From NCBI GenBank assembly GCA_009103225.1, contig RHPI01001946.1:318302-382301 (forward strand): 64,000 bases of DNA. The letters run 5' to 3'. The notes under the pieces were generated by a model, which was given only the letters and a program-made list of their open reading frames with translations, was not told the DNA's origin and made no database searches. The stretch comes from Chlorokybus atmophyticus. Lineage: Eukaryota > Plantae > Mesostigma and Chlorokybus algae. The position numbers and the translations under genes were made by a program. Numbering within the stretch: position 1 is the stretch's first letter; every line of letters begins with the position of its first letter. Below are positions 1 to 64,000 of this stretch, piece after piece.

Positions 1-121
1 CAAGCCACCCACCCCCCCACCCCCCCACACAGTGCATGCCACACTTCACCTCTGCATGGACACATGCAAGTATGACTGCACCGGCCTCCTCCTGTTTTAC
101 TCTGCTTCATCGTGCTTGCAG

Positions 122-1489
122 GCATGTCCTCCTGCAGCGGTTCCGGCGGCCAGTCTCCCGTGTCTCAATCCAACACGGTGTCGGTGGTACAAGTATCCGA
201 CCTCTCCAGCGCTGTCCAGAACAAGGCTCAGTGCCCTTCCAACGTGGCGATCGTGACGCAGAAGAACATCAACACGGGCGGTGGCGGCGGCGGGGACGTG
301 TCTCAATCCAACATCGCACTCATTGACCAGATCAACTACAGCAACCTACCCGGCGGCACCCTACTGCAGTGCCTCGGATCAAACGTCATCTTCGTGCTGC
401 AGGTTAATGTCAACAACCAGCAGCAGCCCATCACGCCGGGGCAGGTTGGTGCGTCGAACGCGGTTGCAGGTGAGTACGTTGGGTACGTGTGCATGTGTAC
501 AGAGTATTGGGGACCTATGTTGTATCGGTGTATCTGGCCAGATGCATCCGCGACAGTGCGCGCAGCCGATGCGCCCACAGAAGCGCCGGCGCCAGTGCCT
601 GCGACGCCAGTGGTGAGAGATGATGCATTGTATGTATGTGCGCGTGTGCGAGTGCATGTGCGTGTGGGTGGGTACACAACACACCACCCACGCACCCATG
701 CACGCATGTGCACACACACATGATGATGAGTGTCCTTGACTGGTCTGGGCAGACGGGGTGTCCTTCCGGGCTGAATGCGACGTCCCTGTGCGACTTTGTC
801 ACCTCCCAGAGCTTCACCACAGTGCCGGTATTTGACCTTAGAGCAGAAGCTTCACATAACACGCTGCTCGACGGACCGATTCAGTTCTTGTAAGCACATC
901 CTGCCGCACACAACGTTTGGTAAGCTGGCTTTGCCATGTTGTAGTAAACTAAGCGTGTTGTGTCTCTCAGTGGCCCCAAGACTGGTGTCAACCAAACCGT
1001 CACGAGTGCCAACGCCAATGCAGGGTTCTTCTACATCAGCGGGAGTCTTACAAACGTTACACTGTAAGCCACTATTTGCTCTTGCAAAGTAGCACTCAAG
1101 CTCGTCTGGCAACTTTTGCTCAACACTGATGCACATGTGTGCTTATTTGTGTCATCAGTACTCCAGGCTCGCCTCCGTCGCAGTTCACGATAGAGGCCAG
1201 CAACATAATTGAGGCGCGCGCTTTCCAGGCGAGTAAATGCGCGTATGTATGCGGTGCATACGCGCGTATGTGTACGAAGGCATGTGTGCGTGCGTGCATG
1301 TCCGTCTCACATGCTGACTGACTTTGACATTATACGCAGAGTCAGGCACCTGTTCAGAACTTTGCGAACCGGTGTATTCTGCTGCTGCTTACTTCTGTCC
1401 AAATCGGCTCGCTGAACCTCAATCTGGGAGATAACAACGCCAACTTCCCTCAAGCACGCCGCTGCGTGGTCTTCCAGACAGGGCCGTAG
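122..1489 (+). CDS. Uncharacterised, probably extracellular protein with four SN-x5-Q repeats; 5'-partial, at least 6 exons
   Basis: Frame-consistent exons 122-469, 542-612, 753-889, 971-1063, 1159-1228, 1340-1489(TAG); GT-AG introns plus one GC-AG (1229-1339). Cys-, Asn- and Gly-rich with N-glycosylation sequons (NAT, NQT, NVT). No family recognised. Confidence 0.6.
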
Positions 1490-2304
1490 ATGTGGGTTTG
1501 CTGTAACAGGACCACGGTGTGTATGTTGTGGTGACGTGCCTGCATGTTTCATGTACATAAGCTATACAGTGGTAGTGAGAACACTTTGTGCTTTGCTGCG
1601 TGTAAGTGTGTGAAGACTTTGCTGGACGGACTGGCTGAGGATAGGATGCTGTGCTGTGTTAGCGTTTGTGCTTGCTTGTAGACAAGAAAGACTGGTCAAG
1701 CAAGTCCAATCCTTGTTGATACATGCCCGTCAGTGTGGTAGGCAGAGAAACATCACCTTCAACAATTCAGAAGTTGACCAAGTCACAGTGTCAGATGTCA
1801 GATACGCTCAGTCCTATTGGCCCTTCTACCCCGCCATGATCCAAAGCCCACAGACAGGGCAAGCACGGTTGCAGCACTTGCTTACAATGTTAGCACTGTG
1901 GCACTGTGGTTGCCGATGCACTGAAATGGATGCAGGCATGCCTACTGCTGCTTGTAAGGCGCAAGGGACTGAGGGTGAGTGAAAGGTCCCAAACTCAATC
2001 AAGCTATGACTGCATGCAAAGCAACAATGCTTATACGCTGTACCTCAGCAACCATCAGTATCTCAGAAGTACAGTACCCTAGCAAAGTGATGCCATTACA
2101 GCGAGCTTTTGATAGTACTGGCACTGAAGTAAGTCCTGTGAGCAACAAGATGATGCAGCCTGTCCAGCTTGTGATTTGAAGCGTGCACAGAAAGTGTTAC
2201 CAACACGAACAGCAGTGGAGGGCCTGATCCACCATGTTTATCTGAGCTTTGCAATAAGTACATGCAGTGGTGATAATCGTCTTCTTGAACTAGGTTGTCT
2301 AGTC

Positions 2305-4132
2305 TTAGGTTGCCTCCTCGGCCTCTTCCACATGCGTGCCATCATCGGTTTTGGGTGCTTCCTCACCTGCAGGCCAACATCCACATGTTGCTGACAGCAG
2401 TACAGTTCAACACTTGTACTGCGCATGCAATGACAGGCTTGCACTCGACGCATCACTGCGCATAATGCAAGCAATGCCATACCTCCTTCTTCCTGCAGAT
2501 CTGACGTCCACAGCGTTAGGTTGTCACGCAATAGCTGCATGATCAGTGTTGAGTCCTTGTAAGATTCTTCACTCAAGGTGTCTAACTCAGCAATGGCCTC
2601 ATCAAACGCTTGCTTCGCAAGGTGGCACGCCCTGTGTAACATCAGTTTATATGAGTGACAACGGTTATCAACATATTGTTGCGGACAGCACAGTGCCCAC
2701 AGCTGCCAAACAATGACTTACTTTTCTGGCGAGTTGAGAATCTCGTAATAGAAAACGGAGAAGTTGAGTGCAAGGCCCAGCCGGATGGGGTGTGTGGATG
2801 CCAGGTCCACATTGGCAACATCTGAAGCAGCCTGCAGCAAGCCCATAGTTCAACAACCTGCAATAGGCATGATGTCACAAACTGACCTTCCCAGGGCCCC
2901 TTTGCAAACCTTGTAGGCCATTAACGAGTTCTCTGCGGCCTCCTTGCGGTCATTGCCTGACTTGAACTCTGCAAGGTATCTATAGTAATCTCCCTTCATT
3001 TTGTAGTAGAAAACTTTTGACTCGCCCGTGTTGGAGCTGGGGATCAAATTCTCATCAAGGATGGTCAGAATGTCTTGGCAAATATTTGTCAACTCTCCCT
3101 CGACCTGCAAGGTATAGATGGCGAACATGAACGGCGGTCATGCCCATCATAACACGCAGCGATACTGTCCACTATTGGCCATTGCATGCATGCTTCTGCA
3201 TGCAGTGTACTTGCAAGCTTGTTGATCCGTGACCAGTGACGCAGCACTTTGCTAAGGCGGTAGTCTAAGTTCAAGCGCAGAGCTGTGCAATGCCAAAATA
3301 TATCATCGCCACAACCACGCAGCATTTGGCTGTGCAGGTGCATGAGTGAGTGTGTGGGTCAGTGCCCGCAAGTGACCATAAGCGTCAATGTGACTTGGGG
3401 CCCATCAATGTAGAAGTGCAACTAATCCGAACACATGTCCCGCTGAGGTCAGACTCGCATGAAGCTGATATGTTTGTGTCAAAAACATGCACAACAGAAA
3501 CAGCTGCACCCATGATTTGCCTTGTAGGACAAACGGTCAAAGGGCAACGCACAGAACCTTTGCACGGTAGTCACGGATGCGCTGGACGTTGGTGGTGTTG
3601 CCCTTGTTTTCCTCCTTCTGCTCGATGGAAGACATAATGCGCCAGGATGCGCGGCGTGCACCAATCACGTTCTTGTAACCCACGCTTAGCAGGTTGCGCT
3701 CTTCAACGGTTAGCTCCACGTCCAGCTGAGCAACCTTCTTCATGGCCTCGACCATCTCTGCACTCCATCACGATGCTGTCAACTAGTTGCCAATCCCTGC
3801 CCTCGGCAAAACCTAATGCGGCATTTGCATGCTGCAGCAATTGCGCAATTCTAACCTAGGGCTTCCGAGTTGAACAAATGCATCTAAGCCAGATCGACGG
3901 CAAAGTTGTACAGCCAGATATACCGATACATGCACAGAGCAACAGTAAAAGTGGCTTTCAGGAGCGGCAGCACCGTCACCGACAACGGTGGTGGCTCAAA
4001 CAATGGTGGGTGACACCACAAGCAGTGCACACCACTATGCTCGCCCTGACAGTTTATGCACTGACCGTCATAGCGCTCGGCCTGCTCGGCCAGCTTGGCC
4101 ATGTAGACATAGCCCTCCCTGCTGTCTGCCAT
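2305..4132 (-). CDS. 14-3-3 protein (plant-type), 6 exons
   Basis: Exons 4132-4066, 3757-3558, 3104-2910, 2831-2722, 2631-2483, 2366-2305 give [23 protein letters not shown]...[20 protein letters not shown]...[13 protein letters not shown]...[18 protein letters not shown]...[22 protein letters not shown]; all GT-AG. Confidence 0.98.
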
Positions 4133-4553
4133 GACTGCAGCTGCGACAACAACGACGATGCAGAGGGGATCAGAAAAGCGTCACCGGGGTCCAGAGGAGG
4201 CCAGGCAAGCCAGCCACCCCAGCGCCCCAGAGCGACCCCCAAGTAGCCCTCAACAGCAGCGCCGACGCCACCACCTCCCCCGCCGCCCACCTAGCCGCGG
4301 ACAACAACAACGACCACTAAGCCAACATGCCAACCCTAATTGAAGCCAGACCGAGAAGGCGGAAGCCTAAACATCGCAAAAACGGCTTCGCAGACGCCAT
4401 GCGCAGGCATTCTCCCCTACTTTCTCCCTTCCTGCGTAACAGTCAGGTCAAAGCGACCCCGACAGAAGCCAAAACAAGGCCCCTTTGCGGCTGTCCCTGT
4501 CAGCTATGTAGCAACGGCCATAGCTAGGGCCTCACGCGTTTGTCACTGCGTTA

Positions 4554-4642
4554 TGGGCCATGACGCAGTGACTCATGAGCAGTCCTGCATGACGGTATAG
4601 TGTTACGAACGGAACGGCGTGACAAATTAGGGTTAGGGTTTT
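4554..4642. promoter_or_regulatory. Site II-like (TGGGCC) and telo-box-like motifs between the divergent 14-3-3 and TOR genes
   Basis: TGGGCC at 4554-4559; TAGGGTTAGGGTTTT at 4628-4642 (AAAACCCTAACCCTA on minus). Motif pairing known from plant growth/translation gene promoters; function here is inferred. Confidence 0.45.
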
Positions 4643-5377
4643 GTTGAGAGTCAGGCTAACCCTCGATTGGCGGGGCAGGCGGTGGCAGCTGCTGCGGCGG
4701 TGGAGGAGGCGGGGTTGGGGCGCATGCCAGCATGCAGCAGCGGTCAGGAGCGAGCGGCTGCTGGGAGCGGGCTTGCGACAACAGCAACAACCACAACTGC
4801 AACAGCCTCAGCCACGAGACCCTTGGCGGATGCACTGTTGCGCCCTCAACACCTCAGCGCCGCAGCTTCCGCCTCCGCAGGGCCCAACACCACCGCCCTC
4901 CCCTCGACTAAGAATCCCCTTCAGGTACTTGTTTCAATGCAATCTGCTTTTGTCGCTTGAGCCAGATTGCATTGTTGCAAATTCAAACACAGTCAACAAA
5001 ACCATGAAGTGACGTGTCCATTATACAGCTGAGCTTGATGCAATGCACAAGCGTTGCCTTTCATGCATGTTCAACTGTACACGTACACCACATTGCATGA
5101 TTGTTTGCAATGCGATGGCTTGCAGTTGCAGGCATGTGTTTCTTGCAATTGTAGGCATGCATGCTGGTATGATGTGTGTGCGTGTTTACATGCTTTGCGA
5201 GTGCAAAGCATGCAAAAAAAATTCAATGCGTACATGCGCTGCCTTACGCGCGGATGACATTCGTGTCTGTGGGTACAGAGTGGGGCAGCTTGGACGCCAG
5301 ATCCACTATCGTACGCCCTCGCAGGCGTGCCATCCGCACCGAGACCCCTTCCACTGACCCTTCTATCCGCTTACGAG

Positions 5378-8300
5378 ATGCCGGCTATGGCGGCTGCGCT
5401 TATCCCTTACCAGAAGCCCATAATGGTGTCCGCGCCGCCCGTGCAGGACACGCTTGGCAACCTTCTTGCCGATCTCTGCTCGCAGGCTCAAGGCATCAAA
5501 GTAAGTACCAAGCATTGTTACTCACCCAACGCCGGCAGTGTGGTAATGCTGGTTCTTGGTGCACTTCACCAGGTTCGGGAGGACAGGGACAACGCGCTTA
5601 GAGACTATGTAGAAAGTGAAGCCCGCGACTTCACCGGAGAGGCATTCACGCGCTTCATGAGTGACGTTTACGACCGCATATATCGCCTAATCAACAGCCA
5701 CGACAGGGCAGAAAAGCTTGGTGGTGTGCTGGCTATTGATGAGCTCATTGATATCAAGTTAGGAGAGGAGGCAAACAAGATTACGAGATTCGCTAATTAC
5801 CTCCACGATGTTTTTCAACCCTCATGTGATGTGGGCACCATGACTGCGGCCAGTCGTGCCCTGGGACACCTTGCACGCACTGGTGCTGCACTGGCTGCAG
5901 ATGTTGTGGAGCTGGAGGTAATTGTGTTGTATGTGGCAACAGCCTGGTTAAAGTAGCTTCCAAAAGTCTACCTACTGCTGTACAACTCACTTGACGCTTT
6001 GTTGTACATCTTCACATGCAGATCAAAAGAGCATTGGACTGGCTAAGGTCTCCAGACCGCTCCGAGATGAAGCTTTTTGCTGCAGTGGTGATACTCAAGG
6101 TGAGTGTGGTAGTTGCTGTGTGGTAGTGAGTTATCAAGTGACCATTGCTGTCTCTTGTTGGATGCAGGAATTGGCAGAGAATGCTCCCACGGTTTTCAAC
6201 GTGCATGTCTCACCATTTGTCGAGTCCATATGGTTTGCTTTGAGAGACGAGAAGCTGCTCGTGCGTGAGGCGGCTGTTTCCGCACTGCGCGCTTGCTTGT
6301 GCATCATTGAGAAGCGCGAGACTCGTCACCGTGTGCAGTGGTGAGTCTTTTTGAGATTACACCCAGCGCTGATACATGGTCGAAGGCAGTGTTTGTACCT
6401 GAGCACCTGTGCGGGATGCGAGCACTCTGAATGCATTGAATTGAGCTCCACTTGAGCAGCTATGGCAATGTTGATTCTGCACATCACATGGGCGGCCTGC
6501 TTTGTCAAGCTTGTTGTGGTGCATGCTTGCAGGTACTACCGGATGTTTGAACAAACACAGGATGGCCTTACTCGCAATCTAAGCACTGAGAGCATTCACG
6601 GTTCACTGTTGACCATTGGAGAGCTTCTGAGGTGCGCTTCCGTGCGTGTGTCACTGGTCTATGATACGGCACCGATTTTCTCTCATGTGACTGGATCTGT
6701 GGGTTTGCAGGTACACTGGAGAGTTTATGCTTGCGCGATACAAGGAGGTTGTGGAGACCGTTTTGAAGTACCGTGATCATCGCGAGAAGTTGGTTAGTAC
6801 TATATAGGCTGCATGGCTGTTGTTGTCTGCACTGCTGCTCATGCAAGCTGCAATGCAGATTCGGCGCAGTGTGACAGCCCTTATACCACGATTGGCAAAA
6901 TTCTCACCCGACAGATTTGTTATGAGCTATCAGCAGGTTGTTATCCAGCATCTACCGCACAGTGGAGTTCTCATGCAGTCAAGTGCTAACCCTGCATGAA
7001 TTGGGCAGGTGTGCATGGCACACCTTGTGAACGTAATGAAGAGTTCAAATGAGCGCGTGCATGGGTTTGAGGCAGTTGGGGAGCTTGCTGGAGCTGTCGG
7101 CCCCAGATTGGAACCTCACCTTCCTGTTATTGTGGAACGCATTCGTGAATCGGTATTCTTGTGTTCTTTGCTGAGACGTCAATGAGGTTTCACCAACCTA
7201 GTCACCAACACTTTTTATCCTCAGATTTCAGTGAAGCGCGGCAAGCCCTTCTGCCATGAAGCATTGGCTTGCTTGGGCTGTCTGGCAGCAGGCGTTGGCA
7301 CACCCGTTGAGCCGTATGTGTGCGAGTTGATGGATGCCATGTTCAGTGGTGGGCTGAACACCACACTGGTGGCCGCTCTCACACAAATTACCAACAGGTG
7401 ACTGCTTGACACTTGCACCCTGTATCTTCCTTCCTGCTTGTTGCTTATGCCTCCTTCGGTGTGGGTGCAGCCTCCCACAGCTGCTGCCGCCCATACAGGA
7501 AAGGTTGCTGAACATAATCTCCCGCATTCTTGCACACCGTCCATTCTTTGCACCGGCTGTGTCAACAACGAATGGTTTGGCGTCTCCTTCGGGCTCGTAC
7601 ATGAACTCTCCAAACTCAAGCATTGAGATGCCAAGCACACCACTCGTGCAACTGGCATTGCGCACACTGGGTTCCTTCAACTTCCAGGTCTGAATGCGCA
7701 CCTTGCGCAGTCAATGGCAGTTGGTATAGCGCACCACACAAGTACAGCAGCACATGCTGATTGTATCTATGTGTACTTGCAGACGCATGCACAGGCCCTG
7801 CTGGAGTTTGTGCGGGAGGTGGTGGTGCAGTACTGGGATGACACTGAGGCGTGCATTCGCAAGGAGGCTGCATTGACTTGTTGCAAGCTACTGGAGAATC
7901 GCGTACATTACTCCAAACCTCCTGCCGGGGAATTTGATGGGTTGGTCAGCACGACTGAAACGGGAACTCGCAGGCGACACCTGCTTGTTGAAGAGGTATG
8001 GAAGTCAAGCAGTTCGCAAGTCATTGCTTAAGTTGCAGTGTGTGCCAAATACAACTTGCCCGTTGCCTAGGTTTTGGACCGGCTGCTTGTTGTTGCTGTT
8101 GCTGATGCAGACCCTGGGGTAAGAAAGGCAGTCCTTGCGGCTTTGCGGCCAGGTGTTGGCTTCGACGAGCACTTGGCACAGGCGGATGCATTGAGGGCAT
8201 TCTTTATCACACTGAATGATGAGGTATGTGCCAGTGGTTATTTCCGCAACACTCGAGTGTGACAGGGAGTTGGTACACATTGTGCACAACCAGACCCTTA

Positions 8301-11300
8301 GGAGGCATCATCTTATTGCCCTGCCGCCTCCATAAACAGGTGTTCGAAGTTAGGAAGCTTGCTATAGCTCTAGTTGGACGTCTTGCAGACAGAAACCCTG
8401 CCTACGTTTTGCCAGCCTTGCGTCGCCACCTTCTGCAGCTGCTTACATACCTAGAACAAAGGTGAGCTAGAACACCTGTACTTTCTGGTAGGCTACTGCT
8501 TGTAATTCTCGCTTGTGTCACTGACTCTGGTGGTGGTTGCATCCCTGTAGCCCTGACAGCAAGCAGAAAGAGGAAAGTGCAGTATTACTTGGATGCCTGG
8601 TTCGATCATGCAAGCGGCTTGTTTTGCCTTATGTAGCTCCCATCATCAAGGTAAACATTGGGGCTAGATGGTTAGTCTTGAGTATTGCTGCCTGGTAATG
8701 TGTGATGGTTGCTGCAGGTGCTTTTGAGCAAACTTGAAGAGAACTCTCATGGGTCTGGTGGTCCTTCTAGCGGGCTAACAGTAGCAGTGATATCCGCCAT
8801 TGGTGATCTTTCGCAAGTGGTGAGCATAATTTGGTGGGCCTTGCAGCTGGTGCTGTTACTGATGTTCTTATGTTGCTTGGCCAACAGGGCGGCAGCACCA
8901 TGCTTACATACGTCAGCGACCTGCTGCCCATATTGATTGAAGCTCTGCACGACTCTGTCAACGTTGCCAAATGTGACGCCTGCGTGTCAACTTTGGGGAA
9001 GTTGGTTGAGAGCACAGGGTAAGATGCTGGGTGAGCATGTTTGCATTGCTCGCAGTTGCCTATCTTTATATTGGTGTTGACTTGTTGTGCTTGGATTTAT
9101 CAGGTATGTTGTACAGCCATACATGAGCTATCCCCAGCTTCTTGGTCTCCTCTTGCGGCTGTTGAACGGGGAGCTGCCCTGGTCGACACGTCGTGAGGTT
9201 ATCAAGGTGCGAACAGTCAGTGCCATGTAAATGCTACTGTATCAGACTAGTGCTAGAGACTTGAACACATGATGTCATTTCAGGTGCTGGGTATCATTGG
9301 GGCTCTAGACCCTCATGTCCACAAGCGCAACGAACACTCGCTGCAATCTAGCATGACTGGTGTGGTGGACACGCTGCAATCTGTGAGCACGCCTGCCGCA
9401 ACTGTCGACCACAACGTTGACGACATGCAAGCAGACCTCCTGCCTCCTTCTGGCATGGCCACCACCAGTGACGAGTACTACCCTACTGTTGCTATTGGCG
9501 TGCTCCTCCGGCACCTTCGTGATGACTCCCTCGTATCGCATCACCTCATGGTTGTCCGGTCCCTCATGTACATATTCAAGGTACGCTTCAACACTCGCTG
9601 TCTGTGAGTCGATACAACAATTTCCAGTTGAGTGTGTGTTGCCACCGCAGCATAACAGTGAAAACCGCTGTACGCGCAGGCTTTGGGATTGGGTTGCGTG
9701 CCATACCTTCCAAAGGTTATGCCCGTTCTCTTCCACGTTATGCGACACTGTGACGATACTCTGCGCGACTTCATGTTTCAACAGTTGGCACTTCTGGTGT
9801 CCATTATCAGACAGGCAAGTGCATGTGACATGGCAAAGCTACGGAATGCTGAGACTGACTTCTGGTTGATCTGCAGCACATACGTCCGTATCTGCGACAA
9901 GTATTGCAATTGGTACTTGAGTACTGGAACAACAAAATGCTTCTTCTGCGTATACTCAAGCTGCTGGAAGAGCTATCACACGCGCTGAACGAGGAGTTCC
10001 GCGGGCACCTCACAGAGCTTCTGCTGCGCTGCGTCTCCGTCATCAGTGAAGCAGAGCGCTCAGGCGACTACTCAACTGTTCCTCATATCCTGAAAGCGTT
10101 TGAGGCATTTGGAGGTGCGGTGCCGTGTGCTGCTGGCATGTTGTGTTTATCCTTGCTTGACTGCTCTGTGTTCAGGCAATGTTGATGAGCACTTGCATCT
10201 GTTGCTTCCTGCCTACGTTCGCTTATTCAAGCCGGGCGTGACATCTGCCCCACTGGAAGTGCGCCGTATCGCCATCCAGAGTCTGGCAAAACTTTTGCAG
10301 CGAATGCAGCTCACTGGCTATGCCTCTGCTGTCATACACCCACTTGCACGCGTTGTGGACGGGTGCGAGTCATGTTGTTATTGCGTGCATGTGCGCGTGG
10401 GTTGCTTTATATGTTTGGTTGTTTGTCTGGTTGTGTTGAGATTCGATGTGAACCAGGCCGAACGATGAACTGCGTGAGGATGCCATCAACGCCATTTGCT
10501 CTGTTGCAATAGCGTTGGGCAATGACTTCACAATATTTGTGCCAATGATCCGCAAGCTACTCGAGAAACATCGCATCCGACACCAGCGCTTCAGTGCCAT
10601 TGCCAGCCGCCTGTTGAAGCACGAGCCCCCGGTGCCCGTTGATGCGTACGGTGAGGATGCATTCCAGCTGGCGGTGCATGATCGTGCATCGGCTGCATCG
10701 CCGGATGCAGGGCAGGTGCAGCTCACGGTCAATGCTGATCATCTCAAGAAGGCGTGGGAGTCCTCGCAGCGCGTCATCAAGGAGGACTGGGCGGAGTGGA
10801 TCCGACACTTCAGCATCGAGTTGCTGAAGGAGTCCCCCTCCCCGGCCTTGCGCGCGTGCTATGCGCTTGCACAGCTGCAGCCCAGCGTCGCGCGCGAGCT
10901 GTTTGCTGCCGCGTTTGTCAGCTGCTGGTCTGAGCTGTACGAGAGCTACCAGGACCAGCTCGTGCGGAGTCTCGAAGCGGCCTTTGCTTCACCGAACATC
11001 CCACCGGAGATTGTGGCCACTTTGTTGAACCTTGCCGAGTTCATGGAGCATGATGAGAAGCCACTGCCTGTGGACATCCGCACCCTTGGGCTTCTTGCCG
11101 AGAAGGTTGCTGCAAGTCTTGACACTGCCAATCGATATGACACATGCATGACACATGCAGTGACTTTCATTCCATTACAAATTATGATACTCGTGGGTTA
11201 TTTGTTCTGCAGTGCCATGCGTTCGCCAAGGCGCTGCACTACAAGGAGATGCAGTTCCATACATCGCCCGGCCAGTGCATAGAAGCGCTCATCAGCATCA

Positions 11301-14300
11301 ACAACCAGCTGCAGCAGCCTGAGGCTGCTGTCGGCATCCTTGTTTATGCTCAGAAGCACCTGAATGCCGAGCTGAAAGAGTCCTGGTATGAAAAGCTGCA
11401 GCGTTGGGACGATGCGCTTGAAGCGTATGAACGCAAAAAGGCTTCTGCCACCACTCCCGCAATGGCCTTGCAAGCCGACCTTGGTACAGTGCTGATGGCC
11501 ATGACATAATACAAAAACATGTTGATGTGTCGTTAAGGGGCCATTCTGTCCTGGCAATCTGCGGTATCAAACATTTATCGCCGGCACTTGGCGCAGGTCG
11601 CATCAGATGTTTGGCAGCACTGGCGGAGTGGGAGGAGCTCAGCAAGCTATGCAAGGACACCTGGCCAAAGGCAGAGGGGGCTGCACAGCTGACAATGGCA
11701 CCCATGGCTGCCAATGCCGCATGGCAGATGGGCGAGTGGGAAGAGATGGAGAAGTACACAAGTGCATTGGGTATCAGTGGCACGGTGGGCACAGTTGGCT
11801 CTTTGAGCAATAAGGCATCCATCCAGGGCGCAGGAGCAGGTACCGGTACTCTTGCATATGCATGAGTGCATGCATGCGCGTATTGTGTGCACATATGTGT
11901 GCTTCATTGTTTGTTGATTGTCTGCACCTGCATGGGCTGCGCTAACACTGTCATGTATGCAGCCTTTAGCAACCGCAGCGACGGCGCCTTTTACAGGGCA
12001 GTGCTGTGCGTGCGCAAGGGCGAGTTCCCACAAGCACAGGCGCATGTTGAGCGTGCGCGCGAGCTTATCGCCACTGAACTGGCTGCACTTGTTGGTGAGA
12101 GTTACGAGCGTGCATATGGTGACATGGTTCGCGTCCAACAACTCGCTGAGATAGAGGAGGTCATGCACTACTGCCAGCTCAAGCCTGAGGAAGCAGATGA
12201 AAAACATCGCATGCAGCGCATGTGGAGTGATCGCATCCGCGGTGCTCAGCGTAACGTGGAGGTCTGGCAAGCAGTGCTGGCGGTACGATCCCTGATACTT
12301 CCATCTGCCGAAGATGCGCAAACTTGGCTCAAGTTTGCATCGCTTTGCCGCAAGAGTGGACGTGTGCGCCAGTCGCACCGCACCCTCGTGCGGTTGCTGC
12401 AGGCAGACCAGGCTAGGATGGCACCGAACGGGGAGGCTGTTGGCAATGGCTACATCCCTGGCTTTGGTATGCCCAATGTCTTTCTGGCGTACCTTAAGCA
12501 CATGTGGGCGGTTGGTGATGAAGGCAAGCGGCGCGACGCCTTCCGTCACCTACAGAGCTTTGCGGTCGAGCTTAACAACCGTGTGCGCGAGGGCGAGAAC
12601 ATGGACTCTGCCTTCATGTCAAAAGTGTACCTCAAGTTGGGTACGTGGCGGTGGGCGCTCTGCGAAGAGCTGAACGATGCTGCTATTCAGGATGTTCTGA
12701 GCTCGTTGCACGAGGCCAAGGAGGCGGGGCGAGCATGGGCAAAGGCATGGCATCATTGGGCACTGTTCAATGCTGCTGCTATGGAGCACTACTACCGTAC
12801 AGCGCCGCAGCTGGCGTCGCGTTATGTTGCACCGGCCATCACTGGTTTCTTCAGCTCGATCGCGTTGGGCACAGCTCAAGACTCGCCCCAGAGACGGGAT
12901 GGAAGCTTGCAGGACATCTTGCGGCTTCTCACCCTTTGGTTCAACCACGGCAGCACAGAGGAGGTTCAGGCCGCGCTGCGCGAGGGCTTCGACCACGTCA
13001 GCATTGACACTTGGCTTGTGGTCATCCCGCAGATCATTGCACGCATCCACTCCAACAGCCCTTCCGTGCGCAGCCTGATTCACCTTCTCCTCGTGCGCAT
13101 TGGCCACTACCACCCTCAGGCCCTCATGTATCCGCTGCTGGTTGCATGTAAGTCGCAAAGCCCCGGCAGGCGTGCGGCCGCTATGAGCGTCATCGAGAAT
13201 TTGCAGCAGCGCAGCGCGCCACTCGTTGAGCAAGCGCAGCTCGTGTCGCAAGAGCTCATACGCATAGCCATTCTGTGGCATGAGATGTGGCATGAAGCCC
13301 TTGAAGAAGCGAGCCGGCTGTACTTTGGAGAGCATAATGTGCAGGTGGGCATGTGTCTGCGAGTGTGATCCACCTTGGGTTGCGGATTGCTGGGTTTGTC
13401 TTTACTCTAGTGCTTTGTAGGGCATGCTGGCCGTGTTGGAGCCGCTTCATGCCATGATGGAGAAGCAGGGCCCCGAGACGCTCAAGGAGATCAACTTTGT
13501 CACAGCATATGGCCGCGAGCTTCAGGCGCGTGACAATGGCATGTATTGGGGTGTCGCAATAGTTTGCAGCTGTGGGAGTGCATACTGATGGTTCTGTGGG
13601 GATCGCAGGAGGCGAACGAATGGTGTCAGAAGTTCAAGCGCAGTGGCAAAGAGGCGGAGTTGAACCAGGCATGGGATCTTTACTACCACGTGTTCAAGCG
13701 TATCAACAAGCAGCTTCCAAGCCTCACAACCTTGGAGCTCCAGTTTGTGTCCCCGCACCTAGCTGCCGCTCAAAACCTGGAACTCGCCGTTCCTGGCACG
13801 TATCGCGCAGGCGCACCTGTTGTCACCATTGCAGGCTTTGCTCCCACGCTGGTTGTCATCACGTCAAAGCAACGCCCTCGCAAGTTCACGACACATGGAA
13901 GTGATGGCGGCGAGTATGTGTTCCTGCTGAAGGGCCACGAAGACTTGCGTCAGGTACGCAATGTGATGCAGTGATGACTTGCAATTGACATGACTGTGTC
14001 AATTGCAACTGAACATCTCCTTTGCAGGATGAACGTGTCATGCAGCTGTTCGGGCTGGTCAACACCTTGCTGGCCAATCACCGCGACACGGCTGAACGAG
14101 ACTTGTCGATTGTCCGGTACGCGGTGGTGCCGCTGTCTCCCAACAGCGGGTTGATAGGATGGGTGCCCAACTGCGACACCCTGCACTACCTCATCCGTGA
14201 GTACCGGGAAGCGCGCAACATCACCCTCAACATCGAGCACAGGATGATGGTTTCCATGGCGCCGGACTACGACCATCTCACGCTCATGGCCAAGGTGGAG

Positions 14301-15450
14301 GTGTTTGAGCACGCGCTCGAGTCCACCGCCGGCCAAGACATACACAAGGTTCTGTGGCTCAAGTCGCGCAGCTCCGAGGTGTGGCTGAGCCGCCGCACGA
14401 ACTACACGCGCAGCCTTGCCGTCATGAGCATGGTGGGATACATCCTCGGCCTTGGCGATCGCCACCCGAGCAATCTCATGCTTGACCGCTACAGCGGCAA
14501 GATTCTGCACATTGACTTTGGCGACTGCTTTGAAGCCTCCATGAACAGGGAGAAGTTCCCCGAAAAGGTGCCCTTCCGCCTCACGCGCATGCTCATCAAG
14601 GCGATGGAGGTCAGCGGCATCGAGGGCAACTTTCGCAAGACGTGTGAAGCCACCATGCACGTACTGCGTGCCAACAAGGACTCCGTCATGGCCATGCTGG
14701 AGGCATTTGTGCATGACCCCCTCATCAATTGGCGCCTCATGAACACTAATGAACCCATTGCTGACCCTGTCACTGGTGCCTTGACTTCCACACGCCATCA
14801 ACACCCTACTCCTGTCATGGTGCGTATATATTGCATGCACAAGCCAGAACGCTAATTTGAGTATTGGTGGTCAAACAAGATGTGTGTTTTGCAGGTGGAT
14901 GGCCGCTTGGAAGCCGGGGAGGGCCAGTCGCCACCGCGGAGAGGCGTCAGAGAGAAGGAGCTGTTGCAGGTGGGCTTTTGCCAAGTGTGTACACGTTCTG
15001 TTGAGGGTCCGTTGCTTAAGCATCCATGTGTGTTGGTCGTGCGCAGGCCGTGGGTCAGCTGGGAGACGCGAATGAGGTGTTGAACGAGCGCGCAGTTGCC
15101 GTCATGAAACGCATGAGTCACAAGCTGACGGGCCGGGACTTCCCCAGCGCGCATCTGGGCGGCAGCACGTACCTCTACGGGGGGCTTGTGTCTGGCAGTA
15201 GCCCTGGCACACCGACAGCAGGGGACCGGGCGGAAGGACCCCGCATGAGCGTCGAAGAGCAGGTGCAGAAACTTGTCCTCCAATCTACCTCGCATGAGAA
15301 CCTCTGCCAGAGCTATATTGGGTAAGACAAGCAGTCTGCGCGTACAAGATGTCTGCATTACAGCGATTGCACAACGCATCCCCGTGCTCCGTGCGCATAT
15401 GCCCGTCCTCATGAGATATGTCGTTGCGCAGATGGTGTCCGTTCTGGTGA
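5378..15450 (+). CDS. TOR: Target of rapamycin kinase (HEAT-FAT-FRB-kinase-FATC), about 30 introns
   Basis: Plant-like N-terminus ([28 protein letters not shown]), FAT ([13 protein letters not shown]), FRB ([19 protein letters not shown]), kinase ([35 protein letters not shown]), FATC end [15 protein letters not shown] (TGA 15448-15450). Start may instead be ATG 4724 (see findings). Confidence 0.98.
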
Positions 15451-16759
15451 CATGTACAGTTGTGTAAGTTATTGATCTGCAAGCTATTGCTGCGTCATGC
15501 CACTCACAGGTGAGGATGGCCTAGTTGGGTTAGGTTCAACAAGCGAGTCATCAGGCAAGCGCTTACGTTCAATGCACCCACAGGTGGCACACTTGATTGG
15601 CAGACACCGACAGCTGCCTTGTGGTGAGTATCATGCCGCTCTTACAGAGTGTCTTCGAAGATGCCGGACACCGTTGTGATCTGGTTTGGTTTCTGTAAGG
15701 TTGCATGCGCAGGCGTTGTGTTGTGATTGCTTGTGATGTATATATTAGCTTCTCGTAGGTATTCTGTAGGTGTCAGCTTCCCCTTGGGCACACCTGTCTG
15801 TTGACGATTATGGTTGATAGCTTGGAGTATTACCATGTCCATATGCAAAGACTTGGGTCATGTCTAAGTGTTGATCTGCGAAGCACGTCTATAAATCCAC
15901 CAATAGGTTTCAAAATATGTTAGCTATGATTGTACTGCCACTTTCCAACATGAGTGCCAAATGATAAGAAGCAGTATTTGCTGACATGACCAATTGCTCA
16001 TTCACACACTCATTCACGCTAAGGATGCTCTCGAGTGTGCTGCTCCACATGCCATGGTGTGTAGGCTTATCTGTAGCCTAGATGTGTGGCATTTGGCTGA
16101 AGTGTACCACATAACTGACATAAGAGCTGCGCAACATACACAACACATGTGTCTTTCCACATGCTGGCAGTGCAGCTACACCTGGCAGTTTATGTGGCAG
16201 GCGCACATGGCTAGCTTGTGCCCCTGCTTTCATTGATGTGCTTGATGGCCTGTCTTTTGCCTTGCTGCTGTGTCTTGTTGATTGGTGGTTGGAGGTGTGA
16301 TTGCCTTCGCAGCAGTCATAGCGGAAAGCTTGTAAATATACGGCCCTATGGGCAATAGGTAATGACAATTGCTAACACGCGTGCCAAACGGGTTGGGGCA
16401 GTAATGAAGATAAGTAGAGTGTGTGGCCCGGTGGTGAAGTGCAATGGCTGTGATTGCTTGCATCCTAACTGTGACTGTGCATGAATGCATGCTCAATTGC
16501 ACTGCAATGCGTACTTTGTACACATGATAACACGGCTTTGGCCACAAAGGGAGTGCTATGCATGCACTGCAGTAGCTAAAAAACCCTCGGAGTGCAGCGG
16601 CACTAAAATATGGCGTTTGCAGCGATTGCGGTGGGTGTTGGAGGGTTTGGGGAGCGACGGCGTGAGGGGTTTGCTGATTGTCCTTGGTGTGTTGAGACGG
16701 CCATGATGCGGTGGCGGTTGTGTAGAAAGTAAACTGCTATGGTGCATTTATGGTGCATT

Positions 16760-17390
16760 TATGATGGGGTCGAGCAGCAGTGTTAGTAGCCTAACAACTT
16801 CACTACGGTGGTGAAGTTGGTAGTAGTAGGGTATTCCGTAGCCCATTGGTCAAACGCGCGAATGCGTGCGTGCGCATTACCGCGCCAATATTGCAGCATG
16901 CTAGGTATATGCCTAGCATCCATGTGCAGATACTCAACAATTGTGTTTCGGATTCTTGTACACATGCATGTCACGACTTTGTGCATCGCCGTTACACTTC
17001 ACATGTCTATGAGTATCATGATCATACACATACATAAAAGCCAAGCACTCCCATTGCCTAAGTTTACATAGGTGAAGCTATGCTACGAGGGCCAAGCTCC
17101 TATCTGTGTGCGCACGGACTAGCGTGACCATGGGATCAACAGCACAGACTATAAACATGCATACATGCACTAATGATGTTTTTTGATAGACGCAGATTGA
17201 TGGCAAAGCAATGTGTATTTGTACACATGTTCACATATTGCGGCGTAGGAGAGGAGGAAAGACATTGAAGGGGTGAGCAATGCGGTAATGATCGTTGACG
17301 ACGACTACGCAATTGCAGACAGCCTTGCAAACGCACTTTTTGAGCATAACATCAAGCAAGTACATATTGACATTAAGATTGAGATATACT
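16760..17390 (+). pseudogene. Possible decayed coding relic (unidentified, perhaps TE-derived)
   Basis: One frame gives protein-like text (VKLCYEGQAPICVRTD*RDHGINSTDYKHAYMH**CFLIDAD*WQSN...VMIVDDDYAIADSLANALFEHNIK) whose stops could derive from CAG/CAA/CGA; no domain confidently recognised. Confidence 0.25.
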
Positions 17391-17564
17391 AACTTCGTCC
17401 GGCTCGACACCACTTGCACCCAACTCTGCACAGCATTGCAAGCTTGCACATAATGTAAAGTGACAGTTATATGAGTGGGTTAAGTGAGTAAGCAAAGTGC
17501 AGTCCCTGGCCTACTCCGATGTGCTACTTGCCTCTAATTTCGCACAGCTATGTGCTTGGGTAGT

Positions 17565-18211
17565 TGTCATGCTTAAGGCTGGCATACGACGACAATGGGC
17601 CCATTGTCGTCGTATGCCAGCCTTCATCGAGCATGCCTACATCAAAGCCCTCGCCCGGCCTATTAGCATGAAGACTCACGCGCGTCACTAACCAGTAGCT
17701 AGGTCATGACGCTAGACCAGCTCATGACCGTAGCCTACATAGGCACCGCGCGTAGCAGTTCAGTGTTGAGTTCAGTTATAAGTTGTGTTCCATACCGAAT
17801 GTGGGGTTCTTTAAAAATAGCACATAGCACTCGATATGTCCGTTAGCTTAAAGCCAATATATTATTAGCTGAACAGTCATGAGTTGACTTGTATAAGTAT
17901 TCATGGTGTTCATTGGATCAGCTGGTGACATCGTGAGTGAGAAAGCTAAGAGATTGTGAAGCGACTTGAACTACAAACACGCCGTCCCGGTTACGAATCC
18001 CATCACCGTGTGAGAGCCTGTGCATGCTCTTGTGCGCTATGCTTGTGTTGCTGTGAGCTTGGTGTGCTTGGGTGCGGTGTGCTTGTTGGCATCAGTCAGG
18101 GCATAGCATCCACGAATTGCTCGCTGAATCACCTCACTTAATAGTGTAGCATATCTTCCTCTCATGCAGAGATCTGTGAAAGTAACATTACCTATAGTAG
18201 TGGCTTGTTGA
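17565..18211 (+). repeat. Terminal repeat A1 of retroelement copy 1
   Basis: Aligns by eye with 30437-31006 and 59002-59625 (e.g. GCACCGCGCGTAG, GGATCAGCTGGTGACA, GTGAGAGCCTGTGCATG, ending GTGGCTTGTTGA). Confidence 0.9.
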
Positions 18212-18631
18212 CTCACAATGTCACCCTCTTTGCTCAAGTGAGTGTAGTTGCATTCTGCATATCAGAGATTCAGCTTGTAGTTGGATACATCTACGTGCAT
18301 TGTTATCACTGTCATCACATAGTGCGCACAAGCACTAGTGTGTTGAGTGGTCGCACCATTGAGATAGAATTTATAGGGCACAACCAGTTTACCCTTCATA
18401 CACTTTTACTCTGGCATCAGCTGTATGAGCAGGCCCACCCCTTTCTTGCCAATAAACGAGGGGAACCCCAACAGCTGGAGCCCAACCTCCAACCTTACTT
18501 ACGAACGAGCAAGTAAAGGAAGCAGTTATTGCAACAGCAGAGGCTTACGCTCCGTTTCCGGCTTTACCACCTTCCACTCCACCTTTCGGCAACGAGCTTC
18601 TCCACCTCCTTTGAACAGTGACGACAACGAG

Positions 18632-20230
18632 ATGGAGTCCTCAAGCTAAATCAACTCCCTGCGCTTCTCTGGACGTCCGGGCACCACATCACTTCACCAG
18701 TTCATCATCAAGTTCCACTCCAAGATACGGCAGCAAGCCCTCAAGGACAAAGACTGGACAGACAAAGTGTCGATTCATGTGTCTGATCAGTACTTTAACC
18801 ATAAAGCACATGATTTTTGAAAATCTACTGCTGAGCACAAGATCGATGGCTTTGGCGAGCTTGCCAGCATCATAGCATCCACCTCATTAACAGCCCAGCA
18901 GTTGCTGTCCCTACAGCAGCTGCCCCACCAGCCTCAGTCACCAATCTCACCTTAGCTGTAGCTATGGACAAGGCAGAAAATAAAGAGGTCGAGGTGGTGG
19001 TGGTGGTGGCCTCCTTAACTGTTGCAGAGATCAAGGCCAAAAAAGCAGAGCCTATCGCTGGATGAGGGTACTTAACCGTACCGCTGCCATCATCAAAGAG
19101 CAGCAAGATGAGCATCAAGAGGCTTTGGAGCTGGGTACACCTCCACTACCAACTCCGAGCTCCCGCGGTCCAGCAAGCGGGCAGTATCTCCACCCTGAGG
19201 TCAGTAACATTGCGTGCACCAACCATTGCCATTGGTGCTGCCATGTCCGACTCTCATCTCCAAGACCCGTACGCTGCACTGCGGTGCACTTTCCCACCTC
19301 AAACCAACCGCCAAGTGGAGTTGAGACGCTTTCGACGGAAGCCCAACGAGGTCTCTTAGGCTGTACTCGAGGCTGAAAGGGCTGCTGAAGAACGCTTACT
19401 ACAAGATTGTTAGCAAGGCGGCGGCTTCAGTGGTGTATGTGGTCGAATTGAATCCCACCTTTCGTGATTCAACGCGCTTGACGCTAAACTACAGTCGGCC
19501 CCTTGGCTACACCCTGCAGGAAGCATGCAAGACTGCACAAGCCATCCACAAGCGCGCGGTGTACAAGAAAGCAATTTTGAAATTCAACCGGAGTGCTTTG
19601 CGTCCCATGACGAGCGCAAGTGCGGAGCCCCCTCGGCGAGACCGTAGTCGGAAGGTACCATTTATACGCAACAAGGATAACCAGTCAGCTCATGCTGGCC
19701 TTGTTGCTCCGGTGTCGTGCCATTGGTGTGGTCGTCATTGCACTATTAACAAAATGCACCGGAGACTATGGCAACCTTGAGTAAAACAACTGCCACAAGA
19801 CGGGACACTTGGAGGCAGTATGCTAGCTTAAGTTCCCCGAGATACGGCCCTCTATTGGCTACAACAACAGCAACAACGCTTGTAGCTACTGTGGAAGCAA
19901 CAACATCAACAACGCTGGTGGCTACAACAACAGCAACAATGCTGGTGGTCACAATAACAGCAACAACAACGCTGGTGGCCACAACCCCAACCCCGACAAC
20001 AACAGTAATAACAACGCTAGCGCTTGCAAGAAAGAGCCTGGTTACAGAGGGAGAATCCGCCCTCCACAGCGCAAAGGACATCCTCGTGCTGGAGCAGCTG
20101 CTGTTAAAGCACCAGGTCAAACCACCAGCTGTTGACGAAGTTGCAGCCCTCATGGCGCGCGTGGCATAGTTGAAGGAGAACAAGGAGCAGGACTATAAAT
20201 CCTATGCCGCTCGCTAGGTGTTGATGGCAC
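18632..20230 (+). pseudogene. Gag remnant of retroelement copy 1
   Basis: MESSS*INSLRFSGRPGTTSLHQFIIKF...TLNYSRPLGYTLQEA...PVSCHWCGRHC; colinear with the better-preserved Gag at 60400-62000 that has two CCHC knuckles. Confidence 0.8.
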
Positions 20231-22019
20231 CAAAATGGGAGAAGGACATTGTGACACCATTGCGTGTGCAACCGTCAAGACGTGCGCGCAGAGAAGCTGG
20301 CGCATTACCAACAGCGGCATTGTCAGAAGCAACAAGTGGGCCTGCGTCGGCAGCCACAACCACTGCTGGGACAACACCGTCAAACCAAATCAGCCGGCGC
20401 AGCAAGTGCGGATACACCTGGCACCACTCTGGCCCCAGTTATGGAAAGCACCAACACCGCAGCAGTCATGGGTGGTGAGCCTGTCTGCGACGGAGGAACC
20501 ACCCTTGGTATAGCTGAAGCCATTTCACCACGTCACGACTGTCGCTGCACTCACAACTGCTACCTCTGTCACAACGATTGCTGGAATTGCCACAATCATT
20601 GCTGCCGTTGATGCTGCCGCTCCCTCTGCACTCACCACTGCCACGCCTTCATCGGGGGTTCGTACAACCCCTCCACCACACCTTGATGTCACTCAACAAG
20701 TGCCGCGCGGACCACAAGCAAAGCGTGCCTGGGTGTTCATCCTGCGCAACATCGAACTAACAACCATTACGTACGGCTCAAGGGGGCATCGCACACGCGA
20801 GTAACAAGAAATGATCGCATCTTGCCATTGCCACCAAGAATACCATGCGCTACTGGAGCTCACACAACAACAGTTGGAGGATGAGATTATTGCAGGCATT
20901 GCTCCAAAGATGCGAGACCGTCTCTTCGGGGTGTCCTATCGGCAGTCTGTTGTGTTGGAGTTGGCATTCTAGTTATTGTTAACATATGCAAGGCTGCATG
21001 AAGCATTCACTCGGTCACGCCAGCCGATGCCCGCTTAGCTGCTTGACTTCAAGCCCTCACCATCGGACCCGCTCGGACTCCAGCATCGCTCAGTGCAAGA
21101 CCTTGTAGTGACAATATTAAACATACACTAGGCATTAACCCAGCGCTTCGTTTGCTTCGTTCAGTCAAGCCGACAAGAGCGGTTCTCGGTCTTCGAGCAA
21201 GCATATTGCTATTGGCTGTAGCAGCCCAAGGGCATGCGCGACGCCAAGCGTATCAGGCAGCACGCGTAGCTGCTAGCCAACCTGCAGGGGCATTCAACGT
21301 CACTGGTCCCTTCAGTGCACTCGCATTGCGGCCACCTTTGGCAACCACGATTACTCCGCAGGGGCAAGCAACTGCCGCTGACCAAGCGAGGGCGTTGGCG
21401 CAACAATTGAGGGGGTAAATCGCTCTGCTGCTGCCTTCTCTGGTTACGGATATGCCCGAGGATCAGTGCGATGCAGGGCCAGGTTACCTCACCTTACAAG
21501 GGGACACCACACAAAGAGGAGGAGCTGGTAGGAGAGCAACTTCATGCCGCGCTTAGGCGACAAGCAGTCATGCTGCACAAACCCAAGGGTAGTGCATTAA
21601 GACAGATAATGGGGATGCGAAAGGGCAGCAAAAACCGAGCACGGTTGGTGATGTGACTCGACTCAAATCACCCGGCTGTCCTCATTTTTGCCTTTGACAA
21701 CAAAGCATCTTGGTTGAGGGCATTCATACGTTCGCTGCGGCAAGCATATGATAATACTGCCACCATTGCTCCAAGCATTCTGGAGTGAGTGCAAGATCCA
21801 ATGCTGCGGCTGCCAGGAGTAGAAGCATCACAGCATCAGTGCATCGCCATCGCTCACGAGCTACACGCGCAGCAGGCCGACCTTCAACGCACAATACGGG
21901 CAGGCGCCATGATGGTGCCCGATGTGGGGGTGGTACAAAGAAGGTGGAAACCTACATGGCAGCGATCTTGCGAGTCCCCACCATTATCCATGACATGCGA
22001 CGACAGCTGCTGCGCGCAA

Positions 22020-22480
22020 TGTTGAAGAAGCTAGCAACACAAGTAGCTAAAGCTAATGCTGGACATGTTCACACACAACTCTCAACAGCCGCGAGAGCAT
22101 ACACAAGAGCAACACTTTCACTTGATTACAACTCAGTCATGGGTTGTATACCCGCTACAAGTACACCTGTCTACTCCAAAAGCAATTGTGTACGCTGCAC
22201 GTCATCTTTCATCATGAACCTAGCTTCATGACGTAGCTAACTTCAAGACCTTTTTAAGAAGCTAAGCCGCGCGCCCAACAATGACCTAGCCACTGAGTTA
22301 TAAGTGTTCTTTTGCACGCCGGGAAGTCGCGCCTCGAACCTTCTCTTTGACTAGAGTCTCCGCCTAGACTCTTCTCAATTGATGTCCGCGCCTGGAACCT
22401 TCTGCCGGCCAAACCTTTGGAGTTGACGCTTGTGCCTATATGGAGGGCAAGGCTGACCAGATATAGAAATATCTTTAAAA
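22020..22480 (-). mobile_element. Solo LTR nested in retroelement copy 1
   Basis: Absent from the aligned position of copy 2 (~63620); starts TGTTGAAG, ends CTTTAAAA (degenerate CTTCAACA); 5-bp TSD CGCAA/CGCAG; reverse complement resembles the solo LTR at 59887. Confidence 0.75.
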
Positions 22481-22989
22481 CGCAGTGTACCTGAATCCCA
22501 TGCCGCAGTATCACCACTGGACCGATGTGGACACGGAGCTCACGGCCACGTGGGAAGGGACATTGGTCAGAGAGGCAGCTCATACTGCCCGATAGATCTA
22601 CGCCGCAGAGCAATTGCAAGCTGAGTGCAAGGTAGGCTCACAAACACTAGGTCCACCAGACTTCCCTCCACAGCCGTTGGGGACACGGCTGGCATGATCC
22701 CATCCTCTTAAAGACGGCATCCACCATTACCTCCACCACAACCAGCACAAACCCCCCATTTTTAAGGGCTCCTCGCGCTTATCAACTGCCACAACAAGGC
22801 CGGTTTGGCAGAGGGAGGGACGAGGAGGAGGTCCTCAAAACCCAACAGGCAGTGGAGCTCTAGCTTCAATGCGCTCAGCACCTTCAGCAAAGAGACATGA
22901 GGCACCGATGCAAGCAGCCCGGAAAAAGAGGCCGCGCATTAACGCAAACGCTGCCATGGTCTCCAACCAGGGCAAGTATGTTACAATCA

Positions 22990-23365
22990 ATGGTCTGGCA
23001 CCCAGTGGGTGGTGCTAGACCCTCGAGCACAGCCTGTCATTGGACGCTTCCTCGCTTAAACCCTTGGCATTATCAGCTCGGATTTGCTGCCCTGCCCATA
23101 CATGTTGGACACGGCTATGAGGAGCCGCGACAAGGTGATTGGGGTCATCAAAGAGGCTTTTGCATTTGGTTTACAGGGTTGGACCCAACCCACACCACGG
23201 AGATTGTACAGTAGTGTGTGGTCATCAACGCCGGTGCCTGCGATTTTATGCTTCGGCAGGGCTTCAACTTCCACGTGGGCACGGGCCTTGACTGCTGGAC
23301 AGAGCAGGCATGATTTTGGCCACATTGGGATGGAGAGGTACAAGGCTTCCTACCGCTCAAGTTGA
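22990..23365 (+). pseudogene. Retropepsin-like aspartic protease remnant
   Basis: VVLDPRAQPVIGRFLA*TLGI (degenerate LDSGAQP motif) followed by CVVINAGACDFML...GLDCWTEQA*FWPHW, typical of streptophyte Ty3 proteases. Confidence 0.7.
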
Positions 23366-23744
23366 TTTCACGCACGCGCGCCCCATGCAAGGTGGCTGCA
23401 GCAGCCACTGGCAACCATGTGCGTAAGCAAGAAGCTGCATCAGCCCCATAAAAATTTCAAAGCCACATATGACAGCGCTTGCATCGGAGTTGCTGCCGTT
23501 GCAATAGGTCCTTGCCATAGACGGCTCCGCTCCGTCCCTTACAGTGGAAAGCAGGAGGATGCCATGGTTGATGGTGGCAATACAAGACCCATATGCACGC
23601 CGCTTGTGTGTACAAGTGGACGCGCACCTCTTTTTCTGACCCAACCTCTGATCACCTCGCGCTTCCACAATTACAAGGGACGCGGCAAGTGCAGGCATCA
23701 CCACATAGTGGGCAACGGCGTGGTAGAGTTCTACACCATTCACA

Positions 23745-26215
23745 ACAGCAGGGCATCACACTTTGGAGCTGTTCGGAGGCATCGAAAGTGGCCTCGCCGC
23801 TGTCCTCAACGCAAGGGTCAACGTCACTAAGTATTACTATAGTGACCCCGACCCACACGCGCAAACAGCCCTCAAACACCACTTACATCAGCTGCACGAG
23901 CGCTATTTACAGCAGTTGCCGTTGTTAGCAATGCAGGGCAGCCTCACACCGGTGCTAATGGGTTTCAGCAAGTTTGGCTGGATCCCTAATTTAACTATCG
24001 GTTTAAGATGATTTTTGCCAGGAATTCGCAAGATCTTTTACTATGTTAACTAATTTTATGGCAAGATCCTTAACTATGCTAGTACTTGTCACAAGCGGTC
24101 ATCGGCCGATCGCATTAAATTGTACCAGATCGCCAACAAAGTTGGAGACCAGGTTGTTACTATTTTCAATACGTATGGTCGGGACACAGACCTGTACGAA
24201 TGTGCATTGATATGTAGACCACTTCCCGTCATTACGTGCCTCCCTCCCTGACGCCGTTGGGGACATGGCAATTACAGTATAATGCATTTAAGTTCGAAAA
24301 TAAGCGCTACAGATCACTATAACGACCGTGATTGGTTCGGCCGATTAGGCATGGTTGCAGCCGTCACATTGTTGTAATGTCGATCGCTACACCGCAATAA
24401 TATGACTGCCAAGTTTATTTGCAACCTGATCATCAGTGTATCGCCGGTTCAAGTACCTACGGGCTTGCTCGCGGCCTACCATGAGCCTGCGGCCTACATG
24501 GTACTTGCCTAAATGGTGATCACGTAGCACACTGTGACCAATCTATCAAGTTTATGCAGCTCGCCGGTAGATGGCACAGGACGTTTGTACCTGACAAATA
24601 ACGATGTGGTTGGATGCTTTGCGCCGCTAAGGTTCTTGACCCCCACGTCACCCGCATATCACAACCTAGGTTAAAACACCTACCGGTGCCTAGCTGATTA
24701 TCTAGTTGTTTATTATTATATGCAACTATTGTTGTAAAAATTGTATGCAGGCCTACATGTAGATACCTTATGTCCAGGTACAAGAACATACAATGATTAT
24801 AATGTGCTTATACTAATGCATACCGGTATGTGCTGTTGGTGCATGTCGCGTGACACATGCATTGCGTAAGCATGCATGCAATGGATCGGGCCATACATGT
24901 GGCATGCAAGCATTGCGGCACGTGAGACTACTGAGGCAGCCGCCGCAAGGCATATATAATATATAAATGTCGTGCCATCTTGTGTCATTGTAGTCTAGTT
25001 GGTCAGTGCTCAGGTCGTGCGTTGTTAGCAACCTGATAGGTTCGTCTGCGCAGGTTCAAAACTCGGCAATGGAGTCGCGAACCCCCCTGCATTGCGACTT
25101 TTTTTGGGGGGGCCGCATAATGCGGTCATAACGTTGCTAGTTAGATCACGCATTCATATAAATCCTCTTAATACATGATCTCATCAAAAATAATTACAAG
25201 ATGTGGCCATTTTTAGGTTCAAGAAAAGACGGATACGAATGATGCACACCAACTACTTGACTTAATGGCAACTGCATACCAAACTACGTTGTGGCTGCAG
25301 CAGAAAAAGGTGCAAAAATTGATACGCTGCTTACATGCAGATCCCTAATCAAGTTATAGCTAGATCTCCATATTAATTATGGGCAAGGCCGAACTGTTAG
25401 GAGGCCATTTCTCCCCGTGTGAAGGCATTGCCACAAGACATCCGACAAATCAAGGAGGACCACTTGGTGTCCCTCGCCAACATCGACGTGTTGATAGCTG
25501 GATGGGAGTGCCAATGACACTTCATGGCAGGAAAAGGCCAAGGCCTTGAAGACCCTCGCTCGGGGCTGTTTTGGGAGTTGATGAGAGTCATCCACCTCCT
25601 CCAACAGCACCACATCTCCAGGCCGCCGGGGTACATCATTAAGAATGTGCACTCGGAGGACGACAAGCGTCCACACGTGGCCTCCAGCTACCAGCAGATG
25701 TGCTCCATTGTTGAGCACCCATTTAAGGTAAACACAGCGCGACATGGCTCACGCGCACATTGTGTATGCGTCAAGCGGACAAATTTGGCCATCGCAGACG
25801 AGATGATGACAGCGGAGTATACCCGCAGCCGACGGCCACACGACCTTTTGATTGATGATATCCTTGACTCTGGCCGTAAAGCCCAACCTGCCACACGTCT
25901 TAACCATAGCCTCTGCGGCTATGGTCAAGACACGTAACTTCTACTATTGCAACCTGGGCAACCGCGCCGCACTTCCTACTTTTGTGTCTTACCTGGGGTC
26001 CTATGCCTTTCACGATAGAGGTGACGGCATGTTGTTGGATAACGCAACAAGCCGCTTGAAAGAGCTGAAGAACCCAACATACGTGAGCGCGAACGCGCCA
26101 TTGGCTTCTTCCTCAACAATATCACGCGGTCCCAGCTGAACGATAGTAAGCAATGTCAGCTACTTGGCCGCACCATGAACCAAAATAGCCTGGTATGGCT
26201 GCTGGAGCTGAGCTT
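23745..26215 (+). pseudogene. Retrotransposon-encoded cytosine-5 DNA methyltransferase, interrupted and degenerate
   Basis: Motif I LELFGGIESG (23763); motif IV IDVLIAGWECQ (Cys 25509-25511); GLEDPRSGLFWELMR; motif VI GYIIKNV (ENV to KNV, 25641); motifs IX-X RERERAIGF...QLLGRTMNQNSL; split by an insertion at ~23949-25424. Confidence 0.88.
23949..25424. mobile_element. Unclassified ~1.47-kb AT-rich insertion splitting the DNMT
   Basis: DNMT frame resumes across it (AMQGSLT / ALPQDIR). Weak terminal inverted similarity CACACCGGTGCTAATGG vs CACACGGGGAGAAATGG (12/17); no clear TSD or ORF. Confidence 0.55.
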
Positions 26216-26399
26216 CGCGTTGCAGAACCGCCATGCGTGCTTGCAACAATCTCAAACACCTGGCTGGGGGGTAGGCTTATCGCATTGCCGACACCAAAGC
26301 AGCTCACATGGAGGAGCAAGCAGCGATATCAGTGAAAGACACCCGGTGGTGGCCAATGCCACCTCATCGGATCACGCCATTGGTCCTCCGACCATAACA

Positions 26400-28430
26400 G
26401 ACACACGAGAGAAGCTGGAGGCACTCCTCAACAAGTGGAGGCGCCAATTTAGTTACAATGTGAAGGAGCTACATCTACACATGTTGAGTATATCAAATGG
26501 ATATTGAGCTGGTGGACACCGAAGCAGTGTTTCAACGGCAATACAGGCTCTCCAAGTTGGAAGAGAACTTGGTGGAAGTAGGGTGTAAGGCCATGCTGAA
26601 CGCAGGCCTTATCGAAGAGTTCACGTCGGACTTTGCAACAGCAACCGTCATGCCATATTTAAAAGACTCAGCAGGCAACTGAACAGAAAGGCGCATGTGT
26701 GGCAATTATCGCCCCCCCAACAACAAGACCAAGCAAGACAGGTACCCAATGTCCACAGCAGACGGTATATTTAATGATGTAGGAGACTGCACGGTCTTCA
26801 GCATCCGCGACATGCGCCCAAGGTACAACCCAATCGCCATCAAGGATGAGGACAAGCACAAGACCTCCTTCTGGGGCAACCGGCAGTTGTACCAATGGAA
26901 GGTGATGCCGTTCGGGCTGAAGGATGCCCCCGCCAAGTTCCAGCGCGTTATGGACAAAGCCTTGAAGGGGCTGGTGTAACAGTTGAGGCCAAGTTTCATG
27001 ATATTTGGACCTTTTTTGGCCCATTTATCGGGCACCACGTTTTCGTGACTTGTGGTAGATATCGGCGAGTTATGAGTCTGCCGCTAATATCGACCGGGGC
27101 CCTAGGACCAGTCCGGAAGGTGCCAGAAAACGGAGGCCCAGTCGAGAAGGGCTCGACCAGATTGCTGGAAGGGCCTGGCGCCAAATAGTATAACTTGACC
27201 ATATGAGCACATATCAGGAGATCTTCGTGCGTAAGAAAGGTCTAAAGTGTATTGTAAGGTACTGCAATAATATCTTAGCATCTAGTTGTGACTAGCACGG
27301 GAACTGTCTAAACAGTAGCATGTGCAGACTGGTAGGTATAAAAGCGACATTCTACAATGTGCAATACAACCTTTAGCTCCCTAGTTTCTTGTGTGTAAGC
27401 CTGGTGGTGGTTAGCAAGGGTTGCTAGCGTGTGTCCACTGGTGTGTGCTTGCTTGTGTAACACAAGTCGGTGTGTAGCTTCGAGCACGTGCGCGTCCGTA
27501 TGCAAGTGGCAAGGGGCGCGTGTGTGCTTGGCAGAGGGGGCAAGGTTCCGGTGTGAATACCGTGCCTTGGTGAGAGGGTTGTTGTTTGGACCAACTCACA
27601 GGTGACAAGGCACGAGCACCGTCACAGCTGAACTTCACGCAGTGCTACATCGATGACATCCTCATCTTTAGCCGCAGCAATAAGGAGCATCTTCAGCACA
27701 GTGCTGGAACGGCTTTGGGGAGTGGGGATAACTGTGCATCCCGATATGTGCACCTTCTTCACCCACAAGGTGCCGTACTTAGGGCACATGATTGTGCCCC
27801 ATGGGGTGTACGTACAGCAGGCAAAGGTGGAGGCTCTGACAGCTATCCCTGCCCCCAGCGACCTCACGCGGTTGCGCGCCTTCCTAGGCCTCGCTAACTA
27901 CTATCAGCAGTTTGTGAAGGATTTTGCAAAGCTAGCACGGCCCTAAAATGAGCTAGTGAAGAAGGAGTCACAGCAGCAGGCCTTTGAAGAGCTGAAAATC
28001 AGACTCACCACAGCTCCCATTCTTCAACGCCTTGAATAAAGAGCTTGGTGCCCTACACCAAGCTCTTTATTGGTGCCCTACACCAAGCTCTTTATCTTCA
28101 CACCGACTGGAGCAAGCTTGGGATGGGAGCCGTGCTGGTGCATCACGATGAGAACAAGAAGAAGCGGGTGGTGTTATATGGCAGCCCATGCAACAATTGC
28201 CCGAAGCCAAGTATAGCAGCTACAAGGGCGAGTGCCGCTGCAGTATGGGCTAATTCCTTCCTTTCGGCCTCTCCGGTTCAGTCGACACTTCCACCTCATC
28301 ACCGACCATTAGCCACGCGAGTGGTTGATGACCAACCAACACTTGACGGGGATTTTGCCCGTTAGGCTCTACCATTGCAACAGTGTGATTTTCAGATCAA
28401 CCACCGCGGTGGCCTTAGCAACAAAAATGC
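26400..28430 (+). pseudogene. Reverse transcriptase and RNase H remnant (Ty3/Gypsy-type)
   Basis: RRMCGNYRP, DRYPM, WKVMPFGLKDAPAKFQRVMD, CYIDDILIFS, YLGH, LRAFLGLANYY, ILHTDWSKLGMGAVL. Confidence 0.93.
26975..27626. mobile_element. Solo LTR (652 bp) inserted in RT
   Basis: TGTAAC...GTCACA termini; TSD GCTGG/GCTGA; removal restores MDKALKGLNFTQCYIDD. Confidence 0.85.
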
Positions 28431-28699
28431 CAATGGGCTCAGTCGTAACCCTCACCTCGGCACGAGCTCGCCCATGCAGCAGCGGCCCCAGCAGTGGCTG
28501 CTATGTTTGCTGCCGCCGCATTTCGCTTAGGGCGCAAGACCGACACAGCTACCATCATAATAGCTAAGGTGATGCCTGCTCTTGAGCCAACTAGCCCTAC
28601 AGTTGACACCATAGCAGGGAATACTCGCGCTGTCAACATTGATGATACCGAGTTGGCACCCACTGATACCAGGCAGTACATTTGGCTGGACAAGCCATC

Positions 28700-30130
28700 C
28701 CTCTCCTTCCTTTAAAGTGGCCAGCTCCCCATCGGCATGAGTGCGCGTGAGAAGGATTGCGTCAATAAACGCACTCAGCACTAACGGTGGGCACGTGACA
28801 AGCTGTATTGCCGCCTTTATGGTGAAGACAAGAAGGTGCCAACCTCAGCCACACGCTAGAGCATCATCACTGCCCTCCATACTAAGCTTGGAGATTTTGG
28901 TGTCGAGTGAATACTCAGCCTTGTAAGGGCACAATATTTATGGCATGAGCTGTACAAACAGATGCAAGAGTTTGTATGCACCTGTCAGCAGTGTGATTTG
29001 GTTCGGCCAGCCTTAACACGCGCAGTACCACACTGCAACCTCTTCTCGTCTCCAACCTCTTCTATCGCTGGGGGCACGACATCTTGGGAGACGTTACCCT
29101 CGGCGTGCGGCAACCGCTACATGCTCATGATGATCAAGGACTTCTTCAAGAGGGTGGAGCTGGTGCCATTACCCGACAAGGGCAGTAGGTGGGTGTCTCA
29201 ACCTTCCTCTCATATGTCCTCAGCCGATTTAGCAGCTGCGCCGAGGTTATCAACGAGCAAGGCACTGAGTTCAGAGGAGAGTTCGACACCCTCTGGGACA
29301 GACAGGTGCTACATCGATCACCGCCGTACCTCACATCACCACGCACAAGCCGATGGCCTCGCCGAACGCGCGGTGCAGACCATTACAAAGGCACTGCGCA
29401 AGTAAGTGCTAGAGTATGAGAAGAACACGTGGGATGATCACCTCTCGTGGGTGGCTATCTATTGTCCAAGCAAGCAGCTCTGCGGGAGTATAGCCCGTAC
29501 TACTTGTTATTTGGGCGACCGCCGCTGCTTCCCTTTCGTGCACAGCAGGACGTGGATCGCGTTGTGAACAAACCCGACGACCCGACTGGATGCACCACAA
29601 TATTACCACACACGCAGCTGTTCGAGCATACCGTTTCCATGGCCTTCAACAACTTGCGCATCGCGCAGCACCGCGACACGCTACGAGCAAGTGCGCAGTG
29701 GCATCTGCAAAGAGCGCAAACCTCGGTTACAAGCGGACTTTGCCTATAGCATGGGGGCTACTATAAACACGCTTAACACCTCCATTGACTACACTGATTA
29801 CAAGATACTCAAGGTGTACCTTACAGGGGTGCTGCATCTCCTCGGCCGGAACGGCGAGAGATTGAAATCAACCTCTCGCCGTTCATCATGTTGTACTTCG
29901 AAGTACAACATGATGAATTGCGCGCCATGCCACCTCCCTTACGTAGCCGGCTTTCGGCGCATCAAGCACCCTCGCCTCGCTCGCAGTACGTTGCAAACGC
30001 TCTGGCAATGTTAACGACGACCCTCTCATGATGATGTGCAATAGCTGCAACATGGGACTGCATTGCAGTCTGGAGCCCCCATTGGATGCCGTGCCAATGG
30101 AGCAGTATTGATGCGACGACTGCCGCGTCA
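28700..30130 (+). pseudogene. DDE integrase with H2C2 zinc domain and C-terminal PHD finger, degenerate
   Basis: ALHTKLGDFG...CQQC; NRYMLMMIKDFFKRVELVPL; EQGTEFRGEF; HAQADGLAERAVQT; SPYYLLFGRPP; then CKRS...MMMCNSCNMGLHC...PPLDAVP...Y*CDDC (~29990-30125). Confidence 0.88.
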
Positions 30131-30197
30131 ACGGCCCTCCTCACTTGCATTAGAGGCTGAGCCTTGGGGCTAGCACCTTCTCAAAGGCTCAAGGGGG

Positions 30198-31231
30198 GTG
30201 GCTTGTTGATTGTGCACTCTATCACTCAGTATGTACACCATGGTGGAGAGCATCTCCACATGTTCATATTGAGCAGCACCGAACACGCTCCTGGGAGCAC
30301 TCGTGCTATGAGAGTCGGGTTATCTTTTGATTTGGCTAACATAATTCACTTTGCTACAGTAGCATGTTTAGCAAGCATGTCATTCCTTGCAGCTGTCCAA
30401 AACAGCATGACCCTCGACTCTCCTCGGCCCGACAGCTGTCATGCCCATTGTTCTCGTATGCCAGCCGTCATCGGGCATGCCTACATTAAAATCCCTCGCC
30501 CGGCCTATTAGCATAAACGCGCGTGCGATACTGACCAATAGCTAGGTTATGACTCTAGACTAGCTCCTGTCCGTAGTCTACATAAGCACCGCGCGTAGTT
30601 GTGAGTTCAGTTGTAAGTTGTGTTCTATATCGAGTGGGGGTTTCTTTAAAAACAGCACTCGATATTAACGTCAGCTGAAACACGATTTGAACAGGCATGA
30701 CTTGACTTGTATAATAGTTGTCATGGTATTCATGGATCAGCTGGTGACACTATGAGTGAGAAAGCTAAGAGCTTGTGAAGCAACTTGAAGAAACCCATTA
30801 CGTGTGAGAGCCTGTGCATGCGCATGTGCACTGAGCTTGTTATTGTTGTGAGCTTGGTGTGCTTGGTTGCGGTGTGCTTGTTGGCATCAGCCAGGGTATA
30901 GCATCCACGCATTGCTTATTCAATTACCGTACTTAACAGTGTAGCACATTTTCCACTCATGCAAAAAACTGTGTAAACAGCACTACCCACAATAGTGGCT
31001 TGTTGAATGTGCACTCTATCACACAGTATGTACACAATAGTGGAGAGCATCTAAACATGTTCGTATAAAGCAGCACCAGACACGCTCTCAGAAGCACTTG
31101 TGCTGTGAGAGCCGAGTTATCCTTTGCTTTTCACGACATGCTACAGTCTGCTACAGTAGCACGTCTAGCGGGCATACCTTCCCTTGGAGCTGTCCGAGAC
31201 AGCGTAACCCTCGACTCTCCTCGGCCCGACA
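30198..31231 (+). repeat. 3' terminal block B1-A2-B2 of retroelement copy 1
   Basis: B1 30198-30434 and B2 30995-31231 align end to end (GTGGCTTGTTGA...CCCTCGACTCTCCTCGGCCCGACA); A2 30437-31006 lies between; polypurine tract AAGGGGGG at 30191-30198 precedes B1. Confidence 0.9.
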
Positions 31232-31855
31232 TAATGTTTCGTAAAATTTGCATCATTAGACGCACGCTTATGTATAAATGCAATTGTATGCTTAATATCA
31301 CACATGTATACATAATTATAGATGTTATAGTAAAGTTACATTAATTGAATTCTCACCATGATATTGGCCCCCACATAATCCCCATCGCATCTTCTACTAT
31401 AAACATTGTTATATATGCTCATGGATTACTCTATCAGAAACCCTTGTGTGCTGGTTATGCATTTATGTGTCTTTGAACCATATTATTTTGCTGCTATCAT
31501 TATTGTGACTGTTGGTCGGCCGAGTGTGCCATGCCATGTTGTTCTGTACAACCAAATAGCATCAAAACTCCATTCGTAAGACTGTATAGCATTAAAAACG
31601 CAACTGCTTATAAGCAAGCATTACTGATGCTCATAACTAAAGTGATGCGTTGTGAATTGAGTTGCAAGCAGTCATTAGGAAGGCTTGCCAAGAGTCGTGA
31701 GCAGGGAGGGGGTGCTGCAACGCGGCGCGACCACGTCGCAAGTTGCGCCGCCGTCAGACGACTAGCAACATTGCGCGGTCGAATCAGTCAGCACCAGTCG
31801 ATCCACATGCTCGAACGGGACACTAACGGTCGACCGCGATGATTTGGGCGGTGTG

Positions 31856-31894
31856 AAACCAAGCCGGTCGACTGGCGATCGACCGGCTTGGTTT
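31856..31894. repeat. Perfect 16-bp stem, 7-nt loop inverted repeat
   Basis: AAACCAAGCCGGTCGA-ctggcga-TCGACCGGCTTGGTTT. Confidence 0.9.
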
Positions 31895-33783
31895 GATACT
31901 GCCAAAATTACAAGGCCGATTTAACCCGGTCAACCCAGAAAAATGAGGGACAAAAGCTCCCCTCCTATCTGAGTTGGCAATAAATACATGTGAGTCACGA
32001 GTTGTTTAATTATGATGGTATGAGCTAAACAGCAATAAATCAATGTAATAAGTTGTATTATATGTTCAATAAATGTTTTGAGCTTGTCTAAAAGGCGTAT
32101 TGAGCCCTTAAGCATGATCAACTTAGATTACCCCCATGCGCTTTCCAATCTTATACACTGGGTGTCTTGAAGTAGCATCGGAGCATAATAAGCTACGATA
32201 AGCGAGCATGCTATCAAATTTGTTGCATCGTTTGAACAAGCCTGGTAGATTGCATGTGTAAAGGATACACTTGTGAGCACAATCTTCTCGGCTTAGATAA
32301 AACGTTTTTCAAAGGAGAGCTTTCTCAATTAGCTTCTCATTTTCACAAGCAATACTGAAGCAATTATTACATAAATACATAAACAACGTGTGCATTTGCG
32401 TGTGCACATAGTGTGCACGCGTAAAATTCAGTGTACGGGTGTAAATGAGTGCAAGTAAGTGGACGCAATGCGTGCAGTTGTACGTGTCAGTTAATATAGG
32501 CCTCGCATGCAGTTCAGCGTTTGCGTGTAATTGTGTGTGTCTGTTGTGTGCGCACGCGTATGTTGGTTAGTTTGTGAGCGCGTTGTTGTGTACATTTATG
32601 CGCGTGCACATGTAGGCCTTTGCGTGTGCGCGCGTGGGGTAAGACAATCTGCGGGAGCAGCTGCGTGCATGTGCAGGACAATGTGCGCGCGGGTGTGAGT
32701 GTTTTTGTTTTGGTGTGCGTGCACTGACTTGCTCAGCAACACCGTGGCTCTTACGCATGTCAGCTGCTATGGCCTTCAAGGCCGCCTGCTTTGCGGCATG
32801 GTCAGTGTCCTCCTCCACTTGTTTGCAGTCTGTAGTCGTGGCCGGCGCTATTGCCCCACACACTGCATCGCACTTAGTTCAACCCATCTTGTGCGCAGCT
32901 CTAAACCGCCGTAAGTGCCGCCAATACCGCCGCCGCCACGTGGCCACAACTCTACGTGAATACGCCGACGATTCTCAACCGCCGACGAAAGTTGGAAAAC
33001 GTCAATGGTCGACGGGCCAGCGGTTGGAGATCAGTGCGGTTGGCAAATTCAGCGATTGGCGAGCTTGGCCGGTGGTCATCTGCTCAATGTCATCTGCTCA
33101 ATTGAAATCGTTACAATGGTTACTTACCTGTACATACTCGACGGGAAAATACTGCAACACTTACAGGCTTCCATTCAATCTTTTCAGTCCATGAACATGA
33201 TTGCTGGCCATTCAACAGGCATGCTGTGTAATTCTGCGCAATACCGGTCTAACGGGAGGCCTATCACGAAGGCGTAACTTTCATAATGTAAGGGACTTGA
33301 AAGGACGGTCCTTGCATGAAGCCGGACACATGTCTGCCCCAGCCTACCGTACCGCTTAGACCCTAAATACAAACTGTAGCTTTGCTTGTCAACCGCAGTG
33401 CCGATTTCAAGCACCTACCCACGACATTTGGGCCAGATAAACCGGCGGTAGCGAGGATGTCGACAAGTCACGTGAGCGGCGACGTGGACAACGTGGACGA
33501 TGTGGACAGCGGCGTGGGCGGCGGCGTTGGCAGGAGCGTAAGAGGCTAATCGAGGAACGCCCTTGAAGGGAAACCATTTGAGCAGGATCTGTTGTTCGAC
33601 TGGATGTAGCGGTAGCTGCCGCAGATCAGGCGGGAATATTGTCTGGGATGGTTGAGCGTGACGATGGCTGGGAGGCGCTGGCCTGCTGGCGCCAAAAATG
33701 AGAAAGAGGAGGAGCACGACAAGCATGAGGATTAGTAGGAGGAGTAACAGCTGGTAAAGTGAGCAAATGTATAGGCGGGCGAG

Positions 33784-36700
33784 ATGAGCACCGCAATGGA
33801 GGGCAGCGGTGAGGGGAGCCAGGAGGACAGGGCGCTGGCGGAGCGGCTGGAGCACCTCACCGTCCGCACTCAGGTGGGTATGCACAGCATAGACAACATA
33901 TGCCGACCCGCCCCACAATTATGTTCACAACAGTAAGCTAAGAGTAAACAGAGCGCCTGTTGCGTGATGAAGCAAGCGTTGCTCCGGTGGCTGGACACCG
34001 GCATTGCACGTTGCAATGGAGAATACCACGCACATACGAGAGGATGCACAGAAGCGGGTGTGATGGTGAAGTTCATGTCTGTCTCTGCCAAACATTAGTT
34101 GTAGCCTTTTCTCTTAACTCTTTGCTGCATTGGATGTGCGATATGAGTCCGTGCACAAGCCAACACTGTCAATCCCCCACTCAGATGTGTCCGTGTGCTG
34201 AGCATGACATGTGCACGCACACAGTAGTTGCGACATACAGAAGTGGGCGCCATCTTTGTCTGCCAAGGTTATCTCGATTGCCCGCTCGTTGTGCGATAGT
34301 GGCGAGCATTGTGCGTGCATGCACGCATCTGCTGCTCTTCAGCTTGAATGTGACGAACACGTGGTAGCCAAACACCGCGTCAGGAAGTGAACATGCACAC
34401 AATGATAACTCGTAACGTACTGAATCTGTCCGAGTGCATGTACACACGCATGCACATGACAGACTGTCAGTTTGTGCGCCCGCATAATTATGCCATGTTC
34501 AGATATGCATGTATGGTACGCTCTTGGACCGCCCGTGGACAAAGCCTTGGTTGATTTGCAGGCGTCCGTGCGTCGAACTAACTCCAGCGATGACATGACC
34601 GTGCCGTCGACATCAGAGCCAATGCATGCATCAATATCATCACCATCCACACCTTCTGCATCCACAACACCATCGCTCTTCCGCCCGACCCACACCGTGC
34701 TGTGGGACTACACCCCGCGCCCGCACTCGCACCATCACAACCACCTTCACAGACACCACAGCGATGCAGACTCGACCGACACAACAACAGCAGCAACATC
34801 ACCATCCCCAACATCATCACCACCGGGCTCGCCCACTCATAGCAGCAGCGAGCATAAGCCACGGTTCAGGCGGTTTTCGGTGTTTCGATCGGCTGCTCAT
34901 AGTAGTAGTGATGCGGATAGTGTGCATGAAAGTGGTGGTGACAATAAGGCGACGACGACGTCATTGTTGGCGGTGGCGCCGTCGTCGCCAAGTCACACGA
35001 CGAGGAGAAGGCACTTTGCGTCGCTGCTCGAGAGCCTTACGCTGCCGGATTCATCAGCAGGTTGGCAGCGTGTGTGTTTGTGGTGTGCGTGCTTGCGTGC
35101 GTTGGTCCTTGCGATGTGGTGCTGATTCAACCAACACACGCACATCAGGTATCCCGGATCGGCTGGCGATCACAAAGGGTTCTCTGTTGCGTCTGGTCGA
35201 AGTGCGCCCTGACGGCTGGTGGCTCGCTCAGCTTCCCGACGGCACCACCGGCCTCGGTAACAGGATTGACTGCTTGCCTGTTAGTAACGCTACTGTTCTT
35301 TAGTGTTTTGTTGCTTGTTTGTTGTTTCTGCTGCCCCATTCATGGACACATTACCATCTCAGTTCCTGGGGCGTACTTGTCCGCATTGAGGAGGGAGCAC
35401 ACGCCGTCGCGCGCATCGGTGAATTCAACAACGACAACAACTAGCCCGCCGACCAATGCGTTGGCGGTGACGTCCAGGGCGCAATCGGTGTTCACGCCGC
35501 TGACTTCAAGAGAAAGGGTAGATGCAACGGCGGAAGCAAAGAGCGGGACAGAAGCAATGCCCATGCTAGGGCGAAGCAACTCCGTGCATGGTGAGAGAAC
35601 ATACATGCGTACGCGCACGCACATGCACGCTGTTGATGAAGGTGTTGACGATGATGGTGGTGTTGATATAGAGTCCGCGTGGCTTCGAGCTCCAGCATCA
35701 ATGAGTGTCGGCTCCTCCTCCTCCGTCCCGGCAGAGCCACCCGCCTCCTCCTCCTCGTCAACAAGTCACGCCCCCGCGGGCATCAGCTCCAACAGCAGCC
35801 GCAATCCCACCTTCACATCCACCACGGGTTCCGTCCCGCCTTACCTCGAAGCCCTGCAGCGCATCGCCTCCTCATCCGCCTCCCACACCAACACGTACCA
35901 GCTCCCGCTGCCGCCAATCCAAGTCGCAGACGGGAAGGGCGGCGCGGGTATAGCCGAGAGCAGCCTGCGCCTGCAGCCACAGAGAGCAGACAACAATGTG
36001 GATGTGGGGAGTAAGAGGGTCCCGCGCGAGTCGGGTGAAGGAGGAGGAGGTGAGAACCACAGTACCGGCAGGCAGGAGAAGTCTTCCCCGCCTCGTCCAC
36101 CCCCGCGTCCTCGAACCCCTTCGCGCACATCACTCGCAGGCACCTCCTTCACCTCCTTATTCTCCCCAACACTATCCCCAACCTCAGACCGCAACCTGAC
36201 GGGTTCATCCTTGTTGGAGTGCTTATGCTTACCGATAGCGTGGGTTCGCCGCGCCCCCGCCTTAACCTTACGCGCCTTGGATGTGATTCGCTTCGCCGCG
36301 TGGAGCCACGCCGCCGCTCAGGTGACTGCCGTGTACGCCATCTACCAGGCGGTGATGGCGGTGATGGCGTACGCGATCGAGTCTCCCGCGCACAGGACCA
36401 CGTACGCGATGCCCGCCGCGGTCTGGACGCTCGTCGGGGCCGTGTGGGCGCTGCACCACGAGCGCAAGGCCAGCACGCACGCAAGAAGAGGGGTTGGAAG
36501 ACTAAGAGCGCTGGGGTGGTCGGTCTTTGCGGCCGGAGCATGCATCAGCATGTTTACGGTAAGACATTGGTAACCACACTGCGTGCGTGCGTGTGCCGCG
36601 TGTGCATCTCTGTGTGTACAGACACACAGATGCATATGTGTGTGTGCTTGTATCTGGGCACTTGTGCACACGCGCATGCGTGTGCATGTGAGCGTGCACG

Positions 36701-39700
36701 AGTGCGTCTTCTCATCAGGTCACTGGTTGTCATTGAACAGAAAGCTGCTGGGATCTTGGCGGCGTGCTGTGCGATGCTTGCGATCGCGGCGGTGTCGATG
36801 GGTGAGGCGCCTCTGCCGGCTTCATCGGGTGGCGGCATCGCCATCGACCCCTTCGATTGGCTCGTCGGCTTCGTCCTCAGGTACAACACACAAATTGATC
36901 AGATCACAAGAGAGTGTGCATGTGTCGACGCCCGCACGCCCGCACGCACGCGTGACAATGTGTGTGCGCGGCAGAGGGAAAGGGAAGAAACCAAAAGTAG
37001 AGGCCGATACAAATGGCGCGGCCAAGTTGTATGCGATGAGGAGCCTCAAGCCTGGTCGGGGTGGTGAATCGATGAAGAAGCGTGGGACAGTATCAGCGGC
37101 ACAACACACCAACAGCGGAAGGAAGGGTTTGTTTACGCGTGCGCGTGATGCCGTGATGGACTTGCGTCGTCACGACGGTGCCGTGGGTCAGCTCATCCTC
37201 GTGTTGGTGTACGTGGCGCTCAACGCGTTGTTCTTCACGCTGGCGGCGGCAAAGTGGCACGTGCGCGCGAAGAAGGCGGGGATGTCGCGCGTTGCATTTT
37301 TAGCGAAGGCGTTTGGCAACTTGCTCAATTTCAATGGAGCGTTCATACTATTGCCAGTACTGAGGCCGTTCCTCGCACTACTCAACCAGAAGTTTGGGTC
37401 GTTCTCATTAGCCAAAGTGCTACCGCTCAACAAGAACCTACTCCTACACAAGGTGAGTAGTGTGTGTGCATGCGTGTGCGTGTGATTGTGATTATCATTG
37501 TTCTTGTTGCTGCTGTTGTTGTTGTTGTGGATGTTGACAATGCGTGGCAGACGGTGGCGTCGGTGATCTTCGTGTGCGTGTTGGGTCACGTGGGCTTCCA
37601 CTACGCCAACTTTGCGCTGCGGCCGGTGGAGACCAAGAAGTCGTTCAACATCCCGCGCGAGCTATGGACGGGGGAGTTCCTCGTCGCATGCAGTGAGTGG
37701 CACTGTTTCTCTAACATGCACGCTGTGTCACACCATGTGGTAACAAGCACGTGCGCGCGTGCCTATGCGTGCGGTCATGCGCGTGGGTCTGTGCGTGCGT
37801 ACGTGCGTGTGTGCGCGTGTGTACGTGCCTGTATGTCCTCGCTTACCCCTGCGTGTGCGTGCAGTGGCGCTGATGTTGTCTGCTGCGGGCGAGCGCATGC
37901 GTCGCGAGCACTACGAGACCTTCTGGGCCAGCCACCAGCTTCTCTGGCCCTCCTTCGCTCTCCTTCTCGCACACGGTCCCGTCTTCTACCTCTGGAGCGC
38001 ACTGCCACTAGGTTGTTACGTTGCCGACCGCCTTGTCGCACGCAGCCGCTGGGGCCTCGTCGGAGGCCGACGCGTGACCGTACTACAAGCCGTGTGGGAA
38101 CAACCCAACGTGTTGAAGCTCGTGTTGTCCAACAAGTGGCGGCCGCGTACGGGGAGCATGTGGACACGCGTGTCGTACATGTTGGGACGAAAAAGGGAGC
38201 TACTTCACTATAAGACGGGACAGTACTTGCGTCTCAATTGCCCGTACGTGTCGGAGTTACAGTGGCACCCTTTCACAATATCATCACCAGCTTCAGATCC
38301 AGACGCACTCACTTTACATATAAAGAGTGCGAGGCCGGGGAGTTGGACCTCGAGCATGCGTGAGCTGTTTGTTGCCCTCATGGGTGACGAGGACGACGTG
38401 AGCTTCACGTCACCCTCGGGTCAACCGGGCACGTGGCGCGGGCCGGGTGGCGTAAGGTTGTTACGTGTGGACGGACCCTACCCGGCACCCGCTCAACACG
38501 TATCTGAGTATGATACAGTTCTACTTGTTGGTGCGGGGATCGGCCTCACGCCATTCGCTGGCGTGCTGCGCGACATCATTGAGTACATATGGCCACATAA
38601 GAATACCACTCACAAGTGTCCGCGACACGTGTACTTCCATTGGGCGTGCCGGCGCGGTGACCTGGCGTCCTACGCGTGGTTCCTGGATCTACTGAAGGGT
38701 CTCCACGCGCGTTACCGTGGTATGGCCACCGCGGGGAGAGGTGTCGTGTTTCAAGTGTACGTGCACGTGACGGGGCCGTGCTCGCCGGGAGCGTTGGCGG
38801 AGGTGCGCGCGGCGTGCGGGGACCACGGGTGCTCGGGAGAGTGTTGTGGGGTCGGAGGGGGAGCGTGTATCGGGGAGTCGTCGCTGGAGCTGCCGAGACA
38901 TACGGCTACGCTCAAGGATATCGTCGCGTTCACGCGAGGTGGGTTACGGCGGTTGTTGTCGTTGTGTATGTGGATGTGCCGAGACTGACATCACTCTCTC
39001 GCAGAGCGGGAGAAGGAGTCGAGGCCGATGCTCACCCTCGCGGACGTCGTGAAGAGGGCCGCCGCCGCCACTGACGAGAGAGAAGCAGCAGCGCAGCGAC
39101 CACAGAGCCCACAAGACAACCCTACCCACGACAACAAGGCTTCATCCAGTCCCGCGTGGCCGTTGTCGCCGGTTCTGGTGATGCGTCCTTTGGAAGAGAG
39201 TGAGAGCGTGAATGAGTCTCCTCGCACGGCGTCGTCCCGTGCTCTGACCGCGCTTGGGGCGTGGGTGGACGACGCCCCCGCGCTGTCCATGAGCGCGTAC
39301 GCGCTGGAGTACGGCCTCGACACACCAAGAGAAGACTACCCGTACGTGCGCACGCGTGCGTGGAGAGTGCAAACGACGACGTTGGCTAACACGTGTGCGT
39401 GCGCGCGTACAGGATGTCTCCCCCTGCGGTGAGACAGAGAGAGGGTGATGGTGGTGCAAAGGGCAAGCTGGCGATGCACTATCTTGCGGACGAGGAGGAG
39501 CAGCGGGACGCACCCGCACACAGCCTCAAACCGGGATGCTGGCAGCCGTGGATACACGTCAGCAGGTGCGTATGACTTCGCCATACGCGCGCGTACATGC
39601 GCGTATGTGCACATGCCTTGGCAACGTTACGTGCCTGCGACACGCACGTGCGCCGTGTGCAAGCGAGGTGACCCTACATGTTGTACAACGTGCGGTGCGG

Positions 39701-40041
39701 ACGATCATGAATGCGTCTCTCTTCGTAAATCCACAGAGGGCGGCCCAAGTGGGACATCGTGTTTGCGGACATACGCCGGCGGCATCGCAACGAAGCCATC
39801 GGAGTCTTCCACTGCGGGCCAATGGGCCACCAGATCAAAGAGGTATGTGCTGTGTTGTGTACTACATGCACTTGTTGGCGGCTTCAACATCAGCAGGTGG
39901 TCGGTCAGTGCTGAAACATGCTCTGTGTGTGTGTGTGTGCGCGCGCAGCTATGCGCGCGGCACACGAAGATAGCGGAGAGCGCGGGGCGCGGGGAAACGC
40001 AAGAGAAGACGATATTCACACCGCACGTCGAGGTGTTTTAG
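33784..40041 (+). CDS. NADPH oxidase (gp91phox/RBOH-like) with N-terminal split SH3 domain and extra TM helices; no EF-hands seen
   Basis: Spliced frame joins SH3 (THTVLWDY...LAITKGSLL...DGWWLAQLPDGTTGLVPGAYL) to the NOX core: AKAFGNLLNFN, heme His pairs H-x13-H and H-x12-H, TG motif, GQYLRL, QWHPFTISS, VDGPY, VGAGIGLTPF, GRPKWD, GVFHCGP, C-terminal HVEVF*. Exons between 33873 and 34562 are uncertain. Confidence 0.85.
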
Positions 40042-40393
40042 ATGGCCCAAGCACAACAAGCAAACTCTAACGCGCATCATCAGCAAGCATTACTAGGGGA
40101 TCGTACCATCTAGCTGTAGGCATACTGCATTACGTAGCAGAAGGATACAGTAATAGATCTCTTTGCAGCTCATAATCAGAGCTGGTGCAGGTGCAGGTGC
40201 AGGTGATGAAGTTTGTTGCGACGGGCGTGTCTTGCATGCTGACAGAGGGCACACAACCACAGGGACCCACAGCACATTGTGTCATTGTGTTTCGCACGAA
40301 AGCTTCCATAGCCACATCTACCCATCGGCAGTATACAAGTATACAACACCCTGTCGCGACCAAGTGTGTCTCTGTCATTGAGCATTATGCTGG

Positions 40394-43300
40394 TCACCGT
40401 AAGTAGAGTTCCGTGTAGTCCATGGACGTGCCCATCTTCCTCGCCCGGTGCAGTTTGTCGTGTATGGCCGCCCCGTTCCCCGCCCCGCGCACCACAAAGG
40501 TGCGGCCGAGACCCGCCATGCCGAGACGGACCGACATGCCAAGACGACCGGACAGGCCCAGGTGACGACGCGTGCGCCAACCGCGCAAGTGGGCCTGGAG
40601 ACACGGGCAAGAGAGAGAGTGGGTGTTGTGGATGCGTGCTCGTATGTAGCCCACATTCACACTCTACCTGGACAATGACCACTGCACGGTCCTGGCGGTA
40701 GTGCTTGCGTTGGAGGAAGCCACGCGCGCATTTCTGTCACACAACGACAATCAGCTTTGCTTTAACTCCTTACAGATGGCACAGCACATGACGGTGCGCA
40801 TACAAGCTCTTGACTCACCTGTATTGTGACAGCGGCCTGCTGGGTGCCAGCTGGTAATCTCTGCATTGCACACGTGTTCTCAACATTCGATCGTGATACA
40901 GCTGACCTCCGTGTGCCATGGGAATAGCAAGTAGTTGAGACATCACCTCATAGCTGCGGTGTTGGCAGTACCATGTACTGGAATCCAGCACCTCCAACAC
41001 GCTATCATCCCTGCCCCTTGCCATGGCAGATTGGGAAGCATCAGCAGTATCGTCATCGCCAACATCACCATTGCCGTCGTCGTCACGGTCCCACACGCGT
41101 CGCGGTCGCACCACGCCTTTGACACCGCCGAATGAAGGTTGTTGTTGCGACTGCGCGAGAGCGCGCGTGCTGATGATGCGCTTGCGACGGTGCGAGGACA
41201 GCAAACCACCTGCGCGTCGTGTGCAAAGTGGGCTTCGTGTGCATGCGCATGCGCGCGCGAGTGCAATTGAAAATAAGATGACACGCAGGCGCAAGCGCAA
41301 CACACCTGTGCGCTGGACGGCCAGCACCTCGGCCACCACAACACCCTCTTTGAGACGTGTATCATCCTCTTCATTCGGGGGCGGGGGTGGCCTCTTGTCC
41401 GCGTGGCCCCATTGACGGCCGCCTGCGCAACACCCCACCGTGCACTTTGGTACAAGGCTCACGTGCAAGCACACACACAGCGTGCGCACCTGCGACTGGT
41501 ACGACGCGTCGCGCTCTTCTTCTCACGGGCGCACTAAAGTCCACCCCGCTCCCCTCACTGTTATCGTACCCCTTCCTCTCTTCCCTCTCCCTCTCCACTG
41601 CCTCCTCCTCCCTCCTCCTCCTTGCCATCGCCTTGCTCCGCTCCCGCATCACGCGCAGCGCAGACTCCAGGCTCGCGTCCACGTCGTCGTCCACGCCTGC
41701 GCCGGGAGTGCGGGCGCGGGATCGGGGGCGCAAACCGGCGCTCTTGGGACGCTTCGATAGAAGCAGCGCGGCGGCGGCAGACGCGGAGGAGAGTGGTGGT
41801 TTATTGGGGTTGCGCTCCACATTGCCATCTTGGCTAAGACGGTGCTCGCGCACGACGGTCTGTGACACATACGATGTGTTGTCGTTGGTCGGCCATGTGC
41901 GTTTGCGCGTGTGTGCGTGTGTTGTGTTGGTTTACTTTACTTTGGTGAGGTTGGCGAGCTGGTTGCCTGCTGCCCCCGCGCTGGTGGCGGCCGCGATCTT
42001 CTTGACGGCCTGCTTGAGCTGTCCTCGCGCTTCCGTGGCCTTGTTGGTCTCCAGGTAGTGCACGTCGTTGAAGAACTGACCCTGTCACACGTGGCCGTAT
42101 GTTGAGGGGGGATACAGGTATAAACCCGAGACAGTGCGGGAGAGCAAGCATGCACGCAAGGGGCCCATCTATCTCCCCTTCTTGCCTGTGCCCAGCCACC
42201 AATGACGTACATGCGTGTGCCCACCATCGTTGCCGTGTGGCCTGCGCGCGGCCCCACCTGAAAGTGTGTGTGCTGTCGTGTTGAGGGGTGTGTGCTTGGA
42301 ATTTGAGTCACACACAACAGTCAGTGCACCACCTTGGCGCCTGTGATGAGTGCGTCTTCCCAGAAGGCGCTTCCGTCAGCCACCTGCTCCACGTTGAGCA
42401 CGTACGTGTCGTCGCGGTGCCGAGACCCGTCCCAGCCCCCGTACATGTACACCCGCCCTGCGCGCGTGTGCAGTGCAACGTTGTTACTGCGTGTCATGCA
42501 CATCAACAGCAACCCCGACAGTTTATTCTTCCCCCCCACCCACCTTTCCCGTCGTAGACTGCGGTGTGTCCGCTCCTTGCGCTCATGCTGTTCTTGCCGC
42601 TGTCGCACTCCACCTCTCGCCACTCCATCAGCGTCAGGTCCAGAGCCCACACGTCACCCAGTTGCCCGTCCGCGTTTTGCCCCCCTGGCCGCGGGCGGGC
42701 GTGTTTGCGTGTGTGTGTCTGTGCATGCCATGCGGTGTGTTGTGCTGTGATCGACATGTGTCAACCCTACCGCACCTATGACGAGGAGGATGCGACCAGG
42801 GAGAAGGACGGTGGCATGCGCAGCTCGGGGGGGTGGAGAAACTGATGGTCGCCTGCGCATCAAGTTCCAAAAAGGCATAAATGTTGGTGTGTGTGTGTGT
42901 GTGTGTGGGGGTGTGTGNNNNNNNNNNNNNNNNNNNNNNNNNNNNNNNNNNNNNNNNNNNNNNNNNNNNNNNNNNNNNNNNNNNNNNNNNNNNNNNNNNN
43001 NNNNNNNNNNNNNNNNNNNNNNNNNNNNNNNNNNNNNNGGGAGGACACAGGTAGATGACCTGTAGCTCCATGTCGCGTTGTGTAGGTCGAGGACGTACAC
43101 CTGGTCCACGAAGCCCCCGTGCCACCCTCCAAACATCACAGCATGCGACGACCCCACCTGCGCACAGTGCAAACACAATGCGGATGTGTGACATGGAGAA
43201 AGTGTGGAGTGCCCGCCTCCTTCCTCATCCCCTCACCAGCGTGAATGTGTGGGAGCACCTGGCCAGCGGGACGTCCCCGCTCGTCGCAACCTGCTCACAT

Positions 43301-44150
43301 GCTGTTGTCACACGTGAAACAACATTCTATACATGCCATCACCGTGCGCGTATGTATGCATGCCTACCGTGTTCCAGACGTCTTCAGTCTGGCCTTCAGG
43401 TGGCTCCGCGTCATCTCGCCTGCGCGCATGCTTCCCTCCACCAACGAGCTTGAGTGCCGACAGTCCTGATGACGCCGACGCTGCGGCGATGATGCTCGAT
43501 CCGTTCTCCACAACATCCTTGATCACGCGCCACTCGTCCATCATCTCCACGTCGCCCTCGAGGCCGCCGCCACCGCGCACGCCACCATAGCACAGCACCC
43601 GAGGAAGCGGCGGCGTGTCCGTGTCTCTCGGTGTTGTGGACGGGCCCACGATGAGGAGGGTGTGGTATGCGCGCGCGCGGGGGGGACGGTAGAAGTGCAC
43701 CGCACCCCATTTGCCCGTGCCCGTGTGGAGGGAGAAGCAGTTGTGGAAGTAGATGGAGTCGGCACCGCCGCCGTGGATGAAGATGCGCTTGTCACTGGGC
43801 ATGAGAGGAGCGATTCCATGTCGCATGGCCATGCATGTTGATCAGCGTGTGTGTGTGTGTGCCGTACCCTGCTCCGAGTGTGAACGCTGCATGCCCTGAT
43901 CGCCCTTCCGGCCTGTGCGTGTACGGCTGCACGCTCGTCTCCACCTGCGCAAGCACGCACGCATGGCTGTCGTAATACAATGGAACTGACTCGTCTCTCT
44001 CTGCATCTATGTATGTACACACTTGCTTGCTCGCTCGATTTCTTTTGAGCAGAGGCGCCTCACCTTGTGCCAAACGAGAGTGCTTTTGGCTCCCGCTCCC
44101 GCCCCGCTCGCCGCTGTCGTGGGACGGCTCGTCCCCGTAGCAGGTCGCAT
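40394..44150 (-). CDS. Kelch-repeat beta-propeller protein with charged coiled-coil region and C-terminal IQ motifs
   Basis: Kelch motifs PEGRSGHAA, IFIHGG, PRARAYHT, VMFGGW, PPPRAAHA, SARSGHTA, VYMYGGWDG, GPRAGHTATMVGTRMYVIGG; IQ-like KCARGFLQRKHY and VIVQAHLRGWRTRRHL. An assembly gap (42918-43038) lies inside; start codon uncertain. Confidence 0.8.
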
Positions 44151-44975
44151 CGTGGGTCGCTGCTCGATCGGATGGATGGGTGGGTGGATGGTTTTGTTCA
44201 ATCACGTCACCCCGTCCATCAATGGGCTGGCCTGCCTTTTGCGCCGCCGGGCAGTCAGGCGGGCAGGCGAGCAGGGGAGCACAAGCACAAGCACCGGCAC
44301 CTGTCTTGTCTACTCCTGGAAGCAAAGAGAGAGTCACAGCGCAAGCAGCAGCCTCCTCACCAAGTCTACCTACCCTTCGCCCCGAAACATACGCTTGGCT
44401 GGCTGCCGCCGCCGCCACCACCCGGCGATTCCAGGCAGGTCACGTGCGAGGCGAGGCGAGGCGAGGCGAGGCCGGGCCGGGCACGTCACGGACATTGACA
44501 GCAGCATAATCGCAACCCGGTACCCGGCGGCACCATGCTGCCGCGCCGCGCCGTACAGAGCTGTCCTACTACTCGTCACGTGACAGGGCGATATAGCGCG
44601 AAGTCACGTGCACGTACTACTAGCTGCCACCGCCGTCCGATGCAATTCCCGCGGGATCGGACGGCGAGAAGGCCCCTATTCCATTTCCAGCCACACACAA
44701 AAAGCACACCAGAAAGAGTCTCTCTCGCACTCGCACACATACAGACAGCACTGTGGGCAGGAAGCTGTGGCATACGGCAGGCATTGCAGCAGGGGGTTGG
44801 GCTGGGAATAGCAGAGCTGTGCAGTGCACGCAGAGACTCTCAGCACACAGGCTGCTGGTGTGTGAGTGTGGTTGCACAAACGTGAGGGAAGGGGTTGGAG
44901 GCTGCAGGCAGGAAGGACCAGGAGGAGAGAGAAAGACAGGGAGGCAGTAAGGACCAGGAGAAGAGATTAGCAGAC

Positions 44976-45971
44976 ATGGGTATCTTTGGAAGGTGAGAGA
45001 CTCGTAGAGGAAACCACCTGTGTGCGTGCGTGGCTGTGTGCACGTATGTGTCTACACGTGCGAACATGTGTGCGTGTGCGTGTGCCTGTGCCTGTTGTCT
45101 CTGTGTGCCTGTACGGGTGAGCGTGTGCTTGCTGCCAACCTCAACACTTCAAATGTCACTCACTTGCAGGCGTCGTCTGCCCCGGTCTGAGGCTGCTGCG
45201 GCTGCCGCGGCAGAATGCGGGCCCATCAGGATGGAGCTAGAAAAGGGCACCACAATCGTCTTTGAGAAAGGACAATGGCGATGCGGTGAGTTGTTGGTGT
45301 TGATATCATCACCATCAAACAGTTTCACCTAGACCACTTCCAGCAGTGGCTAACTGTGAGCTCACTGTCATCACTCCAGAGGGAATGCAAGGCCTACCCA
45401 ACACAAAGGAAGGCGTAGAACAGGAGCTCATGGAGCTGAGGAACAACAACAGGAAACAGGTGTGCATAACGTGTATACTTCACACATACATCTTGAACTA
45501 TGTCTGTTGATGTGGTTGTTGGAATGGATGAGCGTGTCTTATATCTGTCTGGCCTTCGTTCTGTCAGTTGAAGGAGCTCGACAGGCTGAAGGCAAAGTTG
45601 GGTGAGAGGAAAGAACTGCAGGAGAGGTGGAATCTGCTGGACTTCAAGTATCAGCTCCTCATCGACATGGTGAGAACACTGTGTCTCTGCGTGTACGCGT
45701 CCGCGTATGCGCATGCGCGTGTCTACATCACACTTGCGTGTTGACATGAGTGCACTGGATTCAGTTCTGATGTGTGGGTATGTTGTTCGTGCAGTGGACT
45801 ATGAGGGTGCTGGACAATGAGAAGGAGCAGAAGGAGGGCTATGAGATGCCTGTCACACACGGGCGTAACAGCCATCAATACGAAAAGACTGCCAGCGAGT
45901 ACTCGCATCATGGCGAAAAGAAGAGGGACTCGCGGTCACACTCTCTTAAAGCGCACTCCATGTACACATGA
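44976..45971 (+). CDS. CBY: Chibby-family coiled-coil protein (basal body/cilia), 5 exons
   Basis: MGIFG...GPIRMELEKGTTIVFEKGQWRCE...RWNLLDFKYQLLIDMW parallels Chibby MPFFG...LKFENGQWIAE...NNLLRLKVDILLDML (recalled consensus); frame-consistent GT-AG introns. Confidence 0.72.
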
Positions 45972-46945
45972 GACCCCAATAACATGTGGCATGCCATGTA
46001 CAGAGACCAAGTACGGGGTGGCTTAACCGTAATGTAATAATAATACGATAGCAATGCACCGACATCCAATCAAGATATATATGAGACGAGATGTCTGTTT
46101 GTAGGTTTAGTCTGCACGATGGAGTCATTGCGCGTAATGTTCGAGAGAGTGAGTGACTAAGATCTTGCTCGTGTCTTTTCACACAACCCGAGCTATACTC
46201 ACATGTGCGTGCACGTGTGCGCGCGTACCTGCACACCCACACAAAAGCATTTGGAGCCTGAGCGTTTCTGCTGGTCCAGGTTCAGTTCTTTGAAGAACAC
46301 ACTCACAGCTTGAGGATCTTGACTTGGACTGCGGGTGTGTCCGCACTGTCGTCCTTTGGTTGTCTTGGCCCCCTTGGTGCCTACGCCACCCTGTGCTGCT
46401 GTACGCTTGTCCTCCAGCTGGCTGACTAGCTGCGCAGAGACAGGGATATGGCTTCAATTGGTGCTTGCACAAGGGAAATGGACAGCAAGACACAACATAC
46501 AGATTGACAAACGGCACACAGCCTCATTGGACACGCATTTGCAAACAGTGGACGCCTTGATGTAGGTGATGTGCACATGAACAGTAGTGCACGTGCACAC
46601 AGCGTGCAGCCAGGATGAAGCGCATGTGCTGCGGACTTCAGCATCACGCAGACACGATTACTCATGCTCACGCAGACCCTTAACACGGGAGCACGCACAG
46701 ATACACATGTGCCTGTACACAATGGGTGCGCACGCGCGCAGTTGTGGGTGCCTTATTGCACACCTGTGCGTATTGGGTATACTTGACGTCTGTAACAATT
46801 CCGCATACCTCGCGCGTCAGACAAACTGTCTTTTACTTGGCACAATATACACACAATATCTTCTCTCTTGCCTGTCGTCCTGTTGCTGTTACTTCACACT
46901 CACCGTCTGCTTTGCTCACAGACCTGCTCATATCCAACAAACCTT

Positions 46946-47438
46946 TGCTGCTCTGTTATTTTCTCCAAACCAGCAAACTCCATATTATCAACCAGGTGAC
47001 ATGTCATAGCAAACCTCCACAACATGACACGCAACGTTGTTGTCGCAATACAATTCAGACAATCCAGAAACAGTAACATACCCACACGGTTGTGCGTGGG
47101 AGCTACAACATACCAAGTATTCTTCAACTCACATGGTCGCTAATCTTCGCAGCTAAACGCGATTTGAGCTGGACACCTGTAACATTACAGTATACTTGCT
47201 GCTCTGTTATTTTCTCTAAACCAGCAACCTCCATATTATCAACCAGGTGACATGTCATAGCAAACCTTCACAACATGACATGCAACGTTGTTGTTGCAAT
47301 ACAATTCAGAAACAGTAACATACCCACACGGTTGTGCGTGGGAGCTACAACATACCAAGTACTCTTCAACTTACATGGTCGCTAATCTTCGCAGCTAAAC
47401 GCGATATGAGCTGGACACCTGTAACATTACAGTATACT
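46946..47438. repeat. Tandem duplication of ~250 bp
   Basis: 46946-47196 and 47197-47438 are near-identical, with a few substitutions and one 9-bp indel. Confidence 0.92.
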
Positions 47439-47983
47439 GCCAATATATCAATATCTGCGAATACAGTTACTATAATCATGTTACCTAAGTACTGTTTGTA
47501 CATGCTCAAATGCGTATTATTCTACTATCGTGCAAGTGTGGTATTGGCATTGCACTGTATACAGTTGTGGACATATCTATTAATGCGAGAGGCGTGCTGG
47601 AGAAGAGTTTTTGTTAGATGAGCAAGTTATGTTATAGTTCGTAACCCATGAAGACACAGCCAGTTGACAGTGTAACAGTTATTTCTACTATCAACACAGC
47701 ATGCAGCTAACCTGGGACACAGATTACAACGCGATTACGGAACATGCTCGCGTGTATTCAGCAAGTTTTTGCATGCAAGCATGCCGCACAATAATATTGC
47801 AGAGCGTGTGCACTACTGGTGCTACACAACCAGGCTATGTGCCAGAAAAAATGAAACCGTTGCGCGCACTGATTTCAAAGGTTTCTTGCAGATCACAATC
47901 ACTTAATGTTGCTCAAAAATGAACTTTACAACACAAGACTCAACTCATCCTGTACACACATCTATCAATGATGAACGCTACAC

Positions 47984-48568
47984 TCAGTTCTTGAAGCCGA
48001 GGGTCTCCTTTGCAGAGTCCACGACGCCTTGAGCGCGGTCTCCCAATGTCTGTACACAACACCAGCATGAGAATGCTTTCGCCATGAAGAGCCTAAGTGA
48101 CAGCGGGCACACCAGCAAGCTGTGGACTTACGGGCTTGGAGTTGGTCTTATCCTGCACGGCCTCGCCAGCCTGCTGCATCTTATCGCCAGCAGCGCGCGC
48201 GGTGTCGTGGCCAGCGCTCTTGGCGTCCTGGGCAGCCTGGCCGGCATGGTCCTGACCGCGGCCAAGGGCGTCGGCGGCCTGGTCCTGCGCAGATCAACGG
48301 TTTTCAGAAACTGTGCACATTGCATGCACAGGGGAAACAAGGTACGTAGTATTGAAGCACCCGGCACACACGATTAGCGGTCATAGAATGGCGTCTGATG
48401 GTGTGCATGCACAAACCAACAGCGAAGCACAGTGTCATGCCGGCATGCTAACAGGTTCAACCTCACAGGAGTAGTGAACTGTCGTACCTTCTTCTCAGCC
48501 AGGTAGTCCTGGGTGTTGCTGGCAGCCTCGCTGACCTTCTGCTTGGCCTGGTCGTAGTTGGACGCCAT
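47984..48568 (-). CDS. Late embryogenesis abundant (LEA group 3-like) hydrophilin, 3 exons
   Basis: MASNYDQAKQKVSEAASNTQDYLAEKK/DQAADALGRGQDHAGQAAQDAKSAG...AGEAVQDKTNSKP/TLGDRAQGVVDSAKETLGFKN*; A/K/Q/D-rich with 11-mer-like periodicity and GT-AG introns. Confidence 0.82.
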
Positions 48569-48669
48569 TGTGTCTAAGAAAACGAGATCGAGAATACAAG
48601 AGAGCTGATGGCGTGTGGAAGGGTATGAACACTCTTGCACGGGGATGGCGACTCAGGCAACAGTGGCGG

Positions 48670-48932
48670 TTTATATACCACTTGCGCTTGAACTCAGGCG
48701 CTGCGGACATTCGTGCTTATCGGAGATCTGTGAGTCGAGCGGCAACGGATATCAGGCGGAGGCGGCAATCTGCCCGCGTGGAGGATTTTGCAAGTGCTGG
48801 ATCTCTCCGGAAGTGCGCCCGCGGAGTGGCACGTCGCCCTTACCACGAATCATTTCATGCCACGGCGCCAGGTAATCGGCGCGGATCTAGCGACGTGTGC
48901 GGTCAGCTGCGACCGGGCCAATGCTGACGTGG
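48670..48932 (-). promoter_or_regulatory. TATA box and three ACGT-core (ABRE/G-box-like) elements upstream of the LEA gene
   Basis: TATATAAA on minus at 48670-48677; CACGTC 48830-48835, ACGTGT 48893-48898, ACGTGG 48927-48932. Confidence 0.55.
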
Positions 48933-49619
48933 AGATAGATCATTGCCAGTGTACTCGGTGCAGCATTGCGGTTTTACCAACAATGGTGGCGCCAGGGGTT
49001 GCGCCATGTTGCACCAGAGGCCCCCGACTCTGGTGATTGGCGAAACCTCGCCCTTTCGCGCCAAAACCGCACTATTGAGTGCGGTTTCCAGCGGTGATCT
49101 CACCCATATAGGCATATATACGACATGTTAATGTGAATAGCTTCACATAAATGCAGAAATATGTGCGTCGTGCAGTATTAATATGGTATACATGTGAATA
49201 TACTCACTCAAGAACACATGATATTGGCATCAACAAATGTATAAGTTGAAGTATATTGATTTGTAGTGTCTTGTTTACTTGTAATGTAACTCACAATGTA
49301 TGTAAATAGTACAACGTGAGCTCGTAGTTGCTTTCATATGCCTATTTTGCCACACAAATAATGTGCAAGCAGCTGTGACTTATATGAGTATAACACATAC
49401 GAGCGAGTCCCGTCATGATTTTGCCAGCTATCGCCACATACACCTAGAGCACTGCACTAATTGCCAGAGCTGTTGGGGTTGCACCGCGTACACTGAGCAT
49501 TGCTAAATTCGGTGCAGCTCTCCCTGCCTAGTTGTTCTTCTGATCAAAATACATAGTTAATTAACATGCTACTGGTAACTACATAGTTACTAGCGTATTC
49601 AAGGTGACTTGATAACATA

Positions 49620-49953
49620 CCATATTCACCCGTTAACAGTGCCCCCCTTCCAACATGGTGCCCTCTTAACATTTATGAGGGGGTAATTTTATTTGTGGCA
49701 CTATTCGGATGGGGGCATTATATTAGATCACGATTACGCTGACCAACCGTATATGACCGAACGTGACAAAACACGAAAAAATATGTAACACTACAGTAAC
49801 TCAAGTGTAACTTATGCTTAACCGTATAGCAGGGGGGCACTGTATACGAGAAGGGGGAATATTATAGCGTAACAATGTCCCCCCTTAAAAACTGTAGGGG
49901 GCACACTGTTAGGGTATTGTAATAAGGGGGGTACTTAAAGTGGGTAAATATGG
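49620..49953. mobile_element. MITE related to the pogo/Tc2-like element
   Basis: TIRs CCATATTCACCC / GGGTAAATATGG with TA on both sides; internal poly-G/poly-C subterminal motifs like those of 51805-55780. Confidence 0.8.
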
Positions 49954-51035
49954 TATATGGTAAAGTTCGCCGCGGTCACTTCATGTGACTCACTTGTAGG
50001 CCCATGTACCGGTACACGAAAAGCCTTAATAATAAGGGCTTAATTGATGAATACTTACATAGCCGCAACTACTTTTATGATAGCATGCAAAAGCATGTCA
50101 AAAAATCGTGTGATGTCCCTCTTTTATCATAGGCCATTTTGCCCCTTATGTATGTATTAAAGCACCCTTTACGAATAGCAAAACAGGACTGGCTTGCCTA
50201 ATAAAGGATCTATTGTGAAATGTATGTTGTGTCAATCAACGAGGGTACCGTATGTACATCGTGCGCACGCACGCACGCACGCGCACGCACGCATGCGCGC
50301 GCGCACACACAAAACAGACATCGCAATACAAACCCCTTATCCAAGAACGGAGAGCATGTAAAAATGCTCTTACAGCTCATGCTATTGTTCACAAACCCCT
50401 AAATCAAGCCATGTGCCCACGAAGCATGCTTAACTTACAGTTGAAATAATTTCTTTCTTGTCTGTGCAATGTTGTTGGGGCTTGTACACGGTCAGCGTCG
50501 CACGCGTGCGCGTCCACGCGTATATGTGTGTGCATAAATGTGTTAAACTCGAGCATATGAGATAATTTGTATGCATATGCATGTGCGTGTACCTCATTTG
50601 ATATGCATGTGTATGCATCGGTCAGTGCATTTATGTGTGAGTCAGCGCGTTAATGTATGTTTATGTTTATGCGTGCTTTCTCGTGCCTCAATTGAAGCAT
50701 TTGTGTGTAAGTCAGGGGGGAGGGGGGAGGGGGGCGTGCACATGCGTTGAGCAACATGTGTGAGTCAATGTTCAATGAGAGTGCGTGCTGTTGCGTGTGC
50801 GTTCCTGCCAATGGTTTTACTGGTGCACACCGATTGACGTTAAAGGACCATGAATGGTGCGTGCCTTCAAACCGGGATTTCGCCCTGCAGCGAAATCCGT
50901 GAATTATGGTCGGACTGTCATTGACAATCGGACCATGTATGGTTCAAACCTCACATGAACGGTCCCATGTTTTTTTGAGGTCGCACCATGTTTGGTCCGG
51001 CCGGTTGCCGGTCGTCAAGACTAGGTACGAGCCGG

Positions 51036-51205
51036 CCAGCGGACCAGGGACTTAATCATTGATATGTACTTAAATAATCGTCACTGGTCCAGCCAGCGGA
51101 CCATTAACCGACATATCTATCGTAACCCAGCGGACCAGGGACTTAATTGTCAATGTGTATGTAAACAATCGTCACTGGTCCGACCAGCGGACCATTAACC
51201 GACAT
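51036..51205. repeat. Two 79-bp direct repeats with internal CCAGCGGACCA motifs
   Basis: 51036-51114 and 51127-51205; likely a TE subterminal array. Confidence 0.8.
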
Positions 51206-51377
51206 GTGTAGATGACTAAACATCATAACCATCCAATGCGGGAAAAGTGCTATATATCTTGAGCCGACAGCACCGACCACGCCCGACCTGCGGCACACGA
51301 GGCCGCGGGTTTTAGAAACGGATACATGTAGTGAAGCACACATGCATCCACTGAGAGTCAAACAGTACCTTTGCGAT

Positions 51378-51458
51378 ACGACACCCCAACTACTAAGTTA
51401 CTTAGTAGTTGGGGTGTCGTGTTATACAACATTAGTAGTCTACTAATGTTGTATAACA
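51378..51458. repeat. Two abutting perfect palindromes
   Basis: 51378-51420 (21-bp arms, 1-nt centre) and 51420-51458 (19-bp arms, 1-nt centre). Confidence 0.95.
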
Positions 51459-52756
51459 TTTTGTAAGCTAGCGGTGCGGCTGATTGGGCGTGTGATTGGG
51501 CCGGCTGGCCGGCCGCCATAAGGGCACAGGACACATCACACGCGCACCACGCACCACGGCCGTGACATACGGCACCCGCGACTGCTGGGCTGCGCGGCCC
51601 GCCTGCCTCTCATTTGGCTAGGCGGCAATAGCTATCGACCGTTCGATCTGTCAAAACAACTCTCGACCGTCCAAAGCTCATCCCCACGTCATGCAACTGT
51701 TCAAAATTTATGCGAATGATGACTACATATAATAATATGCATTGTAATTAATAATAATTTAAACATACATACGTATCATAAGTGCAAACTATACATGATA
51801 TATACCGTATTTACCCGATCACAGTCCCCCCTTTTTACAGTGTCCCCCCCCCCCCAANNNNNNNNNNNNNNNNNGGGATTGTATTCGGGGGGGGGATATT
51901 ATTACAAGGGGGAGACTATGTTTGGTAGCAGGGGTTGCCGCCTTTCCCGCCTTTCTAACGCAAATCTCATCCTTGGGGGCGACCAACTGCGTAGTTGGCG
52001 GCGGTGTGGTTGTGGAGGGCGGTGTGGTTATTGAGGGTGCTGTGGCTGGCATCGGTGGCAAAATGGCTGGTCGGGCTGCAACAAGGCAGGCCATCATGCG
52101 CCGGCTTGAGGAGGAAGCAGCGGCAGCAGCTGCAGTCGCCCTTGCTGCCGCAGCTGCTGCTAAGGCCAAGGCAGACCAAGCAGCACGTGAGGCGCGCCCA
52201 GATGGGGTGGTTGCAAAGCAGCGCGCACATGAGAGCAGTTGTAAAAAGAATAAGAGGCACCTGCGCCGTCAATTCACAATAAGCCAAAGATGTGCATTCG
52301 GTAATGCTTGCTTGCGTGTGTTGTGTCAGCGCAGGTAGTGTCTGCTTGTGCACCTGTTCAACACATGCTCCACATTGGTAAGCAGCTAATGCAAAGGATG
52401 TGTGTGTAGCTGAAGATGTTGTGTCGGGCACGCCTTATTGGGGTGAAGGCCGCAGCACGTGAGCATGATGTCTATCCAAAAAGCATTCATAAATGGATCA
52501 AGCAGGGCATTAACATCACGGGCAGCTTGAGGTCTGCCTTCCGTTTGCAAGGGGGTACGTTATGTGCAATATACTTACAACATGGAGTGTAAACATCAAC
52601 ATGCAATGTTGAATGCGGTGTTGCCCTTTGACATGCAGGTGGGCGCAAACCACAATTCCCAGACATGGAGGAGCAGTTGTTCGCCTTTGTCAAAGACAAG
52701 CGCATGCTTGGCCTTGCTGTTTCGCAGAAGATGCTACAGGTACGTACCTGTATTCT

Positions 52757-53090
52757 GCTTGTACACACGCACTCCTTGCTGACTGCTTGTGCATACCCAC
52801 GCACTCATTGCTGACTGCTTCCTACATTACACACGCACTCATTGCTGACTGCTTGTGTACATGCACACGCACTCATTGCTGAACCCTTGTGTACATGCAC
52901 ATGCAATCCGTGCTGAGTGGTTATGCACATACCCACGCACTCATTGCTGACTGCTTGTGTACATGCACACGCACTCATTGCTGACTGCTTGTGCACATAC
53001 ACACGCACTCTTTGCTAACTTACACACACAATCCTTGCTGAGTGGTTGTGCCCATACCCACGCACTCAATGCTGACTGCTTGTGCTTATG
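52757..53090. repeat. ~34-bp minisatellite in a transposase intron
   Basis: About 9-10 imperfect copies of CACGCACTCATTGCTGACTGCTTGTGTACATGCA. Confidence 0.85.
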
Positions 53091-53829
53091 TGTACATGCT
53101 CAAACGAGCGCTTGCGAAGCAGCTGATCGCAGAGGCCAATGAACAGTCACCCGACAAGCCTGAGCTGTGCACTTCAACGCCTCCTTATATTGGGCAGTGC
53201 GTTTTTGCAAACGCCACAATCTTGTCGTGCGTGCTCGCACGAAGGTGGGCCAGAGAGCGCCTGCTCAGCAAGCAGAGATTATGACATCCTTTAAGTTGTT
53301 AATTGATGGCATGCGGAAGAAGAATAAGTACACTATGCAACAGGTGCATTTTATAGAGTAAATGCTTGATCAACCACAAGCAAGCAATCAAATGATAATC
53401 ATACACTTTGTGGCAAATCATCAACATGGATGAGATGCCGATGGTGCTTGACATGCTGTCGTTAAATACTTTGCATTAGCGAGGCGCACGAACGATGCCC
53501 ATAACAACGACCGGTCATGAGAAGGCGAGCTTTACCCTTATTTTATCAGTTTGTGCTGATGGTTCTAAGCTGCCTCCTCTTGTTGTGCTCAAGCGGAAGA
53601 CGGTGCCGCGCAACCTCAAGGTTATGGGCATGCACATCTACGCCAACAAGATAGGGTGGATCAATGAAGATATGTGCGTGGAGTGGGTGGATCAATGAAG
53701 AAGCGCCCGCAGGTGCTGAGTGATGTGCATTGACTGCTTGTGCTTGTACACACATGTAACATACATGTGTGTACAAGCAGCGCTTGTTGCTTGTGTGCAT
53801 GCATGTGTATTTGGTGTTGTTGGTGTTGT

Positions 53830-54110
53830 GCACGCTAACTGGCTGACTGGTTGCGGAGCACGCACACTTGTTTGTGTGCACACTGGCTGGCTCCTTGCTT
53901 CCGACTGCTTGTGCGCATGCTGCTTGTGTGCATGCATGCGTACTTGTTTGTGTGCACACTGACTGGCTGGCTGGTTGCTGAGCACGCACACTTGTTTGTG
54001 CACACGCTGGCTGGCTCCTTGCTTCCGACTGCTTGTGTGCATGCGTACTTGTGTGCATGCATGCGTACTCGTGTGTGTGCATGCTGATTTGCTGGCTGAC
54101 TGGCTCCCAC
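53830..54110. repeat. Second intronic tandem array in the transposase gene
   Basis: Repeats of GAGCACGCACACTTGTTTGTGTGCACAC..CTGGCTGGCTCCTTGCTTCCGACTGCTTGTG; shares GACTGCTTGTG with the first array. Confidence 0.8.
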
Positions 54111-55004
54111 GCTTGTTGTGGCTTGTGTGCAGATTTTCGGCGAACGAGCTCTGCTTGTATGGGACAACTTATTGGCCCATTTGTGTGACTCCGTGGGCAA
54201 GGCGCTGCAACACATCCGCGTTTACCAAGCTGTCATACCAGGTGGTATGATAAGTGCCTTGTAGCCCTTGGACATTGGCCTAAACAAACCTCTCAAGGAC
54301 ATGGTTGGAGCAAAGGTGCGTTATTGACGATAATTGTTGTTGTTGACATGGCATGCCTTTGTTATAGCAAGATTCACTTATCAAGGTGTTATGCATATGT
54401 AGTGGCAAATGTGGATGGCGGATCCAAGCCAGCACACCTTCACTGCTGGCGGCCATCAACGGGCGTGCTCTTTCACAGAGATTCTGACGTGGATCATGGA
54501 GAGTTGGGAGGCTATCCCTGCACGCATTGTGCAGAACTCCTTTAAGAAGGCCGGCATCAGCATTGCTCTTGATGGCAGAGAGGATGACAGGGTCATTGAG
54601 GACATTGAGGATGAGGACGATGGTGTGATCCTCGTGGAGGAGCAGGAAGCGTTGGAAGATGAGCGTGAAGCCGCAGCGGCAGGGCATGGTGGTGCGGAAG
54701 CCAGTGAGGAGGAGGAGGAGGAGGGGGTGGAGGACGTGCATGCCGTTACTGATAGCATTGACATTACGAGTGATGATAATAGGTTGTAGAAGGTTGCATG
54801 TCTGTTGACGTAGCATGCATGCTTGGCTCATGTGTCTTGTGTTTATGTATGAACGGCAATGATGTTGGGGGTGATTGTTGTTGCACATGGGCTTGGGCTT
54901 GATGCGCCTACAACTCAACTTATCCAACACCACTTTTGCTACCTCCACCTTGCTAAACTGCACATACCCCTAGGAAGCATACTACCCCGCGGGCGGGGCG
55001 AGGG

Positions 55005-55669
55005 NNNNNNNNNNNNNNNNNNNNNNNNNNNNNNNNNNNNNNNNNNNNNNNNNNNNNNNNNNNNNNNNNNNNNNNNNNNNNNNNNNNNNNNNNNNNNNNN
55101 NNNNNNNNNNNNNNNNNNNNNNNNNNNNNNNNNNNNNNNNNNNNNNNNNNNNNNNNNNNNNNNNNNNNNNNNNNNNNNNNNNNNNNNNNNNNNNNNNNNN
55201 NNNNNNNNNNNNNNNNNNNNNNNNNNNNNNNNNNNNNNNNNNNNNNNNNNNNNNNNNNNNNNNNNNNNNNNNNNNNNNNNNNNNNNNNNNNNNNNNNNNN
55301 NNNNNNNNNNNNNNNNNNNNNNNNNNNNNNNNNNNNNNNNNNNNNNNNNNNNNNNNNNNNNNNNNNNNNNNNNNNNNNNNNNNNNNNNNNNNNNNNNNNN
55401 NNNNNNNNNNNNNNNNNNNNNNNNNNNNNNNNNNNNNNNNNNNNNNNNNNNNNNNNNNNNNNNNNNNNNNNNNNNNNNNNNNNNNNNNNNNNNNNNNNNN
55501 NNNNNNNNNNNNNNNNNNNNNNNNNNNNNNNNNNNNNNNNNNNNNNNNNNNNNNNNNNNNNNNNNNNNNNNNNNNNNNNNNNNNNNNNNNNNNNNNNNNN
55601 NNNNNNNNNNNNNNNNNNNNNNNNNNNNNNNNNNNNNNNNNNNNNNNNNNNNNNNNNNNNNNNNNNNNN
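55005..55669. other. Assembly gap (others at 42918-43038 and 51858-51874)
   Basis: Runs of N. Confidence 1.
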
Positions 55670-56084
55670 ACTTGAGTACGAGACGGGGGGACTATAGGGG
55701 TTTACACAGCCCCCCCCTCCCCCCCCGAAAAAGGGGGGTGTAACTCTATTAGGGGGGGGACAGTGATTGGGTAAATACGGTACGCACTTATATATGAGTA
55801 ATCTTATATTATATATACATTACATCATATATATATGCAAGATATGCATATATGTCATAATAATACATAGCATTATACACATTATATGCATATAATACTA
55901 TAATATCATAGAATGTCATATATATAGATAATTTTGTATGCATAATATATATGATACATGCAATCTTTGATACATAATATATAGATAGTTTCACATGGCT
56001 TATATGATCTGAACATGTCCCACATGTATCAAGATAATACATCAAGTACTAACGTTTTTGCCACGTTACGTGCGGAGATAAGTG

Positions 56085-58250
56085 GTGCGGCTGTTTGGTC
56101 GGGCCATCACACGGCACCCGCGACTGCCGGGCTGCGGGGCAGTATGTGCGGCCCGGCTTCTCATTGGCTAGGCGGCGAGTACAAGCGTTGCACTGCTAGA
56201 TCTGCCTTAACAATCATGGCCGTCCAAAGCACATGTAATTGTTTAAACGCATGCCAATAAGCGTAGTATTAAGCACATTTTTGCATACGTGGCCGCTTAT
56301 GGCATGTTGATCATCTTTATGTCGTACATCAGTTATTTTACTAAATATGGAGATACGATGATACATGTTGATATTTCATATGTGCTGCAAAATGAAGCAC
56401 ATCTGTTGCAATATGGTGCAATCTGGTGCAATATGGCTACCAACCTGCAGTTAAGCGTTATAAAATATAATAATTAACGTAACGTTCATGCCACGGTACG
56501 TGCTAACATATTCAGTCAATAATGCCAAGGTTACAACCACTAAAATTAATGCTAACCTAAATTACCTTAACGTTAAGATTTACCTAAACGAAAATTTGCA
56601 TCGTTAGGCTACCATTTGGTCACGCTTGAATTTGATCCAATGGGATCGCAACGGTGACAACAGCCGTTGCTCAAAAAGGCAGCGATTTCGCCAATCATTC
56701 CAGATATGCATAAAAGATGCTAAAAACCATCTCGACGGCAACTGCTAGCCAATGGCGACCCAAAATCGCTAGCCATCTTGTGCAATTGCAGCACAATTGG
56801 TGGTTAGATCGGCCACGTTTTTTGCGGTACGAGGTCGGGGCAGGCCCCATACCCCAAAGACATGCCGGCACTACTCACCCTCGTTCTAATTGATCCACTC
56901 TTCCCTTTAACGCTAATTGATTACACGCTATAGTTACTGCGTCACCAAACATGGTCAACAGCCGAAATAAGTGTTTTAATACAACTATGGGTGCGGCTGT
57001 TTGGTCGGGCCGGCATTCAACCTACATCACACATCCCGCGCAAGGGTCGGCACCCGCGACTGCCGGGCTGCGCGGCAGTATGTGCGGCCCGCCTGCTTTT
57101 CATTCCCTAAGTGGCGAGTACGAACGTTACACCGTTAGAGCTGCCTAAACAATCCTGGCCGTCCAAAGCACATTCAATTGTTTAAACGCATGCCAAAAAA
57201 TGTCAAATTAAGCACAGTTCTGCAAACGTTGCCGCTTATGGCTGCATGTTCATTATTTGTATGTGTTACAGTAATAATGTTAAATATAGAGATACATTAA
57301 TACATGACGATATTTCTGTGTTGCAAAACGAAGCACATATGTTGCAATATGGTGCAATATGGCTAGCAACCTGCAGTTAAGTGTTACAAAACTTCATATT
57401 CAATGTAACGTTTACGCCACGGTACGTGCTAAGATATTCAGTAAGTGATGCCAAGGTTACAACCATTAAACTTAATGGTAACCTAAATTACCTTAACGAT
57501 AAGATTCAGCTAAACGAAAAATTGCATCTTTAGGCCACCATTTGGTCACGCATGAATTTGATCAAATGAAATTGCAACGGTGTCAACAGCCGTTGCTGCA
57601 AAAGGCAGCGACTTGGCTAATCATTGCAGAGATGCATAGAAGATGCTGAAAACTATCTCGGCGGCAACTGCTTACCAACGGCGACCCAAAATCGCTAGCG
57701 GTTTGGTGCAATTGCAGCACGGTTAGTGGTTAGATCGGCCACGTTTTTGGCGGTGCGAGGTTGGGGCATGCCTCATACCCCAAAGACATGCCGCCACTAC
57801 TCACCCTCGTTTTAAGTAATCCACTCTACCATGTAATGCTAATTGATTACACGCTGTAGTTACTGCGTCATCAAACATGGTCACAGCCGAACAAACTTGA
57901 GGTGCGGCTGATGGCGCATTTGATTCGGCCGGCCGGCCTGCCGGCATTAAGGCACACAAACACCACGCGGAAGGCCATCATACGGCACCCGCGACTGCCG
58001 AACTGCGCGATATGCGGCCCGCCTGCCTCTCATTGGCTAGATGGCGACTACAAGGTATCGGCCGTTCTATCTAATTTCAACAAATCTCGATCGTCCGTAG
58101 CACATCCCCACGTCATATTTGCAAATAAATAATAAAAATGGAGCACAATGAAGTGCACAGATGGCGGCATTATTTTATGTGGTCCATATAATATGGGCAT
58201 GTATCACACATATTATGGTGGATTAAGTAGTAACGTTTTGACTACACTAC
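56085..58250. repeat. ~0.9-kb unit tandem repeat (satellite-like)
   Basis: Units start near 56085, 56991 and 57901 (GGTGCGGCTG...CGGCACCCGCGACTGC...); a related partial unit at ~51470-51800 lies before the pogo insertion. Confidence 0.85.
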
Positions 58251-59001
58251 GTGCAGCAATTTACAGCGCATAACGTAAAGTGTACAAGCAGCAAAATACT
58301 GCTAGCCTTTAACACTGTAACGGATTTAATTAAACAGAAATCAGCGCCGTTAGATCACCATTTGATTGTAAACACTATAAAGCAAGTGGTGTATCGATGT
58401 TGACAAGGGCCATTGCCACAAAAAAGGCAAAAAGATGCCAATCATTGCAAAATGCTCAAACATGTCTCTGTCGTGCAAGGAGGCCTCGATTGCGGGGTGT
58501 GTCTCGCAGTGGGAGTATGTACACGAATGTTTACAGGTGTCAAGAACAAGTCAAGTTACTGGGCAGCCTGCAGGAGGCCAAGCACGGGACATTGACACTA
58601 TGGCAGCGTGTGCGGGGGACAGTGAGGAGGAAAAGTAACTTAATAATCCCCTTGGCTTGATAGAGAGGGGGAATCACTCAACAAGCTCCCCCTCCCCTGC
58701 CTGGTCATTGGCGTCCTCGCGATGAGCTTGGCACCGGTGAGAATGCCATGGCAGCTCCGCGGAGGTGGTGGCACTGTCGGGATCAGCCATAGCAAGTGTG
58801 ACACCGATGCTGCATGCCAAGTGCCAGTACTCCCATCAGGTGTCACACTTCTTTGACGGCTGATCGGTGGAGGCACACCCGGCGCATTTCATGATGCGAA
58901 CCCGCGGGTGGGGTTTGCTCGATCCTTCGACATACACGAGATAACAGGAAAAAAGTTGTTCACATGGTCGGTCATGAGGGCGCCTGAGGGGTCACGCAGT
59001 C

Positions 59002-62000
59002 TGTCATGCCTAGTGCCCACACATAACAGCCTTCATCGGGCATGTCTACATCGAAACCATCGCCCGGCCTACCAGCATACCAACGCGTGCGCGTCTTTGA
59101 CCAGTAGCTGGGTTAAGACTTCGGGATAGCTCACGACCATAGTCTACATAGGCACCGCGCGTAGCTATTCAGTTGTGAGTTCAGTTATAAGTTGTGTTTT
59201 ATATCAAGTGACAATCGCTGTGGAAATAGCCTCGATATAACCGTTAGCTTATGTCCTGAACAATTATGATTTTACTTGTATAAGTAGTCACAGTGTTCAC
59301 CGGATCAGCTGGTGACACTGTGAGTGAGAAAGCCAAGAGCTAAGAGCTAAGAGCTAAGAGCTTGTGAAACGACTTGAACTGCGAACATACCATCCCAGTT
59401 ACCAAGAACCCCTTCACTGTGTGAGAGCCTGTGCATGCTCGTGTGTGCATCGTGCTTATCATCACTGTAAGCTTGGTGTGCCTGATTGCAGTGTGTTTGT
59501 TGGCAACAGTCAGGGCATAGTATCCGCGTGTTGCTTGCTTATTCACCTCACTTAACAGTTTAACACAAACTCCGCTCATGCAAATAACTGTGTAAACAGC
59601 ACTACCTATAGTAGTGGCTTGTTGACTCACAGTGTCACCCTCTTTGCTCAAGTAAGTGCGTTGCATTCTGCACCAGATAGTGCAGTCCGTATCTGGGGAT
59701 ACATCCTTTTGCATACGTTATCATTGTCATTACACAGTGCGCACACAAGCACTAGTGTGGTGAGTGGTAGCAGCAGCAAGACAGGCAGTTGAGCGCAAAC
59801 ACTCTACCCTGCGTACACTTTCAACTGCGGACTAGCTATATGAGCAGGCCCACCCCGTTCTCTCCAATAGACGAGGGTGACCTCAGTGTTGAAGGTATTA
59901 CATGGGTGATGCTTGTATCCGGTCAGCTTGCCCTTCATACAGGAGTCGAGGGTCGAAGGTACCAGGAAGAAGCGCGTGGACTCCATCCTTAGCAGGCGTG
60001 GCTTAGCTTGTTGGAAAGCTCTGGTTGTGAGCTAGACAGCGTAGCTTACAGAACAGCAATCGGCTGAGTATAGCGCACGCGGTGCTTGCCAATATAGACG
60101 TGTGTAGAGACTGGCGTGGTATAAAGCCCAGACTTGTTGCAATGAAGATGAGAGGTCACGATGTAGCATGTGTGCGGATGCTATGGCGGCAATAGCAATC
60201 ATGCTTTTGCGTTGATGTTGTTGGCGTGTCACTTGCACGTGTGTATGTCAATACTCAGCAGCCGGAGCCCAACCTCACCTACGAGCGAACAGCGACGGGA
60301 GCAATGATTGTAGCAGCAGAGGCTCGCATTCTGTCTCCGACTTTACTCTGTTCTTGTCCACTCCTCGGCTCGATGCAACAGTGACGACTACAAGATGGAG
60401 TCTTCCAGCTCAACCACGTCCCTGCGCTTCTCCAGACGTGTTGGCACTACCTCGCTAGACAAATTCATCATCAAGTTCCGCTCCAAGATGCGACAGTAGG
60501 CTCTGAAGAACAAAGACTGATCAGATGAGATCTCTTTTCACATTGCCGCTCATGGATCATGAAGCACATAATGTCCTGAGGTCTGTTGCTGAACTGCATC
60601 GAGTTGATGGCTATGGCGAGCTCGCCAGTACCATGGCATCTGCGTCACTGCATAGTCCAGCAGCCGTCTTTCCACCTGCCACTCCCGCTGCAGTTACCGG
60701 GTTGTCCATAGCGGCAGCCATTGACAGAGCAGAGGAGGAGGAATCTGAGTTGGTCATTGTCAGCTTGACCCCTGCAGAGATCAAGACGGCCGCACGACGG
60801 GCCTGGATTCCGGACCGCTCTGCTGTCATCCATGAGGAACATTAACAACAGCAGTTGAGGTGGGCACACCCATACCTTTGGCAACACCTGGCTCTCGTGC
60901 GGGAGGCAGTGCTTTTACCCATGGGTCAGTTGCACTGCGCGCACTAGCCATCACTTTAGGTGCTGCCATCTCTAACTCTCCACTCAAAGATCTATACGCT
61001 GCACCTCGTCGCACCTTCCCGCCGCAGACCACGAGCAAAGTGGAAGAGTTGAGGCCGTTCCGACGCAAGCCCAATGAGGACCCTCTACGCCTGTACACCA
61101 GCCTGGAAGGTCTGTTGAAGGACACTGACTACAAGATTGTCAGTGACGAGGCTGCTGCAGTGGTATTTGTCAATGAGTTGGATGCCACCCTGAGCGAGTC
61201 GACGCACCTGACCCTGAACTACAGCAGACCCCTTAGCTACACGCTCATGAACGCTTTCGAGACTGCACAAGCCATCCACAAGCGCTTGGTATATGAAAAG
61301 GCAGTGCTGGACACCAACCGCAGCGCCTCATGGCCTATAGCCAGCACAACTGTCGAGCCTCCTTGCCGCGAACGTGACCTGGACGCTCCACCAGCGCGCA
61401 ACAAAGGGAAACGGTCGGCGCATATTGCCTTGCCTGCCCCTGTGCCGTGTCATCGCTGTGGACGGCATGGGCACTATTAAAAGGAGTGCACCGAAGAGTA
61501 CTCGACTCTGATCTGCGACTACTGTCACAAGACAGGCCACTTGGAGTCAGTCTGTTGGGTCAAGTTCCCTGAGTTGGGACCCGTCAACAGCTACAACAGC
61601 AACAACACTGGAGGCCACAACGGCAACAACTCTGGTGGCTACAACAGTAATCACACCGAAAGCCATAACAACACCAAGAACTATGCCAACACTTGCAAGG
61701 AAGAGCAAGGCTATAGGGGGAAGAATCGCCCTCTTCAGCGTAAGGGATTGGAAGAACGTCCGCGCGCTGCTGCTGTTGCCGCCAAGGCTCCCGCCAACCC
61801 GCCAGCTGATGACCATATGGCTGCCCTCATGGCGCGTATGGCATGCTTGGAGGAAGACAAGGAGGAGGACTACCGCGCATGTTGCTCTGCCCGGTGGGCA
61901 CTGATGGCTCCAAAGCACGAGAGACACCAGCACTCCATCACGTTTTTAACCTACCCAACGAGTTCAAGGGGAAGCCGCGACATCGTCAGCAGCTGCCTCC

Positions 62001-64000
62001 TCTGAAGTCACCAGTGGTACTGCACCAGCAGCAACAGTTACACCGGCTACGACGTTGACTCCGTCAATGTCAGCAGCAACTTCTCTAATTTCACCAGAAG
62101 TTGCTATTATTGTGAGCACCGTAACGCCACCACTGGTGAACACGCTAGCAACAGCCACTGCTGTCACCGACCCTGCAGCAATAGGTCGCGCCGGTCTCGC
62201 TCCAATTGTAGAGCCACCTGTGTCAGCAAGCGTTGAGACCACCCTCGCGCCATTGCGCGGCACGCTCGCCACCATCGGCAGTGCTATTATCGAGCCTGCT
62301 GCCACCGTAGCGACACGCGCAGCTACACTGCCCGCCCTCGACGTCAATCAAGCTGTCCCGCGAGGTCAGCAAGCTGAGCGTGCTTGGGAAACCATCATGC
62401 GTGGAGCAGATCCCACCACCATTGCTTTTGGGCGCGGAGGGGAGCGCACAACACGCGTTGAACGCAGTGACCGAGTCTTCCCACTGCATGAATATTACGC
62501 GCTGTCAGAACAACGGCAATCGGAGGATGAAATCCTCGCCGGCACGGCGCCACCTATGCGAGACCGTGTCTTCTTAGTCAGAACACCTGTTATACGGGAG
62601 TTGGCACTACAGTTGTTCTGGACTCTGCATAACGACATGCAGACGGCGCCACGCCAACCCGCACCAGTCCGTCATGAACCCTTTAAGCCCAGCCCACTGG
62701 ACACGTATTGGGACCGGCAACCCAACGTACAGCAGCATATCGCTAATACAGCCGACATGCCTCTGAGTGACAACGAAGCACTGAGGCCCCTCAATACCGT
62801 TCGACTTCATGAGCGCTACACCGCGCTGGAACAGGCGTTCAACTGCCGACAGGACCAAGCAGCAGCAATCAACACAAGAGCGCACGCCCTTGTTAATGCT
62901 CGCGCTGGCGTTCCTCAACCCACAGTCGCTGGCCCATTATCCAGTACGACACCTCTCGTTTGTGGGCCCAACATTGACCAGACGAGGGCGCTTGCCCAAC
63001 AAACCAAGGGGGTGATCGCCCCGCTGCTACCCGCTTTGTTGGAAGACTTGCCTGAAGATCAACGGAATTCCGGGAGAGGCTACCTCACACCGCAAGGGTG
63101 GACACAACGAGATGGAGCAGGTTCAATTGAGGAACAGCAACTTCGCACTGCCTTATTGCAACCAGCAACCATGCTGCACGGACAAGAAGGCATTGGCCTT
63201 TGACGGATATTGGGGATGCGGGAAGGTGGTAATGCAGCTCGAGCAAGACTGGTGACTTGGCTAGTCACCAACCACCTCGCAGCTCCCCTGTTCGCGTTCG
63301 GCACCAAATTGTTTTGGTTGGACGCCTTCCTGCGTTTGCTACGGCAAGCCTATGACGAGGTTGCCTCGACAGCCATTGACACCTTGGAAGGAGCACAAGA
63401 GGCCATACTGCGGTTGCCAGGGGTGGAAGCAGCGCGGCAACGCAGACGCATCGCAGCTGCTTATGAGCAGCATGTCCACCAGCCAGAGATTTACCTCACT
63501 GGGCGCGAGCAACAACGGTGTTGGAGGTGGGAGTGGTCAATGGCAGGTGGGATGCCTACATGGCAGGGATCGTATGAGTTCCCATCATCACCCACGACAT
63601 AAGAGCGCGGCTCCTGCGCGCAGTGTATCTCCAACCAATGCCTCAGAATCGCCGCTGGAGTGACGTAGTCAACAACCCAACAGCCACATGGGAAGGTACA
63701 CTAGTCAGGGAGGCAGCTCATGCAGTACGCTGGACTTATGTGGAAGCACAGGTTGCACGGGAGGCGGGCCCATAAACACCCGGTCCTCCAGGGTTTCTAC
63801 ACTAGCCATTGGCTACGCCGCCAGGAATGACCCCGGCCACACATAGGTGCAATCCCCCCGCGCCGCAACCAGGGCAGCCACAGGCAGCACCGCCAGCACC
63901 CAGGCCACATCGTGTTTATCAACAGCCAAGACAAAGACGGTTTGGGCCAGGCCGCGGTCAACAAGGCGCTGGAGACCCAGCTGGTCGAGGGGCGCTTGCC
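59002..64000 (+). mobile_element. Second copy of the split-direct-repeat Gypsy-type family, truncated by the window end
   Basis: Starts TGTCATGCC at 59002; repeat A to 59625; Gag with CCHC knuckles CHRCGRHGHY*KEC and CDYCHKTGHLESVC; long downstream ORF 62055-63600 homologous to 20400-22000. Confidence 0.9.
59887..60253 (+). mobile_element. Solo LTR (367 bp) nested in retroelement copy 2
   Basis: TGTTGA...TCAATA termini, perfect 5-bp TSD CTCAG (59882-59886, 60254-60258); absent from copy 1 at ~18460. Confidence 0.88.

Follow-up and report, generated by a model that had tools for sequence, protein, structure and literature searches.

What kind of replication cycle could leave a retrotransposon with a DDE integrase bounded by one repeat on its left (A) and three on its right (B-A-B)? 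The question is raised by a 64,000-nucleotide stretch of the Chlorokybus atmophyticus genome (contig RHPI01001946.1; hereafter the window), in which element 1 (17566-31231) runs A1-internal-PPT-B1-GC-A2-B2, with outer ends TGTC...GACA (Table 1). We identified this element with high confidence as an old, inactivated copy of a green-lineage Ty3/gypsy retrotransposon with a C5 DNA methyltransferase (DNMT) in pol. Its Ty3/gypsy-type pol coding region is frameshifted, and its domain order, also read with high confidence, is a possible protease, DNMT, reverse transcriptase (RT), RNase H, integrase (H2C2 finger and DDE core) and PHD finger. The H2C2/DDE remnant, whose best solved-structure match was Ty3, bears out the original prediction of a gypsy-type element with a DDE integrase. 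Alignment to six intact relatives, all of which conserve the DDE triad and the H2C2 finger, revealed that the frameshifted remnant has a garbled first D region and an E at the second D and retains the third motif (HAQADGLAER). No tyrosine recombinase was found in 131 six-frame pieces of the window, nor in the intact relatives or their other ORFs, in agreement with the earlier note.

Judged from its sequence, element 1 very probably belongs to the group first described as KnitGypsy-Dnmt3. Because its protein identity to any relative found is only ~30-50% and its DNA has no similarity to the Klebsormidium nitens locus L013, it represents a separate family in a different host. The DNMT assignment draws on tblastn with gypsy polyproteins that carry PF00145 and on a search with 25518-25934, which returned 167 matches with PF00145 proteins at the top. 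A 10-bp repeat, GATCCCTAAT, at 23981 and 25340 is a weak signal at the DNMT insertion, and a CAACAA-rich low-complexity repeat lies within the gag/protease region (19856-19998). The DNMT domain, both internal insertions, a self-priming site and the family-specific nature of the 12-mer GTGGCTTGTTGA are features beyond those originally noted.

Table 1. Features of element 1 and copy 2 (window coordinates).
Feature	Position	Strand	Evidence or remark
Putative left target-site duplication, TAGT	17562-17565	.	3/4 match to TAAT at 31232-31235
Repeat A1, starts TGTCATGC	17566-18211	+	Identity to A2 85% in ungapped columns, 77% with gaps counted
50-bp perfect palindrome, A1 only	17575-17624	.	Opposite-strand self-match, 100% over 50 nt; missing (alignment gap) from A2 and copy 2
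TATA-like TATAAG, putative promoter	17892-17897	+	32 nt upstream of self-primer segment
Self-primer segment within A1, predicted transcript 5' end	17924-17938	+	14/15 complementary to 18211-18225
12-mer GTGGCTTGTTGA at A1/internal join	18200-18211	+
Putative primer-binding site, self-priming type	18211-18225	+
Decayed gag/protease region	18226-23735	+	Homologous to copy 2 60256-63721 at 65-75%; no Pfam match
DNMT N-terminal part (motif I region)	23736-23948	+	tblastn of DNMT-bearing gypsy polyproteins
~1.45 kb insertion within DNMT domain	23949-25400	.	Homologues contiguous across the site
DNMT C-terminal part	25401-26250	+	Homology search, tblastn mapping
RT N-terminal part	26488-27030	+	RVT_1 E = 2e-8; tblastn
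~600 bp insertion in RT, between FQRVMD motif and YIDD	27031-27627	.
RT C-terminal part (YIDD, thumb)	27628-28000	+
RNase H, Ty3/gypsy type	28036-28500	+	RT_RNaseH and RT_RNaseH_2; tblastn
Integrase remnant, H2C2 zinc finger and DDE core	28680-29951	+	Integrase_H2C2
PHD-finger remnant, integrase C-terminus	29983-30141	+	Weak PHD match, E = 0.029; tblastn to P0176 PHD
Polypurine-type G-run directly 5' of B1	30183-30197	+	AAGGGGG immediately before B1; position kept in L004, L006, L008, L009, L010, L013
Repeat B1, ends CCCGACA	30198-30434	+	81% identical to B2; final 22 nt identical
Palindrome GACA-GC-TGTC at B1/A2 join	30431-30440	.	GC spacer 30435-30436; proposed pair of abutted integrase sites
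Repeat A2	30437-31006	+
TGTAA, possible green-algal polyadenylation signal	30972-30976	+	~20 nt before A end
Repeat B2	30995-31231	+	Begins with the shared 12-mer, which overlaps A2 end
Putative right target-site duplication, TAAT	31232-31235	.	Copy old
Copy 2 repeat A	59002-59625	+	Self-primer segment 59311-59325; 12-mer 59614-59625
Copy 2 putative primer-binding site	59625-59639	+	15/15 complementary to 59311-59325; 0/300 shuffles
Copy 2 internal (gag) region	59640-64000	+	65-75% identical to copy 1; continues past window end

The split repeats proposed for this locus were confirmed, and a second copy argues, as had been suggested, against a one-off truncation. Copy 2 opens with TGTCATGCC at 59002 and its A runs straight into the same internal sequence as in copy 1, while the DNA upstream of the two copies is unrelated. 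Only the 5' part of copy 2 lies in the window, leaving one 3' end available for this family, and its ORFs at 60860-61480 and 62055-63203 had no homologues in our searches. Among the A repeats, site patterns uniting A1 with A2 (64) outnumber those uniting either A1 or A2 with copy 2 (37 each), which shows that A1 and A2 were still a single sequence when the element inserted. There are four exact copies of the 12-mer in the window (18200, 30198, 30995 and 59614) and six matches with at most one mismatch, against ~0.46 expected and with none of 100 shuffles reaching six. It marks junctions here as noted beforehand, but it is no general mark, since the corresponding overlap of A and B is just 0-3 nt in the families from Closterium and Klebsormidium. 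The palindrome GACAGCTGTC was found once in the window, which is chance level when taken alone (at least one occurrence in 10 of 100 shuffles).

The split arrangement is a feature of the lineage. Independent genomes share the order G-run, B, CA-GC-TG palindrome, A and B: it was found in K. nitens, in two strains of Closterium and in contigs from metagenomes. Examples are Closterium NIES-54 L006 (B1/B2 98% identical), Closterium L012, L004 from a metagenome, and L009, the closest relative of element 1. Closterium L010 has the full A1-internal-B1-GC-A2-B2 structure, and K. nitens L013 (A1/A2 98% and B1/B2 97% identical) also carries a DNMT upstream of RT, a PHD finger after the integrase and a 19-nt self-priming site. 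The palindrome is kept in L004, L006/L011, L009, L010 and L012, takes the form GGCA-GC-TGCC in L013, and is replaced by variant junctions in L005 and L002. L008 consists of A-internal-B only, a layout that could stem from a one-LTR circle, from cutting at both palindromes or from subsequent recombination between B1 and B2, and that does not discriminate among them. Perfect 4-bp target duplications flank three young copies (AGAG in L008, GAAC in L010 and TCTT in L013), in line with the predicted DDE integration at TG...CA ends. Each of the five 5' ends observed, those of both window copies and of L008, L010 and L012, passes from A directly into the primer site. Two copies of one Closterium family differ by 2 nt at the A/B junction, nucleotides that the A1 end keeps, as expected if the junction is re-made in each cycle.

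A newly found feature, the segment following A, resembles a self-priming site of the Tf1 type. Four sequence families unrelated to one another show, from the end of A onward, 12-19 nt of perfect complementarity to a segment inside A, a length reached by at most 1 of 300 shuffles, and L009, L002 and L005 have comparable pairs. Minimum-energy folds pair both segments in copy 2 and L010; the L008 fold leaves its complementary pair unused. The TATA-like box and self-primer arrangement recurs in copy 2, L009 and L013, and TGTAA, a possible polyadenylation signal by comparison with those of Chlamydomonas, recurs in copy 2, L013 and L008. Since the G-run precedes B and the primer-binding site follows A, the reverse-transcription LTR would be B-GC-A and not A+B, upholding the order and polypurine-tract position originally proposed. 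B1 would then form the 5' part of U3, A1 would hold the 3' part of U3, then R and U5, and A2/B2 would be a U5/U3 junction of the two-LTR-circle type, with the integrase sites inside U3.

How might such an LTR yield the observed ends? In agreement with the earlier model, we favor, as a somewhat better than even prospect, a route in which the cDNA circularizes and integrase breaks the circle open at the palindrome. Genomic RNA would run from A1, probably starting at the self-primer segment 30 nt downstream of the TATA box, to a site of polyadenylation shortly before A2 ends, and would therefore carry the whole B1-GC-A2 unit. Minus-strand synthesis would be primed just after A by pairing to the segment within A, plus-strand synthesis at the G-run just before B, and ordinary strand transfers would give linear (B-GC-A)-internal-(B-GC-A) cDNA. 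Its integrase sites (5'-TGTCA...GACA-3') would lie not at the cDNA ends but abutted within U3 as the CA-GC-TG palindrome. We infer that the ends are first joined U5 to U3, creating the A2/B2 junction. At the palindrome that adjoins the primer-binding site, integrase would next cleave each strand behind its CA and so linearize the circle with recessed CA-3'OH ends and 2-nt GC 5' overhangs, chemically the equivalent of 3'-processed retroviral DNA. Strand transfer would produce the 4-bp target duplication with loss of the GC overhangs, and the internal B1-GC-A2 would preserve both ends in full for the following round, the role that the internal junction plays in DIRS/PAT elements.

Several observations sit uneasily with the circle model. 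Two identical palindromes in the circle also predict the isomer A-B-GC-A-internal-B, which is seen at none of the five 5' ends; either the choice of palindrome is unexplained by the model or the pathway is no simple circle. Nor does the model predict L006/L011, a 5'-truncated copy with intact 3' B-A-B in frame within a Copia ORF. Further difficulties are the missing A1 of L004 (not found in 12.9 kb upstream), the L008 fold and the imperfect target duplication in the window.

We think it rather unlikely that no closed circle forms and that, with the same B-GC-A LTR and internal integrase sites, the extra right-end B arises by template switching or from linear concatemers. The plus-strand end could re-anneal to the start of U3, or synthesis could roll on; integrase would afterwards remove the long terminal stretches by cutting at whichever suitable palindromes lie outermost. 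The identity of the 12-mer at the beginning of U3 with that behind U5 would permit such a jump in the window family, although the 0-3 nt overlaps elsewhere mean that a homology-driven jump is not general. An extension specific to the right end explains the bias at all five 5' ends more easily than random palindrome choice does, but the simplest template switches that we drew put the extra LTR on the left. L009 and L005 contain tandem head-to-tail units joined through B-GC-A, as concatemers would, although dispersed copies collapsed during assembly may account for these contigs.

The shared layout of PAT, Ngaro, TOC1 and SymbioDIRS (PMC5890265, PMC9940879) could instead reflect a DIRS/PAT-like mechanism, in which the tyrosine recombinase was lost or acts in trans from a true DIRS element, the DDE integrase is a passenger and the circle integrates site-specifically. 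We regard this as highly improbable, given the lack of recombinase signal in the 131 window pieces and in the intact relatives, accessory ORFs included, the retained DDE triad and H2C2 finger, and the three perfect target duplications with TG...CA inverted termini, which are hallmarks of DDE integration. Least credible of all is an accident at one locus (misassembly, a nested solo repeat or unequal recombination), even though the window holds a single 3' end of the family in an old copy with two other insertions. The same junction, 2-bp GC spacer and G-run position recur in six or more further elements, which come from several metagenomes and the genomes of three named algae, some with 97-98% identical repeats, and the architecture was reported independently for KnitGypsy-Dnmt3 (PMC5890265). 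For the lineage, this recurrence in Klebsormidium, Closterium and metagenome relatives refutes the misassembly or chance nesting envisaged beforehand.

Among known systems, the closest is KnitGypsy-Dnmt3 itself, which shares the Ty3/gypsy pol, a polyprotein that includes a Dnmt3-type C5 methyltransferase, and the A-coding-B-A-B layout, but is a different family from the dead window copy. That layout was already in print, likened to a DIRS retrotransposon (de Mendoza et al. 2018, PMC5890265, Fig. 4c legend), and we confirmed it at L013; on mechanism, junction sequence, target duplication and primer site the main text is silent. Of the possibly undescribed replication mode proposed beforehand, the mechanism is undescribed but the repeat architecture is not, and element 1 is a new, decayed member of a barely characterized kind whose layout was noted once and never explained. 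Self-priming is known in the Tf1/sushi and Tcn1 gypsy elements (PMC6317226), whose primer site is likewise complementary to their own R/U5 and not to a tRNA; they have ordinary LTRs, unlike the algal family, and the likeness concerns priming type.

PAT-like, Ngaro, TOC1/TOC3 and SymbioDIRS elements share the A1-internal-B1-A2-B2 order, a B-A junction that carries complete ends onward and a presumed circular intermediate. Unlike the window group, they use a tyrosine recombinase and lack a DDE integrase, protease and target duplications, so the likeness is convergent in layout and not in enzyme. The predicted parallel with IS3-family (IS911-type) elements holds for a DDE enzyme acting on abutted TG...CA ends a few bp apart in a circle, but as analogy and not kinship: these are DNA transposons without reverse transcription whose transposase itself forms the junction. 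In retroviral two-LTR circles, foamy-virus and HIV-1 integrases cut after CA on both strands of an abutted CA...TG palindrome (PMC1180852, PMC1905944). There the palindrome is the U5/U3 join made by ligation, and the circles are a side pathway at most, whereas the window family inherits its palindrome as part of U3, and its U5/U3 join ends up within the integrated element. If the circle model is true, the circle pathway would be obligatory in this family, unlike in retroviruses.

The element in the window is a new, decayed example of the kind of Ty3/gypsy element that bears a C5 DNA methyltransferase (DNMT) and DIRS-like repeats. Every reading frame of this element is broken. Pfam searches of the pieces revealed RVT_1, RT_RNaseH(_2) and Integrase_H2C2 in gypsy order on the + strand; the Ty3/gypsy order of reverse transcriptase (RT), RNase H and integrase was also recovered by tblastn to intact gypsy polyproteins, and the best solved-structure match of the integrase piece was Ty3 Gag-Pol. 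The integrase remnant (H2C2 and DDE core) retains the third motif, with the first two degraded. A Dnmt3-like DNMT domain, which the original prediction had missed, sits after the protease region and ahead of the RT (23736-26250). Pfam on the window pieces also missed it, and it was recovered by the all-protein search alone, in which a stretch 5' to the RT (25518-25934) gave 167 protein matches, the best being C5 DNA methyltransferases and many lying within gypsy polyproteins. On their own, the two DNMT pieces had no match in solved-structure searches. Neither Rfam nor a tRNA scan gave any match in the window.

Mapping the proteins of relatives back onto the element placed each domain and two interruptions (see table). 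The 1.45-kb insertion in the DNMT has the 10-bp repeat GATCCCTAAT close to each edge (23981 and 25340). In the RT, about 600 bp of extra sequence separate the FQRVMD motif from YIDD; this may be an old insertion, and it showed neither terminal repeats nor a recognisable duplication.

Coordinates of repeats, coding remnants and self-priming sites in the window element (copy 1), window copy 2 and related loci
Element	Feature	Position	Strand	Partner or basis	Complementarity
Window copy 1	A1	17566-18211	+	matches A2	
Window copy 1	A2	30437-31006	+	matches A1	
Window copy 1	B1	30198-30434	+	matches B2	
Window copy 1	B2	30995-31231	+	matches B1	
Window copy 1	DNMT, N-terminal part	23736-23948		relatives' proteins mapped back	
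Window copy 1	insertion in DNMT, 1.45 kb	23949-25400		relatives' proteins mapped back	
Window copy 1	DNMT, C-terminal part	25401-26250		relatives' proteins mapped back	
Window copy 1	RT, N-terminal part	26488-27030		relatives' proteins mapped back	
Window copy 1	insertion in RT, about 0.6 kb	27031-27627		relatives' proteins mapped back	
Window copy 1	RT, C-terminal part	27628-28000		relatives' proteins mapped back	
Window copy 1	RNase H	28036-28500		relatives' proteins mapped back	
Window copy 1	integrase	28680-29951		relatives' proteins mapped back	
Window copy 1	PHD remnant	29983-30141		relatives' proteins mapped back	
L013 (K. nitens)	A1	360-1018			
L013 (K. nitens)	B1, then GC, A2, B2	13917-14098 (B1)			
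Window copy 1	site after A	18211-18225		segment in A, 17924-17938	14/15
Window copy 2	site after A	59625-59639		segment in A, 59311-59325	15 nt
L010	site after A	8403-8417		segment in A, 8294-8308	15 nt
L008	site after A	9979-9991		segment in A, 9843-9855	13 nt
L012	site after A	from 4645		segment in A, from 4533	12 nt
L013	site after A	1015-1033		segment in A, 711-729	19 nt

Repeat matches confirmed the predicted layout, in which the split direct repeat A stands alone at the 5' end and B1-A2-B2 at the 3' end. The element starts with TGTCATGC and ends with CCCGACA, and B1 is joined to A2 by the palindrome GACA-GC-TGTC at 30431-30440, placed there by the original prediction and the sole such site in the window. 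A G-run, AAGGGGG, adjoins B1. The second copy, likewise as predicted, starts as the first does (at 59002, with TGTCATGCC, its upstream flank being unrelated) and lacks a 5' B, its A running straight into the same internal sequence. The 12-mer GTGGCTTGTTGA marks three joins of copy 1 (A1/internal, G-run/B1 and A2/B2) and one of copy 2 (A/internal), a count reached by no shuffle of the window; as a general junction device it did not hold up, being specific to the window family, with an overlap of 0-3 nt in other families.

The window element is an old, dead copy. Its flanking 4-mers, TAGT and TAAT, form a putative target duplication with 3/4 positions matching, and the identity of A1 to A2, counted over ungapped columns, is 85%. 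Site patterns relative to copy 2 (A1=A2, 64; the other two pairings, 37 and 37) show that A1 and A2 were a single sequence when the element inserted and have since decayed to the same extent. This makes them sisters with equal branches and rules out separately evolving paralogues, which are possible in DIRS-type replication. A gypsy element nested within a DIRS-like shell is also ruled out, as 18.2-30.2 kb contains no further pair of repeats. A perfect 50-bp palindrome (17575-17624) is present in A1 only and arose after insertion, since A2 and copy 2 are without it.

Around the element, a long exon at 10515-15412 (ORF 11866-13368) codes for the TOR kinase FAT and FRB domains, the host gene context being that of a eukaryote with long exons, and 35062-38988 (ORF 37759-38988) encodes FAD- and NAD-binding domains of a ferric reductase / NADPH oxidase. 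Tandem arrays with periods of 242, 91, 34/68 and 124 lie between the two copies (46945-47438, 51036-51205, 52762-53084 and 53823-54081). The G+C content falls sharply to 32% at 54001-56000, where two ORFs (54280-54963, - strand; 54859-55743, + strand) had no Pfam match, and units of ~930 bp are repeated in the adjoining 56153-57636.

Exact DNA patterns of the window family gave 0 matches in metagenome and viral collections, the gag ORF of copy 2 had no homologues and an RT-thumb piece matched only fragments, at no more than 58% identity. More distant relatives were found at 30-50% protein identity, the best protein match being the metagenome protein P0176 (by pairwise scores) and, as a locus, L009, both with the same domain order. 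Intact relatives encode protease, DNMT, RT, RNase H, H2C2 and rve, often with a PHD, and their other ORFs match nothing; six keep the D, D, E motifs of a full DDE. The original prediction had seen no tyrosine recombinase and asked for this to be checked. The check upheld it: Pfam, by which DIRS recombinases are weakly detected, revealed neither PF00589 nor any other recombinase in 131 six-frame window pieces of at least 50 aa, from a decayed copy, and no tyrosine recombinase was found in the intact relatives or their other ORFs.

The Klebsormidium nitens locus L013 has no DNA similarity to the window. Its internal region encodes protease, DNMT, RT, RNase H, integrase and PHD, its repeats are 97-98% identical, a G-run precedes B1, the junction is GGCA-GC-TGCC and TCTT stands on each flank. 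L010 (Closterium NIES-54) has the full A1-int-B1-GC-A2-B2 arrangement, with junction CTGACA-GC-TGTCAC and GAAC on each flank. L006, from the same strain, reads G-run / B1 / CCGACA-GC-TGTCAT / A2 / B2 (B1 and B2 98% identical), and L008 (NIES-53), of the L006 family, is A-int-B only, with AGAG on each flank. The metagenome contig L004 has the domain order RT-RNase H-DNMT-integrase-PHD and reads G-run / B1 / CCGACA-GC-TGTCAC / A2 / B2, with B copies 97% identical; all 12.9 kb upstream (1-12897) lack an A1. L009 reads G-run / B / ACGACA-GC-TGTCAC / A on a contig of 2.2 tandem units; the junctions of L005 and L002 are TACA-GC-TGTA and GTCA-GC-TGTCATGCC. Junctions of this form recur in K. nitens, Closterium and metagenome loci, and the split layout thus belongs to a broad clade of algal gypsy elements. 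DDE integration is indicated by the three perfect 4-bp duplications and the inverted TG...CA termini. L012 offers no usable target duplication, since its outer flanks mismatch, with a duplicated 1.6-kb segment and assembly gaps.

Some loci depart from the full form. The L006 copy (10287-15781) has nothing 5' of mid-DNMT, yet its 3' B-GC-A-B is intact; it lies within a Copia pol ORF whose reading frame is kept and may have inserted already truncated. An empty site could not be rebuilt from paralogous Copia. L011 (NIES-53) was ruled out as an independent case, being the orthologue of L006 in a sister strain. The Copia copy that surrounds the L006 element also contains a nested small LTR element of another sort, with 141-bp TG...CA repeats (2975-3115 and 9751-9891) and TCCG on either flank. 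The L009 (1-18357), L005 and L002 contigs consist of 1.0-2.2 head-to-tail units, each an internal region plus one B-GC-A, and the assembler named one of them circular; they may represent tandem arrays, true one-LTR circles or dispersed copies collapsed during assembly.

In each family with a defined A end, the 12-19 nt following A are perfectly complementary to a segment within A (see table), lengths reached by at most 1/300 shuffles, and L009, L002 and L005 have equivalent pairs. Minimum-energy RNA folds pair both segments in window copy 2 (z = -4.2) and L010; the L008 fold leaves them unpaired. To our knowledge, GTGGCTTGTTGA resembles no tRNA 3' end, and we rejected it as a tRNA-type primer site: the complementarity starts at its last base and the partner is the element's own A repeat. 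This self-priming arrangement is as in the Tf1/sushi and Tcn1 gypsy elements (PMC6317226). A TATA-like box ~30 nt upstream of the internal segment (window, L009 and L013) and TGTAA shortly before the A end (window, L013 and L008) probably mark transcription start and a polyadenylation signal.

From these signals, the LTR that reverse transcription would define is B-GC-A, its first base immediately following the G-run and its last immediately preceding the primer site. At the A2/B2 join, integrated copies then have U5 linked to U3, a junction expected to form only when two cDNA ends join, as happens in a two-LTR circle. The palindrome at which the genomic termini lie is inside U3, and the GC spacer is present only at the internal junction and not at the termini. 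This pattern fits a cut by the integrase after CA on both palindrome strands, with 2-nt 5' overhangs that would be lost during repair. An RNA that extends from A1 to A2 would carry B1-GC-A2 intact, so that the element ends would be inherited through the internal junction. Like the original prediction, we favour a route in which the cDNA would circularise, the integrase would cleave one palindrome and integration would follow with a 4-bp stagger, the circle being plausible; foamy-virus and HIV-1 integrases cut palindromic two-LTR junctions (PMC1180852, PMC1905944).

The main rival is a linear route via template switching or concatemers. From a simple circle carrying two identical palindromes, A-B-GC-A-int-B copies are expected as well, and the linear route gains from the finding that 0/5 5' ends examined have this form. 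Within one Closterium family, the A/B join is CCTTCA/GTGGG in L010 (15985-16000) versus CCTT/GTGGG in L012 (17470-17520), and both keep CA at the A1 end despite this 2-nt difference; such heterogeneity, as at retroviral circle junctions, hints that the join may be re-made each cycle. The circle model does not account for the 5' truncation of L006/L011 or for L004 without A1.

In the textbook view, LTR retrotransposons and retroviruses integrate linear cDNA ending at the LTR edges, with circles as dead ends, and split direct repeats are the signature of tyrosine-recombinase elements; the algal gypsy lineage breaks both rules. More tentative, and in our judgement a little short of an even chance, is that an entire clade of green-algal and charophyte Ty3/gypsy elements uses an obligatory circular two-LTR-type cDNA, opened by the DDE integrase at an inherited CA-GC-TG palindrome in U3. 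If so, a retroviral dead-end by-product, the two-LTR circle, would be the genuine integration intermediate in this clade, and the mechanism would explain the convergent origin of the DIRS-like layout with a different enzyme.

KnitGypsy-Dnmt3, a DNMT-bearing gypsy element of K. nitens, has been described, with its repeat architecture in a figure legend (de Mendoza et al. 2018, PMC5890265), and our literature search found no further paper mentioning such elements. This kind is known from that one legend: its architecture is on record and the mechanism is not. The original interpretation is partly supported: it stands for structure and enzyme, its circle is plausible, and its novelty was overstated. 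The replication mode of this kind is undescribed and now testable: comparative data (a G-run ahead of B, a self-priming site following A, the U5/U3 junction in integrated copies, the inherited palindrome of abutted integrase sites and the 4-bp duplications) turn a one-line remark into a testable mechanism. Because K. nitens and Closterium are culturable and hold young copies (97-98% identical), the circle and its cleavage can be searched for directly. In annotation, such elements will be wrongly delimited or missed by standard LTR finders, and classifiers may label them DIRS.

Compared with Ty3/gypsy elements (Metaviridae), the window element shares the RT-RNase H-integrase order, H2C2 and DDE, and also has a polypurine tract and primer-binding site, here the G-run at B1 and the self-priming site at A1. 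Ty3/gypsy elements have two complete, identical LTRs with TG...CA at their edges, whereas here A alone is 5' and B-GC-A-B is 3', and TG...CA lies at the B/A boundary, inside the LTR; the G-run and self-priming site delimit B-GC-A, not the genomic termini. A 4-6 bp target duplication, as such elements make, is perfect in relatives (AGAG, GAAC and TCTT), and TAGT/TAAT in the window, with 3/4 positions matching, is a putative one. The split repeats A1...B1-A2-B2 are common to the DIRS order (DIRS1, PAT-like and Ngaro), but that order encodes a tyrosine recombinase, not detected here, and integrates without the target duplication that flanks three young relatives (L008, L010 and L013). The predicted likeness to IS3 is limited to abutted TG...CA ends with a short spacer: IS3 elements are DNA transposons whose transposase forms and cleaves the circle junction, whereas this is a retroelement with RT and RNase H. 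The closest parallel in organisation is the KnitGypsy-Dnmt3 kind, with which the window element shares both the methyltransferase inside the gypsy polyprotein, upstream of the RT, and A-coding-B-A-B repeats around gypsy domains.

Follow-up and report, generated by a model that had tools for sequence, protein, structure and literature searches.

Positions 33784–40041 on the plus strand of a Chlorokybus atmophyticus contig are in all likelihood occupied by one gene, whose product would be a single-chain flavocytochrome b558-type oxidase. An SH3 domain, a p22phox-like four-helix membrane module and an NADPH oxidase (NOX) core appear to follow one another on the same polypeptide. All positions refer to the window, the whole stretch of 64,000 nucleotides that was analysed (contig RHPI01001946.1, 318,302–382,301). 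The features of the gene are:

33784–40041, plus strand: whole coding region; the start ATG and exons 1–4 are the same as in the annotated protein Chlat1/8815 (P0001)
35018–35394, plus strand: SH3 domain, residues 183–243, encoded from late exon 2 through exon 3 into early exon 4
36082–36117, plus strand: proline-rich stretch SSPPRPPPRPRT, residues 473–484, read from the sequence and only putatively a ligand
36262–36830, plus strand: p22phox-like four-helix membrane module, residues 533–661, interrupted by the intron at 36559–36740
37174–38046, plus strand: NOX haem domain of six helices, residues 745–945, collinear with relatives across TM1–6
38074–38496, plus strand: FAD-binding domain (Pfam FAD_binding_8), with HPFT at 38266–38277
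38497–40038, plus strand: NADPH-binding domain (Pfam NAD_binding_6), with GAGIGLTP at 38530–38553, CGP at 39813–39821 and a C-terminal PHVEVF

The 12-exon gene model encodes 1471 residues in a reading frame without an internal stop. Every intron is GT..AG and the frame is kept throughout; in all N-terminal segments, codon scores are higher for the model frame than for both alternative frames. An optional in-frame intron taken from the JGI model (35591–35671) would, if spliced out, reduce the product to 1444 residues. This stop-free model bears out the frame-consistent splicing that the initial annotation had described, from the SH3 exons through four hydrophobic segments into a complete NOX core. 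The four segments, placed there at about 36300–36850, are present, but the module limits are corrected to 36262–36830. In the JGI annotation the locus consists of two adjoining models, Chlat1/8815 (608 residues) and Chlat1/8816 (780 residues; P0002), and two introns bear on the border between them:

Exons 1–6, plus strand: 33784–33873, 34562–35060, 35149–35256, 35363–36558, 36741–36880, 36975–37452
Exons 7–12, plus strand: 37551–37692, 37865–38938, 39005–39341, 39413–39565, 39737–39842, 39949–40041
36559–36740, plus strand: intron 4, not spliced in the JGI annotation, so that Chlat1/8815 ends at a stop at 36571–36573
36881–36974, plus strand: intron 5, GT..AG and phase-compatible, its junction also used in Chlat1/8816

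The NOX half of the gene is expressed and spliced: the introns at 37453–37550, 38939–39004, 39342–39412 and 39566–39736 are confirmed with 0 mismatches by spliced RNA contigs from run X1. The SH3 junction 35256/35363 is visible in an RNA contig of run X3, which comes from a related strain and is about 91% alike. None of the contigs from these two runs crosses 35408–37286, a region that includes intron 5, so that exons 4, 5 and 6 are joined by homology, reading frame and the JGI model rather than by cDNA. A word search with residues 1–130 of Chlat1/8816 found no transcript-derived fragments across exons 5–6, and the sole match in a word search with the 499-residue ORF of exon 4 was the JGI model.

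All four haem histidines of the NOX core are present, as His836-x13-His850 in TM3 and His908-x12-His921 in TM5. Pfam searches matched FAD_binding_8 to exon 8 at 3e-13 (50.2 bits, threshold 22) and NAD_binding_6 to exon 8 at 6e-8, with 33.4–54.6 bits across the pieces tested (threshold 22.2). A hydrophilic insert of about 215 residues (38767–39548) interrupts the NADPH-binding domain, and no hydrophobic segments were found in this insert (residues 1186–1400). The best match of the NOX exon in the PDB is NOX2 (9e-28), followed by NOX5 (2e-22) and DUOX1 (1e-19). The core is unlikely to belong to a ferric or metal reductase rather than to a ROS-producing oxidase, although its Pfam domains are common to NOX and FRE, activity cannot be read from sequence, and extra N-terminal helices are frequent in eukaryotic FREs (PMC3591440). 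Twelve residues separate the TM5 histidines, and TM3 carries H-x13-H-x3-H as in NOX2; among solved structures, NOX2, NOX5 and DUOX are the closest, and the core is joined to a p22phox homologue. Such histidine spacing serves as a rule for recognizing NOX enzymes, and a p22phox partner is known for NOX only.

The border between the two JGI models falls within the four-helix module. A profile built from 52 copies of the module outside Chlorokybus matches residues 539–655 of the spliced model at 32.5 bits, without a gap over the exon 4|5 junction. When Chlat1/8815 is used alone, the match ends at position 105 of 143 with 23.3 bits, and an invariant Glu is lost. Chlat1/8816 agrees with the 12-exon model in exon 5 (from an internal Met), exons 6–7 and exons 9–12, and it also uses the exon 5|6 junction, by which intron 5 connects the end of the module with the linker and TM1–3 of NOX. 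Its start Met sits within helix 4 of the module, its exon 7–8 junction differs, and the start of exon 8 is missing, a splicing that removes TM5 together with its two haem histidines. The start inside helix 4 and the lost TM5 make the annotation unreliable at this locus. Because the annotated split halves a conserved domain, the locus is read as one gene, and the sequence comparisons indicate that one gene has very probably been divided in two by the annotation. Single BLASTP alignments cover residues 535–1199 against the single-chain relative P0003 (6e-93) and residues 535–1210 against P0006 from Rhodelphis (4e-82). With the module gapless across the model border and the protein collinear with single-chain relatives, the earlier proposal of a single protein with SH3 domain, four extra helices and NOX core is upheld.

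The alternative of two adjoining genes, one for an SH3 and four-helix membrane protein and the other for a NOX starting at an internal ATG (36774 or 37073), with the products acting as separate subunits in the manner of p22phox and NOX2, is very unlikely. It agrees with the public annotation and with the lack of a bridging RNA contig, and read-through at the exon 5 donor would reach a stop at 37065–37067, directly before the ATG at 37073. However, such a read-through variant leaves only about 5 bases from the stop to the following start, and the annotated border divides helix 4 of a domain that splicing makes whole. Chlat1/8816 itself begins inside that helix and loses the TM5 histidines by mis-splicing. 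Moreover, the module is on the same chain as NOX in all 56 module-bearing representatives of the family, transcript-derived ORFs included. The one-gene reading corrects the public gene models of the locus.

On the evidence of sequence profiles and structure models, the four extra helices are a homologue of p22phox, the cytochrome b-245 light chain. Searched against the PDB (177,635 sequences), the family profile gave p22phox as its sole match (E 5.9e-15; chains 8gz3_A and 7u8g_B), with profile positions 13–138 aligned to residues 4–141 and all four helices covered. The motifs WA..A, G.Y....G......E...G..R, R....P...T...G and A....E are common to the family and p22phox; in the Chlorokybus module, the conserved Glu599 and Glu653 align with E53 and E129 of human p22phox, and Arg614 with R90. 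The Chlorokybus copy is divergent, as its 32.5 bits against the family profile indicate, and its helix 1 is without a nearly invariant Gly. An AlphaFold model of the module from the relative P0003, computed with the family alignment, has a pLDDT of 94. The top three Foldseek matches of this model are p22phox (TM 0.62–0.69, E 0.01–0.08). In VIA-align, p22phox also ranks first, with Z 13.3–13.9 and 23% identity against Z 11.8 and 9% for the next match, and the best superposition (Z 13.9) has an rmsd of 2.4 over 106 residues. Pfam PF05038 gave no match on Chlat1/8815 at E 0.05, and weak matches in 3 of 67 relatives (best 0.0012). A feature search (Atlas) with the module returned 'flower' as its best match at 0.78, below the useful level. 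No stand-alone p22-like proteins of 78–247 residues were found in a word search with the family alignment, in which candidates depend on shared words.

A generic membrane bundle with a merely convergent likeness to p22phox is highly improbable: four-helix bundles are common and unrelated soluble ones reach Z 10–11.8, the Foldseek E-values are modest and the PF05038 and Atlas results are as given above, but the sequence profile by itself finds p22phox alone in the PDB, end to end, p22phox comes first at 23% identity against 6–9% for other bundles, and the NOX to which the module is always joined resembles p22phox-dependent NOX2 more than any other solved structure. The initial annotation had four extra helices replacing EF-hands. 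The helices are present and EF-hands are absent, with no Pfam match on any piece of the protein tested, but the module is a p22phox homologue and not an anonymous extension; therefore, a covalently joined NOX–p22phox pair would describe the protein better than an EF-hand replacement.

The SH3 domain is recognized by Pfam SH3_1 on the annotated N-terminal protein Chlat1/8815 (23.4 bits, cut-off 22.9), and it aligns with the SH3 domains of 32 relatives. The WW, G, P and Y positions are retained, and the ALYDY motif, whose tyrosines count with WW and P..Y among the canonical ligand-binding residues, is degenerate (LLESL); it is likewise replaced in Rhodelphis. The AlphaFold model of the domain has a pLDDT of 74, and its listed PDB fold matches are all SH3 domains or SH3-containing proteins (TM 0.62–0.82, depending on the target). 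An upstream 'VLWDYTPR' (residues 76–83) had been taken as part of the domain, as a first SH3 strand followed by a 113-residue loop insert; this is ruled out, since the domain is contiguous at residues 183–243.

Between the SH3 domain and the module lies a linker of 299 residues, rich in Ser, Thr and Pro, that contains SSPPRPPPRPRT and has six PxxP motifs, three of them of class I/II. In p22phox, a proline-rich region in the cytosolic C-terminal tail docks SH3 organisers. No PxxP was found in the Chlorokybus tail after the p22-like module, and the proline-rich stretch lies upstream of the module instead. Among 35 SH3-bearing relatives, PxxP occurs in the linker of 21, close to chance expectation, and in the post-module tail of three, which weakens the earlier suggestion of an intramolecular proline-rich ligand.

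The architecture is not peculiar to this alga. The combination of SH3, p22-like module and NOX is found in 34 of 66 representative relatives, and module and NOX without SH3 in another 22. Among the nearest 150 cluster representatives, which span several eukaryotic supergroups, this architecture is more frequent than any other; named sources of relatives are Rhodelphis, Picozoa, Cercozoa, Amorphochlora, Paulinella and Cafeteria. EF-hands occur in 2 of 67 relatives. In the tree of relatives, computed with FastTree, a sister clade has a few matches with an SH3 inside NOX of the Naegleria kind (P0124, P0135). Neither a p22phox–NOX fusion nor a NOX with an N-terminal SH3 was found in a search of the openly accessible literature.

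One review restricts p22phox, p47phox and p67phox to opisthokonts (PMC9421330), and another gives the origin of p22phox as unknown (PMC3591440). We tentatively propose, at slightly less than even chances, that the SH3/p22phox-like/NOX chain is an old, undescribed class in Archaeplastida, Rhizaria and stramenopiles, that p22phox predates the split of the major eukaryotic supergroups, and that the separate animal parts NOX2, p22phox and p47phox may derive from such a chain or have arisen by its fission. If this is true, p22phox was not an opisthokont or amoebozoan invention, and the chain would be a natural 'Rosetta stone' fusion in which the p22–NOX pairing is ancestral. The homologue places p22phox relatives far beyond the animal and fungal lineage to which reviews assign them. 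Since it is fused to a NOX2-like core not only in this streptophyte alga but also in Rhodelphis, Picozoa, Rhizaria and a stramenopile, the p22–NOX partnership would have a much deeper origin.

The predicted chain would begin with a disordered, Ser/Thr/His-rich cytosolic head, followed by the SH3 domain and the long Pro/Ser-rich linker. The four-helix p22phox-homologous module and a short basic linker would lead into the NOX2-like core, with its six helices, two haems, FAD and NADPH sites and hydrophilic NADPH-domain insert. While p22phox stabilises NOX1–4 in trans, the p22-like module may pack in cis on the haem domain and stabilise it. The predicted topology, in which the NOX N-terminus and the two ends of the module are all cytosolic, is consistent with such packing. 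Electrons would pass from NADPH to FAD, through the two haems and to extracellular O2. As EF-hands are absent, control may operate through the SH3 domain, which could recruit a proline-rich cytosolic partner or bind a PxxP of its own linker. For structural and biochemical studies, the protein could serve as a natural oxidase on one chain that needs no co-expressed subunits, and possibly as a testable model for calcium-independent, SH3-based ROS control in the lineage that is sister to the rest of the streptophytes.

The phagocyte flavocytochrome b558, in which NOX2 and p22phox work with the SH3 organiser p47phox, has the same three types of part as the Chlorokybus protein: a NOX2-like core, a four-helix module homologous to p22phox, and SH3 and proline-rich sequence. 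In contrast to the phagocyte enzyme, the Chlorokybus parts are all on one polypeptide in a streptophyte host, the SH3 domain belongs to the membrane protein rather than to a cytosolic organiser, no proline-rich region follows helix 4, and the NADPH-binding domain has a long insert. Fungal NoxA/NoxB, with the p22phox homologue NoxD, NoxR and the SH3 scaffold BemA (PMC9421330), have comparable parts, likened here by description. A calcium-independent NOX with a p22phox-type membrane partner and SH3-mediated assembly may be common to both, whereas the fungal parts are separate gene products and those of Chlorokybus are fused.

Plant RBOH proteins share the NOX core, a long cytosolic N-terminal regulatory region and the green lineage, but the Chlorokybus protein is without EF-hands and has the SH3 domain and p22-like module in their place. 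The NoxD of red algae and diatoms (PMC1940245; PMC3591440) is likewise an algal NOX that has no EF-hands, is predicted to contain four further helices and carries a long insert separating the NADPH sub-regions. Its four helices belong to the dehydrogenase domain, where they follow the first NADPH sub-region and precede the second (PMC1940245), whereas those of Chlorokybus are N-terminal to TM1, a position that rules out NoxD as their explanation, and the Chlorokybus insert is hydrophilic. In Naegleria gruberi, NOX homologues of this protist also have a covalently attached SH3 domain (PMC3591440); there, it is C-terminal, inside the NADPH-binding domain, and the p22-like module is absent.

The oxidase gene was modelled by three-frame translation and splice-site inspection, in a region whose GC-rich, intron-bearing DNA marks it as eukaryotic. 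The model consists of 12 exons on the plus strand, from the ATG at 33784 to the stop codon ending at 40041, and encodes a product of 1471 residues. All introns are of the GT..AG type with compatible phases, and internal stops are absent. When codon usage was scored with the NOX core as training set, each N-terminal segment came out in favour of the frame used here, though weakly. The exon structure, Pfam matches and motifs bear out the initial annotation in placing an SH3 domain, four extra helices and a NOX core in one frame-consistent spliced product.

Features of the oxidase gene and its product
aa 183–243, plus strand: SH3 domain, contiguous, aligning with the SH3 domains of relatives
36082–36117, plus strand: proline-rich stretch PPRPPPRPR, within the linker between SH3 domain and four-helix module
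His836-x13-His850 in TM3 and His908-x12-His921 in TM5, plus strand: haem histidines (sequence motifs)
HPFT, GAGIGLTP, CGP and C-terminal PHVEVF, plus strand: cofactor and C-terminal motifs (sequence)
38767–39548 (aa 1186–1400), plus strand: NADPH-domain insert of ~215 residues, hydrophilic and rich in Ala, Pro, Ser and Glu

Assembled contigs from RNA runs of one study (X1, X2 and X3) were compared with the window. The X1 contigs match it exactly and are spliced, confirming the introns at 37453–37550, 38939–39004, 39342–39412 and 39566–39736, and RNA contigs also show expression of the NADPH-domain insert. The SH3 junction 35256/35363 was seen in an X3 contig that is ~91% alike, in which two differing bases at the joint leave the codon synonymous. 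The X2 and X3 contigs, ~91–93% alike at 35181–35408, 38746–38837 and 39474–39783, have the same splice junctions as the window and probably derive from sibling Chlorokybus strains or species. No RNA contig from the study's runs covers 35408–37286, which leaves the two halves of the gene unlinked by RNA, a gap that weighs little in contig data.

Pfam searches of stop-free pieces of the window detected FAD_binding_8 (3e-13), NAD_binding_6 (6e-8) and a partial SH3_1. Among PDB entries, the NOX exon is closest to NOX2 (9e-28), followed by NOX5 (2e-22) and DUOX1 (1e-19), and the histidine spacings of the core are NOX-like by the pattern of NOX2. A Cys-rich patch, CGDHGCSGECCGVGGGAC, lies within the NADPH-domain insert, which separates the NADPH sub-regions.

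The four-helix module (~135 residues, upstream of NOX TM1) was delimited by a locally iterated profile. An alignment of 52 such modules (A2), with Chlorokybus left out, displays the conserved pattern WA...A, G.Y....G......E...G..R, R...Y.....P.F....T...G and A....E, in that order. When its profile was compared with all PDB sequences, the cytochrome b-245 light chain (p22phox) was the sole match (8gz3_A and 7u8g_B, both E 5.9e-15, positions 13–138 of 143 against residues 4–141 of 195; 8kei_A, 5e-14). The AlphaFold model of one relative's module contains four long helices (pLDDT 94); its best three Foldseek matches are p22phox (TM 0.62–0.69, rmsd 2.6–3.1), which also ranks first in VIA-align (Z 13.3–13.9, 23% identity), above generic four-helix bundles (Z ≤11.8, 6–9% identity). 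The fold by itself is not decisive for a helical bundle; the assignment to p22phox is decided by the sequence profile. The Pfam p22phox model matches only 3 of 67 members, and weakly, which accounts for the missing p22phox label on these proteins in databases.

In the public JGI annotation, the locus is split into two adjacent models that look partly faulty. When the long reading frame of exon 4 was used in a word search, the single protein returned was jgi/Chlat1/8815 in EukProt (P0001, 608 aa), identical to exons 1–4 except for an additional in-frame intron (35591–35671) and an exon 4 donor left unspliced, with the frame running on to a stop (36559–36573). The 81-base GT..AG segment at 35591–35671 (GERTY...GVDI), retained in our model, looks intron-like in composition. 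A HMMER search with exon 8 identified jgi/Chlat1/8816 (P0002, 780 aa) at 99% identity; these matches assign the window to Chlorokybus atmophyticus. This protein starts at a Met within exon 5 (36774), inside a membrane helix, and omits the TM5 stretch with two haem histidines (37693–38013), which relatives keep gap-free. The module profile matches the spliced model at aa 539–655 (32.5 bits), gap-free over aa 631|632, the point at which exon 4 joins exon 5 and the two JGI models meet. In P0001 alone the match ends at position 105 of 143 (23.3 bits), and the rest of helix 4 with the invariant Glu (aa 653, aligned with human E129) is missing. Single BLASTP alignments span model aa 535–1199 against the single-chain relative P0003 (6e-93) and aa 535–1210 against Rhodelphis P0006 (4e-82). 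Read-through of the exon 5 donor is an alternative to splicing from exon 5 to exon 6, but its stop would stand only 5 bases ahead of the next ATG; the exon 5|6 linkage is based on a canonical, phase-compatible splice, the same junction in P0002 and the single-chain layout common to all relatives. The locus is very probably one gene rather than two.

The exon 8 search yielded 3800 proteins at E ≤0.001. An N-terminal part of at least 150 residues ahead of NOX TM1 is present in 66 of the best 150 cluster representatives, nearly all with two to four hydrophobic segments there. With P0001 included, Pfam detected SH3 in 34 of 67 N-terminal parts and EF-hands in only two. The domain-architecture search gave the following counts.

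Domain content of the 66 relatives
SH3, module and NOX: 34
Module and NOX: 22
SH3 without module: 0
Neither SH3 nor module: 10

Named sources include Rhodelphis marinus (two proteins), Picozoa, a Cercozoa MAG, Amorphochlora amoebiformis, Paulinella micropora, a Cafeteria transcriptome and a TSA entry; the architecture, proposed initially as an algal one, is not unique to Chlorokybus. In a FastTree analysis of NOX cores, module-bearing proteins fall within one clade (77 rows, local support 100), with Chlorokybus beside Rhodelphis, Picozoa and a metagenomic protein (support 99). Being only midpoint-rooted and lacking opisthokont references, the tree is indicative and gives no dated history. A sister clade of NOX homologues (among them P0124, P0135 and P0094) lacks the p22-like module. 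SH3 lies in the C-terminal half of at least P0124 and P0135, as in Naegleria proteins (PMC3591440), whereas P0094 has its SH3 match near the N-terminus.

The SH3 domain is predicted to fold as such (pLDDT 74), and the PDB matches listed are all SH3 domains or SH3-containing proteins. It retains WW, G, P and Y, with a degenerate ALYDY, likewise in Rhodelphis. The disordered head contains, at 34700–34760 (aa 76–96), the ALYDY look-alike VLWDY followed by a His-rich run, HSHHHNHLHRHH; VLWDY was rejected as part of the SH3 domain. The tail between module and TM1 is short and basic (median 37 residues), and only 3 of the 35 members that bear SH3 have PxxP there. The proline stretch of the linker resembles the proline-rich core of human p22phox, but lies upstream of the module rather than in a C-terminal tail. 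Of the initial interpretation, the SH3-bearing single chain stands, while the linker stretch is a possible intramolecular ligand whose support does not exceed chance (PxxP in 21 of 35 linkers, roughly as expected from proline content).

No other recognisable domains were found in the ~4 kb flanking the gene on each side; a minus-strand reading frame at 43308–43829, with a weak Kelch-repeat match (E 7e-4, below the Pfam cut-off), may represent an exon of the neighbouring gene.

The analysis establishes the domain order, the homology of the module to p22phox and the completeness of the cofactor motifs. The initial interpretation is partly supported and becomes more specific: the product is a single-chain SH3/p22phox-like/NOX2-like oxidase, misannotated as two genes. 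The p22phox-like module would stabilise the haem domain in cis, NADPH would supply electrons that reach O2 by way of FAD and two haems, and regulation may be calcium-independent, with SH3 acting in partner recruitment or autoinhibition.

This class is widespread and probably new to the literature. No report of a p22phox–NOX fusion, PF05038 or a NOX with N-terminal SH3 was found in the literature searched, and novelty is only probable because that literature excludes most subscription journals. The only SH3 domains reported by Zhang et al. lie within the NADPH domain in Naegleria NOX; the same authors called the origin of p22phox unknown (PMC3591440). Massari et al. confined p22phox, p47phox and p67phox to opisthokonts and described only unclassified NOX-like sequences in green algae (PMC9421330). 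Kawahara and Lambeth discussed p22phox-like genes for a choanoflagellate and, doubtfully, Dictyostelium. Red-algal NoxD carries four extra helices within its dehydrogenase domain (PMC1940245; PMC3591440), at the same place as the NADPH-domain insert of Chlorokybus, which is instead hydrophilic.
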